From: Nitrospira sp.
GTDB taxonomy: Bacteria; Nitrospirota; Nitrospiria; Nitrospirales; Nitrospiraceae
Length of the DNA stretch: 64,000 nt
NCBI GenBank assembly: GCA_030123605.1
Contig: CP126123.1
Location: 3,437,237-3,501,236 of the forward strand
Reading direction: 5' to 3'
Part shown: piece after piece, positions 1 to 64,000 of the stretch
Numbering within the stretch: position 1 is the stretch's first letter
How the letters are laid out: every line of letters begins with the position of its first letter
Notes under the pieces: generated by a model
The model's database searches: none
What the model was told of the DNA's origin: nothing
What the model saw: only the letters and a program-made list of their open reading frames with translations
Position numbers and translations under genes: made by a program

Positions 1-592
1 CACCCACCAGAATCAGGAACGATAGGGCCAGCATTTTGATCGTCGGGTGCGCATCCACGAAGTCCCCGATGGCCTTGGCCGCCATCAACATCACCACCAC
101 CGCCAGGATGATCGCGACCGCCATGACCGACACGTGTTCGACCAGGCCGACCGCCGTGATCACCGAATCCAGTGAAAAGACGATATCCAGCAGCGCAATC
201 TGCACCAAGACCATGCCCAAGCCGGCGGCTGCGGCAGGAGCATCCTGTTCCTCGATCCCTTCCAGGCTGTTGTGAATTTCATGCGTCGCCTTGGCCATGA
301 GAAACAGTCCGCCCCCGATCAGAATCAGGTCGCGCCCGGAAATGCCCTGCCCGAAAACCGTCACCCAGGGGTGGGTCAGTCCCATCACCCAGGAAATAGA
401 AAACAACAGCGCCAGGCGGGCCATCATCGCCAGGCCGAGTCCGACCCTGCGTGCGAACGCGCGTTGAGTCTCCGGGAGTCGGCCGACGAGCACGGAGAGA
501 AAAATAATGTTGTCGATCCCCAGCACGATTTCCAGTGCGGTGAGGGTTCCCAGGGCGATCCATGCTTCCGGATCGGCAAGCCATTCCACCAT
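1..592 (-). CDS. TerC family integral membrane protein (3' end beyond window edge)
   Basis: Manual translation from ATG at 592: MVEWLADPEAWIALGTLTALEIVLGIDNIIFLSVLV...DIVFSLDSVITAVG, with both TerC signatures (LGIDN, FSLDSV). Alternative ATG at 604. Confidence 0.9.
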   Translation of the reverse strand, partial: MVEWLADPEAWIALGTLTALEIVLGIDNIIFLSVLVGRLPETQRAFARRVGLGLAMMARLALLFSISWVMGLTHPWVTVFGQGISGRDLILIGGGLFLMAKATHEIHNSLEGIEEQDAPAAAAGLGMVLVQIALLDIVFSLDSVITAVGLVEHVSVMAVAIILAVVVMLMAAKAIGDFVDAHPTIKMLALSFLILVG

Positions 593-776
593 CGGCTGCT
601 CCATTCGTGAAAGAAAGGTCGAAGATGTCGGTTGTTACGCGTAGCGGTACGGATTGATGAGCATGGGGAGAGTCTACCGTCCTACGGAAAGCTGCGCAAT
701 CGAAAGGTGGGATGCGGCAGGCGGAGCGGGCTGCGTCCTGTGGTTGGGCACAGGGTCCCGCCCTGCTTCTCTTGGA

Positions 777-1622
777 TCAGGTCCGTCGAAGAAACGCCGG
801 ACGGTCGCGAATCGATACCATCTTGACTAGGTCCCGAATGGACAACACGCCGAGCACCTTCTCGTTCTCGGTGACGGCCAGGTGACGGACCCGTTTGGCC
901 GCCATGAGGTCGCTGGCATCGCGGATGGTCCGGTTGATGTCGATGTCGATCAGCGGCGAATTCATCAGGGCGCCGACCAGTGTCGTCTCCGGATCGAGCT
1001 GAGAGGCGAGCAGTTTCCGCACCAGGTCGGCTTCGGTTACGATGCCGACCAGTTCGTCCGCTTCCGTCACGAACAACGCTCCGATGTGTTTCTCCATCAT
1101 GCGTTGCGCCGAGGTCAGGGCTGTTTCATCGCTGGTGACGGTTTCGATGGCGCGGTTCATGAGGACGCTCAAGGGGCGGTAGACATCCGTGAGAGCCTCC
1201 ACTGGTCCGCCTTCCGCTTCGACGAAGTGTCGCACCAGGTCGCGTACCGAAATGATTCCGAGGACATCGTTGCCCTCGGCGACTGCGAGGTGCCGTATCT
1301 TCTTGGTCTCCATCAGATGACTGGCATCGAGCATCGGGCGGTTCGGTGCAATGGTGACGAGCGGACAGCTCATGATGTCCGCCATGGTGGAGGAGGCGGG
1401 CACGCGGCGTTGTGCCAACACTTTGCCGACCAGATCGGTTTCTGTGACGATCCCGGTGATCCGGCAATCATTCTGCGGGCGATCGACGGTTTCGATCAGG
1501 ACCGAGCCGATGCTGCGTTCCCGCATTCTGGCGGCCGCGGCGACGGCCGTGGCATCCTGCGGGACGACCTCCAATTGACGGTGCATGTAATCACTGACCT
1601 GTTGGCCCGATACGGTCGTCAT
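777..1622 (-). CDS. CBS domain protein (two tandem CBS pairs)
   Basis: Repeated CBS motifs (GIVTETDLV, GIISVRDLV, GIVTEADLV, GVLSIRDLV); good RBS upstream. Confidence 0.9.
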   Translation of the reverse strand: MTTVSGQQVSDYMHRQLEVVPQDATAVAAAARMRERSIGSVLIETVDRPQNDCRITGIVTETDLVGKVLAQRRVPASSTMADIMSCPLVTIAPNRPMLDASHLMETKKIRHLAVAEGNDVLGIISVRDLVRHFVEAEGGPVEALTDVYRPLSVLMNRAIETVTSDETALTSAQRMMEKHIGALFVTEADELVGIVTEADLVRKLLASQLDPETTLVGALMNSPLIDIDINRTIRDASDLMAAKRVRHLAVTENEKVLGVLSIRDLVKMVSIRDRPAFLRRT

Positions 1623-1659
1623 GGTTGTTCCCTTCTTGGTCGGCCGGGACGGCTCTGTG

Positions 1660-4455
1660 TCATGATCCTTCGTGCGAATTCAACCGATGCGCCCGCAATC
1701 GCCCGCCGGCGAATTTGCGGAGTTCTTCGGCCAGCAGGAGTCCGATCGCTCCGAGGGCCAGCGGCCCGAAGATCCAGGCTGGGAGCGAGGCGGTGCCGAA
1801 GACCAAATGCCCGAGCGGGCTGTAGGTTAGCACGAGCAGGATGGTCAGTTCGACTGCTACGCCGACAAGAATTAGGGGATTGCTGAACCAGCCGAGCCGG
1901 AAGGCCGAGAGCCGGTCGGATCGGCAGGCGAACACATTGGCGATCTGAGCCGACACGATACCGGCAAAGGTGACCGTGGTCGCCTCCTTGTACGAAGAGG
2001 ATGTCCAGTCGAGCGGAGTTCCCCAGGTCCAGCCTTGATGAAAGAGATAGAGAAAGAATCCTCCCATCGCAATGCCCGCTTCGATCAACCCCAAAAATCC
2101 ATACGCCCTCAGCAACAGATCTCGACTCATGAGTCGTTCCGTTCGCGGCCGCGGCGGTTCGTCCATGGCGCCGCGTTGCGGCTGTTCCGCCGCCAGCGCC
2201 AAGGCCGGTACCATGTCCGTTCCCAAATCGACGGCGAGGATCTGCGGTACGGTCAAGGCCAGCGGCATGGATGACAGTCCGAACCCCAGGTAGGGTACGA
2301 TCTCCGGCACGTTGCTCGCCAGCACATAGGTCACGAACTTCCGGATGTTTTGATAGACGGTTCGACCCTCTTCGATGGCATTGACGATGGTGGCGAAATT
2401 GTCGTCGAGCAGGATTATCGAAGCGGTTTCCTTGGCGACGTCGGTGCCGGCCACTCCCATGGCGATACCGATGTCCGCCGCCTTCAACGCCGGCGCATCG
2501 TTCACCCCGTCGCCGGTAACGGCAACGACTTCGTGCATGGCTTTCAGCACCGAGACGATGCGCATTTTGTGCCGCGGCGCCATGCGGGCGAACAGCGGGT
2601 CTGGTTCGCCGGGGGCGGTGGGAGTCAATAATTGGCGTAGTTGCTCGTCACTGAGCGTATCGACTTGCGCTCCTTCGATCACCGGCACGAAGCGGCCGGC
2701 CGTCGTCGTCGGCTGGCCCGGAGCCAGACCGATCCGGCACGCGATCGCCCGGGCCGTCAAGGGATGGTCGCCGGTAATCATGATGACGCGGACCCCGGCC
2801 CGCCTGCACTTCTGAATCGCGTCCGGCACTTCGCGATGCGGCGGGTCCATCATGGCCACGAGCCCGAGAAACGTCAGCCGCTGTTCCACCGTCTCGATCT
2901 CCAGCCGCTCCATGCCGCGCTCCACTTCCCGCGTGGCCAGGGCCAACACCCGATAGGCTTGCTCCGCGAAGGCCTGGCTCTGTGCCAGTACCCTCTTGCG
3001 TTCGTCGGACGTGAGGGCCGTCGGCGCCGCCGACCCCTGTTGTGTGTCGCAGAGAGGCAGCACCGATTCAGGCGCGCCTTTGGTGAAGGCCAGCAATCGG
3101 CCTTCGCTCCAGTGGAGGGTCGTCATGCGTTTGCGATCCGCATCGAAGGGCAATTCGCCCATGCGCCGCAGGGGCGGGCGGTGGAGGAGCCCGTGCTCAG
3201 CGACGAATTCCAGCAATGCCGTTTCGGTGGGGTCACCGGTGACAAGACTGCGGCCGTCGGGGCGGCGCATGCGTTTGGCGTTGTTGCAAAGGGTCATGGC
3301 GTCGAAGAGGAGGCGCCAGCGTTCGGCTTCGGCGGCGCTGACGAGACGGTTCCTGGCGAACAGGTAGCCCTCGCGGGATTCGACGACGAGGTCATCCACG
3401 TACAGCCTGTCGAGCCGCATGCGGTTCTCCGTCAGCGTGCCGGTCTTGTCGGTGCAGATGACGGTCGTGCAGCCCAATGTTTCGACGGAGGTGAGGTGCT
3501 TGATGAGCGCCTTGCGTTTGGCCATGCGCTGGCTGCCCATCGCGAGGGCGAGAGTGACGGTCGGCAGAAGGCCCTCGGGCACGTTGGCTACGATGATGCC
3601 GATGCCGAAAATCGCACTGGTCCAGAAGCCCAGCCCCATGCCCACTCCGATGGTGAAAAAGATCACTCCCATCAGGATGGAAAGTCCGGCGACCAGGTGG
3701 GTGACCTGTACGATCTCCTGCTGCAAGGGACTCAATCCCGTCCGCACCGTCGTCGCGAGGTGGGCGATTTTACCGAACTCCGTCTGAAGGCCGGTGGCGA
3801 AGACGACCGCCTGGCCGTGACCTGAGAGGACCGTCGTGCCGGCGAAAACCAGATTGGCGATGTCGAGGGGGTGGCCTTCGGTGATCGGTTCGGCCGAGCG
3901 CCGTTGGGGTTTTGATTCCCCGGTGAGGGAGGAATTGTCGACGCGAAGCCCGACGGTTTCGATGAGTCTGGCGTCGGCGGGAATCTGCTCGCCTTCTTCC
4001 AGCACGAGGACGTCGCCCGGCACCAGCTCGCTGCGAGGCACCTGCTGATGCTGCCCCTCACGCAGGACCCAGGCCTTGGCCGGCAACAGGCCGCGCAGGG
4101 CTTGGACCGCGCGTTCAGCTCGGTATTCTTGCAGAAAGGCGAAGACGGCGTTGATCAGGATGACGCCGAGGATCGCCCAACCGAGCATGGCCATGCCTTC
4201 GCCGGGGTGAAGCTTGTCGGCGAGGAAGGCGAGGCCTGCCGCAAACCAGAGGAGGAGTGCCAAGAAGTGTGTGAACTGACGGGCGAACCGGCTGAGGAGC
4301 GAAACTCCGCCCAGGTCCTGCAGGCTGTTCGGCCCGTAGCGGAGAGCCCTCCGCCGCACATCGTCCGGAGAGAGGCCCTGCGGTGAGGTGACAAGCGCGC
4401 GATAGACCTGGCTGGGGGCCAGGCGGCAGATCTCCAGCGCAGTCAATTCAGGCAC
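1660..4455 (-). CDS. Cation-transporting P-type ATPase, P2C (Na+/K+ or H+/K+)-like
   Basis: TGES, DKTGT, GDGVND motifs; TM4 VANVPEGL, TM5 YVLASNVPE, TM6 DLGTDMVPA. GTG start overlaps the USP stop. Confidence 0.92.
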   Translation of the reverse strand: MPELTALEICRLAPSQVYRALVTSPQGLSPDDVRRRALRYGPNSLQDLGGVSLLSRFARQFTHFLALLLWFAAGLAFLADKLHPGEGMAMLGWAILGVILINAVFAFLQEYRAERAVQALRGLLPAKAWVLREGQHQQVPRSELVPGDVLVLEEGEQIPADARLIETVGLRVDNSSLTGESKPQRRSAEPITEGHPLDIANLVFAGTTVLSGHGQAVVFATGLQTEFGKIAHLATTVRTGLSPLQQEIVQVTHLVAGLSILMGVIFFTIGVGMGLGFWTSAIFGIGIIVANVPEGLLPTVTLALAMGSQRMAKRKALIKHLTSVETLGCTTVICTDKTGTLTENRMRLDRLYVDDLVVESREGYLFARNRLVSAAEAERWRLLFDAMTLCNNAKRMRRPDGRSLVTGDPTETALLEFVAEHGLLHRPPLRRMGELPFDADRKRMTTLHWSEGRLLAFTKGAPESVLPLCDTQQGSAAPTALTSDERKRVLAQSQAFAEQAYRVLALATREVERGMERLEIETVEQRLTFLGLVAMMDPPHREVPDAIQKCRRAGVRVIMITGDHPLTARAIACRIGLAPGQPTTTAGRFVPVIEGAQVDTLSDEQLRQLLTPTAPGEPDPLFARMAPRHKMRIVSVLKAMHEVVAVTGDGVNDAPALKAADIGIAMGVAGTDVAKETASIILLDDNFATIVNAIEEGRTVYQNIRKFVTYVLASNVPEIVPYLGFGLSSMPLALTVPQILAVDLGTDMVPALALAAEQPQRGAMDEPPRPRTERLMSRDLLLRAYGFLGLIEAGIAMGGFFLYLFHQGWTWGTPLDWTSSSYKEATTVTFAGIVSAQIANVFACRSDRLSAFRLGWFSNPLILVGVAVELTILLVLTYSPLGHLVFGTASLPAWIFGPLALGAIGLLLAEELRKFAGGRLRAHRLNSHEGS

Positions 4456-5350
4456 GCCATCCTCGTACGATCAGCACGGAACAGGAAGCATATTTCAGCA
4501 GCGTTTCCGACACGCTTCCCAACCGGAGCCGTTCCGATTTCGTCAATCCTCGCGATCCCGCTACCAGCAGATCCACCTGGGCCGAGGCGGCTTGCCGGAT
4601 GAGCGAGTCGGTGACATGGTCGATCCGCACCTGCGTCGTGACGGCGTAACCTTCGCGCAGGAACCGGTTGCGCAGTTTTTCTACCGTCTGTTCGGCGGCC
4701 TGTCGTTTCGGGGCGGAGAGCTGGTCCACCTGGTCCTTCGAGAGGTACTTCTCGGCGAGTTCCGTCACCACCGGTTCGACGACCGAACAGACGGTCAGCT
4801 TGGCGGACTCCGGCAGGAGTTTGCAAAGGAAACTGCAGGCGCCCTGCGTGTGTTGAGAGGCATCGGCGGCGAAGAGCACCTGGGACAGTACCGTGAGCGG
4901 ACGTTTGACCACCAGGACCGAGCAGGGAGCCAGCGCGCTGACCTTGCGGGAGACACTACCCAGGAGATAACTTTCCATATCGCTCAACCCACGCGATCCG
5001 AGTACTAGGAGGTCGACCTTCTTGCGTTTGGCCTGCGCGGTGATCGTATCGCCCACCCGTCCATGGGCGAGGACCGTTTCGATGGTGGTGTGAGGTTTCG
5101 TGGTGGCCTGCTGCAGAGCGATTCGTGCGAGACCCTCGAAGCGGCGCAGGATTTGGTCGCCGGCCTTCACCATGGCGGCTGAGGCCTGTTTGGAGAGGGA
5201 GGCCTGTTTGCGAACGGCGGATTTCAACGAAGTGTTGTCGACGACGTGGAGCAAGGTCACCGTTTCCGGCGGACGATCGGCAATGGCCGACAGCATCTGC
5301 ACGCTCCACTCGGCGAATCCCGATCCATCCACTGCGATCATCATATTCAT
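4448..5350 (-). CDS. Universal stress protein (tandem USP domains)
   Basis: IAVDGS start; two GSRG...LGSVS motifs; start placed at ATG 5350 after a GGAG RBS. Confidence 0.9.
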   Translation of the reverse strand: MNMMIAVDGSGFAEWSVQMLSAIADRPPETVTLLHVVDNTSLKSAVRKQASLSKQASAAMVKAGDQILRRFEGLARIALQQATTKPHTTIETVLAHGRVGDTITAQAKRKKVDLLVLGSRGLSDMESYLLGSVSRKVSALAPCSVLVVKRPLTVLSQVLFAADASQHTQGACSFLCKLLPESAKLTVCSVVEPVVTELAEKYLSKDQVDQLSAPKRQAAEQTVEKLRNRFLREGYAVTTQVRIDHVTDSLIRQAASAQVDLLVAGSRGLTKSERLRLGSVSETLLKYASCSVLIVRGWRA

Positions 5351-5668
5351 GGACAGTTCTCCAAGGAATAAGGTCTGGGGTCCTGGAATGAGGTCTGCAT
5401 CGGATATGCCTGCGAAGTGGAACCGGTCCAAAGAGGGATCTCGCGCGATGCCCGACGGTTGACTCGACAGAACAGTGGTTCCACGCGGGTGCGGTTGCGG
5501 CGTTTTGCGGCAGTAGAAGTCGTTTCATTGGGGTAATTGGCGTCAGTCGAATCCGGTGCACAGAGGAGAACATGATGCAGGTGAGCGAATCAGGCAGGAG
5601 GCGAGCCGTGATGACCGGTCGGCGGCCGAGGCATCATGATTGCGTTGTATTATTGGAAGGAGGGATCG

Positions 5669-6217
5669 ATGGAAAGACGTGGTGTGACACGCAGGTTCAC
5701 ATCTCAGTTGGTGAGCGGGGTTCTTGGTGTGACGCTGTGGTTCGTCGGGGTAGAGGCCGTCGCAGGCGGCGTCGTGGCTCGTGTGTTGCCGAGCGATGAC
5801 GCCATTGAGTTGGAGATTCCCACCGACATCGGTCCGCAAAGGGAGACGATTCCGCTCTATCGCAGCGGGAAAATCCGATACTTCAGCGCCGGCATCGGCC
5901 AGGTCGAGCGCGAGGCTGCCTACCCGCCGTTTTCGTTGAAGCTGGTTTTTACGGCTGGCGGGAAGCCCTTCGTGACCGGTGTGGCCTTGTCTCTTCGCGA
6001 TGCCAAGGGAGCGACGGTGTTGACCGTTCCCGGAGAGCAGATCTCAGGCCCCTGGTTTTTCATCGACCTGCCGGAGGGTACGTATGAGATCGCGGCGACG
6101 TTGGGCGGCCAGCAGCAACAGGTGAAGGGCATCAAGGTCAAACAGGGCGGGACGACCACCCAGCACGTGCGTTGGGCGGAGGACAGGAGTCCGCCCCTGG
6201 CGGCAACGGCGGAGTGA
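5669..6217 (+). CDS. Exported hypothetical protein with carboxypeptidase-regulatory-like beta-sandwich
   Basis: Strong RBS (GGAAGGAGGG) before ATG 5669; signal-peptide-like N-terminus; GPWFFIDLPEGTYEIAAT pattern. Confidence 0.65.
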   Translation: MERRGVTRRFTSQLVSGVLGVTLWFVGVEAVAGGVVARVLPSDDAIELEIPTDIGPQRETIPLYRSGKIRYFSAGIGQVEREAAYPPFSLKLVFTAGGKPFVTGVALSLRDAKGATVLTVPGEQISGPWFFIDLPEGTYEIAATLGGQQQQVKGIKVKQGGTTTQHVRWAEDRSPPLAATAE

Positions 6218-6290
6218 AGGCGTGCGAACGACAGGTATCGGATAGGTCGAGGGAGGGATCTATGGTGAAGGCAGATCAAGACCGACCGAA

Positions 6291-7523
6291 TCACACCAGA
6301 ATCGGGGGCTGGTTGCCCGGTGGAACAGGCTGTTTCCGAGCGGCAGAAGAGAAGGTGATGCCGATGATCGTGAGGACGCAGAACAGGGCTCCCGCATAGA
6401 ATGTGAATGGAGCGCCGAGGCTATCCCATACCAATCCGGCCAAGACACTGGCGAGAAGCATGGCGAGCCCCGAGACGAGGTTGAAGCAGCCGTATGCGGT
6501 TCCTCGCAGGTCGGCCGGTGTCGTATCCGCCACCATGGTGGCCAGCAGACCTTGCGTCATCCCCATGTGAATGCCCCAGAGGGCGACACCTCCCAGCACC
6601 GTGCTCCAGCGATCGTCCGAGGCTAAAACCAGATCCGCCGCAATCAACACCACCAGGCCGAGCGTGAGAAGCTTCCTGTGGCTCATGCGATCGGAAAGCC
6701 TGCCGAACGGATAGGCCGAAGCCGCGTAGACCAGGTTCATCGCGACCATGACGAGGGGAATCAGGGCGACAGGGATTCCGCCCTGCTGCGCGCGGAGGAC
6801 AAGGAAGGCTTCGCTGAATCGAGCCAGCGTGAAGACGGCTCCGACTCCCACCACCCACCAATAGGCAGATCCTAAGCTGGTAAAATTGCCAAGGCTGAGG
6901 GGGTTCCTTCTCCGATCGGCTTGCCGGAGCGCAGGTTCCCGTATCCCGACCAGCAGGAGTGCCACGGCCATTATGCCCGGTATGACGGCCACCCAGAAGA
7001 CCGCCCGAAAATCATCGGCCCAGAGCAGCATTAACCCCACTGCGAGCAGGGGACCGAGAAAGGCTCCCACCGTATCGAGCGATTGCCGCAAACCGAATGC
7101 TGCGCCACGGAGCTGCGGTGGCGCGATGTCCGCCACCAACGCATCGCGCGGCGCGCCTCGCACACCCTTGCCCACTCGATCCAACAGGCGGGCGGTCAGC
7201 AGGGTGCCGATATCCGGAGCCACCGCGAAGAGGGGTTTGGTCAGGGCTCCCAAGGCGTAACCGAACAAAGCCAATCCCTTCCGTCTGCCGAGATAGTCGC
7301 TCAAGGTTCCTGAAAAGACCTTGACCACGAGCGCGAGGGACTCGGCCAGCCCTTCCACGATGCCGACTGCGATCGTACCGGCGCCGAGGGTCGTGACCAT
7401 GAACAGGGGCAGCAGGCTGTGGATCATTTCCGACGAGATGTCCATCAGCAGACTGACAAAGCCCAGCACCCAGATGCCGGACGGCATCTGGCGAAGGGAA
7501 CTGTTTGGCTGCAGATTTGGCAT
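6291..7523 (-). CDS. MFS transporter
   Basis: About 12 hydrophobic segments; MFS loop motifs GTLSDYLGRRK and GRLSDRMSHRK. Confidence 0.9.
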   Translation of the reverse strand: MPNLQPNSSLRQMPSGIWVLGFVSLLMDISSEMIHSLLPLFMVTTLGAGTIAVGIVEGLAESLALVVKVFSGTLSDYLGRRKGLALFGYALGALTKPLFAVAPDIGTLLTARLLDRVGKGVRGAPRDALVADIAPPQLRGAAFGLRQSLDTVGAFLGPLLAVGLMLLWADDFRAVFWVAVIPGIMAVALLLVGIREPALRQADRRRNPLSLGNFTSLGSAYWWVVGVGAVFTLARFSEAFLVLRAQQGGIPVALIPLVMVAMNLVYAASAYPFGRLSDRMSHRKLLTLGLVVLIAADLVLASDDRWSTVLGGVALWGIHMGMTQGLLATMVADTTPADLRGTAYGCFNLVSGLAMLLASVLAGLVWDSLGAPFTFYAGALFCVLTIIGITFSSAARKQPVPPGNQPPILV

Positions 7524-7551
7524 GGGATCCTGCGAAGGGGCCGACGACGGT

Positions 7552-7887
7552 CTACATCGTTGAGCGGGGGGTATACATGATGACCGCCATGCCGATCAGG
7601 CAGATGACGGCTCCGATGAGATCGAATCGGTCCGGCCTGGTACCGTCCACGCCCCATCCCCAGAGCAACGAGAGGATGATGAACATCCCGCCATAGGCCG
7701 CGTAGACCCGTCCAAAATGAGCGGGTTGCAAGGTTGGAACGATTCCGTAGAGAATCAGGAGCATCGCTCCTGCCACGGCATAACCGAGGGACTTGCCTTC
7801 GCGAAACCAAAGCCAGACGAGATAGCCGCCGCCGATTTCGCAGAGTCCGGCGATGACGAACAGACCGATCGACAGGGGGAATGACAT
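7552..7887 (-). CDS. ynfA: YnfA/UPF0060 family small multidrug-resistance-like membrane protein
   Basis: [15 protein letters not shown] and [10 protein letters not shown] signatures; start ATG 7887 with GGAGG RBS. Confidence 0.9.
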
Positions 7888-7934
7888 CGGTGCCTCCTCA
7901 CGCCGCCTTTCCTGTTTCGACGGCGCACCTGTTT

Positions 7935-8468
7935 TTAGATACAGGGGTTGCGAGAGAACAGTGTGATGGGAAGTTCTTTGTGATGAACATGGAGAATCAC
8001 GCCGCCGAACAATCGCGGAAGGAATGACAGCTCCTGCCGCTGTTGATCGGCGACAATGTTTCGAACCCTCACCGCCCAGGCGTCCGGTCCCTGCTGATCC
8101 TCGGACGTCCCGTTCATCAGGTGTAACAATCGTCCCTGTTGCCAGGCCTTGACGGGGCCGGCTTGGACGTTGCTGCTTCTGGTTCCGTTTGATTCGCTGG
8201 CTCCCAATGTCAGGCGTCCGGTTTCCAGCGCCTCCACCACATCCTCTCGCAGGGCTGGACAATCGAACCGAACTGCACGGACGTGGTGTAGGGCCTTAAA
8301 GGCCGCCTCGTCCGCCAAAAACTGTCGATATTCTTCCAGCTTCGAAATCGTATGGGTTTGGACATTCAGAACTCGACAGAGGTCCGGTGGACACCATACG
8401 AGAAACAGCACCACCGAGAGAGTTGCCAGCCCGGCAAGAACGAAGCGGGTCAGGGGCGTTCGATTCAC
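7935..8468 (-). CDS. Hypothetical exported/membrane-anchored protein
   Basis: GGAGG RBS before GTG 8468; one N-terminal hydrophobic helix; no family recognised. Confidence 0.45.
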
Positions 8469-8721
8469 ATTGCCTCCCACGAGGGAACCATCGCCTGAAG
8501 ATGGCTCCGGTTCCTGAAATCCTGCGATCGGACACGTATTCATCCCTGTGTTGATAAACCATCCGGAACAGCGTTGTCCAATCTCAGGGACCATGCCATT
8601 TCTGCGGCAGCCTTCTATGAGAAGGGGCAGATCGGCTTTTTCAAACCAGGGAACAGGTGACCTGCTCGGACGAATCCATTTCTTGCTCCGTGAGGAGAAT
8701 TCCCGTATACAGAACGATACA

Positions 8722-8775
8722 CAGGGGATGGAGTCCCCCGTATAACCGCCTCGCCAGGCTGATGACTCCTACGCT
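8722..8775 (+). ncRNA. Fluoride riboswitch (crcB motif)
   Basis: GGGGATGGAGTCCCCCGTATAACCGCCTCGCCAGGCTGATGACTCCTAC matches the consensus GGnGAUGGnGUUCnCC...AACCGC...GCUGAUGACUCCUAC, including pseudoknot complementarity (GGAGT/ACTCC); lies about 90 nt upstream of an antiporter gene. Confidence 0.9.
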
Positions 8776-8862
8776 ACGACGATCGTAGCGCCGGAGCTGT
8801 CGCCCATCGGACGACAGAGCTGTGAGGTGGTTGCTTTTTTGTCCGAAACGGAGGACTCCTCG

Positions 8863-10068
8863 ATGGAACAGCTCTTTGCGACTGCCGCCCTGTGGTTCGC
8901 CCTCGCCCTTCTCTCCGCCCTGCTCGCCGCGCAACTGCGCTTGTCGATCGCCTTGGTCGAAATCTGCGTCGGGGTCGGTATGGCGGCCCTCACCGGCTGG
9001 TTCGATGTCCGTGATGCGTTGGCGTCGCATGCCGAGTGGGTGAAGTTCCTCGCCTCTGCCGGAGCCGTGGTCTTGACCTTTCTCGCCGGGGCGGAATTGG
9101 ACCCCGACGTGATCCGGATGAAATTGACGGAAGTCACTGTCGTGGGACTGGTGGGGTTTCTGGCCCCTTTTCTGGGCTGCGCCGCCGTCGCGTTCTACGG
9201 ACTCGGATGGAATCGGCAGGCCAGCGTGTTGTGCGGCATCGCCCTGTCCACGACATCGATGGCCGTGGTTTACGCGGTGATGCTGGAAACCGGCTTGAAT
9301 AAGACCGAATTCGGCAAGGGTATTCTCGCGTCCTGCTTCGTCAATGACCTGGGAACGGTGATTGCCCTTGGGTTGCTGTTCGCCCCGTTCACCTACAGGA
9401 CCCTGGTCTTTCTTGCGGCAGGAACGGCAGTCCTTGCGGCTTTGCCGGCATTGACGGAACGGCTGACCAGACTCTATGCGTTTCGTACGGCCGCGATCCG
9501 GACCAAATGGGTCATGCTGATCTTGTTTGGATTGGGCGCCCTCGCCCTCTGGTCGGGAAGCGAAGCGGTTCTCCCGGCCTACCTCGCGGGCATGGTGCTG
9601 GCCGGCAGTGCGGCAAGGGATAACCATTGGATTCGCCGGTTGCGGACCATGACGGTGGGGTTTCTCACCCCGTTTTATTTCATTCGAGCCGGGACGTTGG
9701 TCTCGCTGCCGGCGTTACTGGCAGCTCCCCTCGTCTTCCTCGCCCTCCTCATGGGCAAGGTCGCCTGCAAGATTTTCGGCCTCTATCCCGTGATCGGCCT
9801 CTTCCGCCGCGAGCGAACCGAACGTTGGTATTACACCTTGCTGATGTCCACCGGCCTGACCTTCGGGACCATTTCAGCCCTGTATGGGTTGACACACGGT
9901 ATCGTGACACAGGGCCAGTATTCATTTTTGGTCTCAGCCGTCATCGCGAGCGCAGTGGTGCCGACAGCCATTGCGGGGCTGTTCTTCATGCCGACACAAC
10001 TTCTGCCGGAATCGGCCCTTCCCGGTAAGCCGGTCCGTCGGCTGAACGGCCCGAGCGATGAGGGGTAG
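8863..10068 (+). CDS. Cation:proton antiporter (CPA/Na+/H+ exchanger family)
   Basis: About 12 TM segments; STTSMAVV and VNDLGT CPA motifs; GGAGG RBS before ATG 8863. Confidence 0.88.
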   Translation: MEQLFATAALWFALALLSALLAAQLRLSIALVEICVGVGMAALTGWFDVRDALASHAEWVKFLASAGAVVLTFLAGAELDPDVIRMKLTEVTVVGLVGFLAPFLGCAAVAFYGLGWNRQASVLCGIALSTTSMAVVYAVMLETGLNKTEFGKGILASCFVNDLGTVIALGLLFAPFTYRTLVFLAAGTAVLAALPALTERLTRLYAFRTAAIRTKWVMLILFGLGALALWSGSEAVLPAYLAGMVLAGSAARDNHWIRRLRTMTVGFLTPFYFIRAGTLVSLPALLAAPLVFLALLMGKVACKIFGLYPVIGLFRRERTERWYYTLLMSTGLTFGTISALYGLTHGIVTQGQYSFLVSAVIASAVVPTAIAGLFFMPTQLLPESALPGKPVRRLNGPSDEG

Positions 10069-10189
10069 CCGATAACAGGCGGGGGTTCTGTCCGGCGCTC
10101 TCCTCACCGGCAACGTCCTTCCCGCATGCCCTGACCCAGCAGTGGGTGATCCTGCCCCGGATCGCCCTCGACCGTGACGATATCGCGGC

Positions 10190-10306
10190 TCAGCCATCCG
10201 TTCTATAGTCCGGACATTGTACCTCGCCCTTCTCGTGTTGCTTCAGCGTCACGATGATCCACGACTTTTTCCCGCAATCCAGACAGGTGTAGTCGTACAT
10301 GGGCAT
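10190..10306 (-). pseudogene. Truncated FmdB-like zinc-ribbon protein
   Basis: Manual translation MPMYDYTCLDCGKKSWIIVTLKQHEKGEVQCPDYRTDG*; first CxxC intact, second CxxC broken, followed by an early stop. Confidence 0.6.
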
Positions 10307-10317
10307 GGAGCACCGCC

Positions 10318-10863
10318 TCACTGTTCCAGTATGTGGGGAGGTTGAACAATGGTGGCGTGCAGGCCCTTCTCGCCCGGTTCCGTGTCGAACATGACCTCGA
10401 GGCCGTCCTCCAGGTCTTTGAATGTGATGCCCTTGACCGCATTTTTATGAAAATACACTTCCCCGCCTCCGTCTTTGAGGATGAAGCCATATCCCAGCCG
10501 CGGGAACAGCTTGCTCACCACACCGCGGAGCGGCGGGAGCGGTTCGGTCCGCACGACCTTGTGGGCGCGTTTTTCCCGGAACTTCCGCAGTTCGAGCGCC
10601 ACCGCGTCGAAGGCGGCCCTGATCGCCTCCTCGAACGTCTTGTCCTCCTTGCGGGAAGTAATGGTCTGCCTGGTTGGAACCGTCACCAGCACAAGCGCCT
10701 CGGCGACGTTGGCCTGCTTCTTATGGTGTCGATTCTTGGTGAGGGTGACGCGGCTGTGAATGATATCCTCGTGGCCACGCTGCAGGTCGGCCATGCGGTC
10801 CTCAATCTCGGTTTTCCAACGGGGAGTCATGGCGATATTGCGGCTCTCCACTTCCAAGTTCAT
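10318..10863 (-). CDS. HPF/RaiA-like ribosome hibernation domain fused to cold-shock domain
   Basis: N-terminal MNLEVESRNIAMTP...EDKTFEEAIRAAFD (HPF fold) and C-terminal GVVSKLFPRLGYGFI...VYFHKNAV (CSD RNP motifs); GAGGAGG RBS. Confidence 0.85.
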   Translation of the reverse strand: MNLEVESRNIAMTPRWKTEIEDRMADLQRGHEDIIHSRVTLTKNRHHKKQANVAEALVLVTVPTRQTITSRKEDKTFEEAIRAAFDAVALELRKFREKRAHKVVRTEPLPPLRGVVSKLFPRLGYGFILKDGGGEVYFHKNAVKGITFKDLEDGLEVMFDTEPGEKGLHATIVQPPHILEQ

Positions 10864-11140
10864 GGGTGCCTCCTCTCGTCTCACATGGCAACTGTCTCCT
10901 GTCTCAGCAAGGCACATGCCTCCGACGAGATGACCATCGGCCGGCCGGAATGGGCTGAACCGTTGGAAACGAGAGTATTTACCGACCTCGAATGGGAAGG
11001 TCGGGCTACTCATGACCTGATGCTGATGCATAATTCCTCAGTGGTGCGGCGGTCGCTGAAGCTCAATGCACCAGCTGACGATTCGTTTGTCGCTGAAGGA
11101 GGGGATGTTTGTGGGAACGTGTCTTGCTTTTTGGCACGGC

Positions 11141-12226
11141 ATGCCCCTCTTGAAGAAATCTGCGCTCGATGCCTACCTCAAGGCCCGGTTCGGCCCCACC
11201 GCTTCATTGGTCGCCTACGGTCCGATCGGCAAGGAGACCACCGGTGCCAAGTACAAACAGTACGGATACGGTGCTCCGGTACGGTTGACCTTCCGTGTGG
11301 AGGGCAGGGTTCGTCGGGCGGTGTTGGGCACCATGAGTCCCGGTCCCTTCGGCCATGAACATCCAGCCGACCGGGCGCAGGCGATGTTGTGGGACTATGA
11401 TTGCTACGGCCGTCTGCCGCGGCATATCGCGGCACTGGATGTGGGTGCCTTTACCGAGCGTGGCGAGTTGATGTCCGTGGCGGCGGCGAAAGAATTCTTT
11501 CTGCTCACGCAATGGTCGGAGGGTGCCACCTACAACAACGATCTGGAGCGGCTCGCGAGAGCGACCAGGCCGACAGTACTCGACCGGAAGCGGGTGGAGG
11601 CGCTGGCCGATTACCTGGCGACCATCCATCGGGTGAAGCATCGTGATCCGCAGCTCTACCGGCGGCGCCTGCGGGAGTTGCTCGGTCACGGCGAGTGCAT
11701 CATGGGGCTGACCGACAGTTACCCCGATCGGTTCGAGTTCATTTCGGAAGACTTGCTGCAAGCGATCGAAACGGCCTGCAATGGATGGCGTTGGCGTCTG
11801 CGCGGCAAGCACGCTCGCCTGTCGCAGGTACACGGCGATTTCCACCCCTGGAACGTGCTCTTTCGCAAGGGGACCGACTTTTCGGTTCTCGACCGGTCGC
11901 GCGGCGAGTGGGGGGAACCGGCCGACGACGTCACCTCGATGTCGATCAATTATCTGTTCTTCTCCCTCTGCCGACACGGGACTTTGAAGGGACCGCTCGA
12001 AGTGCTGTTTCGATCGTTCTGGGACCGGTATCTGGCGGGCAGCCGCGACCATGGGGTGCTGGACACCACGGCACCGTTCTTTGCCTTCCGAGGTTTGGTA
12101 CTCGCCAGTCCGCTCTGGTATCCGAAATTGACCGTGACCGTGCGGCGGAAGCTGTTCCGGTTCATCGAAAACGTCCTAGCGGCGCCACGGTTCGATCCGG
12201 CCGATGTGAACCGGTATTGCCGATGA
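11141..12226 (+). CDS. Aminoglycoside-phosphotransferase-like (APH/choline kinase superfamily) protein
   Basis: HGDFHPWN catalytic loop; LDRSRGEWGEPADDV metal-binding region. Confidence 0.8.
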   Translation: MPLLKKSALDAYLKARFGPTASLVAYGPIGKETTGAKYKQYGYGAPVRLTFRVEGRVRRAVLGTMSPGPFGHEHPADRAQAMLWDYDCYGRLPRHIAALDVGAFTERGELMSVAAAKEFFLLTQWSEGATYNNDLERLARATRPTVLDRKRVEALADYLATIHRVKHRDPQLYRRRLRELLGHGECIMGLTDSYPDRFEFISEDLLQAIETACNGWRWRLRGKHARLSQVHGDFHPWNVLFRKGTDFSVLDRSRGEWGEPADDVTSMSINYLFFSLCRHGTLKGPLEVLFRSFWDRYLAGSRDHGVLDTTAPFFAFRGLVLASPLWYPKLTVTVRRKLFRFIENVLAAPRFDPADVNRYCR

Positions 12227-12777
12227 TCTCCTCTCCCTTCGCTCTCTGGATCACCGGCCTCCCTGCTTCGGGGAAAAGTTCGATCGTGGCGCGGCTCCTG
12301 CCGAAGCTTGAGGCTTTGGGCATGAACACCGAAGTCTTGGAATCCGACGCGGTCCGTCTCATCCTCACGCCGGTTCCCAGCTACTCACCGGAGGAACGGG
12401 ATCTGTTCTATCGTGCCCTGGCCTTCATGGGCTCGCGACTGGTGGTCCATGGGGCCAATGTGATCTTCGATGCCACGGCGAGCCGGCGCGTCTATCGCGA
12501 GTTCGCCCGCTCATTGATCCCGCAGTTGTTGGAAGTGTCGATCGAATGTCCGCTCTGGGTCTGCATGGAACGCGACAAGAAGGGTACGTACCGACGAGGC
12601 CTGCGAGGCGAGTCTTCTACAGTGCCAGGTCTGCAGGAACCCTATGAAGCGCCGCTCTCGCCGGATTTGAAGATCGATACGACGGTCGTATCTCCGGATA
12701 CCGGAGCAGAACAGATCCTGACCCTCATTCGTTCCCGTCTCGACCGTCCCCTTGCTCAGTCCGGCACCCTTCTATAG
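12223..12777 (+). CDS. P-loop kinase, adenylyl-sulfate-kinase/AAA_33-like
   Basis: WITGLPASGKSS Walker A, LESDAVR, RDKKGTY, PYEAPLSPD; ATGA overlap with the upstream gene. Confidence 0.85.
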   Translation: MISSPFALWITGLPASGKSSIVARLLPKLEALGMNTEVLESDAVRLILTPVPSYSPEERDLFYRALAFMGSRLVVHGANVIFDATASRRVYREFARSLIPQLLEVSIECPLWVCMERDKKGTYRRGLRGESSTVPGLQEPYEAPLSPDLKIDTTVVSPDTGAEQILTLIRSRLDRPLAQSGTLL

Positions 12778-12814
12778 GATGAACGGCGGCACCGCACCAT
12801 AGGGGGAAGGACCT

Positions 12815-14725
12815 ATGCCTGCCTCGCTCGACCATATCCGTCCCGATACACCGATGGGTGCCAACCTCATTGCAGGCGGCGCCACGTTCCGCTGTTGGGC
12901 TCCGCATGCCGAGTCTGTGCATGTGGTCGGCGACTTCAATAACCGCCGGCGCGACAGCGCCTCCCTCCTCACGCGAAACGAGCAGGGCCATTGGTGGGGC
13001 TTCATCCCAGGTGTGAAAGATCGCCAGCACTATATGTTCTATGTCGTCGGCCTCGGCGGCGAGGGGCTCAAGCGCGACCCCTATGCGCGCGAGTTGGAGT
13101 CGCCGTTTCCCAGTCGCTGCGTCGTCCGCCGCACCGACTTTCCCTGGCACGAGAACGGCTACGTCACGCCGCCCTTTCACGAGTTCGTGATCTATCAACT
13201 CCACGTCGGCACTTTTTACACGCCGAACTTGCCGCACAAGGGCGGCACGTTTCTCGACGTGGCCCGCAAGCTGCCCCATCTTGTCGACCTGGGCGTCACG
13301 GCCTTGCAACTCATGCCCATTCAGGAATTTCAAACCGCCTTCAGCCTTGGGTACAACGGTACCGACTACTTTTCGCCCGAGATGGATTTCGCCGTGGTTG
13401 ATGCCGACCTGGCTCACTATGTCGCGGACGTGAACGATCTGCTCGACGCGAAGGGCCAGCGCCGGTACCAGGTGAAAGAGCTGCGAGGCGAAATGAATCA
13501 ACTCAAGGCGCTGGTGGATCTCTGCCACCTGCACGGAATGGCGGTGCTGCTCGACGTGGTCTACAACCACGCAGGCGGGGATTTCGGCGACCAGAGCCTA
13601 TATTTTTTCGATCGGCAAGATCCGGCAGGCGGCCAGCGGAACTCGCTGTACTTTACGGACAAGGGCCATGCGGGCGGCCTCGTGTTCGATTTCGCGAAGC
13701 CGGAGGTGCGTGACTTCCTGATTCACAACGCGAAATTTTTTCTGAACGAATATCGCGTGGACGGATTCCGGTACGACCAGGTGAGCGTGATCGACCATGA
13801 CGGCGCGCCGCAGGGTTGGCGGTTCTGCCAGGACCTCACCTCCACCCTGCATGGGCAGAGGCCGGAAGCGCTGAACCATGCCGAATATTGGAACGTGAAC
13901 CCCTACATCGTGAAGCCGTTGCCGGAAGGGGCCGGATTCGACACGACCCTGACCGACGGCCTGCGCATTGCCGTTCGTGATGTCATCGGGAACGCGAGCG
14001 CGCCGGACGAGCGCCCCCTCGACATGACCGGCCTGGCACGGAGCCTCTGGCCGGGGGGATTCAATGAACAGTGGCGGTTCGTGCAGGGGCCGGAGAATCA
14101 CGACATCGTGTACAACGGTCGAGAGCAACGCATCGCCAGGCTCGGCGATCCGGACCATCCGCGCTCCTGGTTCGCGCGCAGTCGGGCGCGGGTCGCGACA
14201 GGCCTGAGCTTGACTGCGCCGGGAATTCCGATGTTCTTCATGGGCCAGGAGTTCCTGGAAGACAAACAGTGGTCGGACGACTTCGTCGCTCATCACGACC
14301 TGCTCCTCTACTGGGCTGGACTCGATCAAGGCGACAAACAGATGCTCGATCACCTGCGGTTCACAAGGGAATTGCTCGATCTGCGCCGCCGGTCTCCGGC
14401 CCTGCGCGGGCAGGGATTTCGCGTGGTGCATGTCCATGATCGGAATCGCGTACTGGCTTTCCATCGGTGGGTGGAGGGCGAAGGACACGATGTGATCGTG
14501 GTGGCGCACCTGGCCAACTTTACCCGTGCCGGGTATCGCATCGGATTTCCCGGCGCCGGCGATTGGCGTGAGGTGTTCAACAGCGATGTCTATGAGAATT
14601 GGGTCAATGCCGGGGTGATGGGGAACGGCGGGCGCGTGGTCGCCGATCTGCAGCCGTTGCACGGCTTCAACGCGTCGGCGGCGGTCGTGTTGCCCGCGAA
14701 CAGCCTGATGGTGTTTGCGAGGTAG
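12815..14725 (+). CDS. GH13 alpha-amylase family, 1,4-alpha-glucan branching enzyme-like (CBM48 + catalytic domain)
   Basis: FRCWAPHAESVHVVGDFN (CBM48), DVVYNH, DGFRYDQV, ENHD conserved regions. Confidence 0.88.
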   Translation: MPASLDHIRPDTPMGANLIAGGATFRCWAPHAESVHVVGDFNNRRRDSASLLTRNEQGHWWGFIPGVKDRQHYMFYVVGLGGEGLKRDPYARELESPFPSRCVVRRTDFPWHENGYVTPPFHEFVIYQLHVGTFYTPNLPHKGGTFLDVARKLPHLVDLGVTALQLMPIQEFQTAFSLGYNGTDYFSPEMDFAVVDADLAHYVADVNDLLDAKGQRRYQVKELRGEMNQLKALVDLCHLHGMAVLLDVVYNHAGGDFGDQSLYFFDRQDPAGGQRNSLYFTDKGHAGGLVFDFAKPEVRDFLIHNAKFFLNEYRVDGFRYDQVSVIDHDGAPQGWRFCQDLTSTLHGQRPEALNHAEYWNVNPYIVKPLPEGAGFDTTLTDGLRIAVRDVIGNASAPDERPLDMTGLARSLWPGGFNEQWRFVQGPENHDIVYNGREQRIARLGDPDHPRSWFARSRARVATGLSLTAPGIPMFFMGQEFLEDKQWSDDFVAHHDLLLYWAGLDQGDKQMLDHLRFTRELLDLRRRSPALRGQGFRVVHVHDRNRVLAFHRWVEGEGHDVIVVAHLANFTRAGYRIGFPGAGDWREVFNSDVYENWVNAGVMGNGGRVVADLQPLHGFNASAAVVLPANSLMVFAR

Positions 14726-14749
14726 GGAAACGGTCGGGGAGGACGGGTG

Positions 14750-15046
14750 TTACCCGACGTGGATCTCGGTGGGGTGGGCGAAGATCCTCCGCGGGCCGCC
14801 GCGCCGGACCCGACAACGGACCTGCGCTCCGGCAGACAGCCCCGCCTTCTTCGCCGACTCATTCGCCATGTACACCCGTACGACCGTTCCCGCCGCGTCC
14901 GCGAGCAGGTTAGCAAATCCTACCACTGCTTGGGCGCGGCGCACGTGAATCTCCACGACGACGTGCTGAGCCACGTCCGCCGCCGGCGAGACCGACTGCA
15001 CCAACCCCTCCAGGTCCGTCCAATTTTCGATGATCGAGACTGCCAT
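14750..15046 (-). CDS. Small hypothetical protein (possible beta-barrel/OB-like), last gene of the M6/ATP-grasp operon
   Basis: Beta-rich 98-aa ORF co-directional with and overlapping the ATP-grasp gene; alternative start 15055. Confidence 0.55.
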   Translation of the reverse strand: MAVSIIENWTDLEGLVQSVSPAADVAQHVVVEIHVRRAQAVVGFANLLADAAGTVVRVYMANESAKKAGLSAGAQVRCRVRRGGPRRIFAHPTEIHVG

Positions 15047-15986
15047 GGTGCTCATTGTAGGGAGTGAGGAGGTAATCCACAATGGCTTCGGCGATCGGTT
15101 GGCCCGTCTGTTCTTGATAGAAACTGTATGCGGGGGAAGGGTTCACCTCGAAACAATAATAGGCGCCGTCGGGAGTCCGTTTGAGATCGATGCCACAGAG
15201 GGGGAGGTTCAACTCCTGCGAGAGGCGGAGGCAACGAGCGGCGATGTCGTTCGGCAACTCGATCGGCCTCATGGTCAGGTCCTGGCCGTCCCGCGCCGCA
15301 TAACGATAGTCGGTGGCACCGGTCACGATCTCCGTGGCGAACAGGCGCGTTCCGGCCGTGTGCACCCGCAGGTTGACGCCTGGCACGAAGGCCTGGAATT
15401 GAGTGGGAAGGTGCCGCAGCCTCTGCAACCCCCGCCGATCGTTCGGATTGAACTCGCGCACGATGGAGCGAATCGAGCTGATGCTCTTGAAAATGACCCG
15501 GCCGTGCTTCCGGTGAAACGCCACCGCTTCATCGAGGTCGTTCGTCACCAACGTGGTCGGAATCTCGAATCCGCAGCGGTTGATCAACCGGCATTGATAG
15601 GGTTTCGACATGTTGGACGCCATCGCTCCGGGACGGTTGAGCACGCGACAGTCCGCCAGTTCCAGCCATTGACAGAACGCTTCGTGAAAGACCCGCGAAC
15701 GTTCGACTGCCGCCTGGTCCGGGGTGCGATGTCGGAATGTCCGGTTTTCCGGAAGCACGTCGCTGTCGATCATCCGGGAGTAGATCCCTTGAATATCCGA
15801 CAGGCGATAGGTCGCATCACCGATGGCCAACGTGCCGTCGAAGCCCTCTTTGGTGGCGGTCAATCGCAGGCCGAGGTAGTGCGACTCCCGCTGGTTGAGT
15901 AACAGAAACGGCAGCCCGCGTTTCTCCGCCGCCTCGATCGCGAGCCGGAGAGGCTCTTCCGATGGGACACCGCAGAACAGGATCAT
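14910..15986 (-). CDS. RimK/graspetide-synthetase-like ATP-grasp ligase
   Basis: SNMSKPYQ, VIFKSIS, FQAFVPG, DYR, GIDLK, YCFEVNPSP ATP-grasp motifs; ATG at 15986 overlaps the upstream stop (ATGA). The last ~45 aa look like read-through. Confidence 0.88.
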   Translation of the reverse strand: MILFCGVPSEEPLRLAIEAAEKRGLPFLLLNQRESHYLGLRLTATKEGFDGTLAIGDATYRLSDIQGIYSRMIDSDVLPENRTFRHRTPDQAAVERSRVFHEAFCQWLELADCRVLNRPGAMASNMSKPYQCRLINRCGFEIPTTLVTNDLDEAVAFHRKHGRVIFKSISSIRSIVREFNPNDRRGLQRLRHLPTQFQAFVPGVNLRVHTAGTRLFATEIVTGATDYRYAARDGQDLTMRPIELPNDIAARCLRLSQELNLPLCGIDLKRTPDGAYYCFEVNPSPAYSFYQEQTGQPIAEAIVDYLLTPYNEHHGSLDHRKLDGPGGVGAVGLAGGGRGSARRRGDSRAPRPSSGRIC

Positions 15987-16819
15987 GCCGCTACCCTTAT
16001 CTCGGCCAGCGAATCCGCCACGAAGTCGGCTGCCTCCGGCGAAATCTCCGGCAGGGGCGTGGCGCCGCAGAAGCGCCACATGCCGCGCACCATACCTAGG
16101 TGGATCTCCAGGAGATGGTCTCCGCTCAGGCCCGCCAGTCTCGCGCAGGCCTCCGCACTTGCGCCGGGCGGCAGGCCGAGGCAACGTTCGCCGGCAACGA
16201 GGACGCGGCGGCGAGGTCCATCCACCTGCTCTAGGTATTGTACGGGAGCCCGTCCCAGGAGTTCCGGCCGCAGGATCGGCGGCGGATCATCCGTCCCCGC
16301 GCCGTTGTGGATCGCCACATGCGGCATGAACTCTGGGCGACGGAAGCGACGGGCCTCGCTCACCAGCTCGAATCCCCTGGTCGGCAGGCCGGCGCTTGCC
16401 GCCAGTGTCATCCATTCCAATCGGCTGCGGTCCGCCCCGCAGAGGCCGCGCGGACCGGCTCGGTTCACGACCGGGCAGGACAGGCCGGCGAGCCAGCTCA
16501 ATAGCAAGGCCTGCATCTCCGTGACGGCGTACTCGCGATCGGCCGGTTTCGACCCTTCGAACTGGGGCATGTCGAGTTGCTGGATGCGCTGAAACACCAC
16601 CCCCACCCGGTCGCTCTCGATGTGTCTGCCGTCGGCCAACGTCAACTTCGTACCGATGCCCGTGGAGTCCAGGGTATGGCTCCAGCGAGGAGCCAGGGCC
16701 AGCTCCTCGCCGGAGGCCAACTCGACCGCGTCCGCTCCGAGTCGTTTGCGCAGGGCACAGTAGACCCGCACGGCGGACCGGTCGTGGATGGGGCACAGGA
16801 CGAGGCAAGGTGCCTGCAT
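15983..16819 (-). CDS. Degenerate ATP-grasp-like protein
   Basis: DREYAVTEMQALLLSWLAGLSCPVVN parallels the neighbour's QWLELADCRVLN pre-grasp segment; the catalytic ExN motif is not seen. Confidence 0.6.
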   Translation of the reverse strand: MQAPCLVLCPIHDRSAVRVYCALRKRLGADAVELASGEELALAPRWSHTLDSTGIGTKLTLADGRHIESDRVGVVFQRIQQLDMPQFEGSKPADREYAVTEMQALLLSWLAGLSCPVVNRAGPRGLCGADRSRLEWMTLAASAGLPTRGFELVSEARRFRRPEFMPHVAIHNGAGTDDPPPILRPELLGRAPVQYLEQVDGPRRRVLVAGERCLGLPPGASAEACARLAGLSGDHLLEIHLGMVRGMWRFCGATPLPEISPEAADFVADSLAEIRVAA

Positions 16820-16824
16820 GAGGC

Positions 16825-18618
16825 TCAGCCCTCCCGCATCTTACTGTCGTAGAGCCGCTTGGCTTCCGCCGCGCCTTCCCGCATGCGTGCCTGCATTTCC
16901 TCGCAGTCGGATTCCGAGGCCAGCGCGCTTTCCCGCAGATCCGGGCGCAGGTCGCCCGTGATGTAGGGCTCGATGCTCTGCATCATGGATTCGAGGCGGG
17001 AGACGCGGTCCTCCAGGTCCGGTTCGGCCCCCGCCGTCCTCAACCCACCGGGAGGGCGTCCCTCGACGAGGTCCTTGTCCTTTTCCTTGATCTCCTTGAA
17101 GTCTTTCTCCTTCTCCTTAAGGATTTCCTTTCGTTCCTTGATCTCTTTTTCTTTGATCTCCTTGAACCCCTCTTTCCGGTCCTTCTCCTTGATGAACTCC
17201 TTGCGTTCCTTCTCCTTGATGAATTCCTTCCGTTCCTTGATCTCTTTGATCTTGCACTTGACGGCCAGTCGCGCCGTCATCGTGGCTCCGGACGAACCGA
17301 TATTGGTGATAGAGACGCAGGTGTTCACGTTGCCGTAGGACTTCGAATCCGGGTTGGAGGTGGCGTTGAAGGTCACGTTGTTGGCCGATCCGGGATAGGG
17401 ATCGCCGGCATCGCCGCGGTTGGCGCCGGTCGTGAGGTGCTTCAATCCGTCCGCCTGCATCAATGCAACCTGCGGATGGTTCTCATTCGAGTTGCCGCCG
17501 ACGGCTTCATCGACGTGGTAGACCAGCAGGCCCGGACCTGGGAGCATCTTGTCATAGGCCGTCTTTTGGCGATTCTCGACGAGAAAGTACTCATTGCCCG
17601 GCGCCCCGTCCTTCCAGAGCCGGTAGACGGCATGCCCGGTTTTGACGTCGGTGATCGAGACGGTTTGATTGGTCGTTTGGTTCACCACGGACACCCAGCC
17701 CTGGTTGACCTTGCACCAGGCGGAGGGGTGCGCCGGGATGTCGCCGCCGCCGTTCCAGCTGCCGCCCGCCATGAGGCACCAGTTGCCCAGGCCCTCGGAC
17801 GAGTAGTCGGTGTCGTAGAGGTCGGGCCATCCGAAGATCAGGTGCCCGAGTTCGTGGCAACAGACCCCGATCTTGCAGTCTTCCGGCACCGTCAGGTAGG
17901 CATAGATCTTCGTTCCGTCGGCGTTGTACGCGCCGCCGGACAGGACCCACTTGTGAGACCAGATATCGTTGACGTTCCCCGTTTGCTCCGCGCCCCCGCC
18001 GGCATGCAGCACCACGAAGGCATCCACGAACCCGTTGCCGTCGTTGTCGTATTGCGCGAAGTTGACGGTGGGGTTGGAGGCGTCGGCGGCATCCTTCGCC
18101 ATGGTGCGGGCGTTGGGCTCGACGTTGCCCGTGCCGGAGTCGCCGTGCGCATATTCGCTGAGCTTCTTGGGCATGCGGAAAGGCCCGACGACCTCGCCGA
18201 CCATATCGATCAGGCCGTGCGTGACTTCTTTGTAGTAGTCACGCACGCTGCCGTTCGGCAGGACTCCGGTCGAAAAGAACAGATCTTCGAAATGCTTCTT
18301 CGTCTTGGTCATCGGCTTGTCGGAAAAGTCGACCAGCACGACGATGACGCGGACGGTCCCGCGGAGCGGGGCCCGGTCGAGTGCGCCGTTCCGGACCGTA
18401 CGGGCCGATGTCCCGAGGGGATAATGGTCGCCGGGAAAGATCAACCCGTCGTCCATGCCGACGGGTTTGTTGCGGGCAATACGGAGCATGTTGGAAAACG
18501 CGGTTCTGGTCCTGCCTTTGGCCTTGTCCAGGTCGGCCTTCAGCTTTTTCTCCAAGTCGGGATGGGGAGCCACCAGACAGCGTTCGGAGTAACAGTGCAC
18601 GATCTTCCTCGATTCCAT
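16825..18618 (-). CDS. M6 family (immune inhibitor A-like) metalloprotease with C-terminal Lys/Glu repeat tail
   Basis: VIVVLVDFSD, DNDGNGFVD, IWSHKW, HELGH zinc motif, PDLYD, WCLMAGGSW, EYFLVENRQ; GAGGAGGT RBS before ATG 18618; no signal peptide apparent. Confidence 0.92.
   Translation of the reverse strand: MESRKIVHCYSERCLVAPHPDLEKKLKADLDKAKGRTRTAFSNMLRIARNKPVGMDDGLIFPGDHYPLGTSARTVRNGALDRAPLRGTVRVIVVLVDFSDKPMTKTKKHFEDLFFSTGVLPNGSVRDYYKEVTHGLIDMVGEVVGPFRMPKKLSEYAHGDSGTGNVEPNARTMAKDAADASNPTVNFAQYDNDGNGFVDAFVVLHAGGGAEQTGNVNDIWSHKWVLSGGAYNADGTKIYAYLTVPEDCKIGVCCHELGHLIFGWPDLYDTDYSSEGLGNWCLMAGGSWNGGGDIPAHPSAWCKVNQGWVSVVNQTTNQTVSITDVKTGHAVYRLWKDGAPGNEYFLVENRQKTAYDKMLPGPGLLVYHVDEAVGGNSNENHPQVALMQADGLKHLTTGANRGDAGDPYPGSANNVTFNATSNPDSKSYGNVNTCVSITNIGSSGATMTARLAVKCKIKEIKERKEFIKEKERKEFIKEKDRKEGFKEIKEKEIKERKEILKEKEKDFKEIKEKDKDLVEGRPPGGLRTAGAEPDLEDRVSRLESMMQSIEPYITGDLRPDLRESALASESDCEEMQARMREGAAEAKRLYDSKMREG
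17071..17253 (-). repeat. Coding K-E repeat tract including a 2x27-bp tandem repeat (17181-17234)
   Basis: 61 aa KIKEIKERKEFIKEKERKEFIKEKDRKEGFKEIKEKEIKERKEILKEKEKDFKEIKEKDKD; counted 22 K and 21 E/D. Confidence 0.95.
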
Positions 18619-18937
18619 AGCGACCTCCTCGGTTGGGGGAACCTGTTCGTTCGGCGCATTCGACATACTCGCGACGCAATCCTTTCGAATGCGGTTCGCA
18701 AGCAGAGATCGTCGATTGTCGGGGTGGTGCGGTGACCGATGCATCGCTGAGTGAGCAAGGCGCGTGCCCATATGAGGGAGCAGAGCGCTTCGCTTATTTT
18801 TGAGGATGATAGGATTGGAAGTATTTTTACGAGGCCGAGCCTCTGCACGAAAACTGTATCCAAAAGCATAATCGACGGTATTGAAAGAGATACAGGGGAA
18901 GGAAAGGGTGAGGTGGCCGGCTGACGATCCGGTGAAG

Positions 18938-19075
18938 ACACGGCCGGCTCACCGACTCGCCGGCGTGCGCAAACGTGACGCTCTTTCTCCATCGCGTCGC
19001 GCACCTCGCAGACCGCGCACGATCAGAATGTGCCCGGTCGATGCGCGCAAAGGGAGCCCATCCCGGTCACCTTGC
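18938..19075. repeat. Dispersed GC-rich intergenic repeat unit (family B)
   Basis: CACGGCCGGCTCAC..CTCGCCGGCG also occurs near 20785; CCTCGCAGA.CGCGCACGA also at 20849; GATGCGCGCA also at 21022. Confidence 0.65.
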
Positions 19076-19156
19076 GAAAGGAGAGAATGGTACCACCGTG
19101 GAAGCATCTATCCGCTGTGGTTGCTCTCGCGGGGAGGAACGGGAGAAAGGGCGCGG

Positions 19157-20050
19157 TCACCGAGGGTTGGCGATTTGAAGCAGGCTTCCACCGGCGGCCA
19201 ACCTGGCGAACTGCCGCTTCATGCCGTTGACCTGATCAAGGTACCTCCTGGCGTCGTGGTCGCCGCATCGTTGGTGGGGGAGCAGTCGGAAGCCGTGTGC
19301 GACATAGGCACGGCCCGCTCCGATTCCGCAGAGGTGGATCACGGCGGCGAGATCCTGCTTGTGTTGACGGGCGGGTTTGGCCACAGTCCGTCGCCCGACC
19401 GCGTGTGTCACCGCACGGTCGAGTAGGGCCGCCGTCAACTCGATGGCATGACTCGGCAGGACTCGGCTGTAGAGGCTGTTGAACCAACAGGAGTTCACGT
19501 CGTGCCAAGGGCCGTCCCGGACCACCCGGTGATCATGGATGCAGTAGCGCTTGGCTTCTTGGAACGTTCCGTCGGTCATCTGATACATGCCGGCCGCGCT
19601 CGAGGCCGGTCGGTACCACTCCAAGGGATTCCAGCTCAGATGCCATCGCCAGTAGGTCCGCGCCACCGGGTTGCCCCCTCCCTCGACCTGGGCCAGCGCA
19701 GCCAACAACTCGGGCGTGATGACGGCGGTCGCATGCTCGCGGAACAGAGGGCCGTATTCCCGCCATGTTTCAAACGGGCGTTTGTCGAGTGTGTTATCCA
19801 GCGGGAAAAACACTTCCGTCGGTTTGTGGATCGCGTGGTATGCCCAGTTGATGCCGGCACCCAGCAACAGGAGGGTGGTCGCGCCGACCAACAGCCGCAA
19901 CCAGAACGGCAAGGCCCGCAAGGCGACCCACATCGCCTTGAGTCCATGCAGCCAGGATCGCGCGCGCCTGCGGACGGCTGTGAGTGAGATCCGACGGCGG
20001 TGTTTTGTGCGGAGGACTCCGGCCGACCGTACATGGGAGCGGGAGGACAT
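19157..20050 (-). CDS. Lytic transglycosylase (SLT-like) domain protein with N-terminal membrane anchor
   Basis: LAALAQVEGGGNP (catalytic Glu) and SAAGMYQMT motif; TM helix LLVGATTLLLLGAGI. Confidence 0.75.
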   Translation of the reverse strand: MSSRSHVRSAGVLRTKHRRRISLTAVRRRARSWLHGLKAMWVALRALPFWLRLLVGATTLLLLGAGINWAYHAIHKPTEVFFPLDNTLDKRPFETWREYGPLFREHATAVITPELLAALAQVEGGGNPVARTYWRWHLSWNPLEWYRPASSAAGMYQMTDGTFQEAKRYCIHDHRVVRDGPWHDVNSCWFNSLYSRVLPSHAIELTAALLDRAVTHAVGRRTVAKPARQHKQDLAAVIHLCGIGAGRAYVAHGFRLLPHQRCGDHDARRYLDQVNGMKRQFARLAAGGSLLQIANPR

Positions 20051-20104
20051 GACCTCACTATAACCCAAAAAGGAATAGGTGGCGGTTGGATGCGCTCGAT
20101 CGAT

Positions 20105-20590
20105 TTAGGCTGGGGCAGGTGTCGCGGTCTTCGCCGGTTCGCGATACTTGGCGAAACAGATGAGATCCAGATGGTGGTAGTGGTTGGGCAGCAGGGTTTC
20201 CGCTTTGTAGCCCAGGCTCAGGAAAAACTGAATGTTCCTGGCTGTGCGGAGCATGGTGCAGGCGTAGAACTTATGGGCGTCGGTCGTAGCTTGTTCGATT
20301 TCTCTGATCAGCGCTGTTCCCACTCCATGTTTCTGGTGGGCGGGATTCACCGATAACAGCCGGATCACGCAGACCCCGGCTACGGTCCAAAAGCGTACCG
20401 ATCCGACAATGGCCTCTTCTGACTCCGCCACGAAGATACGTTTGTCCTTTGCATCTTGTCTGAGGCTATCGAGCGTTTCCGTGGTCCAGGCGCTCACTTC
20501 GTAGACCGTGGCGTATTCACCGAAGGCTGCCCGTTGAACCCGGAGGATCGCCTCGAAATCGTCTTCGGTGGCTGGCCGGATGTGAATCAT
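20105..20590 (-). CDS. GNAT family N-acetyltransferase
   Basis: IRPATEDD start; LSVNPAHQKHGVGTALI acetyl-CoA motif A. Start uncertain (20590 or 20662). Confidence 0.85.
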   Translation of the reverse strand: MIHIRPATEDDFEAILRVQRAAFGEYATVYEVSAWTTETLDSLRQDAKDKRIFVAESEEAIVGSVRFWTVAGVCVIRLLSVNPAHQKHGVGTALIREIEQATTDAHKFYACTMLRTARNIQFFLSLGYKAETLLPNHYHHLDLICFAKYREPAKTATPAPA

Positions 20591-20689
20591 GAACGGCGCT
20601 CCGATTGGATTCACCTCACCTTGCGAAGGTGAAGATAGCAGAGTGCGACCTTCTTCTTCCATCTTGGCGCGAGGTAACGATTGACCGAT

Positions 20690-21130
20690 TGCCTTAGGGA
20701 GAAACGAGCGAGGTCGGAAGGGGGTGGGGGTGGTCCGTTCGTTTCCTGCGCTCACGCAACGCGCGGCTTCAGATCTTCTAAGGCACGGCCGGCTCACTAT
20801 CTCGCCGGCGCCCACAAGCGTGGCGCTCATTATTCTTCATGCCGTGGACCTCGCAGAACGCGCACGAAAGCGTGAAGCGGGCAGCCTGGTCGTCCTCCTG
20901 CTCGCGGAACGCGAGCCCTCAGAAGGGCCTCGTTCGACGCGCGCATTCGAGGATCGACCAGGCTACCCGAGGAAGAGAACGGGAGGCGAGGGTGGAATGA
21001 CCATCTAGGCGATGCTCGTCCGATGCGCGCAGTGGAGGATCGATTAGCCTCCTTGCGGGAGAAACGAGCGAACCTTGGAAGGAACATCGGTAGTCGGATG
21101 TGCGCACCGGAGAACCAATCGGGCCACTCT
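20690..21130. repeat. Cluster of family-B intergenic repeat units
   Basis: GGGAGAAACGAGCGA at ~20697 and ~21057; 25-bp GCCCTCAGAAGGGCCTCGTTCGACG at 20915-20939 is identical to 55656-55680. Confidence 0.7.
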
Positions 21131-21264
21131 CCAAGATGGTTAAGGCGATGGATACCGCGTTCCTTCGTCATGTTCATGATGACCGAAGGCATCCTTGAGG
21201 GGAAAGAGAAATGGGCGGTTGGGCGGCCGGCGGGAATGTGTAGGCAAGAGGTCGAGGCAGCCGC

Positions 21265-21461
21265 TTAGGCCGCATTATTCATGACGGTTCGTCGCGAAAT
21301 CGCGCGATCGCGTTGCGAGACGGGCGCGCGGAGCTCCGAGAAACCGAGGCATACTTGAAACAGTCTGTCGAGGTTGCGAAGGGCGAGCCTGCCCGCCGAA
21401 GGCTTGTCGCAGCAGCGAATCCGCGACTGCAGCAGAAGCGTTCATGAATAATGCGGGCTAG
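21265..21461. mobile_element. MITE-like element copy A (197 bp including YTAG flanks)
   Basis: Terminal inverted repeats G/CCGCATTATTCATGA...TCATGAATAATGCGGG; flanks TTAG/CTAG; internal sequence similar to 22530-22746 and 42490-42685. Confidence 0.85.
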
Positions 21462-21533
21462 GCTTGAATCTCCCATTCTGCCGGGAGAGAGAAGAAGGTG
21501 ATGAGGGTCGGGGGAGCCATAGGCTACCCTTGC

Positions 21534-21772
21534 TCATGCATAGAAATACAGGCGCAATTCGTCTTCTGAAATGAACCGACTGGCTTGTCGAAAAATGGCG
21601 CGAAGCGTGCCGGGATCCAGTTCATGGTGCAGCGGGACCGTCAATACCTGGCGGACCTCACCGACCTCGCGGACCAGTTTGATATGGCTGCCACGCTGAG
21701 ATGCTTGCTGAAACCCAAAGCTCCGAAGAATGGTCAGGCGTCCCGGCCGGTGAGTCTACGAAGCTTGGGCAT
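21534..21772 (-). pseudogene. hicA: HicA family toxin, frameshifted
   Basis: MPKLRRLTGRDA* and then, in a shifted frame, LTILRSFGFQQASQRGSHIKL...LTVPLHHELDPGTLRAIFRQA (HicA GSH and VPxH motifs). A 1-bp indel near 21737 gives TGA at 21736-21734. Confidence 0.85.
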
Positions 21773-22001
21773 TCGCCGGGTCCAACTCCATGGTCAACAC
21801 CAGGGTGGGTCTATCTCGCAAACCAAAGGCTGCCGGCTGCTCACCCTCCAGATGGAGTGCAGCGGCCTCTTGCAGATGCTTGACGGTTTCATCTAGCGTA
21901 CGTCCCTGGGTAACGACCGCAATCTCCAGACACTCGGCCACATAGCCAACCTCGTCACCTGGACGAATCACCGCTTTGATGGTTTGTTGCAAATAGCTCA
22001 T
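21756..22001 (-). CDS. hicB: HicB family antitoxin (no DNA-binding C-terminal domain)
   Basis: YVAECLEIAVVTQGRTLDETVKHLQEA HicB pattern; overlaps the hicA start. Confidence 0.88.
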   Translation of the reverse strand: MSYLQQTIKAVIRPGDEVGYVAECLEIAVVTQGRTLDETVKHLQEAAALHLEGEQPAAFGLRDRPTLVLTMELDPANAQAS

Positions 22002-22529
22002 CACACCCTTCCGTCTACTGCCGGTCACAATGAGGATACCTTCCTTGGGGACGTGAGGCAAGCGATTCCTTCTACCAGTTCGGGCAATGTATGATTGCAA
22101 GACCGGACTCCACAACTGTTCGAACGATCTTATCAGCCTTGAGATCTAGCCGCCGGCTGGAGTATAGCTCCGAGGAGAATTTCTTGGGAGTTCACTTGCC
22201 ACATGTTTAGAGCTGGAGCCTTCCTCAAGCGTATCGCCCTCCGTTTCTTGGCTCGCAAGATTACGTATAATCTTCTCAGTGACAAGGTTGACAGTCCCGT
22301 TCGCAAGAAGTAGGATCCCGGCGCTTCTGGCGCGTTGGTGCGGCGTAAAAGCCGGCAAGATATTGGCGACGTCCTGCAAGGTGTGATTACAAGACCTTCT
22401 ATCTTCACAGGAGGTGTTGCATTATGGCAGCACAAGAGCGAGACAGATCGCAAAGCTCTCGGTCAGTCGTCTCAAAGACCGTGCGGCCCTGGTGACGACG
22501 CGGAAGAATTCCGTGATTCAAAGTTTCTA

Positions 22530-22746
22530 TTAGCCCACATTATTCATGACGGTTCGTGACGAAACCGCCAAAACGCCAGGTGAGACGGGCACGTGGAGCC
22601 GCGAGGAAGGGAGGCATACTTGATACAGTCTGTCGACCGACCGGGCGGCGAGCCTGCCCGCTTGGATGCCGGAAACTGGCATCCAAGCTTGTCGCAGCGG
22701 CGGATCGGCGGTTGCAGTAGAAGCGGTCATGAATAATGTGGGTTAG
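22530..22746. mobile_element. MITE-like element copy B (217 bp)
   Basis: TIR CCCACATTATTCATGA/TCATGAATAATGTGGG with TTAG directly repeated on both sides; extra perfect 11-bp hairpin at 22660-22688. Confidence 0.88.
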
Positions 22747-22749
22747 CAC

Positions 22750-22840
22750 GTGTGCCAGGCCGGGAACGCGAAGAAGGTGGCGTTGACGGCCTGCATGCGG
22801 AAGCTGCTCGCGATTCTCAATGTGATGTTGAAGAGTGGGA
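22750..22840 (+). pseudogene. IS110-family transposase C-terminal remnant
   Basis: GNAKKVALTACMRKLLAILNVML matches the IS110 C-terminal KVAxxAxMRKLLxILNxM pattern; the 5' part is missing and it abuts MITE B. Confidence 0.7.
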
Positions 22841-23250
22841 GTCGTGGCGGATGCTGGCCAGTCAGCCCGCGTGATGTTTCAGACAGGTGCTGCCCCTTTT
22901 CTACTCAACTCCTTCGTTCCTGGCGCACCAGGATACTGGTAAGGCAGTCCACCTCACCTGCGCACCCTCCGATTGCTCCGCAATCGATCGCCCGCAACAC
23001 GCCTTTCTACAGGAGTGGCCGCAGCAAGCAGGACGCTGGACGATCAAGCCATTCGGTGAGCAGAACGCCGACGGGATTTTCACTATTCTGCAAAGGGACA
23101 CATCCAAATCGGTCGTCACCCTCGTAGATGAGGGCAGACAGTAGGCAAGGGTTGAGCGCACAACCAGTCACCATCACGAGGGTGCGCCACCCAGATACTG
23201 CCGGATTCATACCCATAAAAGGCCGTGAGGCAGAGAAAGGAACCTCGGAC

Positions 23251-23637
23251 ATGACACCTGAGACCATTCGTCCCGCCGTCGCCCGGTATTTCGCGGCAAT
23301 CCGACAGATGGACGCCGACGCCTGGGTCGCCTGTTTTGCGGCGCAAGCGATCAGCTATGAACCGGGGGCTCCCGCTCCCTTGCAGGGCCATGCGGCCTTG
23401 CGCCAGTTCTTCCTGGGAGTCGTCGGGCTCTTCCAGACACTCGACTTGCGTGAAGACCAGATCTTCTTCTCGGGCAACCGGGCTGCGGTGAAGTTCACGG
23501 GGCGTGGCACAGGGAAAACCGGTCGATCAGTCGTCTTCGAGGGCATCGATGTGTTCGAAATCAACCAGGACGGGAAAATTCATATGATGTGGGGATACTG
23601 GGACCCGGCCGCGATGATAGCGCAACTGCAGGGGTGA
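23251..23637 (+). CDS. SnoaL/NTF2-like (ketosteroid isomerase-like) protein
   Basis: VARYFAAI...WVACFA, GHAALRQFF, FEGIDVFEINQDGKI...YWD pattern. Confidence 0.85.
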   Translation: MTPETIRPAVARYFAAIRQMDADAWVACFAAQAISYEPGAPAPLQGHAALRQFFLGVVGLFQTLDLREDQIFFSGNRAAVKFTGRGTGKTGRSVVFEGIDVFEINQDGKIHMMWGYWDPAAMIAQLQG

Positions 23638-23777
23638 ACCCAGCGTCGGCGATCGATCACGACCAGTCGATCGGAGATCCGCTTCGCGAGCTTGTCGGAG
23701 ATCGGATGAAGGCGGCGAGGAAGGCCACGCCGGCCGGAACCCCGTAGGCATGATGAAAACAGGAAGAAGGAGTCACC

Positions 23778-24809
23778 ATGCGCATTCAAGCCATGGCCGC
23801 GAAAAACCCCGGCGATGAATTGGAGCCCTGGACCTACGAACAGCCCATCCTCGGTCCCTTCGACTGTCTGCTGCGCGTCCTGGCCTGTGGGTTGTGTAGC
23901 AGCGACTTGCATATGATCGACAACCACTGGGGCATGTCCCGGTACCCGCTCGTGCCGGGACACGAAGTGATCGGCGAGGTCGTGGAGATCGGCTCACGGG
24001 TCACCAAGCTTTCCGTCGGCGACCGCGTCGGGGTCGGGTGGCAGCGTTCGGCCTGCTTTGAGTGCCATGATTGTCTGAAAGGCAGCGAGCATTGCTGCAA
24101 TCATGGGTATCAAGCCCTTCTCGCAGACGGCTACGGCGGCTTTGCGGACCACATGACGGCGGACAGCCGGTTTTGTTTTCGCATCCCAGACGGGCTCCCG
24201 ACCGAGCAGGCCGGCCCGCTGCTCTGCGGTGGAATCACGGTCTATTCGGCCCTGTGCGGTGCCGGCATGACCGCCAGTCAGGCGTCTCAAGAGATCGGCG
24301 TCATCGGACTCGGCGGCCTCGGGCACCTCGCGATTCAGTTCGCGGCCAAATCGGGGCATCGCGTGACAGTCTTCACGTCCAGCGAGGACAAAGCCGCCGC
24401 CGCGTCACGCTTGGGCGCTCACCGCACGATCCTCACGCAACCAGACGGCCGCCCCGCCGCGGGTCCGGATCGACCTCTCGATCTGCTGATCAGCACGGTG
24501 CCGAGTCAGCTTCCGTGGGGTGCCTATGTCGAGCTGATCCGGCACGGAGGCGCGTTGACGTTCGTGGGTGTCCCACCCGGGCCGTCCACGCTCCCGCTGG
24601 ACGCCCTGATTCCGACCCGTCGTCGATTGCTCACCAGCTCGATTGCCGGTCGTCCGATGATTCGGGAGACGCTGGAAGTCGCCTCGCGCATCGGAGTACA
24701 ACCTGTCATCGAAACCTTCCCGTTGGCCGAGGTCAATCACGCCATCCGGCGGTTACGCGACGGCCGAATCCGCTACCGTGCGGTGTTGATGCTCGATCAA
24801 AGTCGATGA
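23778..24809 (+). CDS. NAD(P)-dependent Zn alcohol dehydrogenase (cinnamyl-ADH/Ahr-like)
   Basis: CGLCSSD, GHEVIG, structural Zn CFECHDC..C, PLLCGGITVY, GLGGLG. Confidence 0.92.
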   Translation: MRIQAMAAKNPGDELEPWTYEQPILGPFDCLLRVLACGLCSSDLHMIDNHWGMSRYPLVPGHEVIGEVVEIGSRVTKLSVGDRVGVGWQRSACFECHDCLKGSEHCCNHGYQALLADGYGGFADHMTADSRFCFRIPDGLPTEQAGPLLCGGITVYSALCGAGMTASQASQEIGVIGLGGLGHLAIQFAAKSGHRVTVFTSSEDKAAAASRLGAHRTILTQPDGRPAAGPDRPLDLLISTVPSQLPWGAYVELIRHGGALTFVGVPPGPSTLPLDALIPTRRRLLTSSIAGRPMIRETLEVASRIGVQPVIETFPLAEVNHAIRRLRDGRIRYRAVLMLDQSR

Positions 24810-25245
24810 GGTGTGCCGCGCCGCCGCAGCGTGGCAGAGGCCGCTCATGTTTCTCGACGGCTCAGCGGGGCGGAGCAATCGAACCCAAATGGTTGGATGG
24901 GTAATACGTTACAGGATTCGATCCTGTGCAGCTCTCCGACATTGGTTTGAATCGTCCAGACGCTCACCTCAAACATCTTCCGAAAGAGAACGACGATACT
25001 GCGGACCATCTCCATCGCCGGGGGCGGTCCGGCCAAGCTGACCGCCCCTGAGGGTCGTTTCGAATCGAGGGCCCATTGAACCCCGTCTGGCACATGGCCT
25101 ATCATGCCACCAGCGATGAAGACCCTCTTCGACCGGATCAGCATCGATCGTCACATCTGCCAAGGTCGGCCCTGTGCGAAAGGGATGTGGAGTATGCGTC
25201 CGGCTCGTTGTCCGGTACCTTGTCATGCACCGTAACCCTGTCACC

Positions 25246-25866
25246 ATGTTGATTCGGGCTGTCGCAAAGGCCAAGGGCTGCGTTCTGCTCCTGGGATTCT
25301 TTACGGCTCTCGTCGGCGTAGTCTCCTGCACCACACCGTTCGACATGTCCGGTGAGCGCATGACTCCTCTCGATCCGGCATGGGGCGTGGTGATCGGTTC
25401 GGTGCTGGTCCAACCGGAAAGAGTCGCGTCCGGTAAAGATGTCACGGAGCGAGATGTTTCCGGCTCTTCCTTTGAATTCGACATCGTGCAGATTCAGCCG
25501 GGCAACCTCAACGGCGAAGATCCCTACGCGAAACACTATCGGCTCGAAGCGAAGGCAGGAGAGGAGCGGTTGTTCATCGCTCGCGTGCGCTCAGGGCAGT
25601 ATCTCATCAAGGGGTTCGACGGGGAAGGCCTGACGGGGCTCGGCGGCGAGTTGGATGTGGTCTTTTCCAGCATGGCCGGTGAGGTTCGGTACATCGGCCG
25701 CCTGCTCGTGAAAATTCCCCGGCGGATGTCCAGAGGGAAAGACTATCGCTTCACCGTCGAAAACGCCCGCGAGGCGACCTTGGGGCAGGTGTCCAAGCAA
25801 CATGCTGAGTTGACGAAAGATGTCGTGAGCGTACCGATGCAGGTGCGCGGCGATGATGGCCGGTGA
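25246..25866 (+). CDS. Putative lipoprotein
   Basis: Hydrophobic stretch ending VVSC (lipobox-like); start uncertain (25225 or 25246). Confidence 0.6.
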   Translation: MLIRAVAKAKGCVLLLGFFTALVGVVSCTTPFDMSGERMTPLDPAWGVVIGSVLVQPERVASGKDVTERDVSGSSFEFDIVQIQPGNLNGEDPYAKHYRLEAKAGEERLFIARVRSGQYLIKGFDGEGLTGLGGELDVVFSSMAGEVRYIGRLLVKIPRRMSRGKDYRFTVENAREATLGQVSKQHAELTKDVVSVPMQVRGDDGR

Positions 25867-25951
25867 CAGCGACCAGGAGGTTGACTTCTTTTCGCGGCAA
25901 GGGTAGAAGGACGAGCCGGTACTGTAGGCTCCTCCAAGGAGTGCTCTTGCG

Positions 25952-26845
25952 ATGCCGACGGTTCGATCCTCCGCCGTTCGATCGATACTGATGTCGGCGT
26001 TCTTTGCGTTGGCAATGGTGAACCTCGCTTCTTGCGGGACCACACCGCCGCCTCCCCCCACGCCTCCCGCTCCGCTGGACTTCGCTCAAGCCCTCCGGTA
26101 TGCCCAGCGGGCCTCGCTCGCCTATGAGCAGGACGCCGCCATTCAGCAGCAGAGCGGCCCTGGAGTGCGAGTCAGTGTCAGCGCGCCTCTTTCATCCGGC
26201 ATCAAGGCCTATGTGGAACAGGACGATGCCGAACACGTGCAGTGGATCGTGGTGCGCGGGACGTCAAACTTGATCAACATCCGATTGGATGTCGATTACA
26301 ACAAGGTGGTGGACAGCCGATTGCAGATCCCGCTTCACAAGGGATTTGCGGACTCCGCGCTTCAGGTGTACCAGTTCGCGAAGCCGCTGTTGAGGTCGGA
26401 CTATGAGACCCGCGTCACCGGCCATAGTCTCGGCGGTGCCGCTGCGGTCGTCGTCCTCATGCTGTTGAAGGAGGATGGGTTCAAACTCGGCCAGGCGATC
26501 ACGTTCGGCCAACCGAAGGTGACGAATCGGGACGGGGCTCAGAAATATCGATCGTTGCCCTTGCTGCGGTTCGTGAACGACAAGGACCCGGTACCGTTGC
26601 TGCCGCCTTTCGAGCTGTTTGCCGTGCTGGACGAGGGTCCGTTTCAACATTTCGGTGCGGAGGTCGTACTGGAGGACGGACCGAATTACCGGTACCTGTC
26701 AGAGCATCAGGCGCAACGTCGGTCCGTGCTGTCGTTCTGGAAAAATCTCAAGAACCTCAGCCTTCAGGATGTGCCGGAACATTTCATCGCCACCTACCTC
26801 ACCCGCATCAAGCAAAAACTTCCGACCGTTTCTCCCGGTCGCTGA
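25952..26845 (+). CDS. Lipase class 3 family lipoprotein
   Basis: Lipobox LASC; VVRGT, HKGF, GHSLGG nucleophile elbow, TFGQP, DPVP, EH. Confidence 0.88.
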   Translation: MPTVRSSAVRSILMSAFFALAMVNLASCGTTPPPPPTPPAPLDFAQALRYAQRASLAYEQDAAIQQQSGPGVRVSVSAPLSSGIKAYVEQDDAEHVQWIVVRGTSNLINIRLDVDYNKVVDSRLQIPLHKGFADSALQVYQFAKPLLRSDYETRVTGHSLGGAAAVVVLMLLKEDGFKLGQAITFGQPKVTNRDGAQKYRSLPLLRFVNDKDPVPLLPPFELFAVLDEGPFQHFGAEVVLEDGPNYRYLSEHQAQRRSVLSFWKNLKNLSLQDVPEHFIATYLTRIKQKLPTVSPGR

Positions 26846-26918
26846 CGACGGAGTCTACCCTGCATGAGAATGGCGATGGGTGCCGTCAGCCTCGCGGCGG
26901 AGACCGTTTCGATGAGTT

Positions 26919-27488
26919 TCACCCGCCTGCGTCGAGAGGGATCTCGAATGTTTTGAAGGTCGGGTCGATGTCGCTAGGTCGATCGGCGAGCGGCGGGCAT
27001 TGGAGATAGGGCTTGAGGTCGCGCAGGAGTTCGTTCTTTTTTCTTTTGGCGATGTCGCAGGCAGGCCCGGTGCAGGAACGTTCGAAATCTGCAGCTGCTT
27101 GGGCGGCGGCCGCGGCATTTCGGCCGGACTCGAAATCGAGCCAGGCCTTGTGAGTCTGCAACGCCTGATCCAATTCCGCCAAATGCCTGTCCACCCCGCG
27201 GAAGTGGTTATCCCTCCTGCACTGATCGCGCACGCCGGAGCCGGGCGAAAAATCGCATCGCCGGTCGCGCACGTGGACTTCCTCGCGGATCAGGCGCTGG
27301 GCTTCCTGAGAGCATCGAAAATAGTCGTCGTTGTACTGAGCCTCGTGCGCCTGTCTGAACTCATCGAGCCGGCCAGGGGTAAAGGACGAGTACACCCAGG
27401 TGTCGAATAACAGCGGCTCTTCGGCCAAGCCCGGCATGGCTTCCGTCAGCACCAAAACACACATCCCTGCAAACAATGTCGTGTTCAT
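26919..27488 (-). CDS. Exported Cys-containing hypothetical protein
   Basis: Signal-peptide-like N-terminus (MNTTLFAGMCVLVLTEAMPGLA); six further Cys; no family recognised. Confidence 0.55.
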   Translation of the reverse strand: MNTTLFAGMCVLVLTEAMPGLAEEPLLFDTWVYSSFTPGRLDEFRQAHEAQYNDDYFRCSQEAQRLIREEVHVRDRRCDFSPGSGVRDQCRRDNHFRGVDRHLAELDQALQTHKAWLDFESGRNAAAAAQAAADFERSCTGPACDIAKRKKNELLRDLKPYLQCPPLADRPSDIDPTFKTFEIPLDAGG

Positions 27489-27696
27489 CGTTCGGAGTAC
27501 GGACAGGATGGTGAATGCTCGTCGAGCATAATCATTGTACTTCGCGCCATGCCGAAATCAAGAGGCAGTCTCTGCACCGGACTTCCCAACCTCGGCACGG
27601 CGTCCCTTCCCTCAGCCCGGCAGTTGACACCACCCCACCCGAACAGTAGGTTGTGCCTGTTGCTCTGCCTCACGCCCCAACCAGGAGGACGCATCC

Positions 27697-28719
27697 ATGC
27701 AGACTCAGGATCAGGCCGGAGGGCCCACGCCCCAATTGTTTTTTCAAACCGCCAATGCGTACCAACGGACCCAGGCGCTGAAGGCGGCCGTCGAACTGGA
27801 TCTGTTCACTGCCATTGGGCTGGGCAAGGACACGGTAGACACGCTCGCGCAACGTTGCGGCGCAGCGGAGCGGGGCGTGCGGATATTGGCGGACTACTTG
27901 ACCATCCAGGGTTTCCTGACGAAGGAGGGGAGCCGGTACAAGCTGACGCCGGATTCCGCGCTGTTCCTCGATCGGCGGTCGCCGGCCTACATGGGGTCGG
28001 TCTTGGGATTCCTGCATGCGCCGAAGTTCACCGAATCGTTTCAGAACCTCACCGAGGCAGTGCGAAAGGGAGGCACCGTGGCAGGCGAGGCCGGCACCGT
28101 CGCTCCTGAACATCCCCTTTGGGTCGAATTTGCGACATCGATGATTCCCATGATGGCCAGACCGGCGGAAGAGATCGGCATCTTCGTGCGGCAGACCCAA
28201 CCGGACGTCAAAAAGGTCCTGGACATCGCAGCGGGACATGGGCTCTTCGGGGTTGAAATCGCCAAACGCTGCCCGCAAGCCGAGATCGTCGCGCTCGATT
28301 GGCCCAACGTCTTGACCGTCGCGCAGGGGCTGGCGCAGCAGGCCGGCGTTCAGGCTCGCTATCGGACGATCGCCGGGGACGCGTTTCAGCAGGATTTCGG
28401 CACAGGCTACGATCTGGTGCTGCTCACCAATTTTCTCCATCACTTTTCCACGGCCACTTGCGAGACGCTGCTCCGTAAGATCCATCGCGCGCTCACCCCA
28501 GGCGGCCGGGTCATCACTCTGGAGTTTATTCCCAACGACGACCGTGTCACGCCACCCCCGGTGGCTGAATTCTGCCTGATCATGCTCGCCACGACACCGG
28601 AAGGGGATGCCTATACGTTCAAGGAATACGAACAGATGTTTCGTGCCGCAGATTATGCCCGCACCGAGCTACACCCGGTGGCCGGTTCGATCGAGCAGGT
28701 GCTCGTGTCGTATCGGTAG
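27697..28719 (+). CDS. SAM-dependent O-methyltransferase (dimerisation domain + class I MTase)
   Basis: ALKAAVELDLF dimerisation helix; VLDIAAGHG SAM motif; AGDAF; NFLHHF; AGGAGG RBS. Confidence 0.9.
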   Translation: MQTQDQAGGPTPQLFFQTANAYQRTQALKAAVELDLFTAIGLGKDTVDTLAQRCGAAERGVRILADYLTIQGFLTKEGSRYKLTPDSALFLDRRSPAYMGSVLGFLHAPKFTESFQNLTEAVRKGGTVAGEAGTVAPEHPLWVEFATSMIPMMARPAEEIGIFVRQTQPDVKKVLDIAAGHGLFGVEIAKRCPQAEIVALDWPNVLTVAQGLAQQAGVQARYRTIAGDAFQQDFGTGYDLVLLTNFLHHFSTATCETLLRKIHRALTPGGRVITLEFIPNDDRVTPPPVAEFCLIMLATTPEGDAYTFKEYEQMFRAADYARTELHPVAGSIEQVLVSYR

Positions 28720-28764
28720 ATGGATTGAATGGCGTCTTGAGCAGGGTTTGATCGGGATCGGCAG

Positions 28765-29304
28765 ATGAGTCAGCGAGAGGACAGAATCGCAGGACCCCTT
28801 ACGAGATTTCTGACGGATGACCACCGGCGGCTCGATGGACTGCTGCAAAAGGCAACGGCCCGTGCCGGGCTTGTCGAGCAGGGAGCGTACGCTCAATTTC
28901 GCGCCGGCCTCCTTCGCCACATCGGGATGGAAGAAAAGATCCTTCTGCCTGTGGTCCAGCGGCTGCGTGGCGGAGAGCCGCTTCCCCTCGCCGCCAAGCT
29001 CCGGCTCGACCATGGGGCCCTGGCCTCGTTGCTCATGCCGACGCCGACCGCCGATATCGTGGCGACGATCCGAGATATTCTGGAGGACCACAATGCCCTG
29101 GAGGAGGGGCCGGCCGGCTTGTACGAGATCTGTGACGATCTGGCCGGCTCGGAAGCGGAACCACTCCTGGCCGATCTCCAAGCGGCACCGGAAGTCTCGG
29201 TCATGCCGCACTCCGACAGTCCCGCGGTGATGAATGCCGTGCGTCGAGCACTGGAGAGAGCCGGATATCGCTTGCGCGGCGCCGAAGACGGCGAGAGGAG
29301 ATGA
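28765..29304 (+). CDS. Hemerythrin-like domain protein
   Basis: DHRRLD, RHIGMEEKILLP, DHG, HNALEE His/Glu pattern. Confidence 0.8.
   Translation: MSQREDRIAGPLTRFLTDDHRRLDGLLQKATARAGLVEQGAYAQFRAGLLRHIGMEEKILLPVVQRLRGGEPLPLAAKLRLDHGALASLLMPTPTADIVATIRDILEDHNALEEGPAGLYEICDDLAGSEAEPLLADLQAAPEVSVMPHSDSPAVMNAVRRALERAGYRLRGAEDGERR
29255..29287 (+). repeat. 33-bp direct repeat, left copy (3' end of hemerythrin gene)
   Basis: AGAGAGCCGGATATCGCTTGCGCGGCGCCGAAG is identical to 33346-33378; weaker similarity continues ~20 bp. Confidence 0.92.
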
Positions 29305-29384
29305 GACGGAAGCAGCCGCTCCTTCCTTCAGAGCTCAGCAATCACACGTAACAATAGCCGCTCATCATTCGGTCGAGTCTCCGC

Positions 29385-29421
29385 GGTTTCATGGCGAACC
29401 TTCATGAATAATGTGCGCTAA
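29385..29421. mobile_element. Single MITE end (partial copy D)
   Basis: GAACCTTCATGAATAATGTGCG followed by CTAA; matches the TIR of copies A-C, with no partner end found. Confidence 0.6.
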
Positions 29422-29632
29422 GGCACTCGCATGTTTTTATCACCTTAGGCTAAACGCCTCTCACACTGAGTTCGTGCCGCGATACGAGCGCCACGTACCG
29501 CAGGACGAGGCGGAATCTGATTGTTCAGCCGGTTCTTCTACTTGCGGCTTCCTAAAAAAGTGACGACGTGGCCCCTTAGCGCAGCCACGAATCGTTGAAA
29601 CGTGACCTTCCCCCAGTTTCGTGGACACCTGG

Positions 29633-30496
29633 TTACGCGACTGCCGTCCTCGATTCATACTCGACCGGGGAGTGATAGCCGAGGGTCGAGTGCCGACGCG
29701 TCCGATTGTAGAACACCTCAATGTATTCGAAGATGTCCTGCTTGGCTTCGGCTCGTGTGGCATAGTGCCGATGGTACACGAGCTCGCGCTTCAGTGTCCC
29801 GAAGAAGCTCTCCACGCAGGCGTTGTCCCAGCAATTGCCTTTGCGGCTCATGCTGGCCGTGATACCGTGCGTGGTGAGCAGCTGCTGGTACGGCCCTGCG
29901 GCATACTGACTCCCGCGATCGGAGTGATGCAGGCGTCCAGCTTCGGGCAGCCGAGTGGTGAGCGCCATGCGGAGGGCCTGTTCGGTTAAATCTCCTGTCA
30001 ATCGTGGGCCCATCGCCCAGCCGATGACTGCACGCGAGTACAGATCCAGCAGCACGGCCAGATACAGCCACCCCTCCAGGGTCCAGACGTAGGTGATATC
30101 GCCTGCCCAGACCCGGTTGGGCTGCGACACCGTGAACTGGCGGTCAAGCGTGTTCGCTGCCACGGGCAAGCGGTGCGACGAGTGCGTCGTGGCCCGCCAT
30201 TTCTTCACGGTCTTGGCCCGGAGGCCATCGTGGCGCATCAGCCGGGCCACGCGATGCTCCCCAACCCGGTGGCCCTGTTTGCGGAGAGCCCGCCAGATGC
30301 TCGGACTGCCATAGGTCTGACGACTGTCCTGATGGAGCACTCGAATTGTGACGAGCAGCGTACGATTGGCGGCCGCCCGCCGACTTTCTGGACGTCCTCG
30401 CCACGCGTAATACCCCGCGGGGGAGACCGCCAGCGCTCGGCACATCAGGCGGATCGGATAGCGACGGTCGTGCTCCTGGATCGCGCGGTATCTCAT
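29633..30496 (-). CDS. IS3 transposase OrfB (DDE/rve integrase core)
   Basis: WAGDITY, HHSDRGSQY, DNACVESFF, IFEYIEVFYNRTRRHSTLGY. Confidence 0.95.
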   Translation of the reverse strand: MRYRAIQEHDRRYPIRLMCRALAVSPAGYYAWRGRPESRRAAANRTLLVTIRVLHQDSRQTYGSPSIWRALRKQGHRVGEHRVARLMRHDGLRAKTVKKWRATTHSSHRLPVAANTLDRQFTVSQPNRVWAGDITYVWTLEGWLYLAVLLDLYSRAVIGWAMGPRLTGDLTEQALRMALTTRLPEAGRLHHSDRGSQYAAGPYQQLLTTHGITASMSRKGNCWDNACVESFFGTLKRELVYHRHYATRAEAKQDIFEYIEVFYNRTRRHSTLGYHSPVEYESRTAVA

Positions 30497-30789
30497 TGGG
30501 ACTCCCTCGCGAAGAACGCCGCCGCACGTTTTAAAAAATCCCGCTCCTGCTTCAAGACGGCATTTTCACGCCGCAGCTGGGCCAGTTCCGTCTGCTCGGC
30601 CTGTAGAGATTGCCGGGGCTGTCCACGCTCCTCTGCCTGCTGCTGCTCCGCTCGCCACCGGTAGAGGAGATGATCGGCAATCCCCAGATCCCGCGCCACC
30701 TGTGTAACGGGATGCCCAGACTCCCGTACCAAACGCACCGCTTCTTCTTTGAACACCGCCGTATACGACCGTCGTGTCTTCGTGCTCAT
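30493..30789 (-). CDS. IS3 transposase OrfA (HTH)
   Basis: RRSYTAVFKEEAV...VARDLGI HTH; ERDFLKRAAAFFA end containing an in-frame T TTA AAA slippery heptamer. Confidence 0.93.
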   Translation of the reverse strand: MSTKTRRSYTAVFKEEAVRLVRESGHPVTQVARDLGIADHLLYRWRAEQQQAEERGQPRQSLQAEQTELAQLRRENAVLKQERDFLKRAAAFFARESQ

Positions 30790-31541
30790 GCTGTCCTCCG
30801 ATTTCCTCATTCTCCCACTTATGGAAGTGTCTGTGAAATCGGGGGAAGATCAACGTGAGATCATCGGCAGGTTGCAAGATTCTTGTCCTCGGTGAATTTG
30901 TCGCCATCATGAAACAGGCCGAAGTATACAGCCGCTCTAACACCAAACGACGACAGAGCAGCTCATACCGCTTGCTATAGGAGACGCCTGCATATCGTCG
31001 GAGGCTTTTCGTATCTTTGAGGGAAGCTTCGCCGCGGAACTCCGGATCAACTTGGAAATACGGTTCTTTGTTTGAGACAGGCGTGTGTGCGTTATTGCGA
31101 TCTTCCAACAGGAACAAGTACCCAAGAAAAGGAGCAGGGGACAGACCAAATCGGCTTTCTCGAAATGCAGTCCAGATATCCTTGGCACTGCCGACTGCTT
31201 CCTCCGCGCGGTTGTTTACATTGTTGCCGATCGATTTGCCGGCTTGGGACTTGAACTCCATCGCGAGGACCAAAGTGCCGTTAGATACCACTATCAAATC
31301 CCATTTTTTTGTGGCTCTGAAATAGCCGGGGAGCTCGAGCGCGGTCCTCGTACGCACATCCAATTTCTTTAAACCCGCCTCACAGAGGATGTCCGACACT
31401 AACACCTCAAGCGCACCCATTTGAGTGCCTCCTGTCACTTCGCCACGCGTGCCTGCATCGATTTTCCCAGATTGGACCTGCTTGGCTTTGTTTTTTCTCC
31501 GAGCGTCCCAATAACTTTGGACAGCGATCCGCAACCTCTTG

Positions 31542-33260
31542 TCAATGTCCAAGCGCTGCCTCCATCAGAGGCGAGTCAATCCCATACAACGTAAAAGCTA
31601 CGTGCGTTGCCTGTTGTCTGTCACGATGGCGGAAGGCGTCTCGCAGTTCCCGAGATTGTTTTTCCGAGAGACTCTTTGGCTCAGGCACTCGAATCCGGCG
31701 CAGGTACTGAGCTTGGAAACGCAGGTAGCCTCCCCGCATGCGGACCCCGTACGACTCGACAAAAAATTGAGCGACGGACGACATCAGTAATCCGCCAAGC
31801 ACTTCGAGATCCCAGTCATCCGACTGGACAACATACAGATTGTGGTGCGGGTATGTATCGCCTCGATCCAAGACCGGCTCTAGGATATTCCTGATATCCG
31901 GGATATAGAGTTTGGGTTTGTTGATGAGCGCATAGTTGACACGATCGATAGTTTTGTACCAACCGGTCGCATTCTTCTCGGCCGTATGACGTTTTCTGAG
32001 GGAAGTAGCATGGTGCTCATAATAGGCTTTCAGTTTGAGATAGTCGTTCAGATCGACAAGTCCGTCGTGGTTCCACGGATTCACAAGGTAGTGGCCTGAC
32101 CAGTCGAGTATTCCGCCTGCCACATCCTTCACAAGTGCCAGCTTGAGAAGGCGAGAAGGCTCCACAAGCTCTGCATCGGTCGTGATGTAGACGCTATCGT
32201 TCCCTGTGGCAACGCCTATGCCGACTTTGGCAGTCATCTCTAGCAATGGAAACTCTTCTTCAAGCTGCCGGAGAAGCGCCAATTGCTCGGGTGAATGACA
32301 GGGCCAAGGGTCTGCGCCTTTGAACCACGTGTTTATCACTGCTACATGGATTCCTTCCAGCGAAGTGGGCCTTGTATCAGAACCTTTCCCGAGGAGCCGC
32401 GTTGCCAGTCGTGTCGGCTGGACCTTTTCAGCTGCGGGATCTGCCCTAGCCACGACGGCAGATCTCTGTTTCATGTGTCGAATGACAGTAATTGCGGGAT
32501 AGGCATCCACTTCGTGTTCAAAAGCATTCACGTTATGCATGCTTAGGAGGACTTCAACGCTATACGCCGAGGTAATAAGTTGCCGCAGCTCGGCCCCGTA
32601 GTGATTACGCATCCAACGATCGGCGCAGATGAAGGTGCAAACCCCCCCGGTTTTAAGTTGGCGAAGTGCGGCTTCAAAAAAAGCCACATAAAGATCAGCT
32701 CGGCCGCGCATTGTCGGATATGCTTTGCGGTAAACCGAGACGGTCTCTTCCGGAATATCTTCCAGCCGCACATACGGAGGATTTCCGATTATGAAATCCG
32801 CCGCTCTGCAGTCGGTCTCGAAAAGGTAATCCCTCGATACGACCCATGTTTGGGCCAATCGTTCTGCGAGGGTTGGACTCACCCCTCGTTCTTCGAGGGT
32901 TCTCTGAGCAAGGGCCCTGGTACGGACAGCGCTGTTGTCATCCAACTCGTATGCGATGAGGGATCGTTCACACTCAGATAACGGCCGACCGAGCTTCCGG
33001 CAGGAAGCCAGGAGACGTTCGATCATAGGCCCGAGAAATGCGCCGTCACCTGCGGCCGGTTCAACCGCCAGGGCATCCACCAGGTTCTGCTCATGGGAAT
33101 AGCCGCTCAAATCGAGAAGAAGTTCCACGACCCAACGTTTTGTATAAACGGCCCCCTTCTGCTCGATTCTTTCTGCAGGAGATGGGAGGTTGCAGGGTGC
33201 CAGGATTTGAAGCTGAATGCCTTGTGTCGCAATCGATGGGGTGATCTGGCCTTTTGTCAC
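31542..33260 (-). CDS. N6-adenine DNA methyltransferase, gamma class (M.PaeR7I/M.XhoI/Eco57I-like)
   Basis: GAVYTKRWVV, EPAAGDGAFL (motif I), IGNPPYVR (motif IV), PHHNLY, MRGGYLRFQAQYLRRIR; overlaps the REase start. Confidence 0.93.
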   Translation of the reverse strand: MTKGQITPSIATQGIQLQILAPCNLPSPAERIEQKGAVYTKRWVVELLLDLSGYSHEQNLVDALAVEPAAGDGAFLGPMIERLLASCRKLGRPLSECERSLIAYELDDNSAVRTRALAQRTLEERGVSPTLAERLAQTWVVSRDYLFETDCRAADFIIGNPPYVRLEDIPEETVSVYRKAYPTMRGRADLYVAFFEAALRQLKTGGVCTFICADRWMRNHYGAELRQLITSAYSVEVLLSMHNVNAFEHEVDAYPAITVIRHMKQRSAVVARADPAAEKVQPTRLATRLLGKGSDTRPTSLEGIHVAVINTWFKGADPWPCHSPEQLALLRQLEEEFPLLEMTAKVGIGVATGNDSVYITTDAELVEPSRLLKLALVKDVAGGILDWSGHYLVNPWNHDGLVDLNDYLKLKAYYEHHATSLRKRHTAEKNATGWYKTIDRVNYALINKPKLYIPDIRNILEPVLDRGDTYPHHNLYVVQSDDWDLEVLGGLLMSSVAQFFVESYGVRMRGGYLRFQAQYLRRIRVPEPKSLSEKQSRELRDAFRHRDRQQATHVAFTLYGIDSPLMEAALGH

Positions 33261-33345
33261 TGTGGCCTCGAATCCTTTGATAACCTTTCTGAAAAGTCGC
33301 GGCTGATACTAGCTTGTCCGGTGCCTTCGTTCAAGACGGATGGCT

Positions 33346-33378
33346 AGAGAGCCGGATATCGCTTGCGCGGCGCCGAAG
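33346..33378 (+). repeat. 33-bp direct repeat, right copy (displaced hemerythrin 3' end)
   Basis: Identical to 29255-29287. Confidence 0.92.
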
Positions 33379-33639
33379 GTGCGAGACGAGATGAGGCGGG
33401 GGCAGAGGGGCAGACAGGAGAATGAAGGATTTCTTGGACGTGCGCAATTTCCGTCGCGCCTCGTCTGGACCTTGTGCCTTCTCGCGAGTCAGTCAGGTGA
33501 TGTCGATCCGTCGGTGTATCCGGACAATCCGGTTTCGATAGGTATCTTCTCGGATACAGTCACGTATCCCGTCGGATACAGGTTCTATCCCTCCCAAAAC
33601 AGTTCAGCGTGAGGAACCACCGATGAACGCATCGCGTTC

Positions 33640-33876
33640 ATGCGCACCAAGGCAATGCCCACGCCGCACATACAATGGCCGGATAAAAATATCTCTAACG
33701 GAACGAGCCTTGCATCTTCACCCTCATGGATTCGCATCGGGCTTATTCCTGAAGCGGCTACGACACCGCATCGCGTCCGGCGCGATTCGGAATCGGTCGA
33801 TCTCGTCGCCGAGCAAAACAAGATCCGCGATTCTGCAGGCGCTCGTGTCGAGCGCCTCAACCCCATGGAGGAGTGA
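33640..33876 (+). CDS. Small hypothetical protein upstream of serine protease
   Basis: GAGG RBS nearby; stop 3 nt before the protease ATG; no recognisable motif. Confidence 0.3.
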   Translation: MRTKAMPTPHIQWPDKNISNGTSLASSPSWIRIGLIPEAATTPHRVRRDSESVDLVAEQNKIRDSAGARVERLNPMEE

Positions 33877-33879
33877 CCC

Positions 33880-34977
33880 ATGCCTAGTACGGACAGACCG
33901 TTATTGGTCGAAGAGTGGTCGAAACACCTTAAATCTCAAAAGGCTCAGCGTGCAGCCAAAAGTTTTGAGGTGGTGCTTGCCAGCATTGAGGTGGATGCGG
34001 CGCTGGCCCGCTCGGTGAAGATGCGCCGCACGAAAGGGCGCGTGGAACTGGTGGGCAAAGGCAATACCTTTGGGACCCGCCTCTTTCCGCCCGCGGTGAA
34101 GTCCGTCAGTCTGGCCCGTACCAAACGGGTCGAGTTCCAGGAACCGATCGGACTGCGCCCCACGCATCTCGACTTTCGAGCGCTTCCGAATGAACTTCCT
34201 AAAGCCCTTCGTCAGCTCAACCGCATCCGCCGGTACGATTTGGAACTGGGGGAAGACATGGGGTTGCCAAGCAATGTCTTTTCGCCGGATGACCGTTACA
34301 CGTTTGCCGATACGGCGTTTCCTTGGAGCACCTGTGGGCGCGTCGATACGGCCGCCGGCTACGGTTCCGGCGTCATGATCGGACCACGCCATCTGTTGAC
34401 GGCCAGCCATGTCGTGAACTGGGGGCCGAACAATACCGCCGGTTGGTTGAAGTTCACCCCGCTGTTCTTTGACGGCAACGAACCGTTCGGCCATACGTTC
34501 GCCAACATGATTTACTCGTGGAACAAGGCGGATGGCTCAGACGGCATCAATGCCGATGAGTGCGCATTCGACTACGTGGTGTGCGTGTTGGACATGCGCA
34601 TGGGTGATGTCACGGGCTGGATGGGGTCCCGGGGCTATTCCACCGCCTGGGACGGTGGAAACTACTGGGGGCATGTCGGCTATCCCAGCGACCTTGCCAA
34701 TGGCTCGCGTCCGGCCTTCGTCGGCTATCAGGCGATGGATTCCACGTTCACCCGCACGATCGGCGGGCGCGATTCGTTCGGGATCAAGCACCGGATCGAT
34801 GTCATTCCCGGCCAGTCCGGCGGGCCGTACTTTGGCTGGTGGGACAATGAACCTTGGCCGCGTGTCGTCTCCACGCAGAGCGCCCATCAGTGGGGTGGAA
34901 GCACTGGTCCGAATACCAGCGGCGGCGGCAATCCGCTTCCAGAGCTGATCAACCATGCCAGGACCGTTTCGCCATAG
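33880..34977 (+). CDS. Trypsin-like serine protease (S1B/glutamyl-endopeptidase-like)
   Basis: GSGVMIGPRHLLTASHV (His), FDY (Asp), GQSGGP (Ser); GGAGGAG RBS. Confidence 0.88.
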   Translation: MPSTDRPLLVEEWSKHLKSQKAQRAAKSFEVVLASIEVDAALARSVKMRRTKGRVELVGKGNTFGTRLFPPAVKSVSLARTKRVEFQEPIGLRPTHLDFRALPNELPKALRQLNRIRRYDLELGEDMGLPSNVFSPDDRYTFADTAFPWSTCGRVDTAAGYGSGVMIGPRHLLTASHVVNWGPNNTAGWLKFTPLFFDGNEPFGHTFANMIYSWNKADGSDGINADECAFDYVVCVLDMRMGDVTGWMGSRGYSTAWDGGNYWGHVGYPSDLANGSRPAFVGYQAMDSTFTRTIGGRDSFGIKHRIDVIPGQSGGPYFGWWDNEPWPRVVSTQSAHQWGGSTGPNTSGGGNPLPELINHARTVSP

Positions 34978-35249
34978 GAGGGTGTTCAAGGTTTCACCGC
35001 ATGGAGCGAAGGGCTGATTTCCGGCATGGACCATACTCACTCTCGTCCGTATCCTACTGAGCCCTTCCTTGTTGGTCTGATATCTGGCTCTCGATAAATA
35101 CGTGTATTTGCCTGAGTGTTCAGGTTGACAGTAATAGTCGGTAGACATAGGATCTCGCCCACCGGATCTTGTGGCAGCGCGCATGGCTGTCGTCAATGGA
35201 GGCCTGTACGTACCCTTGGCCATGAATCCTGATCGTGCAGGAGGGGGCA

Positions 35250-38200
35250 ATGTATTGGAATAGGTTGAACCCGCAACATGATTCCGAGGTCTCGCTTCTT
35301 GACCGAGAGAACCCTGACTTCCAGAGCATAATCAAACATCTCGATGAGCAGTACAGGCTCGGGCTTGAGGCTGAATTGCGGAAATACGCACTGGGCCATG
35401 AGAAGGCACCTATTCGCTCCATAAAAAGGAAGTCGTTAAGGTTCTATAAACAATTTTCGGACCGCACGCCGCCCGATGGACAAAGCCTTCACGACAGCAA
35501 CTCTTCCGAGTCGAAAGGTGCCGATCAAGCTAAACCGCCGGAGTTGTTTGAGGTCGAGCTCGATCTCAGCGCGATCGACGAACGATATGGCGACAAGTCC
35601 CTGACGAACTACGAATGGACGCGGGTGTATCTGGTCAGGGTTGGTAAAGAGAAGATTAAGGACAAGGCCGACGACGAGTCCGAACAGTCTACGGACGGTT
35701 ATGAGTGGTATCTGCTAAATGGAGAGAGCGGTGTTCTGCATGCTTTGAACGCAAAATTCGGTGGAATCAATATTGATAACTCTTCATGCGCAAGTGAGTA
35801 TCTCGATTTCTTCTGTTCGTTCCTGTGCTCGGAAGAGGGAGTGTTCGCTCTCATTCAACAGGAAGCGGATCTGACGGAACTTGAAGATCACGGTGAGCGA
35901 TTCAAAGAGGAACTTTATAAACGTCGTGGACACGCAATATTTGCTCAAAAGCAGACGTACATCCGGCAGCCATGGGGCGAAGTAGAGGCGGAGCTCAAAG
36001 AAAAGCTCCAAAAACTGAATGGGCCGCAGCCCAATTTGTCAGGCCAAGGTGCTAGCGGTGAGGGTGGGGATTTAGCTGCGACGGATTCTCAAACTGAGAA
36101 GAAGAAGGAATGGTACGGGTTGGTCTTGTACGACAAGGAGGTTCGGGAAGCTCGTTTTGAACTGACTGAATCCGGGGTCGTCACGATGGTGGGGGATCAG
36201 AAGGTCCAGTCTGGTCTGCCAGTTAGGCGCCACACGACAGTGCGCCACAAAAGATCCGGTATCATTCGGTTTGCCAAGAGCGCTTCCAGGAAGCTCATCT
36301 CCGCGGCTGAGTTTAAGGAGTACGTATTGAAGGCAACGGGAGTTGCGAGGTTTTACAATGTGTTGATAGAAGAAAATTTGAGATTTGATCCGACCGATAG
36401 AGTAGGTGCACTTGAATGCTTGGATGTGCACTTTTTAGGTGAGGTGACTTTCGACCACTGCCATGTGTCGGCGGTGTTTCGATTCGAAGATTGCAAGTTC
36501 CTCGGTGGTTTCCGTGCTCCCGGCACAACCTTCACTTCCCAAGTCTCCTTCGAGAAGTCTGAGACTTTTTTTCTTTCTGAGATGTGGCTGGCGCAGCCAC
36601 CTACGCAGAGGCAAGGGGGAGACTATCCGGTAGCACTGAACTTGAACTATGCCAGGGTCAATGGAAGCCTCGGTTTGGAACGACTCACTGTCCATGGGTC
36701 GGTGAGTTGTCGCCATCTCACCGTCAAATCGGATGCCAATTTTAGAGGGCTCCAAGTGGTTCCACTTGTGGATGGAAACCAGGAAGATCCGCAAGGAGGG
36801 AAAGAGAAGTCCAACAAGCCCAAACTACCCTTCAAAGCTGCCCCTGGCAATGGTCCGGTGTTGTTGGATCTTCAGCGCAGTTCGTTCGCTGGATCCCTCA
36901 ATCTCGGGATCTCCGTGGAGAAGGAGGTGGGGCTGAAGAAGGGCAAGGTCTTGCGGCGAACCCGCGTGACCGTGTGTGGTGACTGCCGGTTCGATACTAT
37001 GTCCGTTGGTAAGTCTCTCATCATCGAGGGGCTGGCGGTTGTGAAGCCGAACAACGAGGTTGACCTTAAGGACTATCGATATGGGGCTTTGGATTGGCCT
37101 CTTTCGCTTTCCATGTCCAACGTGATGGTCAAGGGAAACATTCAATCATGGGAGTACGATTCGTGGGATGTAACCGGTCAAACGATCCTCCCTCCTCTCG
37201 TCGTCGATGGAACCATTGATCTGAAGTGGTCCAAGATAGGCGGTTACGTCGATCTCAGGATGTCGCAGGTGAGAGAAAATCTCGATTGCATCGGTGTATG
37301 TGCTGCCTGGCTTACATTGCAGCCTTCTCGACTCAATGACGTTTCATCGAACGATGACGAGCGCCGGAAGGCAGGCGAAAGAGATTGGGTGCAGTATTCG
37401 GTATTGGATCCAGTCTCCTTATCCCCACCAGTCGGGAATGCACCATCTAAATGGATGGAAGCCTTCACATGGCGGATGTCATCCATTGGGGGCGATCTAA
37501 AATTGGGTAATGCGATCATTCCTGGCGGAGTGACGTTGACGGGTACGACGGTTAAGGGAACGGTTGACGTACGTCTTGGCGCTCAACTAGGCCAGATCAA
37601 GGCCATGCCGGCGTTTGGCATCGATACTGAATTTGAAACAAAAAAACGTACGGTGGTCAAGCAAAGCGCCTTCCTAGGCGGCCTTTCAATCCGGGATAGC
37701 ACCATCGCAGGACCTGTCTATCTGTGGGGTGCTCGAGTCGGAAAAGAAAATGCGGGCAATCAAAATGCAGCGCCTAGACCGGTGATTGATATCGCCACCT
37801 CGAACCTCAAGGGCGGATTGTATCTGCATGTGCGGTCCAGTTGGGAAGGGCAGCAGATTGTCTTGGACTCATTCGCCGATGGTAAGCATTGGCGTGATGA
37901 CGAGAAGGCCAGCACCGATTGGGTGGGCCATCAGGGACACCAAGTGTCCACTAATAAGGATAATTTTGAGCATGGAGCCGACGCCTATTTCTGGAAAACC
38001 GTCTCAGACATATTTCACACGACCGTGAATGGCAATGTGGACGTATTGGCTTCCGACATCGGAACTGACTTGGATTTGACGAACACAAAGGTGATGGGAC
38101 GAGTCCGCCTGAACGATTCCCATGTTAAATGCGATGTCAGAGCGGTGGCCTGCTTGCAGGAGTTGGATGTCAAAGAGAAAGCACCTCCCCAGTCTGAGCG

Positions 38201-39296
38201 AGAAGCCGCGCTGCAGACTGGGTTAAAAACGACGTGTAAGAGTTTCGAATTCCAGTCTCTGCGCTGTGATGGGGACCTGATGCTGGCAGGCCTTGTTACC
38301 GAGAAGGATGTCGATGGCAGGAATGCCGTGGTGCAGGGGCATGTGGAATTTGTTTCCGAGGGTAGGGAGGCGACTATAAAAGGAACTCTCACTCTCTGCG
38401 GGTTTGAGGTTGGGCTCCTGCGAGTGAGCGGCAAGAGTTTCGAGGAGAGGGGCACGATTGATCTGGCGCGAGCCACGATTTCGACCCTTAACATCAGCAC
38501 TCGCCTGTCTATAAAAATTAATCTGCAGAGTATTAAGGTTAATCACTGGGAAATCATGAAATCGGAACAGGAGAAGCAAGAAGATGCAATTCTAAGTCTC
38601 CTTGACGCCACAAAGGAGCATTATGATTCGTGGCCCTACAAGAGCATTGAGAACTGGTTGATTGCCAAGGGAGAAGATGATGCTGCGAAGGCAGTCTTCA
38701 GGCGCAAGAACCAGGCTGAATGGGAAAAGAAAGATAAGTACATTCACAATTCATTAACAAATGGGAAAAGCCTCTCTCTGATTAGCTCCTGGTGTTGGCA
38801 TCATGTAAAAGAGTGGATGTGGGGTAGATTTATGGGGTTTGGCACGATTCTTTGGAAAGCAGTAGTGCTTTGGGTAGCACTCTCTCTTTTCCTGGCATGG
38901 GTACTGAGCAATCCTAATAACGTTCAGCCTACCTTTGCTGCGGTCAATGTTGGGCTTGGGAAGATAAAGTTTGATGATATTAAGATGACAGAGATCGGTG
39001 CCAAAATCCAAGACACCAGAAATGAGTTACAGAAGCAATTTCCCAAGGAACGCGAATGGGGGTTTCGGCATGCGTTTTGGCTGGCCCTTGACATCACCGT
39101 GCCGTTAGTGCCCTTCAACCTTCATGATGAATGGGAACCAAGAGACTCAACCGAGAATACAGTCTTTCCTTTTTGCTTGCGCAGCGAGATGCCCATAGCG
39201 CCAAAAATGCTGGCGAACATCTTTGTTGTAGCCTCCTGGTTTATATGGTCCTTATTTGCCACTGCCCTTGCAGGTGCAATGTGGACAAGAAAGTAA
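35250..39296 (+). CDS. Large low-GC protein: unknown N-terminal domain, beta-helix/pentapeptide-like repeats, C-terminal membrane domain
   Basis: 1348-aa uninterrupted ORF; A/T-richer than flanks; repeats such as HFLGEVTFDHCHVSAVFRFEDCKFLGGFRAPGTTF; C-terminal hydrophobic helices with a LDITVPLVP...EW motif. Confidence 0.8.
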   Translation: MYWNRLNPQHDSEVSLLDRENPDFQSIIKHLDEQYRLGLEAELRKYALGHEKAPIRSIKRKSLRFYKQFSDRTPPDGQSLHDSNSSESKGADQAKPPELFEVELDLSAIDERYGDKSLTNYEWTRVYLVRVGKEKIKDKADDESEQSTDGYEWYLLNGESGVLHALNAKFGGINIDNSSCASEYLDFFCSFLCSEEGVFALIQQEADLTELEDHGERFKEELYKRRGHAIFAQKQTYIRQPWGEVEAELKEKLQKLNGPQPNLSGQGASGEGGDLAATDSQTEKKKEWYGLVLYDKEVREARFELTESGVVTMVGDQKVQSGLPVRRHTTVRHKRSGIIRFAKSASRKLISAAEFKEYVLKATGVARFYNVLIEENLRFDPTDRVGALECLDVHFLGEVTFDHCHVSAVFRFEDCKFLGGFRAPGTTFTSQVSFEKSETFFLSEMWLAQPPTQRQGGDYPVALNLNYARVNGSLGLERLTVHGSVSCRHLTVKSDANFRGLQVVPLVDGNQEDPQGGKEKSNKPKLPFKAAPGNGPVLLDLQRSSFAGSLNLGISVEKEVGLKKGKVLRRTRVTVCGDCRFDTMSVGKSLIIEGLAVVKPNNEVDLKDYRYGALDWPLSLSMSNVMVKGNIQSWEYDSWDVTGQTILPPLVVDGTIDLKWSKIGGYVDLRMSQVRENLDCIGVCAAWLTLQPSRLNDVSSNDDERRKAGERDWVQYSVLDPVSLSPPVGNAPSKWMEAFTWRMSSIGGDLKLGNAIIPGGVTLTGTTVKGTVDVRLGAQLGQIKAMPAFGIDTEFETKKRTVVKQSAFLGGLSIRDSTIAGPVYLWGARVGKENAGNQNAAPRPVIDIATSNLKGGLYLHVRSSWEGQQIVLDSFADGKHWRDDEKASTDWVGHQGHQVSTNKDNFEHGADAYFWKTVSDIFHTTVNGNVDVLASDIGTDLDLTNTKVMGRVRLNDSHVKCDVRAVACLQELDVKEKAPPQSEREAALQTGLKTTCKSFEFQSLRCDGDLMLAGLVTEKDVDGRNAVVQGHVEFVSEGREATIKGTLTLCGFEVGLLRVSGKSFEERGTIDLARATISTLNISTRLSIKINLQSIKVNHWEIMKSEQEKQEDAILSLLDATKEHYDSWPYKSIENWLIAKGEDDAAKAVFRRKNQAEWEKKDKYIHNSLTNGKSLSLISSWCWHHVKEWMWGRFMGFGTILWKAVVLWVALSLFLAWVLSNPNNVQPTFAAVNVGLGKIKFDDIKMTEIGAKIQDTRNELQKQFPKEREWGFRHAFWLALDITVPLVPFNLHDEWEPRDSTENTVFPFCLRSEMPIAPKMLANIFVVASWFIWSLFATALAGAMWTRK

Positions 39297-39314
39297 CCTC
39301 CGGGGGGCTTGTTC

Positions 39315-39541
39315 TTACTGCGTGCGCTCCAGTTCCCTCTCCATCTTCCGATGAGTGATGCCGGCATCGAGGAATAGGTCGCCGATTGGGCGGAAGCCGG
39401 CCCGTTCGTAAAACCCGATCGTGTGGGTCTGGGCCGAGAGGGTGACGCGCGCGAGGCCTCGTTGCGCGGCCAGTTCCAGTAATACGCCGAGCAGGGCGCG
39501 GCCGATACCGCGACCACGCCAGTCCTTGAGCACCGCCATCC
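39315..39541 (-). pseudogene. Duplicated 3' half of the GNAT gene at 40649-41116
   Basis: 39341-39541 aligns with 40693-40893 (201 bp, 8 mismatches counted); sequence upstream of GRMAVLK is unrelated. Confidence 0.88.
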
Positions 39542-39840
39542 GACCGTCGGAGGTGTCTCCTTTGTGAAACGTCAGATTGAGCGAGGTGGCTCCCTTCTTT
39601 CCTTCTGAGGGCGCGTTCATAGAGCAGGAGGACGACCAGGTTGCCTGATTCACTCTTTCGTGCGCGTTCTGCGAGCACAAAGACCACACCGGCCACCTCG
39701 CTTCTCTTCTCCGAGCCATACGCCGTCAGTTATAAGCTCCCATGGGTCTCCTCGGCTCCATTCGTCCTCGAGACGTGATTGACCGCCCAACGTCACACTG
39801 CTATCATTTTGGTAGCATTTCGTTCGAAGGAGGAAGAAGC

Positions 39841-40074
39841 ATGGCGCAAGTTCTTGTTCGGCAGCTCGACAACAAAGTGGTCGATCGGTTAAAGAAGCGG
39901 GCGAAGGAGCATGGTCGTTCTCTGCAATCGGAGGTGAAGACGATTCTGGAAGAAGCGGTGCCGGACTATGAGGCGGCTTGGAAGCGGATCGAGGGGATTC
40001 GCAAACGATTGGGAAAGTCTGGTCGGAAGTTCAGTGACAGTGCGGATCTCATCCGTGAGGATCGCGACCGGTGA
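39841..40074 (+). CDS. FitA/Arc-like ribbon-helix-helix antitoxin
   Basis: MAQVLVRQLD...LKKRAKEHGRSLQSEVKTIL; GGAGG RBS; GTGA overlap with the toxin. Confidence 0.9.
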   Translation: MAQVLVRQLDNKVVDRLKKRAKEHGRSLQSEVKTILEEAVPDYEAAWKRIEGIRKRLGKSGRKFSDSADLIREDRDR

Positions 40075-40502
40075 GTGGCTATATTGTGGATGCCAGTGTG
40101 GCGATCAAGTGGTTCATTCCTGAAATCCACTCTGAGGCCGCGAACCTGGTGAGGAGGGCACGCCATCGACTCCATGTCCCAGCCTTTCTGGCGCTGGAGC
40201 TCGGCAATGTCATCGCCAAGAAGATTCGAAGAGCGGAACTCACTCGGGAGGACGGGAAGGCAATTCTGAAGGAGCTGCAACATCTTCCGCTCCAGCGACA
40301 TGCCGATGATCGACTTTTTCCCGCCGCCTACGAACTCGCGGTGGATACTCAGCAAAGTCTGTATGATTGTCTTTATCTTGCCTTAGCTGAAGTGGTCGAT
40401 GGTCGAATGATTACCGCCGACCGTAAATTTTACAGTGCGCTAACCGGGGGATCATATGGCCACCGGTTGCTGTGGGTTGAGGATCTGGCACGGCTGACGT
40501 AA
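40071..40502 (+). CDS. vapC: VapC/PIN domain toxin
   Basis: IVDASVAIKW, LELGNV, SLYDCLYLALA, MITADRK PIN acidic residues. Confidence 0.92.
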   Translation: MSGYIVDASVAIKWFIPEIHSEAANLVRRARHRLHVPAFLALELGNVIAKKIRRAELTREDGKAILKELQHLPLQRHADDRLFPAAYELAVDTQQSLYDCLYLALAEVVDGRMITADRKFYSALTGGSYGHRLLWVEDLARLT

Positions 40503-40648
40503 TTGCCCATTGTTCCCACTGACTCGCCGTTGTACGTTCTACTGCAGAGTGCACCGCGAACCCGCTGTCGGCTCTTGGGGGCGCGAACGGGATTTGGCGA
40601 ATGACTGATGGAAAAGTCCGTGCCGCTGACCTCAGTGGAGGAGGGGGA

Positions 40649-41116
40649 TCATTGCTTCTCCGGACCGGCGGGCGGCAACCCCAGCTCCTTCACCATCTTC
40701 CGGTGCGGAATGCCGGCATCGAGGAATAGGTCGCCGATTGGGCGGAAGCCGGCCCGTTCGTAAAACCCGATCGCGTGGGTCTGGGCCGAGAGGGTGACGC
40801 GCGCGAGGTCTCGTTGCGCGGCCAGTTCCAGTAATGCGCTGAGCAGGGCGCGGCCGATACCGCGACCACGCCAGTCCTTGAGCACCGCCATCCTGCCGAT
40901 CGTTCCGTTCACCTGCATGCGCGCCGTGCCGATCGCCTCTCCATGGTCATCCCACGCGAGCACATGGGCACAGGCCGGATCGAGACCGTCCCACTCCAAG
41001 TCTTTCGGCACTCCCTGTTCGACGATGAATACCGTTTCGCGGATCGCCCTTATGGCTCGCTCGGCCTCGTCCCATTGTACAAGTTCCACCCGCAGATCTC
41101 TGAATTGTCGGGCCAT
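40649..41116 (-). CDS. GNAT acetyltransferase (ElaA/YjcF-like)
   Basis: IRETVFIVEQGVP..LEWD, IGRMAVLKDWRGRGIG, LSAQTHAIGFYE, DAGIPH. Confidence 0.92.
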   Translation of the reverse strand: MARQFRDLRVELVQWDEAERAIRAIRETVFIVEQGVPKDLEWDGLDPACAHVLAWDDHGEAIGTARMQVNGTIGRMAVLKDWRGRGIGRALLSALLELAAQRDLARVTLSAQTHAIGFYERAGFRPIGDLFLDAGIPHRKMVKELGLPPAGPEKQ

Positions 41117-41255
41117 GGATTTGTTCGGCTCTCCGATCTGTGTCGGTTTCTACATCTAACTCCGGCCGCCACGCGAATCAAGCTGGTAAGGCAGCAACAG
41201 CCCATTTTTTGCCGCTTTCTTGACGGTCTTTCGGTCCGGGCGTAGGGTTTTCCTG

Positions 41256-41600
41256 ATGAAACGTGATCGATGGCTCTATGGGATTGCCTTGCTGTCCGGC
41301 ACCGCGGTGTGGGCTTTCATCGCCGCCGTCTCCGGGAGGGGAGAGGCGTGGGATTCCGAACTCTACGTTACCTTCGGCATTCCGTTCCTCTGTCTGGTCG
41401 CCGGCCTTCTGGGCTATCTCGCCCCGAGCCACCCTTGGCGTTGGGGAGTGATCCCGCTCGTGGGGCAGGCCCTCTGGCTGTTCGCCGCTCAAGGGCTCGG
41501 CAACCTCTGGGTGCTCGGCCTTGTCATGTTCGGAATCTATGCCGTGCCCTCGATCGTGGCGGCACGGCTCGGCGCCGCCGTCGCGAACAGGCGAGGGTAA
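41256..41600 (+). CDS. Small 4-TM membrane protein
   Basis: Four hydrophobic segments; GNLWVLG motif. Confidence 0.65.
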   Translation: MKRDRWLYGIALLSGTAVWAFIAAVSGRGEAWDSELYVTFGIPFLCLVAGLLGYLAPSHPWRWGVIPLVGQALWLFAAQGLGNLWVLGLVMFGIYAVPSIVAARLGAAVANRRG

Positions 41601-42094
41601 GTAGATTCCTGCTTCACCACCTCGCAACAAATTGCTTTCTCGTTTGGCGGACCACGGACCACGTGGTACGGTTCACAAGAGCGGCGCGTATCAGGATATG
41701 AAGCGGCGCGTGACGTTGTTCACCATCAATGAGAGGCCAAGCAGTGATGACGAAAGACTGGTATGACATCGCTCCCATGTATCGAAGCGGCTGGTCAGGA
41801 TCGTGCGGTTGCTGGTACCGGACCGACGGGAAGCCCGGAATTTCTCCTGCCCTGTTCGGTTGGGAATTGTTGCGAACGATCTGGTCTCTGCTCTGTCTGG
41901 TCACGGGGCGCAGAATGGCTCGTGGCGATGGACGCCGGACCTACTGGGGGCACAAGCTGCCCGGCCGCTCGCGCCGCCGTGCCTCGGCAATCTACGGCCG
42001 CATCGCCTGATCCCTCGTGCCGGTCCGTCGGTACTCCCATCCTGATCGTCCCGCCCGCCGTCCTTCGGCCTTGCGCCATGCCGGTCGCCTCTCC

Positions 42095-42481
42095 ATGAAT
42101 CGAGCGCAGGTGTGGTTGTTGACCGCCTTCGTCACCTGTTTTCTCGCGGTCGGCATTCCCTATTGGCTGATTCCCTACCGGCTGGTTTCGCTGCCCGACT
42201 CGTTGACAGGTCCCGGTCTGTTCGCTGTCGGTCTTGCGGCGTTCCTGTTGGCGGTCGGTGCTGTCACGCCTGCCTGGACTATCGTGCTCGTGCCGGCAGT
42301 GTCGGTACCGGCCTCAGTGTTCGTACGGGTGGTGGCGGATGGTCTCAGTGATCCGACCTCGCACAGTCTCTGGCCCTTGGAAGGGATGATTGCAGCGGGA
42401 GTAGGGTTGTTCTACGCATTCATCGGAGCGTTGGCGGGGCGTATGTCGGTGAAGATTGTCAGGTGGCGGCGACCCACGTGA
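42095..42481 (+). CDS. Small 4-TM membrane protein
   Basis: Four hydrophobic segments; PTSHSLWPLE motif. Confidence 0.65.
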   Translation: MNRAQVWLLTAFVTCFLAVGIPYWLIPYRLVSLPDSLTGPGLFAVGLAAFLLAVGAVTPAWTIVLVPAVSVPASVFVRVVADGLSDPTSHSLWPLEGMIAAGVGLFYAFIGALAGRMSVKIVRWRRPT

Positions 42482-42489
42482 TGGGAAAC

Positions 42490-42685
42490 CTAGCCCACAT
42501 TATTCATGAACCCTTCTACTGCAATCGCCGATCCGCTGCTACGACGAGCCTTCGGCCGGCGGGCTCGCCCCTCGTTCCCTCAACGTACTGCACGAGTACG
42601 CCTCGGGTCCTTACGGCTCCGCGCGCCGGTCTCGCGACGCGGCTCCGCGATTTCGCCACGAACCGTCATGAATACTGTGGGCTAG
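42490..42685. mobile_element. MITE-like element copy C (196 bp, opposite orientation to A and B)
   Basis: CTAG-CCCACATTATTCATGA...TCATGAATACTGTGGG-CTAG. Confidence 0.88.
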
Positions 42686-43716
42686 CGCGCCGGCGCGGGA
42701 GCCCCCTTTCGGACTTCTTCCTCCAATGTCGCCAGGCGTTGTTCGAGGCGCCGGATGATTTCGAGGAGGCGTTGATTGGTTTCCTGGAACGCCGGCTGAG
42801 TGCTCTCGATCGGGGCAGGCGTTGTCGGAAGGGGTGAGGTATCACCCCGTTTCAGCTTCAATTCTAGGTCTTCCTTCGATCGTTCCAATTCGGAGATCCG
42901 GCGTTGCAGATCGGCAATGACCTTGGCCTCATCCTTGCCGAAGTGCTCCTGTTGAGCCGACTGCTTCACTTCTTCCACCCGTTTGGCCCGGTCGGGGTTC
43001 GACGCCAAAAACGGCCGGTAGGCAATTCCCAACGTCCGTTCCGGATACCCGAACAGGTCGCCTCGGCGGCTCTGTCTCTGATACTGCGGATCGTCGAAAA
43101 AGATCGCGAAGTCCTGTTCGCCGACGGAGAACCATGGATGGGCTCGGACGTAGTCCGTGGTTTCCCGCACATCCTCCAACTTGTCGATCGCTCCCACGTC
43201 CGATTGCCGGCGTCGGATCGGATGCCGGAAGTTGGCGATCATCACATAGAGGATCTCGTTCTGCACGAACAATGTTCCTGAGGTGACGGTCGATTGACCT
43301 TCCTGGCCGGGATGCTCGCAGGAAAAGGTGACGACTTCATCCGGTTTCGCCTGTTCGAGTGCCTCCTTGAGCGACGGAGCCAGGACCTCGATCTCTTTTG
43401 GTTCAAAGAGCCTTGGCGTGCCGGGAGTGCCGAGAAACGACCGCAGCAGACCGATTTTGTTACGGCCTGAAATGGAGGTCAGGAGGATCTCCAGCTGGTC
43501 CTCGCTGAACGGGACCGGGTGGTCGTGGGCGATTTCACCTGCCGCAGGTATCCGTCCGTTTGGTTCCAGCCGCACGATCGCATCGGGACTTTCATGGATG
43601 GTCCGTGCGGCAGGCAGCGTGGTCGTACATCCGCCTATGAGCAGTCCCATGGTAACGAAGGCGAGCCAGCGCGCTCGTGTCGTTCGATTCGTTGCGGGTT
43701 CGTGAAGCCGGTCCAT
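42682..43716 (-). CDS. Putative lipoprotein with C-terminal coiled coils
   Basis: Lipobox LIGGC; heptad-like LQRRISELE and IRRLEQRLATLEEE; starts ~20 nt after the aioA stop. Confidence 0.75.
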   Translation of the reverse strand: MDRLHEPATNRTTRARWLAFVTMGLLIGGCTTTLPAARTIHESPDAIVRLEPNGRIPAAGEIAHDHPVPFSEDQLEILLTSISGRNKIGLLRSFLGTPGTPRLFEPKEIEVLAPSLKEALEQAKPDEVVTFSCEHPGQEGQSTVTSGTLFVQNEILYVMIANFRHPIRRRQSDVGAIDKLEDVRETTDYVRAHPWFSVGEQDFAIFFDDPQYQRQSRRGDLFGYPERTLGIAYRPFLASNPDRAKRVEEVKQSAQQEHFGKDEAKVIADLQRRISELERSKEDLELKLKRGDTSPLPTTPAPIESTQPAFQETNQRLLEIIRRLEQRLATLEEEVRKGAPAPAR

Positions 43717-43735
43717 AAGCAAACATTCGCCGCAG

Positions 43736-46198
43736 CTACGATTGATTCGTCGGAATAAAGGTCAGACGCTCTTGCCACTCGGGCAACGCGCCGACTTTTC
43801 TGATACCGGCTTTGGTGCCCTTATAATAGGGGATCGTCGTGGCGGGGTCGACATAGCCCGTGGTCAAGCTGTTCAGCCAGCCATTCGGATGTTCGAACAA
43901 CATAAAGACATGCCCGGGTCGATTCGAGTCCACAAGGACCGCCATCGCCGTGACACTCCCGTACGGATTGAACAGTTCGATCAGGTCGCCGTTGGCCACC
44001 GCTAGCTTCGCCGCATCCTCCGGATGAAGTTCCACGAACGGCAGCGGCTCACGTCCCGCCACGTATGGCTTGCGCAGGTCGTCGTACAGGGTTTGCCAGC
44101 CGTGGTTGGATCGTCCGTTGTTCACCCAGAAGGGATAACGGTTGTCGTCCATGAGTTGCCGGATCGGCGCGGGATAGCCGGGCCACTTTGCCGGAATGAA
44201 GGTGAACCGCCCCCCCTCTTCATAGAGCCGTACTGTCCCGACGGGTGTGCCGTTTTCGATCCTCTTCACCGGTGTCTGCACGCCGTTGGTGCCGAGTGTT
44301 TTCAGCATGGCATAGGTGGTCTCGCCGTAATCTTCCTGAGCTCCTTTGACGCCGACCGCTGCCGCGCGAAAGACTTCTTCATCCGTCTGCCAATCGAATC
44401 CGCTGAAGCGCGCGGCCCTGTCCTGCTTGCCCTCATCGAGATACAGGCGTTCGATGCGTTGCGCCATCATCGCCATGATTTTCCAGTCCGGTTTCGCCAC
44501 GCCGGGCGGATCCATGAATTTCTGGTACAGTCGCAGCCGGCGTTCGCCATTGATCGACGTGAGGTTCATTTCACCCCATTGCGCGGCTGGAAATACCACA
44601 TGGGCAAATTTCGCGGTTTCGATCGGATAGATGTCCTGCACTAGGAGGAACAGACCCCCCTGTTTCATCGCGTCGAGGAGGGCGGCGACCCGTTGCTCCA
44701 TCGTCCTGCCTGCCGTCCGGTCCAACGCGTGGTTGACGAGTGCCGTCCGTCTTGCCAATGTGAGACGAAATTGTTGGGCGTTGAGTGTGCCCCCTGCCGG
44801 ATTGCAGCCGGCCACCCAAAAGACTTTGGATGCGCCTCCGTTGATCGCGACCTCATCGACGTTGACCGGTGGGCGTGTGCCCGGATAGTCGGGTCGGCTG
44901 TACCCTTCCTGATGGCCGCCCAGTCTCCCGCAGCCCGTGCCGGGCTTGCCGAGATTGCCGGTGAGGAGGGCGAGATCCACGACCGAGGCGACGTTTTCAT
45001 AGTTCTTCAGTCCCCAGATCAACCCCTTCTCATAGAGAAACAATGTTCGACGCCGGACGTTCGGGGCCTTCGGTTTCGCGATCCATTCGGCCGCCTGTAA
45101 CAGTTGAGCCTTGGACAGACCGGTCAGCGCGCTTGCTTCGTCGAGGTCCTGCGTCAGGTTGGTCGCCTTCATCGCGTCGAAGTTCTCGGTCTGCCGATCG
45201 ATGAACGCCTGATCCTGCCACCCTTGCTCATAGATCAAGCGGGACAAGGCATTCATCAACAGCATGTCGGTGCCGTTCCGGAGTTGCAGATGCAGAACGT
45301 TGTGTTTTCCCGCGGCAGACTCGGCGATCGCGACTGTTGACGTGCGCCGAGGGTCCACGATGATCATTTTCCCGGCCGCATGGGGCTCCTGCGGCAAGAG
45401 TTGCTTCTTCTTGGAGAGGGATGCCCCCGTCAGGTTGGGCAGCATGTGTTCGAGGAAATAGATGGATTGGGTTTCGTAGGAATTGGCTCCGACCAGGACG
45501 ATCGTGTCGGCCAGTTCCGCATCCAGGTAGGCGGAGGGAAGGGCGGCGATGCCCGCATCACGAGAGGCGAAGACCTCGCTGTTGTAGGCCGGCCGGTTGT
45601 GGATCGAGGCCATTTTGGTGCCGATGCCGGTGAAGAAAAATTTTCCGACCGCCCAATTGTTTTCGAAACCGCCTCCGCCTCCTCCGTGATCGAAGCACTT
45701 CATCGCCACGGTATCCGGCCCCCATGTGTCCATCGCGGCCTTGATCACGCGGGCACCCAGATCGATCGCCTCCTGCCAGGTCGTGGGCAGCTGAGTGCCG
45801 CCCCGATAGATCAACGGATGGAGGAGCCGGTCCGCCGTAGGACGATCCGGCGCATAGAGCACCGAGCCGTGCGTGCCGCCGCGAATCGAGTGATTGCCTC
45901 GGTTGACCACGCAGTCACTGTCCGGAAGCACGACCACGTGCGACTGGTTGCCGTCGTGGTCCGTGACGACGCTGTGCATCGCGGGCGAGATCCATTTCCC
46001 GGATTGTGCCGCCTGCTGTCTGGTGAAATCGGCCTGCAGAGCATTTTGCTCCGGCTTCGGTCCGCCCTCTTGCCCCTGCGGCCACTTGTAGACCCGATAG
46101 CCGCAGCCCACGATGCAATAGGAACAGACGGTGGTGAATTGTTCCGCATCGCGTGGGGGGATCGGCACCCGGTCTGGTCCATGGAAAATTGTGCTCAT
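43736..46198 (-). CDS. aioA: Arsenite oxidase large (molybdopterin) subunit
   Basis: CSYCIVGCGY [3Fe-4S] motif, HNRPAYNSE signature, EKGLIWG, RLGGHQEG, SINGERRLRLY, NNGR. Confidence 0.96.
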   Translation of the reverse strand: MSTIFHGPDRVPIPPRDAEQFTTVCSYCIVGCGYRVYKWPQGQEGGPKPEQNALQADFTRQQAAQSGKWISPAMHSVVTDHDGNQSHVVVLPDSDCVVNRGNHSIRGGTHGSVLYAPDRPTADRLLHPLIYRGGTQLPTTWQEAIDLGARVIKAAMDTWGPDTVAMKCFDHGGGGGGFENNWAVGKFFFTGIGTKMASIHNRPAYNSEVFASRDAGIAALPSAYLDAELADTIVLVGANSYETQSIYFLEHMLPNLTGASLSKKKQLLPQEPHAAGKMIIVDPRRTSTVAIAESAAGKHNVLHLQLRNGTDMLLMNALSRLIYEQGWQDQAFIDRQTENFDAMKATNLTQDLDEASALTGLSKAQLLQAAEWIAKPKAPNVRRRTLFLYEKGLIWGLKNYENVASVVDLALLTGNLGKPGTGCGRLGGHQEGYSRPDYPGTRPPVNVDEVAINGGASKVFWVAGCNPAGGTLNAQQFRLTLARRTALVNHALDRTAGRTMEQRVAALLDAMKQGGLFLLVQDIYPIETAKFAHVVFPAAQWGEMNLTSINGERRLRLYQKFMDPPGVAKPDWKIMAMMAQRIERLYLDEGKQDRAARFSGFDWQTDEEVFRAAAVGVKGAQEDYGETTYAMLKTLGTNGVQTPVKRIENGTPVGTVRLYEEGGRFTFIPAKWPGYPAPIRQLMDDNRYPFWVNNGRSNHGWQTLYDDLRKPYVAGREPLPFVELHPEDAAKLAVANGDLIELFNPYGSVTAMAVLVDSNRPGHVFMLFEHPNGWLNSLTTGYVDPATTIPYYKGTKAGIRKVGALPEWQERLTFIPTNQS

Positions 46199-46230
46199 GA
46201 GGTCGCCCCTTCTTCGATTCGGTTGTGGTG

Positions 46231-46755
46231 TTATCCGAGAATATTCGCTCGTCGGCCATAGACCAATCCCATGATCCCGACTGCATAGATGTCGCCCGTC
46301 CCGTCCACCTCCAATCGGATTTGCGGAAGGTTGTCGGTGGCTTGTCCGATGACCGTCAGGCCGCCCTTGGCCGCATCGAACCGGGCATAGTGCAACGGGC
46401 AGTGGAAGGCTCCGGTGTCCGGTCGAAAATCCAGCGCCCCGCCCATGTGGCTACAGAGGCGACTGTAGGCGACGATGTCGGAGTCCGGTCCGATTCCATT
46501 GATCGCCTTCTTACCCAGTTTCAGCAGGCTGATCGGCGAGTCGTTGTCGGGGTAGGTCAATCTTATTTCGACGCCCGCTTTGAGTTGCGCGCTGTTGGCG
46601 AGCTTGAGGCGTGGGTAGGGCAACACCGTTGTGATGGTCGGCCGGTCCGGGGCCTCTCGTGAAGCCGCAGCTTCAGAGAGTGCTTCACCGGCACACACTC
46701 CTCCTGCCGCGCAGGCACCGAGCTTCAGAAAACTTCTTCGCGACATCCCGCTCAT
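46231..46755 (-). CDS. aioB: Arsenite oxidase small Rieske subunit, Tat-exported
   Basis: SRRSFLK twin-arginine signal; CSHMG and CPLHYARFD Rieske boxes; YPDNDSP, GIGPDSDIVAYS, LVYGR. Confidence 0.96.
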   Translation of the reverse strand: MSGMSRRSFLKLGACAAGGVCAGEALSEAAASREAPDRPTITTVLPYPRLKLANSAQLKAGVEIRLTYPDNDSPISLLKLGKKAINGIGPDSDIVAYSRLCSHMGGALDFRPDTGAFHCPLHYARFDAAKGGLTVIGQATDNLPQIRLEVDGTGDIYAVGIMGLVYGRRANILG

Positions 46756-46800
46756 GCTGAGACTCCTTTCTCCGCCGGTTCGTGTCGTCTAGGCTCGCCG

Positions 46801-48276
46801 TTACAATACATATTGGAATCGAGTGAAGATTTCGTAGATATGCCGTTCGACCCCCGTCGCCTGGGTTCGGTTTGCCAAGAAACTCCCCATGAAGGCATGG
46901 GCGGCGCCTACGTCCAGGTTGAGATTCTTGGCGAGGTTGTAGGTCAACATGGCGCCGTTCTCCGTCCCCATGTATGTAGAACCACCACGGGTTCCAAAAT
47001 CGCGCGACCTGGCGGCCGAGAAGTAGGCGCTTTCCAAGGTGCCGGTCAGTTTGGGCACGATGGGGAATTTCAGCTGTCCTTGTACGGTCCAGAGTCCGGC
47101 CCCTCCGTTATTGAGGTTCGTCCCGAAATCGTTCACGTCGCCCGGTGCATTGGCATTGAAAATGTGTGAATAGCCCCAATAGCCGTTGGTGCCGAGAATG
47201 GCTTCCGGGGTCGTGAACTGGTTGGCGGTGTATCCGGCCTTGTCGCCCGAGGCGTACAGCATGAAGAGATTCACAGTCGTGGCTCCGATCGGCAGACTGC
47301 CTTCGAACTTTCCCGAATAGCCGGTATGGTTGTTGCCGGTCAACCCGGTTCCGATACGGCCGGTATTGAGCATAAGGTAACCGTTCCAAGCCCCGATTCC
47401 GAACAGCGATCCCGACGCCGTCAGAGCCGCCCAATGTTCATGGGTGTCGCCGATGTCGATGTTCTCGGTCTTGCCGAGGTTCATCGTATAGTAGTGCCCG
47501 CCGACTTTCAGATCGTAGCCGCCCATTGTGATCGGCTTGTTGTAATCCACGACCCACATGTCGCCGTTCTTGCCGAATCCCGTCCCGATCGTGCCGGCTT
47601 TCAAGTCCGAGGCAAAGCGGTAAAACCCGACTCGATAGTCGCCGTCGCCGATTTTTCCACCGAGCGCCGCGCCGCCCACGAAGAAATCCCATTCACCGTC
47701 CCAGAGCACCCGCCCGACCTGGTCCATGGTGGGGAGAATGCCCACGACCAAGGTGTGGTTTTCGATCGGCGTCACATAGATGTACCCGTAACGAATCCCA
47801 CGCGCCTGGAGGCGGTTGAACGCGTTGGGCGTTCCATCGACATTGGCGCCCGATTCTCCGCGCGGATCGCTCGCAGCGGGGCTCGATCCTCCGAATCCGC
47901 CGCGATATTCCATCTGGAAATAGCCGCCGACATTGTCGGAACCCTTGGGGCGAATGTCGAAGGCCAGCCGCATGCGTTGCCGCGCAAAATCATAGCCCGT
48001 CGTATCGCCGAAGTTAAGCCGCCCCGGGCCTGTTCCGGCCGAGGGTAATGATCCGCTGTTGACTCCGCTCGGAATGTTGCTCGCGTTGAACATGATCCGA
48101 TACTGAGCCCAGACGCGCAGGCGGATGTTCTCGATCGGCACGGCGTAGGCATTTTCGTTGGCCGGTTCCGGGAAGGGGATCTGATCGGCGCAGGCGGAGG
48201 TTGTCACGAGGAAGTGCGCCCCATTCAGAATAATTATCAGCGCAAGGAATGCGAGGTTCAGTTGCTGGTTCTTCAT
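46801..48276 (-). CDS. Outer-membrane beta-barrel/porin-like protein
   Basis: Sec signal; alternating amphipathic beta-strands rich in G/Y/F/N; C-terminal IFTRFQYVL. Confidence 0.75.
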   Translation of the reverse strand: MKNQQLNLAFLALIIILNGAHFLVTTSACADQIPFPEPANENAYAVPIENIRLRVWAQYRIMFNASNIPSGVNSGSLPSAGTGPGRLNFGDTTGYDFARQRMRLAFDIRPKGSDNVGGYFQMEYRGGFGGSSPAASDPRGESGANVDGTPNAFNRLQARGIRYGYIYVTPIENHTLVVGILPTMDQVGRVLWDGEWDFFVGGAALGGKIGDGDYRVGFYRFASDLKAGTIGTGFGKNGDMWVVDYNKPITMGGYDLKVGGHYYTMNLGKTENIDIGDTHEHWAALTASGSLFGIGAWNGYLMLNTGRIGTGLTGNNHTGYSGKFEGSLPIGATTVNLFMLYASGDKAGYTANQFTTPEAILGTNGYWGYSHIFNANAPGDVNDFGTNLNNGGAGLWTVQGQLKFPIVPKLTGTLESAYFSAARSRDFGTRGGSTYMGTENGAMLTYNLAKNLNLDVGAAHAFMGSFLANRTQATGVERHIYEIFTRFQYVL

Positions 48277-48386
48277 GCCGCCCTTTCTTTCGATCTGCCG
48301 GGTATGTATATCAACATATCTCAATGTATCGATGTCATGGCCGGGAGAATCCGACCGTCGCGTTTTGCAACCCCTGTGATTGAGAA

Positions 48387-49538
48387 TTAAGAGCCCGAGG
48401 AGGATCTCGTGAGCACCCACTCGACAAGGAGATAGGCCGCACCGGCAAAGAAGGCGCTTGCCGGGAGGGTGACGACCCAGGCCAACAACATGTCCCGCAC
48501 GGTTCGCCATTGGATCGTGCGCCAGCCGCGCAGGAAGCCGATCCCGATAATGGCGCTGCTACTGAGATGCGTGGTGGAAACCGGCAGGCCGAGCGTCGCA
48601 GACGTAAGCACCAGAGATGAGGTCGTCACATTGGCCGAGAGTCCTTCGATGTGGTCCATTTTCGTGACCTTCTCCGCCAGGACCTCCGTCACCCGCCGGC
48701 CGCCCCAATAGCTTCCCAGCCCCATGGCAAGGGTGGCTCCGCCGAAGGTCGTAACTTGCAGCAGTGGGCTCGGCCACGTAGCGACGCCGCTTCCGAGCAA
48801 CAGGATGGCGGCGATCTTGGGGGTATCGTTGGCTCCCCTGGCAAAGGCCGTGAGACCGCTCGATAACCAATGCAGACTGTCCAGACCGATCACGAACCCT
48901 TTCAGCCCCTCACGCTCACACTGGGCCGGGACCGCCGCGATCGGTGTCCGGAATCCAGTCGCTTGATAGAGCGTTCTCGTGCCACCTTGTGCATCGACCA
49001 TGATGAGCGCGCGGTAGGTGGGCGTGAGGCACAGACAGGAACCTTTCCACCTGGTTGCCATGCGTTTGATCAACGGATAGAACAGGAGCGCGACCACGAG
49101 GGCAAAGAGCGGACTTAACAAGAGAGGTAATCCGATCTTCTTCACGAGACTCGACCAGATCAATTGCTCGAAGCCGTAGGCTAAAAGGCCGGTTCCTACC
49201 AATGATCCCATCAATGCATGGGTGGTCGAAACGGGCAGGCCTGTTTTTGATGCCAACAGCACCCAGGCTACGGAGCCGGTGAGGACCGAAATTGCCAGCG
49301 ACGGTTGGATGGTGGCTTGTGTCGGTAAAAATCCTGTGCTGAAGGTCTTCACCATGGCGGTTGCGAGGAAAGCCGACAATCCTGCGCCGGCGATCGTCCA
49401 ACAGGTTCCCCACACGATGGCGGTGCCGTAGTTCGTGACCCCGCTCCCCACGAGGGTGGCGATGGACTTCGATACATCGTTCGTGCCGTTTGCGAATGCG
49501 AGCAAGAGCACAAGTATGAAGGTGAACGTGGTCAGCAT
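48387..49538 (-). CDS. PiT (inorganic phosphate transporter) family protein
   Basis: Two PiT signatures ANGTNDVSKSIAT and ARGANDTPK; two PVSTTH motifs. Confidence 0.9.
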   Translation of the reverse strand: MLTTFTFILVLLLAFANGTNDVSKSIATLVGSGVTNYGTAIVWGTCWTIAGAGLSAFLATAMVKTFSTGFLPTQATIQPSLAISVLTGSVAWVLLASKTGLPVSTTHALMGSLVGTGLLAYGFEQLIWSSLVKKIGLPLLLSPLFALVVALLFYPLIKRMATRWKGSCLCLTPTYRALIMVDAQGGTRTLYQATGFRTPIAAVPAQCEREGLKGFVIGLDSLHWLSSGLTAFARGANDTPKIAAILLLGSGVATWPSPLLQVTTFGGATLAMGLGSYWGGRRVTEVLAEKVTKMDHIEGLSANVTTSSLVLTSATLGLPVSTTHLSSSAIIGIGFLRGWRTIQWRTVRDMLLAWVVTLPASAFFAGAAYLLVEWVLTRSSSGS

Positions 49539-49588
49539 CCCAAGGAGTCGTCCATCGTCGAGGGTTCTTACGGCGCAACGCCGGGTCA

Positions 49589-49942
49589 TTAATGACTGGT
49601 GCGGCTCCGGAGAATGGTTTCTGGAAAGGTCAGTTGGCAGCAGCCGAAGTCGAGGGCCTGTGCTTTTGTCGCGGTCAATGCCCGCCGGAACTGAGGGTTG
49701 ACTCTGTAGCAAATCCGTTGCCCCTCGCGGATGCCCTCGATGAGTCCTGCATGCCGCAATATCCGGAGGTGGTGAGAAACATGCGGCTGCGATTTTTGGA
49801 GTTCGGAAACCAAATCCGTGACACATTGTTCGTGTGTCAGCAACGATTCGAGAATCCTCAGGCGGGTCTTGTCTCCCAATGCTCGTAACAGATCGGCGCA
49901 CTCGCCGGTGCTCAGGACGTCTGTGGGCGTAGATTTCACCAT
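49589..49942 (-). CDS. arsR: ArsR/SmtB family transcriptional repressor with C-terminal vicinal Cys pair
   Basis: LRALGDKTRLRIL, SQPHVSHHLRILRHAGLI wHTH; DFGCC; GGGGAGGG RBS. Confidence 0.88.
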   Translation of the reverse strand: MVKSTPTDVLSTGECADLLRALGDKTRLRILESLLTHEQCVTDLVSELQKSQPHVSHHLRILRHAGLIEGIREGQRICYRVNPQFRRALTATKAQALDFGCCQLTFPETILRSRTSH

Positions 49943-50056
49943 GGGCCACACCCTCCCCGCTTTGACGGTGTTCGCTGCAGGACCCTGTTGATTCGGACGT
50001 TCAGGGCTTGAAGTCGTATAAAAGTAACTGCATGTATCAATTAGTCGGTCTCGGAG

Positions 50057-50069
50057 TCAAATGATTTGA
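50057..50069. promoter_or_regulatory. Candidate operator palindrome TCAAAT-G-ATTTGA in the arsR/usp divergent region
   Basis: Perfect 6-1-6 inverted repeat in an AT-rich intergenic stretch; function not demonstrated. Confidence 0.3.
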
Positions 50070-50201
50070 TTCTGGGCTTCTCCAGCGGAAGGTGAACAGG
50101 ATCTATTGACCTGATTCTCGATTGTGGCGAATATGCGCCTTCGTGGCACGGAGCCTGCACCTGCCATCTACAATAATCGACCAGCCGATGGGGGACTGTC
50201 T

Positions 50202-51056
50202 ATGAAAGTGCTGATTGCGACCGATGGATCGAAGTACGGGAAGTGGGCGACGGAATGGGCGGCGCGGATGCCCTTCGCAGACAAGCCGCAGTTCACGTTG
50301 GTGCATGTGGCGGATGTCGAGGCGCTGCGCGCCCCCTTCATGTTTCAGCCGGTGGTGATCGGCAATGAGCCGTTCATTCAGGAAGAGATCAAGCGCATCG
50401 AGGCTCGCGGAAAGATCACGATGGCCGCGGCCAAGGCCCAGATGGCTTCGCTTGACATGAAGGGCAAGCTGGTCTCGGAACGTGGTCCTGTCGGCCGGAC
50501 GATCCTGAAGTTGGCGCCGCGGCGAGGCGGACTGGTGGCGCTCGGCAGCCGGGGGTTGGATGCGCTCGACCGGTTCATGCTCGGCAGCGTCTCGACGCAG
50601 GTCACCCTACATGCGCCCTGTTCGGTCCTCATCGTGAAGGAAGCGCCTCGTCCCCTGAGCCGAATTTTGTTCGCGACCGACGGCTCCAAGGCATCGGACA
50701 AGGCATTGCAATTTCTCTCGACCAAACTCCATCCGGAGGCGGGCGAAGGCCGGAAGCCGATGGAAGTCGTGGTGACCCATGTCATGCCCTTCCTCAAATA
50801 TCCGGAATTGAAAGCAGCCGGCAGCAGCCTGATTGAGCAATGCGCAAGCAAACTCGACAAGGCTGGTTATGTGGTGGACGAAGTGGTCCGGCTCGGGAAG
50901 CCGGCCGATGAGATTTTGAAGGTGGCGTCCAAAAAGAAGGTCGATCTCATTGTGACGGGAGCCAAAGGCCTGGGGGCGGTCGCACGATTTTTGCTCGGGA
51001 GTATTTCGACGAAGGTGGTTCAACACAGTGTCTGCTCGGTTCTCGTGGTTCGGTAG
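50202..51056 (+). CDS. Universal stress protein (tandem USP domains)
   Basis: VLIATDGS, GSRG..MLGSVS, ILFATDGS, GAKG..LLGSIS. Confidence 0.92.
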   Translation: MKVLIATDGSKYGKWATEWAARMPFADKPQFTLVHVADVEALRAPFMFQPVVIGNEPFIQEEIKRIEARGKITMAAAKAQMASLDMKGKLVSERGPVGRTILKLAPRRGGLVALGSRGLDALDRFMLGSVSTQVTLHAPCSVLIVKEAPRPLSRILFATDGSKASDKALQFLSTKLHPEAGEGRKPMEVVVTHVMPFLKYPELKAAGSSLIEQCASKLDKAGYVVDEVVRLGKPADEILKVASKKKVDLIVTGAKGLGAVARFLLGSISTKVVQHSVCSVLVVR

Positions 51057-51247
51057 GGGTGAGTTGTGAACGGATGTGGTTCTGAGCCCCATCGATGACG
51101 CTGTGGCATTTCACCCCGCTCTCAGGCTCCATAACGTAGCAAAAGGCTGCTACGACTTTCTCGTTCCTTTCGAAATCACGGTTCCCGCCTGGCATGGTCC
51201 CTGCTGTTCATAAGAACAATTGATGCTGCTGTCCGGGTGACTGGAGC

Positions 51248-52486
51248 ATGAAACAAGCAGCGGCTGGTCTGAGGGAGGGCCTCTGCGGAGAGCCGCGACA
51301 GGCAAAGCCTTCGCCCTGTCGCTCGGCGTTTCACCTGCTCATCTGGGTCATCCTCCTGGCGGGTGCCGGCTGTGAGCGTGATCCGCCGGCAGGACCTCCG
51401 GTCGGAAAGTTGGCCGCCAGGGCCGCCGAAGGGGTCGTGCATCTCGCCGCGCATGAAATCGCCCGAGCCGGCATCGAGGTGCGGGCGGTCAAGAAAGAGC
51501 CCTTCCCCCTCCATCGTGAGTTTCCCGCCACGGTTCAAGCCAATGAAAACGAACTCGCCGAAGTGACGACCCTCATCCGGGGGCGGGTGGTCGAGGTGTC
51601 GGTCGATGTGGGCAAGGATGTGAAAAGGGGGGAGCGCCTCGCGTTGCTCGACAGCGCCGATTTGGGCGTGGCGGAAGGGGCCTACCTCAAGGCGGCGGCC
51701 AAGCAACATGAGGCGCAACTCGTCTATGAGCGTGCGACCGATCTCCATCAACACCGGGCGATCAGCCTGGCGGAGGTGCAACGCCGGGAAGCGGAGATGA
51801 AAACCGCACGGGCGGACGCGCGGGAAGCTTCCAATCGCCTCGCGCTCCTCGGGGTGCCGACCCAGGAGATCCGACGGCTCGATCGCGAGCAGACCATCAG
51901 GTCCGATGTCGCGCTTCGGGCGCCGTTCGCGGGCCGGGTGATCATGCGCGATATTACGCGTGGCGAAGTGGTGGAGATCTCGCAGAAATGTTTCACCGTC
52001 GCCGACCTGTCCGATGTGTGGGTCGTCGGGAGCGTACCGGAGAAGGATGTGCGTTTCATCCGTCCGGACCAGACGGTCGAAGTCGCCGTTGCAGCCTATC
52101 CACATGCGCTCTGGTCGGGCACCATCACCTACATCAGCGATGTGCTCGACCCGGCGACCAGGACCATGCGGCTCCGCGTGACGGTGAAGAATCCAGACCG
52201 GATCTTGAAGCCGGAAATGTTCGCCACGGTTCATGTCTATGCTATGCCGGCTCAGGAGCTGCTGACGGTGCCGTTGGCGGCGGTGCAAAACGACGGGACA
52301 GGCAGGATCGTCTTCGTCCGCAAGGGGGAGGATCGATTCGAGCCGCGCCGAGTGGCGCTGGGAAATGAGCAGGGCGAGAACATCGCTGTGCTGGAGGGAC
52401 TGCGGCAAGGGGAGGAGGTGGTGGTGAAGGGGGCCTTTGCCCTCAAGTCGGAGGTAGAAATCCACAAGCTCGAGCCATCGCCATGA
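51248..52486 (+). CDS. RND efflux periplasmic adaptor (CzcB/CusB family)
   Basis: Lipobox-like LAGAGC; VDVGKDVKRGERLA, LRAPFAG, DLSDVWV, LDPATRT, LKPEMF. Confidence 0.92.
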   Translation: MKQAAAGLREGLCGEPRQAKPSPCRSAFHLLIWVILLAGAGCERDPPAGPPVGKLAARAAEGVVHLAAHEIARAGIEVRAVKKEPFPLHREFPATVQANENELAEVTTLIRGRVVEVSVDVGKDVKRGERLALLDSADLGVAEGAYLKAAAKQHEAQLVYERATDLHQHRAISLAEVQRREAEMKTARADAREASNRLALLGVPTQEIRRLDREQTIRSDVALRAPFAGRVIMRDITRGEVVEISQKCFTVADLSDVWVVGSVPEKDVRFIRPDQTVEVAVAAYPHALWSGTITYISDVLDPATRTMRLRVTVKNPDRILKPEMFATVHVYAMPAQELLTVPLAAVQNDGTGRIVFVRKGEDRFEPRRVALGNEQGENIAVLEGLRQGEEVVVKGAFALKSEVEIHKLEPSP

Positions 52487-55400
52487 TCGTCTCCTTGCTG
52501 GAATTCTCCCTGCGCCAACGGATCTTGATCATCGGAGTGGCTTGTCTCTGTGCGGTCGCCGGTATCGTGGCCTTCCGGTCACTTCCCATCGACGCCTATC
52601 CCGACGTCACCAACGTGCAGGTGCAGGTGCTGACGGACGCGCCGGGCCTGTCCCCGGTCGAAGTCGAACGGTTCATTACCTATCCCATCGAACTCCAGAT
52701 GACCGGATTGCCGGGATTGACGGAAATCCGCTCGCTCTCGAAGTTCGCGCTCTCACAGGTGACGGTGGTCTTCGAAGACGATGTGGATGTGTATTTCGCC
52801 CGCCAGTTGGTGCTGGAGCGGATGATGGTGGTCAAGGAGCGGCTTCCGGCCGGGGTCGATCCGGTCATGGCCCCGGTGACGACCGGGCTGGGCGAGATCT
52901 ACCAGTATTATCTTGAGGGGCCGCATGGCGCGGCGGGTGATCCGACTTTGGTCGAAACAGAGCTGACGAATCAGCGGACGCTGCAGGACTGGGTGCTCCG
53001 CCCCTTGCTCAAGGGCGTTCCCGGGGTGATCGACGTGAACGGTTTGGGCGGGTTTGTGAAGCAGTTTCAGGTGCTGGTCGATCCCGCCAAGTTGCGGAAG
53101 TACGGCCTCACCCTGCACGAGGTTTATGAATCTGTGGGAAAGAACAACGCCAATGCCGGCGGCAACGTCCTGGAGCGGCACGCAGAGCGCGCCATCGTCC
53201 GCGGGCTGGGGCTCATCAAGGCAGTCCCGGACATCGAGAGCATCATCGTCAAGGAAGCGGGCGGCACCCCGGTGTTCGTCCGCGATGTGGCGGAGGTGCG
53301 CATCGGGCATGCGGTTCGTCATGGGGCTGCGGTGTTGAACGGCGAGCGGGAGGTGGTGGCCGGCACGGTGTTGATGTTGCGCGGGGGGAACGCGCGGGAA
53401 GTCGTCCAGGCGGTGAAGCGCAGGGTGGAGTCGATCCAGCAGAGCGCGCTGCTGCCGAAGGGCCTGACGATCGTGCCGTTCTACGACCGCATCGAACTCG
53501 TGACGGCGGCCATCAATACGGTGCGTGATGCGTTGATCGAAGGGATCGTTCTGGTGACCGTGGTGTTTTTCCTGTTCCTCGGCCATGCGCGCAGCGCTAT
53601 TGTGGTCACGGCATCGCTGTTGGTGACGCCCTTGATCACCTTCTTAGTCATGCAGCGTGTGGGGCTTACCGCGAATCTTATGACGCTGGGCGGGCTGGCG
53701 ATCGGGATCGGTGAAATTGCCGACGGTTCGTTGGTCGTGGTGGAGAACATCTATCGCCATCTGTCCGAGAATCGGATCCAGCAACGATCCCGCCTCGAAG
53801 TGATTCGACGGGCGACGAGCGAAGTGGGACGACCCATCCTGTTCGGCATCCTCATCATCAGCGTCGTATTTCTGCCCTTGATGACCTTGCACGGCATGGA
53901 GGGAAAAATGTTCGCCCCCCTGGCCCATGCGCTGGTGATCTCGCTGCTGGTGTCGGTCGTCGTGACCTTGACCCTCTCGCCGGTGCTCGCATCGCTGGTG
54001 TTGCGCGGCGACCATCCTGAAGACACCAGACTGACCCTGTGGATGAAGACGCGCTATCAGCCGTTGTTGCGATGGACGCTCTCCCATCCGCTGTGGGTGC
54101 TGGCGGGATCGACTGCCATCGTGCTGGTGAGCCTGGTGCTTCTGCCGTTCGTGGGACGGGAATTCATTCCCATCTTGGAGGAAGGGGCGTTGACGCCTCA
54201 GATCGTACGGCTGCCGAGCGTGTCGTTGCAGGAGTCGATCGACATCGAGAAGCAGGCCCACAGGGCCATGCTGGAGTTTCCGGAAGTGCGGCTCGCGGTG
54301 AGCAAGATCGGGCGGCCCGATATCGCCGTCGGCCCGGAGGAACCGAACGAGAGTGACCCGATCGTCACGCTGCGCCCCCGCGACACCTGGACCACCGCAC
54401 ACAGCCAATCCGGCCTCGTCGATGCCATCAGGAAGCGACTGGCTGAGATCCCCGGCATTTCCGTCCTCATGAGCCAGCCGATTCAAGAACGGGTGGATGA
54501 GTTGATTTCCGGGATCCGGACGGAATGCGCCGTCAAACTGTTCGGCGACGACCTGGATCTGCTGTCTCAGCATGCGGAGGCGATCGCCGACTTGATGCGG
54601 ACCGTCGAGGGGGTGAAAGACGTCAAGGTCGAACAGGTGGCGGGCCAACCCTACCTGACGGTGGACATCGACCGGCAGAGAATCGCCCGATACGGAATCA
54701 ACGTGTCGGATGTGCAGGAGATCATCACGACTGCGGTGGGCGGCAAGCCTGCGACGCAGGTGTACGAAGGCGAACGCCGGTTTCAGTTGATCCTCCGGTT
54801 TCCGGAGCGCTCGCGCAACAGCATCGGGGCCATCGGGGACATCCGGGTGCGTTCGGCGTCCGGCGCGCCGATTCCGTTGAGCGAACTGGCTGCCATCGAC
54901 ATGCGGGAAGGTCCGGCGCGCATCAGCCGCGAGCAGGCGAAGCGCCGCATCTATATCGGTTTCAACGTGGTGGGGCGGGACATCGGCAGCGTCGTCGACG
55001 AAGGCCGGAGGAAACTGGCCGAACGGGTTCGCCTGCCGCAAGGGTACACGGTGACGTGGGGCGGAGCCTTTGAAAATATGGAACGGGCCAATGCGCGGCT
55101 CCTGTTCGTGGTGCCGGTCACGCTCGGGTTGGTGTTTTTTCTGTTGTTTTGGGCGTTTCATTCCCTGCGGTACGCGTCCTTGATCATGTTGAATCTGCCG
55201 TTCGCCTTGATCGGCGGGGTGTTGTCCCTGTGGCTCAGCGGCCAGTACCTGAGTGTTCCGGCCTCTATCGGTTTCATTGAGTTGTTCGGGTTGGCCGTGG
55301 GGAACGGCATCGTGCTCGTGTCGTACATCAACCAGTTGCGAAACGGAGGTCTGCACACGGAGGCGGCGATCATGACCGGTTGCCTGTTGAGGCTTCGTCC

Positions 55401-55611
55401 CGTGATCATGACCATGATGACCACCTTGCTCGGCCTATTGCCGCTGGCGTTGGCTCAGGGGATCGGCGCGGAGGTACAGCGGCCGCTGGCCACGGTCGTC
55501 GTGGGCGGCCTGTTCACCTCGACTGCGTTGACGTTGGTGGTGCTCCCGGCCCTGTATCGAAGTTTTGCCGAACCGGAGATGGTGGAGGAGCATGCGCCGG
55601 AATGGGTGTGA
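52483..55611 (+). CDS. CzcA/CusA family heavy-metal RND permease
   Basis: LPIDAYPDVTNVQVQV, NLMTLGGLAIGIG, EGKMFAPLA, RLRPVIMT, GAEVQRPLATVVVGG. Confidence 0.95.
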   Translation: MIVSLLEFSLRQRILIIGVACLCAVAGIVAFRSLPIDAYPDVTNVQVQVLTDAPGLSPVEVERFITYPIELQMTGLPGLTEIRSLSKFALSQVTVVFEDDVDVYFARQLVLERMMVVKERLPAGVDPVMAPVTTGLGEIYQYYLEGPHGAAGDPTLVETELTNQRTLQDWVLRPLLKGVPGVIDVNGLGGFVKQFQVLVDPAKLRKYGLTLHEVYESVGKNNANAGGNVLERHAERAIVRGLGLIKAVPDIESIIVKEAGGTPVFVRDVAEVRIGHAVRHGAAVLNGEREVVAGTVLMLRGGNAREVVQAVKRRVESIQQSALLPKGLTIVPFYDRIELVTAAINTVRDALIEGIVLVTVVFFLFLGHARSAIVVTASLLVTPLITFLVMQRVGLTANLMTLGGLAIGIGEIADGSLVVVENIYRHLSENRIQQRSRLEVIRRATSEVGRPILFGILIISVVFLPLMTLHGMEGKMFAPLAHALVISLLVSVVVTLTLSPVLASLVLRGDHPEDTRLTLWMKTRYQPLLRWTLSHPLWVLAGSTAIVLVSLVLLPFVGREFIPILEEGALTPQIVRLPSVSLQESIDIEKQAHRAMLEFPEVRLAVSKIGRPDIAVGPEEPNESDPIVTLRPRDTWTTAHSQSGLVDAIRKRLAEIPGISVLMSQPIQERVDELISGIRTECAVKLFGDDLDLLSQHAEAIADLMRTVEGVKDVKVEQVAGQPYLTVDIDRQRIARYGINVSDVQEIITTAVGGKPATQVYEGERRFQLILRFPERSRNSIGAIGDIRVRSASGAPIPLSELAAIDMREGPARISREQAKRRIYIGFNVVGRDIGSVVDEGRRKLAERVRLPQGYTVTWGGAFENMERANARLLFVVPVTLGLVFFLLFWAFHSLRYASLIMLNLPFALIGGVLSLWLSGQYLSVPASIGFIELFGLAVGNGIVLVSYINQLRNGGLHTEAAIMTGCLLRLRPVIMTMMTTLLGLLPLALAQGIGAEVQRPLATVVVGGLFTSTALTLVVLPALYRSFAEPEMVEEHAPEWV

Positions 55612-55620
55612 TGGTGGAAC

Positions 55621-55706
55621 GACACCGGCGGTGGTCCGTTGCTCCCGGAGCGCGCGCCCTCAGAAGGGCCTCGTTCGACGGCCGCGGTCGGACCACCACC
55701 GGTATC
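55621..55706. repeat. Family-B repeat unit enclosed in a 15-bp inverted repeat, just after the czcA-like stop
   Basis: ACCGGCGGTGGTCCG (55624-38) pairs with CGGACCACCACCGGT (55689-703), 1 mismatch; the loop holds the 25-mer shared with 20915-20939. Confidence 0.75.
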
Positions 55707-55933
55707 GTTCCTGAAGGGTGGCAGTGAGCTGCATGGGAACGTTGAAGGTGAATGGACGAGCCTTCCGGACTGTTCCGATCGATGATCTGCTCCTTGAGGT
55801 TCATCAGCCGGCGTCGATCGGCGTGCCGCTGTTCCCTGCAATCCAGCATCTCCTTGACTGTGGGAAGTGATGTAGTACAACCAGTAGGAGGAATCCATAC
55901 GGCTTTTCTTCCTTTCTTGAGATTTGCACGAGG

Positions 55934-57457
55934 ATGCCCATGGCCTGTTCCGCGCAGTCGTCCGACCGCCCTCAATACGATCCGCAGGTGTTGTTGAACT
56001 CGCAGCCGGTCATCGTATCGGTGATCGATCCTACGACCCATGCCGTGCAGTTTCAAAACCAGACTGGTCTGGACACATTCGGCGACATCGTGGGCGCCAA
56101 CTGTTACAAGAGGATCGCGGCCAACAGCGCCCCTTGTGAATTTTGTCGCATGTCGGAGGCGGTGACCAGCGAAGGAGTGGTGTCGGAGGAGGTGGAGATG
56201 CCGAACGGCCGCCATCTCGTGATCCATTGGGCCAAGGCCCTGACCACGGACGGGCGCGTTCATGTCGTCGAAACGATCGTCGATGTGACGAAACACAAAC
56301 AGGCCGAACAGGGGTTACGGCAGTCGCAAAAGATGGAAGCGCTCGGGCGTCTGGCGGCCGGCATCGCGCATGACTTCAATAATCTGCTCATGGTCGTGAC
56401 GGGCCATGCGCAGCGGGTCATGCAGCAGTTGGGGACGCACCCTTGCCGCCATGAGATCGAAGTGATCGGCCAGGCCGGCTCCAGGGCTGCGGCCTTGACG
56501 AAGAAGTTGTTGACGTTCAGCCGCCGTCAGGTGCTGGAACAACGGGAGGTGCCTCTCAACACGTTGATCCGCGAGATGGAGGACATCCTGCGGCGTCTGA
56601 TCGGGGAACAGATCCAGACGGTCATCGTGCTCGATCCTCAGGCCGGGTATGTGTTGGGAGACTCCGTACAAATCGAGCAGGTGCTCCTCAATCTGGCGCT
56701 CAATGCACGTGATGCCATGACGGAGGGAGGTATCCTGACGATCGAGACGGGCAATGTCGATCTGGACGAGGCCTACGTTCGCACTCACCCCGGGGCTATG
56801 CCTGGTCCCTACGTCAAGATCGTGGTGGAGGACACAGGCTGCGGGATCGATGCCGAGACCCTGGCGCATATCTTTGAGCCGTTCTTCAGCACGAAGGAAT
56901 CAGGCAAAGGAACCGGTCTGGGGTTGGCCACGGTGTACGGCATCGTGAAGGAGAACCGCGGCTATATCGATGTGACCAGTCAGCCGTCGCGTGGTTCGCG
57001 GTTCACCGTCATGTTGCCGAGGGTTCCGAAGCAGTTGGCGGAGGTCGAGCCTGTGGTTGCTTCTCTGCCCCTTCCGACCAATCGCGCTACCGTGCTTCTT
57101 GTCGAAGATGATGAGGGAATCAGGCGGCTGGTGGCGGCCGTTCTCCGTGATCAGGGGTATGAAATATTGGAGGCGGCGGACGGCGTCGAGGCCTTGCAAA
57201 TGCTCCAAGTTCGAAAAGGCGGTTGCGACCTGCTGATCACGGATGTGATTTTGCCGAGAATGAAGGCGGCCGTGCTGGCGCAGGGAGCGAAGACGATGCT
57301 GCCTCAGATCAAGGTGCTCTATATTTCCGGCTATGCCGGAGATATGTTGGTAGCTCACGGGGTGGATGCCCAGGCCGCCTATCTCCAAAAACCGTTCCTT
57401 CCGCAGGTGCTCATCGAGAAGGTTGCCGAACTTCTCGTGCCTGTTCGCCTGTCATAG
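55934..57457 (+). CDS. Hybrid sensor histidine kinase/response regulator (PAS-like N-terminus)
   Basis: AHDFNNLL H-box, [28 protein letters not shown]; receiver LLVEDD..TDVILP..KPF. Confidence 0.95.
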
Positions 57458-57597
57458 CCTTTCTTAGCAGGGTGATGTTCGGTCGTTCGGTACCTGCCGA
57501 GTCAGAGCCCTCCCCGATCCCTCTCCTCGGATTCCGACGCCGCGTGGAACGCGACGCCGGTGGCCTGCCGAAAGTTTTGACGACTGTGAGAGAAGGT

Positions 57598-57993
57598 TTA
57601 CGAGGGACTGAGAGCGCCGCGGTTTTCTCTCAGAGCGAAGGCCGGGAGCGAGATGACCCGGCTGCTTTCGTCCGGCGTCTGGGCATCCAGAAGCAACTCA
57701 TAGACTTGCTTGACCCGGGCCAGTGTTTCCCCGGATTGGTTCGAAAACTCGACGCCGAAATCATTTTTTTGAGTCCAGGTCACGACGGCATGTTTGATCT
57801 CGGTCGGTTCCAGGCGATCCGGCAGTGAGAATCGCAATGTCAGTCGCATGCCGCAATAGACCTTGGCATCGACCCGATGGATTCGGCAGCCGCGTGGAGA
57901 AAAATTCTGTACCGTACCCTGGCTGGTTCCGTACGGCCCGTGAAACTCGACGGATCGACTCATCTCAACCCGGCTGGCCCTTCGTTTCGGCAT
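57598..57993 (-). CDS. PilZ domain protein
   Basis: RxxxR (RRASR) and NxSxxG (NFSPRG) c-di-GMP motifs; FGVEF. Confidence 0.85.
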   Translation of the reverse strand: MPKRRASRVEMSRSVEFHGPYGTSQGTVQNFSPRGCRIHRVDAKVYCGMRLTLRFSLPDRLEPTEIKHAVVTWTQKNDFGVEFSNQSGETLARVKQVYELLLDAQTPDESSRVISLPAFALRENRGALSPS

Positions 57994-58129
57994 CACAACC
58001 CCCTTTCATGGTGCGACTCCGTTCAACCGTATCAAGAGTCGCGTGGTCGGATAAGCCTCGGAGGCGGTACTTCAGAGGAGGGGCGTCAAGGGGCCTGCTT
58101 CGTTGATGGCTGAAGCTTGGTGCTCGGAA

Positions 58130-59119
58130 TCAGATGGCCGGCTGCATGAGCGAGTCCGCCCATGTTCGGAAGAGGGGGTCCAGCATGAACTGTGAGAAGG
58201 AGATATCCTGCCGAGGGTCCGGCATGGCGTCGCCTGCGCTCCTGTCCTGTTTATTGCGAAAGGCGTTGAGGAGGGATTGCATCGCCTTGCCTCGCTCGTT
58301 CATCTCGGCATAGGTACGGGCCAGATGGTAATGAAACAGGGGATTGGCAGGGTCCTGCGAAAGGCCGTATTCGAAAGTGCTGTGAGCCTGGAGGAATTTT
58401 CCGGTCACGTGATAGGCCGTTCCCAAGTTGTCGATGAGCAGTCGCCAGAGAAGCCTGTCCAGTGTGGAGTTGGATTGTTCCAGCATGAGCGCCTGTTCAT
58501 AATGCGAAATGGCTTCTGCATAGTTCCCCTGGAGGTACGGTACGCTCCCTGCTCGAAAGTGATCGAGGCTGCCGACGGTGGCGGCAGCCTCGATATGGAC
58601 CGTATTCAACATCGCGCGCAATAGCGGTTCGTCGTTCGGTTGGGCGCCGGTCTTCGAGATGTGAATGTCCGCATAAACATTGTCTCTTCCTGTGCACGCG
58701 AACAGATGGAGTTGCCCTGATCGTTGATCCTGCGAGGTCGGAATCAGATATTCGATCACGAGCAGGTGCCGGGCTTCGTCTTGCGTGATGCCCTGCCCGA
58801 TGCTTCCCGCCGATGCCTGAGCAAGGTGTTCCATGTGGCTGCGACAACCCTGATCCGTTGCCTGCCCGGAGACCGCCTCCAAAGTGACTGAGAGGCTCAT
58901 CGACGTTGTAGCGTCGGTCGCAAAGAAGTACCGTCGCCCATCCGGTTTCATCCCGTCCATGTGAACCTTGTAACCGGTGATATCCACGGCCACAGCCCAA
59001 GGCTTTTCGACAAAGGCGATCGTTGCCCTCTGTCGTGGCTGCTCTGCAGTGGCGATGCCGACGGACAGAGCGGCGACCACGAGCGCTGCGAGCGAGAGGG
59101 CTTTCGTTGACGACGACAT
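58130..59119 (-). CDS. Exported TPR-containing protein
   Basis: Signal peptide; TPR-like helices (GNYAEAISHYEQAL, DNLGTAY, DPANPLFHYHLARTYAE). Confidence 0.8.
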   Translation of the reverse strand: MSSSTKALSLAALVVAALSVGIATAEQPRQRATIAFVEKPWAVAVDITGYKVHMDGMKPDGRRYFFATDATTSMSLSVTLEAVSGQATDQGCRSHMEHLAQASAGSIGQGITQDEARHLLVIEYLIPTSQDQRSGQLHLFACTGRDNVYADIHISKTGAQPNDEPLLRAMLNTVHIEAAATVGSLDHFRAGSVPYLQGNYAEAISHYEQALMLEQSNSTLDRLLWRLLIDNLGTAYHVTGKFLQAHSTFEYGLSQDPANPLFHYHLARTYAEMNERGKAMQSLLNAFRNKQDRSAGDAMPDPRQDISFSQFMLDPLFRTWADSLMQPAI

Positions 59120-59467
59120 CGGTTCTCCCGGCCCTGCAACGATTGGGCAGGACTGTGATACGTTGCCCGTATTCTAGCGCTCGCGTCCCATCGGCCCAAG
59201 CAAAAGCATGAAACAAGCTTGTTCACGTCAGCAGGCGCCGTCAGCGGTTAAGGGTGTGGTCTCGCGATCAGCCCGATAACCTCAACGTCGAGCTGACGCC
59301 TCCTGCAACAACGTCGAGGGAAGGGTGGGGTATTTTTCGTCAGCGGTCTTGCCATAAGGAAGGCCGGTCGGTCTGTTCGTCAACGAAGACAAGGCATAAC
59401 GACATAATCGACTGGTCGGGTACCGGCTTTGCAGGAGTCTGTCTTGTCCGGGCGGAGTTGTCGGTGT

Positions 59468-59911
59468 TCAGGCAGCGGCAGCCGTAGAGGCCGTGCCGAG
59501 CAATTTCTTGACACTGGCGTGTGCAAGAACCACATCCGGCGTTCGTTGCAGGGCTTCATAGTAGCTGCGTTCGAATCCGTCGCCTTGTTCCGACGGACGG
59601 AGCATCGCGCGGGCCTCCGAGAGCAGTTCCTGTGTATCCTCGATCGAGGTGTCCTCCTGGCCTTCCAGGACGACATCGATACGTACCACGAGGTGCGACA
59701 GGGGATGAAGCCAGGCGAACCAGGGATCGTTCATGACAAGCTGCAACAGCTGTCCTGCCGAAGAGACGCGCCCATAGATGCGTTCATAGGTGAGCTGTTC
59801 TGAGACGATCAAGGATTTGTGCAGGGCAAGCAACCCGTGGCGAAGATCTTTCAGGCTGTGGCGCAGACTATCCGGCAGCGGATTCGGTGTCGACCAGGAC
59901 GAACGTGTCAT
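59468..59911 (-). CDS. Hypothetical protein
   Basis: Helical ORF with normal composition (LLQLVMNDPWFAWLHPLS); RBS-like sequence upstream. Confidence 0.7.
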   Translation of the reverse strand: MTRSSWSTPNPLPDSLRHSLKDLRHGLLALHKSLIVSEQLTYERIYGRVSSAGQLLQLVMNDPWFAWLHPLSHLVVRIDVVLEGQEDTSIEDTQELLSEARAMLRPSEQGDGFERSYYEALQRTPDVVLAHASVKKLLGTASTAAAA

Positions 59912-60070
59912 ATATCACCAATTCTAGCAGATCCACAGCGACAAGCGACGGCTGTTCCCACCACAGGAACGAGGCCCTCTCCAGGGCCGGTACTTCCGTC
60001 CTTCATGGATACTGTATCGGCGGGTTTTCGCCGGGATTGAGCCCCGTGTCGGTCGCAAGAAAGATTTTCT

Positions 60071-62785
60071 ATGGCAGCGCGCGGCAGGGTTGAACAGGGC
60101 ACAAAAAGCCTGCCACGGTGGTTCGCCCGTTCCGCTGAAGAACTTGGACAGGAACTTGGCGTTTCTCTGTCCGAAGGCCTGACCCAAGCTGAAGCCCTGC
60201 GCCGTCTGGCGGCCCATGGATCCAATGAACTCCCAGAAGCTCCGCCGCCCTCCCCCTGGCACATCTTTCAGACGCAATGTACCAGCCTGATTGTCTGGGT
60301 CCTCATCGGTGCCGCCGTTATTTCCGGGCTCCTGGGCGAATGGATCGATACCGGCGCCATCCTGGCCATCGTCCTGTTGAACGCGCTCCTGGGATTCGTC
60401 CAGGAATACCGAGCCGAGCAGTCGCTGGCGGCCTTGAAAACCATGGCCGTTACCCATGCGCGGGTGATTCGAAACGGCCTGCGCAGTTCGCTCTTGTCTC
60501 GTGATCTGGTGCCCGGCGACCTCATCGACGTAGAGGCCGGCGATCGTGTCCCGGCCGACGTGCGACTCATTCATGCCTCATCCTTACGGACACAGGAAGC
60601 GGCGCTCACGGGTGAATCCACTTCGGTCGACAAGGTCGATAGTCCTCTGGCCGAAGGCGACCTTCCCTTGGCCGATCAACGGAACATGTTGTTTTTGGGG
60701 ACGACGATCACGGGAGGGAAGGGGCGGGCGCTCGTCGTTGCGACCGGCATTGAAACAGCGTTGGGCCGGATCGCGACGCTGATGACGACCGTCTCGGTCG
60801 AGCCGACACCGTTACAGCGACGCTTGGAACAATTCGGCCAGGTGCTGCTGCTGTTGTCGCTCGGGATTGTCGCCGTCGTGTTTGCCCTGGGACTGTGGCG
60901 AGGCGAGCCGGCCTTCAACATGTTTTTGACGGCCGTCAGCCTGGCAGTCGCGGCGATTCCGGAAGGATTGCCGGCGATCGTGACGACGACGCTGGCCCTC
61001 GGCGTGATGCGCATGGTGAAGCGGCATGCACTCATCCGCCGATTACCGGCCGTCGAAACGCTCGGAGCGGCGACGGTGATTTGTACCGACAAGACCGGAA
61101 CCCTCACAAAAAACGAAATGACGGTCACACGCCTCTACGTCGACGGGCTGGTGTACGACGTGACAGGGGAAGGGTATGGACCGCAGGGCCAGATCGTCGG
61201 GGGTGATCCTCGTAAGGGCGGTTTGCAGGATCTCCTGATGAGCGCGCTGTTGTGTAACGGCGCCTCACTCAAGAAGGTGAACGGAAGTTGGACGGTGGTG
61301 GGCGATCCGACGGAAGGGGCCTTACTGGTGGCGGGAGCCAAGGCAGGATTGTGGAAGGAGGCGTTGGAGTCGGTACAGCCCTTCGTGGCGGAAATTCCTT
61401 TCGACTCAGATCGCAAGATGATGACGGTCGTGCGACGTTCAGGAGCGCAATGGATGGCCTATGTGAAGGGCGCGCCGGATCTGTTGCTCAGCCATTGCAG
61501 CGACTACCTGACGGCTACGGGCGAGGCGCGCCCCCTGGCCGGTGAGACTCGTGACCGGATTGCGGCGACCGATCGGCAGTTTGCCCGGCAGGCGCTGCGC
61601 GTTGTCGGGCTGGCGCAGCGGCGGCTCGGTCCGACACCGGTGACGGTACGGGCCGATGTCGTTGAACAGGGGTTGGTCTTCATCGGTTTGGCTGCCATGA
61701 AAGATCCCCTGCGCCCGGAAGTCAAAGCGGCGGTGGAGCTGTGCCGATCGGCTGGGATCACCACGGTGATGATTACCGGCGACCACAAGGAGACGGCCTT
61801 GGCGATCGCGCGTGAGGCGGGCTTCCCGACCGGCCCGGCCCAGGCCCTGTCCGGCCTGGAGTTGAACGCATTGACCGATGCCGAATTGGCGGGGCGAGTC
61901 CAGGATCTCTCGGTCTACGCGCGGGTCTCGGCGGAACACAAGCTCAGGATCGTCAAGGCTTGGCGCGCGCGAGGAGCGATCGTCGCCATGACCGGGGATG
62001 GGGTGAACGATGCGCCGGCGTTGCGGGAAGCGGATATCGGCATTGCCATGGGGATGACGGGAACGGATGTGACGAAGGAAGCGTCGGACATGGTCGTGAC
62101 CGACGACAACTTCGCCTCGATTGCCGCCGCGGTCGAGGAGGGCCGGATCATCTATGACAACATCCGCAAGGCTGTGCACTATCTTCTGTCCTGCAATCTG
62201 AGCGAGGTGTTGGTGATGTTGGGCAGCACGTTGGTGGGCTGGCCCTTGCCGCTGCTGCCGGTTCAGATTCTGTGGATCAATCTAGTGACGGACGGGTTTC
62301 CAGCCTTGGCCTTGGCGGTCGATCCGGCGGACCCCGATGCCATGAAACGGCCGCCCCGAGATCCTCAGACCAAGTTGCTGGGTCGGGAACGAATGTTGGC
62401 GGTAGGCTTGCAGGGGAGCGTGATGGCGCTGACGACCTTGGCGGTGTTCTGGGTCGCCCTGTCCATCTGGGAAGATGATGTCTCGTCGGTACGGACCATG
62501 ACCTTCACGACACTCGTGTTGGTGCAGCTCCTCCACGCATTCAGTTGCCGCCACGAACGGTACTCCTTGTTCCGGATCGGCGTGACGAGCAATCGGACAT
62601 TGGTGGCCGCGGTGTCGCTCTCCGCCCTCCTGCAGGTGGGGATTCTAGTGAGCCCTTGGGGGCAGGAGATTTTCAGACTCGTTCCGCTTCGAGGCGACGA
62701 GTGGTGGCTGATGGTGGGACTCGGAGTCCTACCCTTCGCGGCCATGGAATTGTGGAAGGCATGGAGCAGAATGAGAGGGACCTGA
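60071..62785 (+). CDS. P-type ATPase, Ca2+-transporting P2A-like
   Basis: TGES, VAAIPEGL, DKTGT, GDGVND, QILWINLVTDG. Confidence 0.94.
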   Translation: MAARGRVEQGTKSLPRWFARSAEELGQELGVSLSEGLTQAEALRRLAAHGSNELPEAPPPSPWHIFQTQCTSLIVWVLIGAAVISGLLGEWIDTGAILAIVLLNALLGFVQEYRAEQSLAALKTMAVTHARVIRNGLRSSLLSRDLVPGDLIDVEAGDRVPADVRLIHASSLRTQEAALTGESTSVDKVDSPLAEGDLPLADQRNMLFLGTTITGGKGRALVVATGIETALGRIATLMTTVSVEPTPLQRRLEQFGQVLLLLSLGIVAVVFALGLWRGEPAFNMFLTAVSLAVAAIPEGLPAIVTTTLALGVMRMVKRHALIRRLPAVETLGAATVICTDKTGTLTKNEMTVTRLYVDGLVYDVTGEGYGPQGQIVGGDPRKGGLQDLLMSALLCNGASLKKVNGSWTVVGDPTEGALLVAGAKAGLWKEALESVQPFVAEIPFDSDRKMMTVVRRSGAQWMAYVKGAPDLLLSHCSDYLTATGEARPLAGETRDRIAATDRQFARQALRVVGLAQRRLGPTPVTVRADVVEQGLVFIGLAAMKDPLRPEVKAAVELCRSAGITTVMITGDHKETALAIAREAGFPTGPAQALSGLELNALTDAELAGRVQDLSVYARVSAEHKLRIVKAWRARGAIVAMTGDGVNDAPALREADIGIAMGMTGTDVTKEASDMVVTDDNFASIAAAVEEGRIIYDNIRKAVHYLLSCNLSEVLVMLGSTLVGWPLPLLPVQILWINLVTDGFPALALAVDPADPDAMKRPPRDPQTKLLGRERMLAVGLQGSVMALTTLAVFWVALSIWEDDVSSVRTMTFTTLVLVQLLHAFSCRHERYSLFRIGVTSNRTLVAAVSLSALLQVGILVSPWGQEIFRLVPLRGDEWWLMVGLGVLPFAAMELWKAWSRMRGT

Positions 62786-62795
62786 GAGGGGCACT

Positions 62796-63683
62796 CTACG
62801 GTGCGGACGGGGGCGTCGCCCAGATGCCGGTGAGTGGGCGGGCCTGCCGACTGTGGCCGACCGGTTGTGCTCCATACATCTCCACGATCGTGCGGAGCAA
62901 TCCATAGTGATCGATTCTTTCGTCGTAACGGCCTTGCCGGACCATCGGCCCCACGAGGATCGTCGGGATCCGATTGTCGGATTTTCCGTTGTCTTCATCC
63001 CAGGTGACGATCAACAAGCTGTTGTGGGTTTTCGCCCATTGCACATAGCGGTCGAGGTTGGTTCTCAGCCACTGGTCCGCACGTTGGATGCGGTCTGGAT
63101 CGAGGCCGTCATGCATGTCGTGCTGCTGATTGGGAACGACGATGCTGACGGTCGGCAGCGTGCTGAGGTCCGTCGGGAAATCCGAGAAGGGGCGATTTTC
63201 CTCGGCCGGAACCTGGTTGACGGGAGACCGTTGCCAATTGACCCAGGGGTTATGTTTGCGCACGTAGGACGCCACGATGCAATCAGTCGATCCGACGGCA
63301 GGGAGATCTTCGGAATATCCGGTGAAGGAATGTCCTGCCTGGGCCAAGGTGCTGCGAAGATTCGGGGCCGTCAATTCAAGGGGACAATTGTTGGCGATGA
63401 TCCCTTCGGTGGAGCCAGCGAACAGGGCGATGTAGTTGGGCTGGCTTGGATGGGTGACGGCGTAGGAATTGGTCAACAGGGCGCCTCGTTGAATCAGGGC
63501 ATTGAGATAGGGAGCTGCCGGTGAATCGACGATCTGGTCGAACGAATGATTTTCCTCGATCACGATCACGATGTGATCGGGCCGGGGCAGCGGCGTCTGA
63601 GCGGAAACCGGTCCGACCTGGAAGAGCACAATCGCCAACGGTACGAGTATCGCAACGACGTATCTGTTCATCAGCATCACCAT
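62796..63683 (-). CDS. Exported phosphoesterase/acid phosphatase (alkaline-phosphatase-like superfamily)
   Basis: IVIEENHSFD, THPSQPNYIALF, YVRKHNPW, HDMHDG, TWDED, DHYGLLRTI. Confidence 0.9.
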   Translation of the reverse strand: MVMLMNRYVVAILVPLAIVLFQVGPVSAQTPLPRPDHIVIVIEENHSFDQIVDSPAAPYLNALIQRGALLTNSYAVTHPSQPNYIALFAGSTEGIIANNCPLELTAPNLRSTLAQAGHSFTGYSEDLPAVGSTDCIVASYVRKHNPWVNWQRSPVNQVPAEENRPFSDFPTDLSTLPTVSIVVPNQQHDMHDGLDPDRIQRADQWLRTNLDRYVQWAKTHNSLLIVTWDEDNGKSDNRIPTILVGPMVRQGRYDERIDHYGLLRTIVEMYGAQPVGHSRQARPLTGIWATPPSAP

Positions 63684-63688
63684 AGGGG

Positions 63689-64000
63689 TCAGGCCGGCAG
63701 TTCGCTCAGCCGCAGGGTGTAGAGATAGTGATAGAGGCCCTGTTGTTCCAGGAGGGCGGTGTGAGTCCCTTCTTCGACGATTCTGCCCTTATTCAGGACG
63801 AGAATACGGTCGGCACGCTGAATCGTGCTGAGCCGATGCGCGACGACGAAGGTCGTGCGGTTGACCATGAGGTGCTCCAGCGCCTGCTGAACCAGCCGTT
63901 CCGATTCGGTATCCAGTGCCGAGGTGGCCTCGTCGAGCAGGAGAATTCGCGGGTTCTTCAGAATCGCGCGGGCAATCGCGACGCGCTGTCGTTGACCGCC
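63689..64000 (-). CDS. ABC transporter ATP-binding domain (MsbA-like), C-terminal part only
   Basis: [39 protein letters not shown]. Confidence 0.93.

Follow-up and report, generated by a model that had tools for sequence, protein, structure and literature searches.

A fused C-terminal lysine/acid-repeat module as the likely substrate of a graspetide-type ATP-grasp ligase and its inactive paralogue in Nitrospira

Results

Organisation of the locus

ORF inspection of the window, a stretch of 64,000 nucleotides of Nitrospira sp. DNA, identified four co-directional genes on the minus strand, referred to here as A, B, C and D (all features below lie on this strand). Gene A (16825..18618) encodes an M6 zinc metalloprotease of 597 amino acids, predicted to be cytoplasmic, whose C-terminal part is a substrate-like module, and its start codon (ATG at 18618) is preceded by the Shine-Dalgarno sequence GAGGAGG. 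A gap of 5 nt separates the stop codon of A from gene B (15983..16819), which encodes a catalytically dead ATP-grasp paralogue of 278 amino acids. The start of gene C (14910..15986), encoding an intact graspetide-type ATP-grasp ligase, overlaps the stop codon of B (ATGA). Gene D (14750..15046) encodes an OB-like beta-barrel protein of 98 amino acids and shares 137 nt with C, because C carries a lineage-specific 48-amino-acid extension (14910..15056); the conserved part of C spans ~15057-15986, and its homologues end at ~310 amino acids. The tight coupling of the four genes described in the initial annotation of this DNA was thus borne out. The genome from which the window was taken contains exactly one module and one copy of C.

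The M6 protease and its C-terminal module

Gene A matched PF05547 (89.8 bits, cut-off of 22) and TIGR03296 (261.9 bits, cut-off of 110.8), the latter over the whole profile. The catalytic domain (17515..18342), with an AF2 core pLDDT of ~80-97, contains an HExxH-type site, HELGH (17842-17856), that is invariant in the M6 homologues. An N-terminal RCLVAPHPDL motif (18553..18582), in which Cys14 and Pro20 are invariant among 30 homologues, is a possible prosegment or cysteine switch. Secretion via an N-terminal signal peptide is typical of the M6 enzymes of the InhA type. In contrast, no hydrophobic signal peptide was identified by inspection at the N-terminus of A, nor in the S8 and NAL1 proteins that carry the same module at other loci, in agreement with the apparently signal-less M6 protease that had been proposed.

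The module begins with a lysine/acid repeat tract (amino acids 454-516, 63 residues; 17071..17259), which is the proposed site of Lys-Glu/Asp stapling. The tract comprises 23 Lys, 17 Glu, 4 Asp and 4 Arg, and Glu or Asp directly follows 21 of the 23 Lys, far beyond chance. A 27-bp unit is present in three tandem copies within it (17157-17238). The protein had been described as ending in 61 residues of K-E/K-D dipeptides; the tract is real, but it is not terminal, and a further 81 amino acids lie beyond it. These include a Gly/Pro hinge (LVEGRPPGGLRTAGAEP; 17020..17070), matched by a G/P-rich hinge in the same place in homologues, an amphipathic helix (DLEDRVSRLESMMQSI) followed by EPYITGDLRPDL (16936..17019), and a post-motif tail, RESALASESD...AKRLYDSKMREG (16828..16935), in which ExD is conserved, as is AKRxYDxK within the M6 class.

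Alignment of the modules gave the consensus [P/H]FIxxxLRPDLxxGAL..ExD, with I26, R31 and P32 invariant and F25, D33, L34, A38, L39 and E42 at least 90% conserved. We propose that the helix and the [P/H]FIxxxLRPDL motif, C-terminal to the repeat, form the conserved recognition element, which in A would be a leader-like docking site for B and C. The initial annotation made no mention of this helix and motif. The AF2 model of A reached a pLDDT of only 30-60 in the tail, with a helix predicted over the repeat at low confidence, and so gives no structural support for this region.

An intact ligase and a dead paralogue

The DYRYA motif of C and its ATP/Mg residues, among them K167, E280 and N282, are invariant in its homologues. 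In NCBIfam the best matches were TIGR04187 (6e-38), MvdC and MvdD, with RimK behind them, and in the PDB they were PsnB (1.5e-32), CdnC, MdnC and MdnB, with RimK at ~1e-10. All scores were below the curated cut-offs: TIGR04187 (GRASP_SAV_5884) gave 130.8 bits against 350, MvdC 87.6 against 425, MvdD 79.5 against 475, and the RimK family TIGR00768 42.7 (4e-11) against 143.4. By homology, C belongs to the graspetide-synthetase clade, but it represents a family of its own, not covered by any curated model. It had been annotated as an intact RimK-like ligase with a DYR motif; it is indeed intact, with an invariant DYRYA, but graspetide synthetases are closer to it than RimK is. RimK-like polyglutamylation, which had also been suggested, is the less likely chemistry for an enzyme nearer to macrocyclases.

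Gene B was related to the C family by hhalign (96.9% probability, E 1.4e-10), and no Pfam or NCBIfam family matched it. Deletions have removed its central ATP-binding segment, and neither the DYRYA loop nor the E-x-N Mg site is retained. These losses identify B as a catalytically dead paralogue of C, and it is probably a scaffold or recognition subunit. With B dead, the locus holds one enzyme and one pseudo-enzyme, and the earlier comparison with microviridin loci, which counted two ATP-grasp enzymes, was wrong. The two catalytically competent ligases of the microviridin type are not found at this locus.

The small partner D

AF2 modelled D as a compact five-strand OB-like barrel (pLDDT 95.3, pTM 0.84), for which Foldseek returned only weak OB/NTR matches. 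BLASTP related D to the printed Spirosoma sp. KCTC 42546 "group 32 precursor" (E 6e-14), with which it shares an IIENWT start. No repeated or conserved Lys/Ser/Thr-plus-acid core was found in D. Across related loci, D and an M6 domain were both present in 32 and both absent in 29, and D occurred without M6 in one. D is best explained as an M6-specific partner, not a substrate.

The module in related loci

The comparison set consisted of 83 non-duplicate loci from ~12 phyla, and for 72 of them the upstream DNA extended over 1.3 kb or more. In 71 of these 72, the gene directly upstream of B-C encodes a protein with the module at its C-terminal end; at one locus (L018), B-C-D is present but no module lies beside it. 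Co-occurrence of M6 or other K/E-tailed proteins with the ligase genes, suggested in the initial annotation as a check, was thus found. The hosts of the module are M6, S8, NAL1-like serine protease, astacin or B_lectin proteins, an 1834-amino-acid TIG-repeat protein, or proteins with no recognised domain. Most carry no peptidase domain, and at 23 loci the host is K/E-only. As the hosts are unrelated, the module is the sole constant link to B-C.

The motif was found in 614 protein clusters, always 15-76 amino acids from the C-terminus, and the family gave more than 570 matches among species-representative genomes of ~12 phyla. Lys/acid repeats are present in every validated module, the seeming exceptions being frameshifted or truncated gene calls. 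Family-wide, the K:R ratio is 11.4 in the repeats, compared with 0.67 elsewhere in these proteins and 0.21 in B and C. For approximately 97% of the Lys in the repeats, the residue at +1 or -1 is acidic, and KK hardly ever occurs. Such Lys-specific, acid-paired repeats would be expected if Lys were a nucleophile paired with a carboxylate. The period varies between proteins (KEF, KExxKE, FDKN, KPEKE) and no K-to-acid spacing dominates (+1 at 0.56, +4 at 0.42), a pattern that does not single out the ring-forming residues. Pro accounts for ~4% and hydrophobic residues for ~20% of the repeats, a composition not usual for ER/K single helices.

Beside a distant B-C pair, a PqqD/RRE protein carries the motif on its own as an N-terminal element, which fits a docking-peptide role. 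A natural B-C fusion is present at locus L077. The tree of C shows a split (100/92) between a clade with M6 and D and a clade with all other hosts, from the whole of which D is missing, and the ligase and the type of module therefore co-evolve.

Discussion

Relation to described families

Two published groupings are relevant to this locus. ATP-grasp branch 8 was described without a precursor being found (Makarova et al. 2022, Biol Direct 17:7; PMC8939145), and graspetide group 32, in which 21.7% of the BGCs contain TIGR03296 M6 domains, was assigned a D homologue as its precursor (Carter, Ramesh, Saad, Mubarik & Mitchell 2026, ACS Chem Biol; PMC13097080). The two are very probably the same, an equivalence that rests on matching descriptions and not on common accessions. 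From its gene content, the locus in the window is a member of this catalogued, uncharacterised family, as it combines a graspetide-type ATP-grasp with a truncated, inactive one, a peptidase of a type drawn from several unrelated families, and a small ORF homologous to that of Spirosoma sp. KCTC 42546. The papers name either no precursor or the D homologue, whereas our comparison points to a C-terminal module of K/acid repeats and [P/H]FIxxxLRPDL, carried by the peptidase or by proteins with no domain, as the substrate. The view that this architecture had not been described holds only in part: the gene association is published (PMC8939145, PMC13097080), but the fused module was recognised in neither paper.

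In the corallotide system (group 15; PMC13097080), the 22-kDa precursor CorA carries five KxxxD repeats, and CorB, a TIGR04187-type ATP-grasp, forms a K-D isopeptide in each. CorA differs in being a stand-alone protein, without a fused enzyme, a dead-paralogue partner or an RPDL motif; it is hydroxylated by a 2OG oxygenase, and the system is confined to Corallococcus. In myxomiditide, MyxF installs lactams in tandem (KxxE)n, and MyxD2, inactive alone, needs partner ligases (PMC12848669); its precursor, however, is short and of the microviridin type with an N-terminal leader, there are four ligases, and there is no enzyme fusion. The microviridin system (MdnB/MdnC; MvdC/MvdD) shares the ATP-grasp clade, cross-linking guided by a leader motif, and two ATP-grasp genes per locus. 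Both of its ligases are active, splitting the ester and amide steps, whereas B is without catalytic residues, and its precursor is ~50 amino acids compared with the 600-amino-acid protease here. RimK, too, is an ATP-grasp that modifies a full-size protein, ribosomal protein S6, at its acidic C-terminal end, but it adds alpha-linked Glu there, and C groups with the macrocyclases.

Proposed function

The cassette is best explained as a graspetide-type protein-modification system that has as its "precursor" a portable module, fused to the C-terminus of a full-size enzyme. The repeat tail of A, and not D, is most likely the substrate of C and its dead twin B. This fits the central idea of the initial annotation, a protease with a built-in ATP-grasp substrate, since the module accompanies B-C whatever the host and C falls in the graspetide clade.

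The comparisons above show the anatomy of the genes, their homologies, the co-occurrence of the module with B-C and the dead state of B; for the docking, the chemistry and the role of the module, we infer the following course. A would be made as a cytoplasmic M6 pro-enzyme with a tail consisting of the 63-residue repeat, the hinge, the amphipathic helix with its motif, and finally a short stretch of charged residues. B most likely pairs with C, given the natural B-C fusion and the strict adjacency of the genes, and the helix and motif may act like a leader (follower) peptide on which the pair docks. C would then spend ATP to activate Glu/Asp side chains, which the epsilon-amines of neighbouring Lys would attack, giving multiple isopeptide (lactam) staples in the repeat with a loss of 18 Da each; this chemistry is suggested by the action of CorB on KxxxD repeats and of MyxF on (KxxE)n. 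We lean, by a modest degree, towards this account of docking on the motif and stapling within the repeats. The stapled, charge-neutralised tract could be a protease-resistant rod or a latch on the protease, and D could be an OB-fold partner for M6, possibly an inhibitor or chaperone.

A fuller version is tentative and, taken whole, rather doubtful: an active/dead ATP-grasp heterodimer would recognise the module (Lys/acid repeats, helix and [P/H]FIxxxLRPDL) and turn it into a multiply stapled, charge-neutral, protease-proof rod. In evolution the module would have been added to five or more unrelated protease families, as well as to lectins, TIG-repeat giants and one protein of contractile-injection type. 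It would provide enzymes that are signal-less and could be dangerous with a covalently locked latch or tether, and D would be a TIMP/NTR-like OB-fold inhibitor specific to the M6 version.

Alternative explanations

The canonical RiPP order is leader then core, and here the motif comes after the repeats. The core could therefore instead be a short K/D/E-rich segment beyond RPDL, the last ~15-45 amino acids (for example ExD...AKRLYDSK), appended to the protein as a leader-then-core graspetide, while the K/E repeat would be an unmodified polyampholyte spacer or single-helix stalk. The conserved ExD, the AKRxYDxK of the M6 class (a KxxxD, as in the corallotide ring) and the low-confidence AF2 helix over the repeat would suit this arrangement. 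We consider it unlikely, as the post-motif segment is very variable and shrinks to 16-17 amino acids without a conserved nucleophile; Bacteroidota M6 proteins end in ...GALQGEEDSDE and the L077 protein in ...REEDLEG. The repeats, on the other hand, occur in all validated cases, are strongly Lys-specific with paired acids, and have a Pro and hydrophobic content unlike that of ER/K single helices. A passive spacer role is possible for a charged K/E tract.

Alternatively, the peptidase might supply the substrates by cutting other cellular proteins, with B-C modifying the freed peptides, as was suggested for branch 8 (PMC8939145), or C might add amino acids to the acidic tail in the manner of RimK/TTL, without a cross-link, for which the weak RimK similarity (TIGR00768) and the acid-rich tails could be cited. 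Both appear quite improbable. Most module-bearing proteins, including those at the 23 K/E-only loci, have no peptidase domain, and B-C can therefore do without a peptidase; the 2022 precursor screen covered only ORFs of up to 150 amino acids, so that a fused module was out of its reach; and the PDB matches place C much nearer to macrocyclases than to RimK. Least credible is D as the graspetide precursor, matured or exported by the protease. In the RODEO-based survey, the "precursor peptide" printed for group 32 is the Spirosoma sp. KCTC 42546 homologue of D (PMC13097080, Fig. S9), and D directly follows C. However, D is missing in all 29 complete non-M6 loci that keep B-C and in the second clade of C, its confidently modelled barrel is unlike a disordered leader-core peptide, and it is without a repeated or conserved core of nucleophiles and acids.

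Implications

The reading of the fused module as substrate provides a concrete candidate for an orphan branch of graspetide ligases that has had "no detectable precursor" for four years, and for which the recent survey appears to have named the wrong ORF. It also prompts the question of how signal-less proteases of the M6, S8 and S1 types are prevented from doing damage inside the bacterial cytoplasm. If it is true, RiPP-type side-chain stapling would reach from peptides to whole enzymes, and the docking motif with its K/E repeats would constitute a natural, genetically encodable "staple tag".

Cassette architecture and gene A

The A-B-C-D cassette (14750-18618, minus strand) consists of four tightly coupled genes, as first described, with a 5-nt gap between A and B, an ATGA overlap between B and C, and an overlap between C and D. 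Gene A (16825-18618, minus strand), whose ATG is preceded by a GAGGAGG Shine-Dalgarno sequence, encodes an M6 metalloprotease of 597 aa. The protein scored 89.8 bits against PF05547 and 261.9 bits against TIGR03296 (cut-off 110.8), and HELGH was present. No signal peptide was visible on inspection of the N-terminus. These results uphold the initial annotation of the first gene as an apparently signal-less M6 zinc protease. A promoter/terminator scan gave no signal above shuffles. The N-terminus of A also carries the sequence RC[LM]VAPxPxL (18553-18582, minus strand), in which Cys14 and Pro20 are invariant across 30 M6-type homologues; this may be a cysteine-switch-like prosegment holding a cytoplasmic protease latent.

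The protease had been described as ending in a K-E tail. The tract itself is real: residues 454-516 (63 aa; 17071-17259, minus strand) contain 23 Lys, 17 Glu, 4 Asp and only 4 Arg, with Glu or Asp directly after Lys in 21 of 23 cases, and a 27-bp sequence is tandemly repeated three times inside it. However, the protein continues beyond the tract into a Gly/Pro hinge, an amphipathic helix DLEDRVSRLESMMQSI and the motif EPYITGDLRPDL, followed by RESALASESD and ...AKRLYDSKMREG. The helix and RPDL element together make up the 28-mer DLEDRVSRLESMMQSIEPYITGDLRPDL. In the AF2 model of full-length A (30-sequence alignment), the catalytic core was confident, and the repeat, helix and tail reached a pLDDT of only 30-60. 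The Lys/acid repeats, hinge, helix and C-terminal [P/H]FIxxxLRPDL motif are referred to here as the module.

Genes B and C

The best NCBIfam matches of C (minus strand, start at 15986, within the ATGA overlap) were TIGR04187 (6e-38), MvdC and MvdD, with RimK at only 4e-11. Similarly, a profile search of the PDB returned PsnB (1.5e-32), then CdnC, MdnC, AMdnB and MdnB, with RimK far behind at ~1e-10. C is thus closer to graspetide synthetases than the RimK-like label given to the third gene implied. As every score lay under the curated cut-offs, C belongs to no named equivalog. K167, DYRYA, E280 and N282 are invariant across the family. C is, as first described, an intact ATP-grasp ligase, and it falls within the graspetide-synthetase clade. 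C homologues stop at ~310 aa; here C runs 48 aa past the usual family stop (14910-15056, minus strand), in a predicted G/R/P-rich, low-complexity extension that crosses the start of D, is shared with an 88%-identical relative (P0005, 375 aa) and is the only reason for the 137-nt C/D overlap.

Gene B (15983-16819, minus strand), which begins 5 nt past the stop of A, matched no library family in Pfam or NCBIfam. Profile-profile comparison with the C family (hhalign 96.9%, E 1.4e-10) identified it as a full-length but degenerate paralogue, without the central ATP-binding segment, the DYRYA loop and the E-x-N Mg site. The locus thus encodes one enzyme and one pseudo-enzyme, and only C remains intact of the two ATP-grasp proteins originally proposed. 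A natural B-C fusion of 575 aa in Longimicrobium (L077:5996-7723) suggests that B and C act as a pair.

Census of related loci

Relatives of C number in the thousands. Of 571 confirmed hits in species-representative genomes, 80 loci were sampled, and four more came from assemblies; together they cover Nitrospirota, Acidobacteriota, Chloroflexota, Gemmatimonadota, Bacteroidota, Pseudomonadota, Actinomycetota, Myxococcota, Verrucomicrobiota, Planctomycetota and others; iterated HMMs of the M6 core, the A tail, B, C and D were searched across all ORFs of these loci. When only non-duplicate loci with 1.3 kb or more of sequence before C were counted, a protein ending in the tail motif lay immediately before B-C in 71 of 72. 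The sole exception (L018:3643-6090) has B-C-D without a module-bearing or M6 gene directly upstream, and its substrate gene may lie elsewhere in the genome. An unrelated 815-aa protein occupies the upstream place on this contig of only 8.8 kb.

The module host was an M6 protease at about half of the loci. The commonest other host was a protein of 130-350 aa with K/E repeats, the motif and nothing more; the remainder included an S8 subtilase with its own prodomain, a NAL1-like serine protease, a B_lectin protein and, in Longimicrobium, an 1834-aa TIG/Ig-repeat protein (L077:305-5809). Among cultured carriers, Archangium minus Cbm 6 has a K/E-only host, Chitinophaga solisilvae O9 a NAL1-type one, and Sphingomonas azotifigens NBRC 15497 and Salipiger mangrovisoli M6-type ones. 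No Sec signal peptide was found in the module hosts of the censused loci. Another Nitrospira (L046) carries two tandem module genes before one B-C, encoding an S8 subtilase (L046:2637-4616) and a B_lectin-domain protein (L046:4675-6177), which implies that one ligase pair serves several substrates. The maximum-likelihood tree of C separated an M6(+D) clade from a clade of all other hosts (support 100/92), and in the second clade protease fusions were scattered among K/E-only hosts.

Sequence of the module

The module consensus was ...E.RL..LE..V..L.[H/P]FI...LRPDL..GAL..E.D, with I26, R31 and P32 invariant and F, D, L, A, L and E conserved at 90% or above. Among 1.84 billion representative proteins, a profile search placed it in 614 clusters. 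In the best 150 of the 614 it was almost always near the C-terminus (a median of 37 aa followed RPDL, and four modules lay >90 aa from the end), and the hosts were mostly without a Pfam domain, a minority having NAL1, S8, astacin, trypsin or B_lectin.

Lys/acid repeats were present upstream in every validated module. Tracts lower in K/E stay periodic in DK/EK (for example FDKNFDKNFDKN and DKLSDKFSDKLSD), with a recurring EKP[IV][IT]DKS..[FL]DK. The K:R ratio in the repeats was 11.4, a value somewhat inflated by a window filter that demanded Lys, compared with 0.67 in the remainder of the same proteins and 0.21 in B and C; Arg made up just 2.4% of the repeat regions, high-GC genomes included. 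About 97% of repeat Lys had an acid at +1 or -1, the fraction with an acid at +4 was 0.42, and KK was nearly missing. A single-alpha-helix (ER/K) spacer was down-weighted as an explanation, because Arg is nearly missing and Pro and hydrophobic residues are present.

Several short precursors that seemed to be repeat-less were discounted: the gene calls of L052, L060, L081 and P0252 were either frameshifted or cut short, with K/E repeats lying upstream of them, and P0259 lies on a chimeric contig of ~1x coverage.

Small protein D

Gene D (14750-15046, minus strand) encodes a 98-aa protein, modelled by AF2 as a compact five-strand OB-like barrel (pLDDT 95.3, pTM 0.84). Against the PDB, Foldseek matched it only generically, to OB folds (PriB/SSB) and to NTR/C345C, with no E-value better than 1.6e-3 and a TM of ~0.55. 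Like the module and B, D has no model in Pfam or NCBIfam. It was strictly tied to M6, with both at 32 loci, neither at 29 and D alone at one. This co-occurrence, a conserved N-terminus (IIENW) and the weak NTR fold match raise the tentative and rather doubtful possibility that D inhibits the M6 domain in the manner of a TIMP/NTR protein.

Genomic context and distant pairs

The 4.3-Mb single-contig source genome, which its nearest relatives place in Nitrospira, contains the module once and C once, and both are absent from two same-genus genomes. In one same-genus genome (G059; L098, G059:C1:3748000-3753400), the interval from the SLT-like to the alpha-amylase-family gene is an unrelated 1.9 kb, compared with 4.4 kb here, and holds a 283-aa and a 132-aa ORF in place of the cassette. 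The interval is a variable region. This marks the cassette as accessory, with a patchy distribution that is consistent with horizontal transfer. In a sample of 151 Nitrospirota genomes, and in another of 201 from the phylum of G151, only the centre genomes combined the tail with a close C, so that positives were too few to inform a 2x2 table. A ~50-bp element at about 20775-20830 of the window, closing the searched segment 19157-20830, was also noted, with dozens of copies (80-94% identical) in two same-genus genomes, consistent with the MITE noted elsewhere in the window.

Four distant Nitrospirota B-C pairs had divergent or relocated motifs, which the short profile missed. Upstream of one (L090:8639-10564, minus strand; G007:C83) is a 641-aa protein with no Pfam match that ends in (EK)n / xDKxxEK, TFIRPGERPDV and a Lys-rich tail. 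Its gene adjoins a phage-tail-I-like gene with NHL repeats and a Tail_P2_I domain, so the module may also sit on contractile-injection-type proteins. At another (L092:6012-6470, minus strand; G140:C24), the motif occurs by itself, as MGRQPFITADLRPDM, in the N-terminal part of a PqqD/RRE protein, which fits the motif as a docking peptide for B-C. Its neighbours are a distant B-like/C-like ATP-grasp pair, two HPr-kinase-like genes, an ABC transporter, a transglutaminase-like (lasso B2-type) protease and a nucleotidyltransferase-like gene. The whole resembles a lasso-type cluster using the same docking motif.

Discussion

The locus belongs to a family that is already catalogued but uncharacterised. 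It very probably corresponds to ATP-grasp branch 8 of Makarova et al. 2022 (PMC8939145), with which it is matched by description; candidate ORFs in that study were restricted to <=150 aa. The family also appears as RODEO graspetide group 32 of Carter et al. 2026 (PMC13097080), where a Spirosoma 'precursor peptide' is printed. Neither branch 8 nor group 32 has been experimentally characterised. No description of the fused module was found in the literature. The architecture had been thought undescribed, which holds for the fused module but not for the family.

The module is the best candidate substrate because it is the sole element always accompanying B-C. In the model that we favour, and consider moderately probable, B-C would dock on the helix/RPDL element and C would then link Lys to Glu/Asp inside the repeats, with a change of -18 Da for each link, to give a charge-neutral rod resistant to proteases. 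There are experimental precedents for such chemistry: CorB forms Lys-Asp isopeptides in the five KxxxD repeats of 22-kDa CorA (PMC13097080), and MyxF forms lactams in (KxxE)n, in a system where one ligase, inactive alone, requires partner ligases (PMC12848669). The main rival, in which the core is confined to the short segment after the motif and the repeat acts as a passive spacer, is considered unlikely. Less likely still are models of Glu addition or of peptidase supply, the latter following the published proposal that the peptidases cleave other proteins to supply peptides (PMC8939145). The printed group 32 'precursor' is a D homologue (E 6e-14), but half of the family lacks D, and D is a well-folded barrel, so it cannot be a general substrate, and its role as the graspetide precursor is very improbable.

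The initial description was thus partly confirmed, and its interpretation as a protease-precursor fusion partly supported: the fused tail as substrate fits the census, the two-enzyme part does not stand, and RimK-like chemistry is the less likely one. The module might serve to latch or tether proteases that have no signal peptide, to protect the linker itself, or to release cyclic peptides. A substrate fused to its host protein would extend graspetide logic, and this reading merits a bench test.

Follow-up and report, generated by a model that had tools for sequence, protein, structure and literature searches.

Which protein is modified by a graspetide-type ATP-grasp ligase that is encoded beside a protease is the question raised by an operon of Nitrospira sp., which we analysed within a window of 64,000 nucleotides of contig CP126123.1. 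The locus belongs to a group that has been described twice, as ATP-grasp 'branch 8' by Makarova et al. (2022, Biol Direct 17:7, PMC8939145) and as graspetide 'group 32' by Carter et al. (2026, ACS Chem Biol, PMC13097080), with which it shares a graspetide-family ATP-grasp, an inactive paralogue of it (regarded by the authors as truncated) and an association with peptidases of several unrelated families. Here too the second ATP-grasp is predicted to be inactive, the peptidases of related loci are of unrelated families, and a homologue of the small 'IENW' protein is encoded. An M6 domain of the TIGR03296 type is present in 22% of group 32 clusters (PMC13097080). Makarova et al., who identified no precursor, suggested that the peptidases provide the ligase with peptides cut from other proteins (PMC8939145), and Carter et al. 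list a small IENW-type protein as the group 32 precursor (PMC13097080). Neither paper mentions the Lys/Glu repeat and LRPDL-containing tail that is carried here by the protease itself, and which is probably the substrate that these two surveys of the ligase group did not identify. We put the probability at roughly 0.55 that this 144-residue tail is a portable module that provides the ligase grA and its paralogue grB with both a substrate and a docking site.

The protease, its tail and the ATP-grasp genes

Table 1. Features of the operon, numbered from the first letter of the window.
Feature	Position	Strand	Remarks
M6 (InhA-like) metalloprotease gene with C-terminal cassette	16825..18666	(-)	orthologue conservation from Met36 (MSNAPNEQ..., 18666)
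M6 catalytic domain	17515..18348	(-)	aa 142-419 of the 648-aa ORF
Lys/Glu tract	17068..17259	(-)	aa 505-568; proposed site of Lys-Glu/Asp isopeptide cross-links
Gly/Pro-rich flexible linker LVEGRPPGGLRTAGAEPD	17017..17067	(-)	aa 569-585
Short amphipathic helix LEDRVSRLESMMQSI	16972..17016	(-)	aa 586-600
Conserved motif EPYITGDLRPDLRESALASESD, putatively of docking type	16906..16971	(-)	aa 601-622
Class-specific C-terminal helix	16828..16905	(-)	aa 623-648, ending in AKRLYDSK
grB, predicted catalytically dead ATP-grasp paralogue, 278 aa	15983..16819	(-)	starts 5 nt past the protease stop
grA, graspetide-type ATP-grasp ligase, predicted active	14910..15986	(-)	start overlaps the grB stop (ATGA)
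'IENW' protein, about 98 aa	14750..15055	(-)	accessory gene, M6-type operon only

The protease ORF (648 aa, 16825..18771, minus strand) is open from 18771, ahead of the methionine at which conservation among orthologues sets in (Table 1). It matches TIGR03296 of NCBIfam with 261.9 bits (cut-off 110.8; 1e-77) and Pfam PF05547 with 2.5e-25, its zinc site HELGH (HEXXH; aa 306-310) is intact, and its catalytic domain is 91% identical to that of the closest orthologue, from another Nitrospira (L001). InhA, of the M6 family, carries an N-terminal signal peptide and is secreted. In contrast, a rough scan of hydropathy, used in place of a dedicated predictor, gave no signal-peptide-like hydrophobic N-terminus in the window protease or in 55 long cassette proteins, which would therefore be cytoplasmic and within reach of an ATP-dependent ligase.

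Positions 16825..17253 of the minus strand encode the last 142 residues of this ORF and its stop codon, and the tail itself comprises residues 505-648, made up of the Lys/Glu tract, the Gly/Pro linker, the short helix and the motif IEPYITGDLRPDL. The initial annotation, made from the DNA letters alone, had described a cassette in this order ending in an xIxxDLRPDL motif, and so it is; GRPPGG, LEDRVSRLESMMQS and IEPYITGDLRPDLRESAL are all found in the tail exactly as written there. The host genome has a single copy of the tail, and thus no hidden set of substrates elsewhere.

The tract, KIKE...KDKDL, is dominated by Lys residues with an acid directly after them. That 21 of its 22 Lys are followed by Glu or Asp had already been claimed and is borne out, the highest count in 200,000 shuffled versions of the tract being 16 (binomial p = 2e-9). 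The 27-bp tandem duplication claimed with it is also real: units at about 17179-17232 encode RKEFIKEKE (aa 514-522) and RKEFIKEKD (aa 523-531) and agree at 24 of 27 nucleotides, and Tandem Repeats Finder reports period 27, with 3.0 copies and 83% matches, at 17157-17238. The conclusion drawn from it, that the tract is still expanding, is not supported, as this fastest-evolving part of the protease is nearly equal in length in L001, at 56% identity and with indels, which points to fast turnover and not to net growth.

Across 79 family tracts the composition is 31% K, 25% E and 6% D (31% acids in all), with S and T at about 1% each and Pro at 4%, so that the tract consists of nearly nothing but residues able to form lactams. 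Acids are enriched relative to Lys at +1 (z 22), -1 (z 15) and +4 (z 12.5), and not at -4 (0.276 against 0.293 expected). AlphaFold2 models the window tract as one long helix (aa 499-571, pLDDT 71-91), which, with the very high Lys/Glu content, recalls the long isolated helix of single alpha-helix (ER/K) domains. Those domains typically pair an acid at position i with Lys at i+4, whereas the tail tracts are enriched in the opposite order, Lys(i)-acid(i+4), contain Pro and are tied to a ligase pair.

Downstream of the tract, AlphaFold2 gives the linker no secondary structure at aa 572-585 and a pLDDT below 50 at aa 575-581; the gap between tract and motif has a family median of 39 aa. Within the short helix, R589 and E594 are kept by at least 90% of 110 family proteins. 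No part of the tail is better conserved in these proteins than the motif that follows, which has the consensus (H/P)FIxxxLRPDLxxGALxxExD: I604, R609 and P610 are invariant, and F603, L608, D611, L612, G615, A616, L617 and E620 are conserved in at least 90%. It is modelled as extended and non-helical, mostly without regular secondary structure. The ends of the proteins differ by class: an (A/P)KRxxD(S/T)(K/P) ending recurs in M6-type proteins, the S8-type ending is KDxKDxE(K/N)L, and the C-terminal residue is not conserved across the family. No model of Pfam, NCBIfam or PADLOC covers the tail, and nothing relevant was found in the literature on an 'LRPDL' motif.

The product of grB has no match in Pfam, NCBIfam, PADLOC or the PDB, and its kinship is seen when the grB and grA families are aligned with hhalign (97% probability, E 9e-11, full length). 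Having lost the nucleotide-binding Lys, the DYRY loop and the E-x-N metal site, grB is, by its residues, a dead ATP-grasp paralogue, and it is found in nearly all cassette loci. Profile and structure matches assign grA to the graspetide synthetase family (MdnB/MdnC/PsnB): among NCBIfam models it matches TIGR04187 at 6e-38, with the MvdC and MvdD models weaker, and its nearest solved structure is PsnB (7drm, 2e-20), followed by MdnC, MdnB, CdnC and AMdnB. Its scores lie below the curated cut-offs of TIGR04187 (130.8 against 350 bits), TIGR04185 (87.6 against 425) and TIGR04184 (79.5 against 475), and by these NCBIfam maturase cut-offs it is a separate subfamily. The cassette gene thus has an ATP-grasp of the right family as its neighbour, as graspetide precursor genes do. 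A short precursor in which an N-terminal leader precedes the core is not found, the carriers of the tail being proteins of 130-800 aa, often full enzymes, in which the motif comes after the tract.

Portability of the tail and its linkage to grB and grA

The tail is portable, and its linkage to grB and grA is near-obligate. We collected 110 non-identical proteins that carry it, and what precedes it at the N-terminus is an M6, subtilisin (S8), trypsin-like or astacin protease, a TIG, lectin or Kelch domain, or nothing; Pfam assigns 26 of them to M6, 15 to S8, about nine to Nal1 or trypsin-like proteins and one to astacin, and approximately half are stand-alone K/E-repeat proteins without an enzyme domain. 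The statement in the initial annotation that similar motifs follow K/E repeats in unrelated proteins was thus well founded, homologues being many and of the form HFIxxxLRPDL. A Lys-acid dyad tract stands ahead of the motif in 100 of 108 family proteins by a strict density criterion, and the eight below the cut-off still have repeated Lys-acid dyads (DK, EK). When the single 77-aa tail sequence was searched with phmmer against 1.8 billion representatives, 35 matches were returned, and the 13 of these that were examined are M6 fragments or K/E-repeat proteins and one false positive, a eukaryotic coiled-coil protein (P0019), so that little was gained over the genome loci.

Linkage was sampled from both sides. 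With grA as the bait, in 51 of 80 loci the ORF immediately before grB and grA, in that order, bears the tail; the remainder are mostly cut by a contig end or come from a distant clade of Nitrospira whose locus is of another kind, and in two Actinomycetota loci a divergent tail was missed by the search. The distant clade (L056-L077, about 40% identity in the ATP-grasp) was considered as a form of the same system and rejected, its loci having an ABC transporter and no cassette. From the other side, a degenerate DNA pattern for FIxxxLRPDLxxGAL alone fetched 80 loci, 79 of them with HMM-confirmed tails. Whether homologues of the motif lie next to ATP-grasp genes had been set as a test beforehand, and in 78 of these 79 loci grB, grA or both are encoded downstream on the same strand, the sole exception having just 172 bp of contig downstream. 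Since grB, grA and the cassette protein are the only universal genes of the loci, the cassette protein is the only candidate substrate present in every one of them.

Two other functions for the tail were considered and rejected. A secretion or sorting signal and a targeting peptide for an encapsulin or microcompartment are at odds with the lack of a hydrophobic segment in the tail and of shell or transporter genes in the loci.

What grA may act on

We infer that the motif docks the enzymes, that the Lys/Glu tract is what they modify and that isopeptide bonds are formed, in the following manner. The short helix and the (H/P)FIxxxLRPDLxxGALxxE motif would dock the grA/grB pair, doing the work of a graspetide leader from a position C-terminal to the tract, as a follower would, and the flexible Gly/Pro linker would let the upstream tract reach the active site. 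There grA would activate side-chain carboxylates of Glu and Asp with ATP, and attack by neighbouring Lys amines would give repeated isopeptide (omega-amide) links, within or between chains. The cross-linked tract would remain on the upstream enzyme domain, in this operon an M6 protease made in the cytoplasm.

That helix and FIxxxLRPDLxxxAL motif act as a follower is suggested by the motif's conservation, the highest in the tail, by its extended model, by its likeness to a known leader and by the fact that engineered followers work. The leader in question is that of plesiocin (PsnA2/PsnB), whose ligase is also the nearest solved structure to grA: the LFIEDL motif of PsnA2 binds PsnB through its Phe, which is essential. 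The F-I and D-L of LFIEDL resemble F-I-x-x-(D/E/N)-L in the tail family, with an F and an I that vary little if at all, and the tail's (P/H)-F-I-x-x-x-L is similar to the leader signatures Phhx(1,2)h and LFIEDL, with the spacing off by one or two residues. The likeness does not extend to the core, as PsnA2 is a small multi-core precursor in which a single enzyme forms Thr-Glu esters within TTxxxxEE cores placed after the leader, whereas the tail tract is nearly without Ser and Thr. As for followers, ThfB stays active when a graspetide leader is moved to the C-terminus, and it cyclises and cross-links whole proteins (PMC13003496, PMC12291112). Those follower constructs of the Link laboratory are man-made, and the tail would be a natural example.

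For a large precursor with repeated rings between Lys and an acid, the closest parallel is corallotide (CorA/CorB/CorC, group 15), in which a 22-kDa precursor acquires five KxxxD Lys-Asp isopeptide rings by the action of a TIGR04187-type ligase that depends on a partner protein (PMC13097080). A TIGR04187-type ATP-grasp with a partner is found here also, and the chemistry of the tail would be of the same kind. The two systems differ in several respects. In CorA an N-terminal domain serves recognition and the five KxxxD repeats are fixed, whereas the K/E tract of the tail varies and has the motif on its C-terminal side; as partner, corallotide has an oxygenase in place of the presumed dead ATP-grasp paralogue found here; and the carrier, unlike that of corallotide, is often a full enzyme.

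Several observations count against the tail as a substrate module. The spacing of Lys and acids varies between proteins, and in known graspetide cores the ring-forming positions are strictly conserved. The plain long helix modelled by AlphaFold2 means that the tract could serve unmodified as a rigid charged spacer. A recognition-type motif is here C-terminal to the proposed core, and D611, E620 and often D622, together with class-specific K...D motifs, lie on its downstream side, the canonical position of a core. Also against it, grA does not reach the curated cut-off of any NCBIfam graspetide-maturase model. Nor does this reading account for why proteases in particular carry the tail.

The modelled helix and the conserved acids also favour the canonical order, in which helix and FI motif would be a leader, the core would lie downstream (the ALxxExD patch and the C-terminal K...D motif, here AKRLYDSK) and the tract would be a charged spacer helix. 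To our knowledge all natural graspetides described so far have the recognition sequence N-terminal to the core. The patch takes the form ALKxExD, a K-x-x-x-D arrangement like that of a corallotide ring, in 39 of 54 stand-alone proteins, and a K...D pair follows the motif in 23 of 25 M6-type proteins, usually within the (A/P)KRxxD(S/T) ending. However, no nucleophile of the patch is conserved across classes, its place being taken by A, S, Y, T, R, N or G in M6-, S8- and S1-type proteins, the C-terminal segments differ by class and are absent in some (e.g. L050, L051), and the Lys-acid dyads placed before the motif in essentially every member would be left unexplained. We consider the canonical order unlikely, though the likeliest of the rival readings.

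Two further readings are decidedly improbable, to about the same degree. In the first, grA would add free amino acids in the manner of RimK or a tubulin glutamylase, placing glutamate or another residue on Glu/Asp side chains or on the C-terminus of the tail. The tail is indeed rich in acids, and grA weakly matches the NCBIfam models of RimK (4e-11), MptN and LysX, but all its stronger matches are to side-chain macrocyclases, it would be left without explanation that Lys in the tract is conserved just as strictly, and RimK-type glutamylation of the C-terminus was rejected because the terminal residue is not conserved. In the second, the tail would stay unmodified, with charged rod, coiled coil and peptide motif tethering the enzyme domain to a grA/grB scaffold while the ligase acts elsewhere. 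An extended, non-globular arrangement of rod, linker and helices is what AlphaFold2 gives, and the pseudo-enzyme grB could be such a scaffold; against this, the loci conserve no other candidate substrate, and beside the stand-alone K/E proteins, which offer no enzyme domain for recruitment, grA still has its catalytic motifs intact.

The published view of branch 8, that neighbouring peptidases cut other cellular proteins into peptides for the ligase (Makarova et al. 2022), has in its favour the strong link to peptidases and that its authors detected no precursor of up to 150 aa near the ligases, but we regard it as very improbable for these loci. Around half of them keep the cassette and have no peptidase at all, and the peptidases that do occur have in common the tail, and neither fold nor catalytic class, which points to the tail, rather than proteolysis, as the selected feature.

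The IENW protein is the remaining candidate. No model of Pfam, NCBIfam or PADLOC matches it, and it was counted in 16 of the first 80 loci and in 26 over both locus sets. It is encoded in 19 of 24 M6-class loci, and in three more where the M6 gene runs off the end of the locus or has no HExGH pattern. AlphaFold2 models it as a five-strand barrel (pLDDT 94, pTM 0.83) that Foldseek matches to OB folds. The proposal that it is the precursor (RODEO, group 32, Carter et al. 2026), with the tail recruiting a protease to remove its leader, has the slightest chance of all: the published Spirosoma predicted precursor (MQIIENW...) is a full-length homologue (hhalign 98.5%, E 2e-15), but the gene is confined to M6-type loci and absent from the 83 that remain, the compact barrel is unlike a disordered precursor, and its few invariant residues (N8, G53, G73) include no conserved ring-forming pair.

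Implications for the graspetide family

Relative to the two published descriptions, the universal partner of the ligase pair is thus the tail, whereas the IENW protein accompanies M6-type loci alone. What is now listed as the group 32 precursor would, in all probability, be a folded protein with an accessory role. The puzzle of a ligase that stands next to unrelated peptidases without a convincing precursor takes on a different form, since peptidases and enzyme-free proteins alike carry one unannotated tail.

A bolder view suggests itself, to which we give somewhat less than even odds: this would be the first natural follower-directed system of graspetide type and would act on whole proteins, grA and the pseudo-enzyme grB reading a C-terminal helix and FIxxxLRPDL tag and installing many Lys-Glu/Asp isopeptide bonds upstream of it. 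The bonds would staple the tract or join chains, and so provide proteases and other enzymes with a cross-linked appendage that resists proteolysis. In this view the three-gene unit has passed by horizontal transfer into ten or more bacterial phyla and into methanogenic archaea. If the tail is modified in the proposed way, the reach of graspetide chemistry would go beyond small secreted peptides to the post-translational modification of full-size enzymes, engineered follower peptides would have a natural counterpart, and a short genetically encoded tag with its ligase pair would become available for the stapling or cross-linking of proteins.

The M6 protease operon and its C-terminal cassette

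The 648-codon ORF probably begins as a gene at 18666 (Met36), because conservation with the nearest orthologue starts at that residue. By its N-terminal two-thirds, the product belongs to the M6 (immune inhibitor A-like) metalloproteases (TIGR03296, 261.9 bits against a cut-off of 110.8; Pfam PF05547, 2.5e-25) with HELGH intact, and the elements of the C-terminal cassette, namely a Lys/Glu (K/E) tract, a Gly/Pro linker, a short helix and the motif FIxxxLRPDLxxxAL, all lie from residue 505 onward. The initial annotation described this region accurately: Glu or Asp directly follows 21 of the 22 Lys residues (binomial p = 2e-9; none of 200,000 shuffles reached 21, the highest giving 16), the adjacent units of a 27-nt tandem pair are identical at 24 of 27 positions, and GRPPGG, LEDRVSRLESMMQS and IEPYITGDLRPDLRESAL are all found after the tract. 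Its suggestion that the tract is still expanding was not borne out, as the tract of the orthologue in locus L001 is of about the same length and 56% identical, with indels; the catalytic domains of the two proteins are 91% identical and their motifs 77%. The genome of 4.3 Mb holds exactly one copy of the tail. An AlphaFold2 model of the cassette (aa 495–648, 39-sequence alignment; mean pLDDT 77, pTM 0.27) predicts an extended, non-globular chain, the elements of which are listed with the genes of the operon in the table.

Features of the operon (window positions) and of the modelled cassette (residues of the 648-codon ORF)
Feature	Position	Strand	Remark
Gene upstream of operon	19157-20068	minus	303-aa product
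M6 protease ORF	16825..18771	minus	648 codons
3' end of protease ORF	16825..17253	minus
grB	15983..16819	minus	start 5 nt past protease stop codon
grA	14910..15986	minus	start overlaps grB stop codon (ATGA)
grA extension	14910-15060	minus	about 47 codons
IENW gene	14750..15055	minus	third gene after protease; about 98 codons; product begins M..IIENW
Long single helix (AlphaFold2)	aa 499-571		over K/E tract
Gly/Pro linker (AlphaFold2)	aa 572-585		no secondary structure
Short helix (AlphaFold2)	aa 586-600
Conserved-motif segment (AlphaFold2)	aa 601-620		almost no regular secondary structure
C-terminal helix (AlphaFold2)			last cassette element

Three closely packed genes follow on the same strand. 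The first, grB, gave no match in Pfam, NCBIfam or the PDB, and profile–profile comparison aligned its family with that of grA over the full length (97% probability, E 9e-11). As the nucleotide-binding Lys, the DYRY loop and the E-x-N metal site are missing, grB is, judged from its sequence, a catalytically dead ATP-grasp paralogue. grA encodes a graspetide-type ATP-grasp ligase (TIGR04187, 6e-38; the MvdC and MvdD models match more weakly, and every score is below its curated cut-off), the nearest solved structure being the plesiocin synthetase PsnB (7drm, 2e-20), followed by MdnC, MdnB, CdnC and AMdnB; grA, unlike grB, keeps intact the catalytic motifs that mark a family of side-chain macrocyclases. 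The grA ORF also runs beyond the stop point of its orthologues in a Gly/Arg/Ala-rich extension; this stretch and the beginning of the IENW gene overlap in different frames. The TGA stop of L001 (AATTGA, 6900-6950) reads AATGAG here, a 1-nt difference, which could mean either that the stop codon has truly been lost or that the assembly is in error. The product of the gene upstream of the operon has a weak match to SLT lytic transglycosylases (Pfam 0.0015).

Co-occurrence and carriers of the tail

A scan of the genome collection with grA as query returned 80 loci from Nitrospirota, Acidobacteriota, Chloroflexota, Gemmatimonadota, Pseudomonadota, Actinomycetota, Planctomycetota, Verrucomicrobiota and methanogenic archaea. 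When the ORFs of these loci were searched iteratively with the 77-aa tail, 51 loci proved to carry it, in each case on the ORF immediately preceding grB and then grA. Of the others, some are truncated where the contig ends, some belong to a distant Nitrospira clade that has an ABC transporter and lacks the cassette, and two, from Actinomycetota, bear a divergent tail, FIxxxERPxVGExAL, which follows Kelch-type or unknown domains. In the reverse search, a degenerate DNA pattern for FIxxxLRPDLxxGAL fetched 80 further loci, of which 79 passed an HMM check for the tail; grB, grA or both lie downstream on the same strand in 78 of the 79, the sole exception having only 172 bp of contig remaining downstream. 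The enrichment beside ATP-grasp genes that the initial annotation had anticipated is thus seen when the motif alone is the query. grB and grA are the only constant partners of the tail, and we put the probability that the tail is the functional partner of this ligase pair at about 0.85.

The distant Nitrospira clade (L056, L057, L069 and others among L056-L077) is about 40% identical to grA, is accompanied by a longer grB-like paralogue, the ABC transporter and a 391-aa protein, and may represent another published graspetide group. In the Actinomycetota variants (L070, 3852-5096; L055, 2673-4802), which the tail HMM did not detect, FIxxxERP(P/A)VGExAL replaces LRPDL and is preceded by repeats of the K/D/T or K/E/N kind; its carriers are an unknown domain and a Kelch/galactose-oxidase-like domain.

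Removal of duplicates left 110 cassette proteins with unrelated N-terminal parts, which Pfam assigned to Peptidase_M6 (26 proteins), Peptidase_S8 (15), Nal1 or trypsin-like serine proteases (about nine), and Astacin, TIG, B_lectin and, with the divergent tail, Kelch/galactose-oxidase-like domains (one each); about half the set, at 130–360 aa, are nothing but K/E repeats and tail. The tail is a portable module, as had been proposed for its motif. I604, R609 and P610 are invariant in all 110, and at least 90% of the proteins share R589, E594, F603, L608, D611, L612, G615, A616, L617 and E620. By a strict criterion, a dense Lys/acid tract lies no more than 120 aa upstream of the motif in 100 of 108 proteins (median tract length 75 aa, median gap to the motif 39 aa), the remaining eight having looser Lys–acid dyad repeats such as FDKN-FDKN or SDKI-SDKI. 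A crude hydropathy scan found a signal-peptide-like hydrophobic N-terminus in none of 55 long cassette proteins. A metagenome representative, the tail-bearing K/E-repeat protein P0006, has a signal-peptide-like N-terminus, MTRVPLTVLLPLLLLLPGVCAAQ, unlike all genome-derived members checked.

Proposed docking and cross-linking, and the IENW protein

In the mechanism that we cautiously favour as a whole, the putative grA/grB pair would dock on the short helix and the FIxxxLRPDLxxxAL motif and, once docked, would make Lys–Glu/Asp isopeptide bonds within the K/E tract. A docking role is suggested because no other part of the tail is as strongly conserved as the motif, which lacks regular secondary structure in the model, because the motif resembles both LFIEDL in the leader of PsnA2, the Phe of which occupies a hydrophobic pocket of PsnB, and the general leader signature Phhx(1,2)h, and because ThfB tolerates a C-terminal leader, being active when the leader is relocated to that end (PMC13003496).

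The K/E tract is the proposed target since its composition is limited to lactam-forming residues and since it occurs across the whole family. A set of 79 tracts (5,072 residues) contains 31% K, 25% E, 6% D, 8% I, 4% P and about 1% each of S and T, with acids enriched relative to Lys at +1 (z 22), -1 (z 15), +4 (z 12.5), +5 and +8, whereas +3 and +6 show depletion. There are also precedents, in the cyclisation and cross-linking of whole proteins by ThfB (PMC12291112) and in corallotide, where a partner-dependent TIGR04187-type ligase forms five KxxxD isopeptide rings in a large precursor of 22 kDa (PMC13097080). The main alternative places the core downstream of the motif, the canonical position, where conserved acids and class-specific K...D motifs occur, and would leave the K/E tract aside as target. 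The tract could also work as an unmodified charged helix, and its variable Lys/acid spacing is a further point against the favoured mechanism.

We argue against the IENW protein as a general substrate of the ligase, since it is confined to M6-type loci and forms a compact folded domain. It occurs in 19 of 24 M6-class loci and in three more in which the M6 gene runs off the end of the locus or shows no HExGH pattern, and in none of the 83 remaining loci; its AlphaFold2 model (pLDDT 94, pTM 0.83) is a five-strand barrel with one helix. Foldseek matched the model to OB folds (PriB, SSB, the lysyl-tRNA synthetase anticodon domain and the NTR domain of complement C3) with modest scores (E 2e-3 or weaker, query-normalised TM up to 0.63). 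The N-terminus of the protein is conserved. The top Foldseek match of the model, at E 2e-3 among generic OB matches, is the NTR (C345C) domain of C3. The TIMPs, which inhibit metalloproteases, are relatives of the NTR module; a role of the IENW protein as a specialised inhibitor or chaperone of M6 is purely speculative. In the Thioploca locus L004 (2530-3036) the IENW gene precedes the M6 gene and does not follow grA, and gene order in the operon is therefore not fixed.

An orphan graspetide group and its evolution

Makarova et al. 2022 (PMC8939145) described "branch 8" loci in which a truncated, inactive ATP-grasp is accompanied by peptidases from several unrelated families, for which a precursor could not be predicted and the peptidases were proposed to cut other cellular proteins. 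For the same group, termed "group 32", Carter et al. 2026 (PMC13097080; Fig. S9) give a RODEO-predicted precursor from Spirosoma, MQIIENW..., which hhalign aligns with the IENW protein (98.5%, E 2e-15). Since the locus make-up matches and this predicted precursor is an IENW homologue, we assign the operon on sequence grounds to this orphan group. The group itself is known; the searchable text and supplements of both papers make no mention of a K/E-repeat plus LRPDL tail, and the tail as its substrate module is absent from the literature searched.

A grA phylogeny built with FastTree places the M6-type loci in one well-supported clade (99) in which nine phyla, archaea among them, are mixed, with the S8-, S1-type and stand-alone loci as its sister clade. 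As the M6-type loci form a single multi-phylum clade, this operon type probably arose once and then moved horizontally. The module is carried by proteases of four unrelated families, and in these a cross-linked tether resisting self-digestion, the control of latency or covalent assembly are possible purposes.

What the first reader, a model, noticed from the sequence alone, without database searches (positions are those of the whole stretch)
29255..33400. 4.1-kb R-M islet bounded by a duplicated 3' end of the hemerythrin gene
Seen: an identical 33-bp repeat (plus ~20 bp degenerate) at 29255 and 33346 encoding RAGYRLRGAE; between them lie a MITE end, the IS3 and the AT-richer R-M pair; no integrase. 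Known: integrative elements that target coding genes restore the gene with their own copy of the 3' end. Inference: an attL/attR-like remnant or a satellite islet mobilised in trans, at an unusual non-tRNA site.
Basis: partly seen in the sequence, partly recalled or inferred. Interest (0 to 1): 0.65.

Follow-up and report, generated by a model that had tools for sequence, protein, structure and literature searches.

The report
Restriction-modification cassette flanked by target duplication
A small restriction-modification gene pair sits just after a Nitrospira hemerythrin gene between two copies of that gene's last ~80 bases; relatives keep the unoccupied site with one copy, so this is a known, recombinase-free kind of insertion, here with signs that the cassette re-enters the same site in related genomes.

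Summary
The repeat is real: 33 identical bases at 29255 and 33346, found nowhere else in the 4.3-Mb genome. It is the best-preserved part of an ~80-bp duplication (29252-29332; right copy 33341-~33405). The duplication covers the last 13 hemerythrin codons, the stop codon and ~30 bp beyond.

Between the copies lies a 2.76-kb unit: a MITE-end fragment, an XhoI-family endonuclease gene, an N6-adenine methylase gene and its promoter-like motif. A later IS3 insertion (3-bp duplication ACG) cuts the endonuclease gene 21 codons before its stop.

Metagenome contigs settle the structure. Two lineages have the unoccupied site with one target copy. A third has the same cassette, the same junctions and an 83-bp repeat. 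The closest genome keeps only the first ~30 bp of the cassette and carries a different R-M system.

There is no integrase within 130 kb, no tRNA, no Ku. Both copies in each genome carry that genome's own variants and look younger than the lineage split. Cassette non-coding DNA is more conserved than flanking non-coding DNA.

Best reading: an "R-M insertion with long target duplication" (Nobusato 2000; Furuta 2010), probably maintained and re-inserted by general homologous recombination through the repeat. It is a new member of a known kind. A vapBC pair 6 kb away has the same architecture.

The parts
28765..29304 (+). Hemerythrin HHE-domain gene (179 aa), left intact by the insertion
   Evidence: Pfam PF01814, E 5.8e-7. 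Orthologues in 20 of 41 related genomes.
29252..29332 (+). Left copy of the duplicated target (T_L, ~81 bp): last 13 codons, stop codon and ~28 bp downstream. The exact 33-bp block is 29255-29287.
   Evidence: Aligns with the single copy in the unoccupied-site contigs L091 (72/84) and L092 (72/84).
29333..33340 (.). Inserted unit U: 4008 bp, or 2755 bp without the IS3 and its duplicated ACG
   Evidence: Absent from L091 and L092. Present with the same junctions in L095 and L096. Its first ~30 bp survive in G001.
29377..29422 (+). Right-end fragment of a multi-copy MITE, carried inside U
   Evidence: Eight other copies in the genome at 82-87%. Aligned with full-length copies. Also present in L096.
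29538..29602 (-). 3' piece of the XhoI-family restriction endonuclease gene (last 20 sense codons plus the stop: FQRFVAALRGHVVTFLGSRK*)
   Evidence: Joining it to 30856-31552 gives a 253-aa ORF matching the intact orthologues in G020, G007, G014, G006, G018 and L096.
29603..30852 (-). IS3-family element, 1250 bp (orfA 30493-30810, orfB 29633-30496), with 3-bp target duplication ACG at 29600-29602 and 30853-30855
   Evidence: Pfam rve and HTH_Tnp_1. Eight copies at 99.9-100% in the genome. IS-free junction in G020, G042 and L096, and in a 99.8%-identical metagenome contig L082.
30856..31552 (-). 5' piece of the XhoI-family restriction endonuclease gene
   Evidence: Pfam PF04555, E 5.6e-69. PADLOC REase_II, E 6.9e-68.
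31542..33260 (-). Type II N6-adenine DNA methyltransferase (572 aa), intact
   Evidence: Pfam Eco57I, TaqI_C and N6_Mtase. PADLOC MTase_II, E 1.6e-189.
33306..33334 (-). Promoter-like motif TTGAAC-17 nt-TAGTAT upstream of the methylase gene. The right repeat copy starts 6 bp beyond it.
   Evidence: Conserved in all 8 genomes aligned. It matches only 8 of 12 consensus positions and falls below the scan tool's threshold, so promoter function is inferred.
33341..33405 (+). Right, displaced copy of the target (T_R). The exact block is 33346-33378. A 2-bp insertion (CT) lies at 33344-33345. The distal end is truncated.
   Evidence: 58/67 identical to T_L. In L096 the copy is full length (84 bp) and is followed by repeat element E. 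In the window about 400 bp were lost between short ATGAG..GCAG repeats.
33880..34977 (+). Trypsin-like protease gene, the native right neighbour of the hemerythrin gene
   Evidence: hem-E-protease-GNAT order in unoccupied contig L091. hem-R-M-T_R-E-protease-GNAT order in L096.
39329..39541 (-). Displaced copy of the 3' half of the GNAT gene (second instance of the architecture)
   Evidence: 202/213 identical to 40681-40893. Seven of the 11 mismatches fall in the 32 nt nearest the stop codon (Fisher p = 2e-4).
39742..40502 (+). FitA/VapB-like antitoxin gene and PIN (VapC) toxin gene, lying between the two GNAT copies
   Evidence: Pfam PF22513, E 1.3e-14, and PF01850, E 1e-13. No ORF is called between the protease or hemerythrin gene and GNAT in L091, L092 or L096, and those contigs, G001 and G020 show no DNA match to 39742-40502.
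40649..41116 (-). Intact GNAT acetyltransferase gene, the right border of the variable slot
   Evidence: Pfam Acetyltransf_10, Acetyltransf_1 and Acetyltransf_7.

Best explanation
A 2.76-kb type II restriction-modification unit was inserted at the 3' end of the hemerythrin gene. The unit comprises an XhoI-family endonuclease gene, an N6-adenine methylase gene, the methylase promoter and ~200 bp of non-coding DNA that includes a MITE-end fragment. The insertion duplicated ~80 bp of target, so the gene stays intact and a displaced copy of its end lies just upstream of the methylase promoter.

No site-specific recombinase is involved. This is the integrase-free 'insertion with long target duplication' described for R-M systems.

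Shown: the insertion, its junctions, the unoccupied site, and three later events. These are the IS3 insertion into the endonuclease gene, a ~400-bp deletion that truncated the right copy, and replacement of the cassette by a different R-M system in the closest genome.

Inferred: once flanked by the repeat, the unit behaves as a cassette that general (RecA-type) homologous recombination can loop out as a circle carrying one repeat copy. The same recombination can re-insert it by a single crossover into the same gene end of a related genome, and gene conversion can keep the two copies alike. On this reading, the 33 identical bases followed by 6 differences in 28 bases in this genome mark a crossover or conversion boundary at 29287/29288.

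How the first duplication arose remains unknown.
For: Insertion, junctions and unoccupied site:
- Contig L091 (hemerythrin 92% identical) reads OMT-hem-E-protease-GNAT. Contig L092 (85%) reads OMT-hem-E-GNAT. Each has one target copy and no R-M, and homology to the window resumes at 33402.
- Contigs L095 and L096 (83%) read OMT-hem-R-M-[hem 3' copy]-E-protease-GNAT. They have the same left junction (..CCTTCRGN|GCYCAGCAAT) and right junction (..TTCAAGACGGR|TGGAGAGAG), and 84-bp copies that are 73/84 identical.
- G001 keeps the left junction and ~30 bp of the unit, then carries a 5mC methylase, Vsr and a Z1/helicase-domain protein instead.

No recombinase:
- The nearest tyrosine recombinase is 131 kb away. 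There is no tRNA in the window, and the neighbouring ORFs scanned have no recombinase domain.

The copies are host-derived and young:
- Both window copies share a window-specific T (GCTTGC) and a 3-bp deletion. Both L096 copies share four L096-specific variants.
- Within-genome copy identity is 87% in both genomes. The two right copies are only 71% alike, and the two left copies 81%.

The unit's history is decoupled from its flanks:
- Window versus L096: unit non-coding DNA is 89% identical and unit coding DNA 94%. Flanking non-coding DNA is 38-76% identical and flanking coding DNA 84-92%.
- Window versus G020 shows the reverse: unit 76.5%, flanks 82.6%.

Differences between the copies are not uniform: 0 in 33 bases, then 6 in 28 (p = 0.007).

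The architecture recurs with another target:
- vapBC lies between 213-bp GNAT repeats in the window.
- In G042 the same R-M cassette lies between 100-bp copies of the GNAT stop region (E 4e-12).

The cassette is a long-term resident of the clade. It occurs in 11 of 39 genomes of the genus, and CTCGAG is the most avoided of the 64 six-base palindromes in this genome (606 observed, 1580 expected).

Published class and criteria: PMC2853133.
Against: - No excised circle, and no unoccupied site carrying the R-M-linked haplotype, was seen.
- All occupied alleles have GGCGCC in both copies, while both unoccupied alleles have GGTGCY. A simple single-crossover insertion into an unoccupied-haplotype recipient would leave one copy of each type. 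Gene conversion, or recipients that already carried C, must therefore be invoked.
- The higher conservation of the unit could partly reflect selection. The left non-coding stretch argues otherwise, but it is only 208 bp.
- 33 bp is near the lower limit for efficient RecA-dependent exchange. That limit is general knowledge and was not tested here.
- The origin of the first duplication is unexplained. With no Ku, fill-in joining at a staggered break is unlikely.
Confidence: 0.72

Rival explanations
1. A single ancient insertion followed by purely vertical descent. The cassette never moved again. The two copies stay alike in each genome only through intrachromosomal gene conversion, and the cassette's higher similarity between lineages is due to purifying selection.
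For: The junctions are identical in the window, L096 and G001, and probably G020. CTCGAG avoidance indicates long residence. The rank order of methylase identities (L096, then G042, then G020) follows that of the hemerythrin identities.
Against: Non-coding DNA inside the unit is 89% identical between the window and L096, against 38-76% for flanking non-coding DNA. Against G020 the unit is more diverged than the flanks. The unoccupied contig L091 is as close to the window (92%) as G001 is, yet it carries the haplotype of the distant unoccupied contig L092. Alleles of this site have therefore been exchanged between lineages in any case.
Confidence: 0.2
2. attL and attR of an integrative islet or satellite that is moved in trans by a site-specific recombinase encoded elsewhere.
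For: The same junctions occur in diverged lineages, the unit's history is decoupled from its flanks, and the gene is left intact.
Against: - No tyrosine recombinase lies within 130 kb, and there is no tRNA.
- The repeat is ~80 bp, and host-lineage variants are spread over both copies rather than forming a short identical core with distinct arms.
- The same cassette lies between GNAT-end repeats in G042, and has no repeats at all in G004, G006, G007, G014, G018 and G020.
- vapBC shows the same architecture at a different target.
Confidence: 0.05
3. The R-M cassette is the resident. The right-hand block, starting with the hemerythrin fragment and carrying the protease, the 1353-aa protein and vapBC, was added next to it by illegitimate joining of DNA from another strain.
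For: G020 and G042 have the methylase promoter directly followed by GNAT, and they share 23 bp after window position 33342 that the window lacks. Identity of the window to G001 and G020 drops in the 3' half of GNAT.
Against: Refuted by the metagenome contigs. The protease is the native neighbour of the hemerythrin gene in the unoccupied contig L091. L096 has hem-R-M-copy-E-protease with the same junctions. The similarity I suspected between the G020/G042 spacers and window 40503-40652 is not above shuffled controls.
Confidence: 0.02

Closest known systems
R-M gene insertion with long target duplication (Nobusato et al. 2000, Gene 259:99; Furuta, Abe & Kobayashi 2010, NAR 38:2428, PMC2853133)
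   Same: An R plus M unit under 20 kb with no mobility gene of its own, flanked by a direct repeat longer than 30 bp that is single-copy at the unoccupied site of a related genome. The repeat spans a gene's stop codon, as the authors note for many of their cases. Their Haemophilus cases have 46-bp repeats overlapping gene 3' ends.
   Different: - The host is Nitrospira, which is not in their list.
- Several diverged lineages are available, covering unoccupied, occupied, truncated and replaced states. The copies can therefore be shown to be younger than the lineage split, and the unit's history to be decoupled from its flanks.
- A toxin-antitoxin pair shows the same architecture nearby.
- The paper states there is no experimental evidence for release and re-invasion. 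Here there is only comparative evidence.
Integrase-borne genomic islands that carry a copy of the target gene's 3' end (tRNA- or tmRNA-targeting islands and phages)
   Same: The gene stays intact, and a displaced or duplicated 3' end bounds the island.
   Different: No integrase and no tRNA. The repeat carries host-lineage variants in both copies. The same cassette uses another gene's end in G042.
Allelic substitution of R-M systems at one chromosomal locus (E. coli hsd / immigration control region, Sibley & Raleigh 2004; Xanthomonas locus in PMC2853133)
   Same: The slot between the convergent hemerythrin and GNAT genes holds different cargo in different lineages:
- XhoI-type R-M (window, G020, G042, L096)
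- 5mC methylase, Vsr and Z1 protein (G001)
- nothing (L092)
- protease only (L091)
   Different: Here one of the alleles is bounded by a target duplication, which plain allelic substitution does not produce.
XhoI/PaeR7I-type type II R-M systems (CTCGAG)
   Same: The endonuclease matches Pfam XhoI (E 5.6e-69). The methylase is an N6-adenine enzyme with a TaqI_C-type recognition domain. CTCGAG is the most avoided palindrome in the genome.
   Different: Specificity was not measured. The endonuclease in this strain has lost its last 20 residues to the IS3.

Membership tests
R-M insertion with long target duplication (criteria of Furuta et al. 2010) | Both an R gene and an M gene lie inside the inserted sequence | tested here: met
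   PF04555 endonuclease and PF07669/PF12950 methylase lie between the repeats.
R-M insertion with long target duplication (criteria of Furuta et al. 2010) | Insert shorter than 20 kb | tested here: met
   4008 bp, or 2755 bp without the secondary IS3.
R-M insertion with long target duplication (criteria of Furuta et al. 2010) | Target duplication longer than 30 bp | tested here: met
   33 bp exact. The full repeat is about 81 and 65 bp in the window, and 84 bp in L096.
R-M insertion with long target duplication (criteria of Furuta et al. 2010) | A related genome has the unoccupied site, where both repeats align to one copy and both flanks are collinear | tested here: met
   L091 and L092 have one copy. 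The left flank (OMT-hem) and the right flank (protease upstream from 33402, then GNAT) are collinear.
R-M insertion with long target duplication (criteria of Furuta et al. 2010) | No linked mobility gene, and the repeat is not a high-copy element | tested here: met
   The repeat occurs only twice in the genome. The only transposase belongs to an IS3 with its own 3-bp duplication inside the R gene, and that IS3 is absent from L096, G020, G042 and L082.
Integrase-mediated integrative islet (attL/attR) | A site-specific recombinase gene in or next to the element | tested here: not met
   PF00589 search of the whole genome: nearest hit 131 kb away. The neighbouring ORFs scanned have no recombinase domain. 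Serine recombinases were not searched genome-wide.
Integrase-mediated integrative islet (attL/attR) | A short identical core flanked by element-specific and host-specific arms, with one fixed target sequence | tested here: not met
   Host-lineage variants occur along both copies. The same cassette has GNAT-end repeats in G042 and no repeats in six other genomes.
IS, composite transposon or MITE-mobilised cargo | Terminal inverted repeats at both ends of the unit, with a short target-site duplication | tested here: not met
   Only one truncated MITE end lies inside the unit, and there is no partner at the other end. The IS3 is internal, with its own ACG duplication.
XhoI-family type II restriction-modification system | Endonuclease of the XhoI family paired with a methyltransferase, protecting and cutting CTCGAG | tested here: inconclusive
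   Family membership by profile is met. CTCGAG avoidance (observed/expected ratio 0.38, the lowest of 64 palindromes) fits that specificity. Neither cutting nor methylation was measured.

The most novel reading that the evidence does not exclude
The duplicated gene end works as a portable, recombinase-free 'att'. RecA-type recombination between the ~80-bp repeats releases the R-M unit as a circle carrying one repeat copy. A single homologous crossover then re-inserts it at the same gene end in related Nitrospira, regenerating the duplication from recipient sequence. Addiction modules in general use this route: vapBC between 213-bp GNAT repeats here, and the R-M cassette between GNAT-end repeats in G042. 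This would be the first comparative support for the 'release and re-invasion' step of the R-M life cycle, a step that Kobayashi's group proposed and for which it reported no evidence.
Probability: 0.35. Interest if true: 0.6.

Novelty: new member of a known kind. Interest (0 to 1): 0.42.

Why it matters
R-M and toxin-antitoxin modules are small selfish units that move between genomes without obvious machinery. The 'long target duplication' class has been catalogued since 2000, but no mechanism has been established for it.

This locus offers an unusually complete natural series in one clade:
- the unoccupied site, with and without the protease gene;
- the occupied site in two diverged lineages with identical junctions;
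- a truncated repeat;
- a cassette replaced by another R-M system;
- an endonuclease knocked out by an IS, alongside an IS-free near-identical strain.

The series makes two questions testable. The first is whether the repeats serve as homology handles for excision and re-insertion. The second is whether the same route serves toxin-antitoxin pairs.

For annotators, it explains orphan gene-end fragments next to defence genes.

Tried and rejected
1. Nested-insertion model. The reasons were that G020 and G042 have methylase-GNAT adjacency, and that the left copy is collinear with G001. The metagenome contigs refuted this.

2. G020/G042 spacer. I looked for its continuation at window 40503-40652. 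The similarity is not above shuffled controls.

3. Flanking repeats elsewhere. I searched for direct repeats around the cassette in G020, G004, G006, G018, G007, G014 and G013 and found none.

4. Exact-pattern scans. Scans of metagenome contigs and genome contigs with the repeat core returned nothing. The tools note that records of the window's own genome, or of one very near it, may be left out.

6. Exact-protein look-ups. The hemerythrin, OMT, methylase, protease and a 50-aa ORF gave contigs that break at the 33-bp repeat and at the IS3. That fits the same structure in three samples, but says nothing about variants. The look-up of the intact GNAT protein found nothing on record. One contig (L082) passes through the left copy unbroken and lacks the IS3. 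Coverage in that sample is too low to say whether the right copy is absent.

7. Rfam search over 27000-42000 returned no family.

8. Ku is absent, which disfavours capture of the unit by end-joining. ComEC is present, but the control genomes show this is uninformative.

9. Gene order. In G004, G006 and G018 the order is R-M-OMT...hem, against OMT-hem-R-M here. It looked like a circular permutation, but synteny across the genus is too scrambled to conclude anything.

Full report
OBSERVATION

The window holds an exact 33-bp direct repeat at 29255-29287 and 33346-33378. It occurs only twice in the 4.3-Mb genome, and about 1e-10 such pairs are expected by chance in the window. In the hemerythrin frame both copies read RAGYRLRGAE. 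A degenerate extension follows, with 20 of 25 bases matching plus one indel.

ANATOMY OF THE INTERVAL

From left to right the interval contains:
- An O-methyltransferase gene (27697-28719) and a hemerythrin HHE-domain gene (28765-29304).
- About 45-60 bp of the right end of a multi-copy MITE, at 29377-29422.
- An XhoI-family restriction endonuclease gene on the minus strand, split into 29538-29602 and 30856-31552.
- The IS3-family element that splits it, at 29603-30852. It has a 3-bp target duplication (ACG) and eight near-identical copies in the genome. The IS replaces the last 20 residues of the enzyme (FQRFVAALRGHVVTFLGSRK) with read-through into the IS.
- An intact 572-aa N6-adenine methyltransferase gene at 31542-33260.
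- A TTGAAC-17-TAGTAT motif at 33306-33334, conserved upstream of the methylase gene in all eight genomes aligned. It is below the scan tool's threshold, so I treat promoter function as inferred.
- The right repeat copy, which starts 6 bp beyond that motif.

The R-M genes have 49-57% GC, against 60-66% in the flanks. There is no tRNA in the window. The nearest tyrosine recombinase gene is 131 kb away, and the neighbouring ORFs I scanned encode no recombinase.

SPECIES-LEVEL RELATIVES

The genus is Nitrospira, according to the source names and the earlier notes.

- G001, the closest genome (about 92% nucleotide identity through the hemerythrin gene), lacks this R-M and has one copy of the repeat. 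In its place it carries a 5mC methylase, Vsr and a Z1/helicase-domain protein, which is another R-M-like system.
- G020 and the fragmentary G042 have the cassette in the same slot between the convergent hemerythrin and GNAT genes. They have no IS3 and no second hemerythrin-end copy.
- The cassette, from promoter motif to endonuclease stop codon, also occurs in other contexts in G004, G006, G018, G007, G014, G013, G041 and G043. None of the seven loci I tested (G020, G004, G006, G018, G007, G014, G013) has flanking repeats.

On this evidence I first favoured a model in which the cassette was resident and the right-hand block had been added. That model turned out to be wrong.

DECISIVE RELATIVES

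A search for hemerythrin homologues, followed by look-ups of their contigs, gave three intermediate lineages. The percentages are hemerythrin protein identity to the window.

- Contig L091 (92%) reads OMT-hem-E-protease-GNAT.
- Contig L092 (85%) reads OMT-hem-E-GNAT.
- Contigs L095 and L096 (83%) read OMT-hem-R(intact, 253 aa)-M-[second hem 3' copy]-E-protease-GNAT.

L091 and L092 have neither the R-M nor a second copy. E is a short repeat family that is also present at window 18902-19075, 20775-21037 and 39585-39706.

The alignment shows the following.

1. The duplicated target runs from TGGAGAGAG to CCTTCRG. That is window 29252-29332, and it is 84 bp in L096.
2. The left junction (..CCTTCRGN|GCYCAGCAAT) and the right junction (..TTCAAGACGGR|TGGAGAGAG) are the same in the window and L096.
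3. G001 keeps the left junction and about 30 bp of the unit. It therefore descends from an occupied allele.
4. In L091 the homology to the window's right side resumes at 33402. The protease is therefore the native neighbour of the hemerythrin gene.
5. The window's right copy has lost its distal ~20 bp and the ~400 bp of E, through a deletion between short ATGAG..GCAG repeats.

The inserted unit is 29333-33340. That is 2755 bp without the IS3, and it includes the MITE fragment.

AGE AND EXCHANGE

- Within each genome the two copies are 87% identical: 58/67 in the window and 73/84 in L096. The two right copies are only 71% alike, and the two left copies 81%.
- Both window copies share a window-specific T and a 3-bp deletion. 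Both L096 copies share four L096-specific variants. The copies are therefore effectively younger than the split of two lineages that share the same junctions.
- Between the window and L096, non-coding DNA inside the unit is 89% identical (186/208 and 71/80) and unit coding DNA 94%. Flanking non-coding DNA is 38-76% identical and flanking coding DNA 84-92%.
- Against G020 the sign reverses: unit 76.5%, flanks 82.6%. The unit's history is decoupled from its flanks.
- In the window the differences between the copies are not uniform: none in 33 bases, then 6 in 28 (p = 0.007).
- All occupied alleles read GGCGCC in both copies. Both unoccupied alleles read GGTGCY.

MECHANISM

Shown:
- An insertion with an ~80-bp target duplication that leaves the gene intact.
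- Three later events: the IS3 insertion, a deletion, and allelic replacement in G001.

Inferred:
- General homologous recombination acts on the repeats. It does so either as gene conversion or as loop-out of a circle carrying one copy, followed by single-crossover re-insertion into an unoccupied site in a relative.
- Re-insertion of this kind would regenerate the duplication largely from recipient sequence. That would explain identical junctions, host-like copies, and a unit younger than its flanks.
- The boundary at 29287/29288 would then be a crossover or conversion end.

Unexplained:
- How the first duplication arose. Ku is absent, so end-joining at a staggered break is unlikely.

The long residence of a CTCGAG-type system in this lineage is supported by CTCGAG being the most avoided six-base palindrome (606 observed, 1580 expected). 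Published work holds that chromosomal R-M systems resist loss by allelic replacement, because loss kills the cell (PMC3874152). That would favour additive structures of the kind seen here.

RECURRENCE

- Six kilobases away, a FitA/VapB-VapC pair (39742-40502) lies between the intact GNAT gene (40649-41116) and a displaced copy of its 3' half. The copy at 39329-39541 matches 40681-40893 at 202 of 213 bases, and its mismatches are concentrated near the stop codon.
- The relatives have a single GNAT gene and show no sign of vapBC: no ORF is called in that position in L091, L092 or L096, and none of the relatives' loci gives a DNA match to 39742-40502.
- In G042 the same R-M cassette lies between two 100-bp, 74%-identical copies of the GNAT stop region (E 4e-12).

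The architecture is therefore not tied to one target sequence. That argues against a site-specific enzyme.

COMPARISON WITH KNOWN SYSTEMS

The structure meets every criterion that Furuta, Abe and Kobayashi used for 'R-M insertion with long target duplication':
- R and M both lie inside the insert.
- The insert is under 20 kb.
- The repeat is over 30 bp.
- A related genome has the unoccupied site with one copy.
- The unit has no mobility gene of its own.

Those authors note that such repeats often span a stop codon. They state that release and re-invasion lack experimental evidence (PMC2853133).

The structure does not meet the defining features of an integrase-borne islet or of a transposon. 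I file it as a new member of a known kind.

LIMITS

- The metagenome contigs are single assemblies.
- The homologous-recombination cycle is inferred from comparative patterns in two occupied lineages only.

Noticed in passing
window 29538-31552; locus L082: The IS3 cuts the endonuclease gene 21 codons before its end (20 residues plus the stop) while the methylase gene stays intact. A 99.8%-identical metagenome contig (L082, run SRR24111743) has the IS-free junction, so strains with an intact endonuclease gene exist.
   Followed up: yes
whole genome (G000): CTCGAG is the most under-represented of all 64 six-base palindromes (606 observed, 1580 expected; ratio 0.38). GTCGAC (0.49) and GAGCTC (0.58) come next. 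This fits long exposure to an XhoI-type enzyme.
   Followed up: partly
window 39329-41116: A vapBC (FitA-like antitoxin plus PIN toxin) pair lies between an intact GNAT gene and a 213-bp displaced copy of its 3' half (95% identical). Both GNAT 3' halves are only ~75% identical to G001, whereas the 5' half is 85-96%, so a recombination breakpoint lies near 40860-40893.
   Followed up: partly
window 18902-19075, 20775-21037, 39585-39706; L091 9064-9443; L092 6572-6839; L096 4469-4899; L029 10713-10807: A low-copy repeat family ('E') sits at the border of the hemerythrin/GNAT slot in every lineage examined. In the window it is missing from that border and lies inverted next to the displaced GNAT fragment. 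Its nature is unknown. At 20850-20926 it overlaps the 3' end of ORF 20830-21192, which has no Pfam match.
   Followed up: partly
L029 (G001) 6444-10361: In the closest genome the same slot holds a different R-M-like set: a 5mC DNA methylase, a Vsr mismatch endonuclease, a 650-aa Z1/helicase-domain protein and a 152-aa protein of unknown function.
   Followed up: partly
L079/L080 (G042): The same R-M cassette is flanked by two 100-bp copies (74% identical) of the GNAT stop-codon region. In its first ~17 bases the displaced copy is closer to G001's sequence than to G042's own GNAT copy.
   Followed up: partly
window 35235-39296: The AT-rich 1353-aa pentapeptide-repeat protein gene lies between the protease and GNAT genes only in this strain and in identical metagenome contigs (L083). 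It is absent from L091 and L096, so it is a separate, later insertion.
   Followed up: partly
L053, L054, L055 (G004, G006, G018): In another clade the same R-M cassette sits directly upstream of the O-methyltransferase gene. The hemerythrin gene is 14-23 kb away, so the order (R-M, OMT ... hem) is a circular permutation of the window's (OMT, hem, R-M). In G004 the endonuclease gene is truncated.
   Followed up: partly
L003/L030 (G020) near 3670: The G020 hemerythrin orthologue has an in-frame TAG inside the region that corresponds to the 33-bp repeat (RAGY*LRGVE), which shortens the protein by about 11 residues.
   Followed up: no
whole genome; window 21270-22640 and 29377-42684: A MITE family with terminal repeat GCCCACATTATTCATGA has well over 15 partial or complete copies in the genome. 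Assembled contigs of relatives often break at it.
   Followed up: partly
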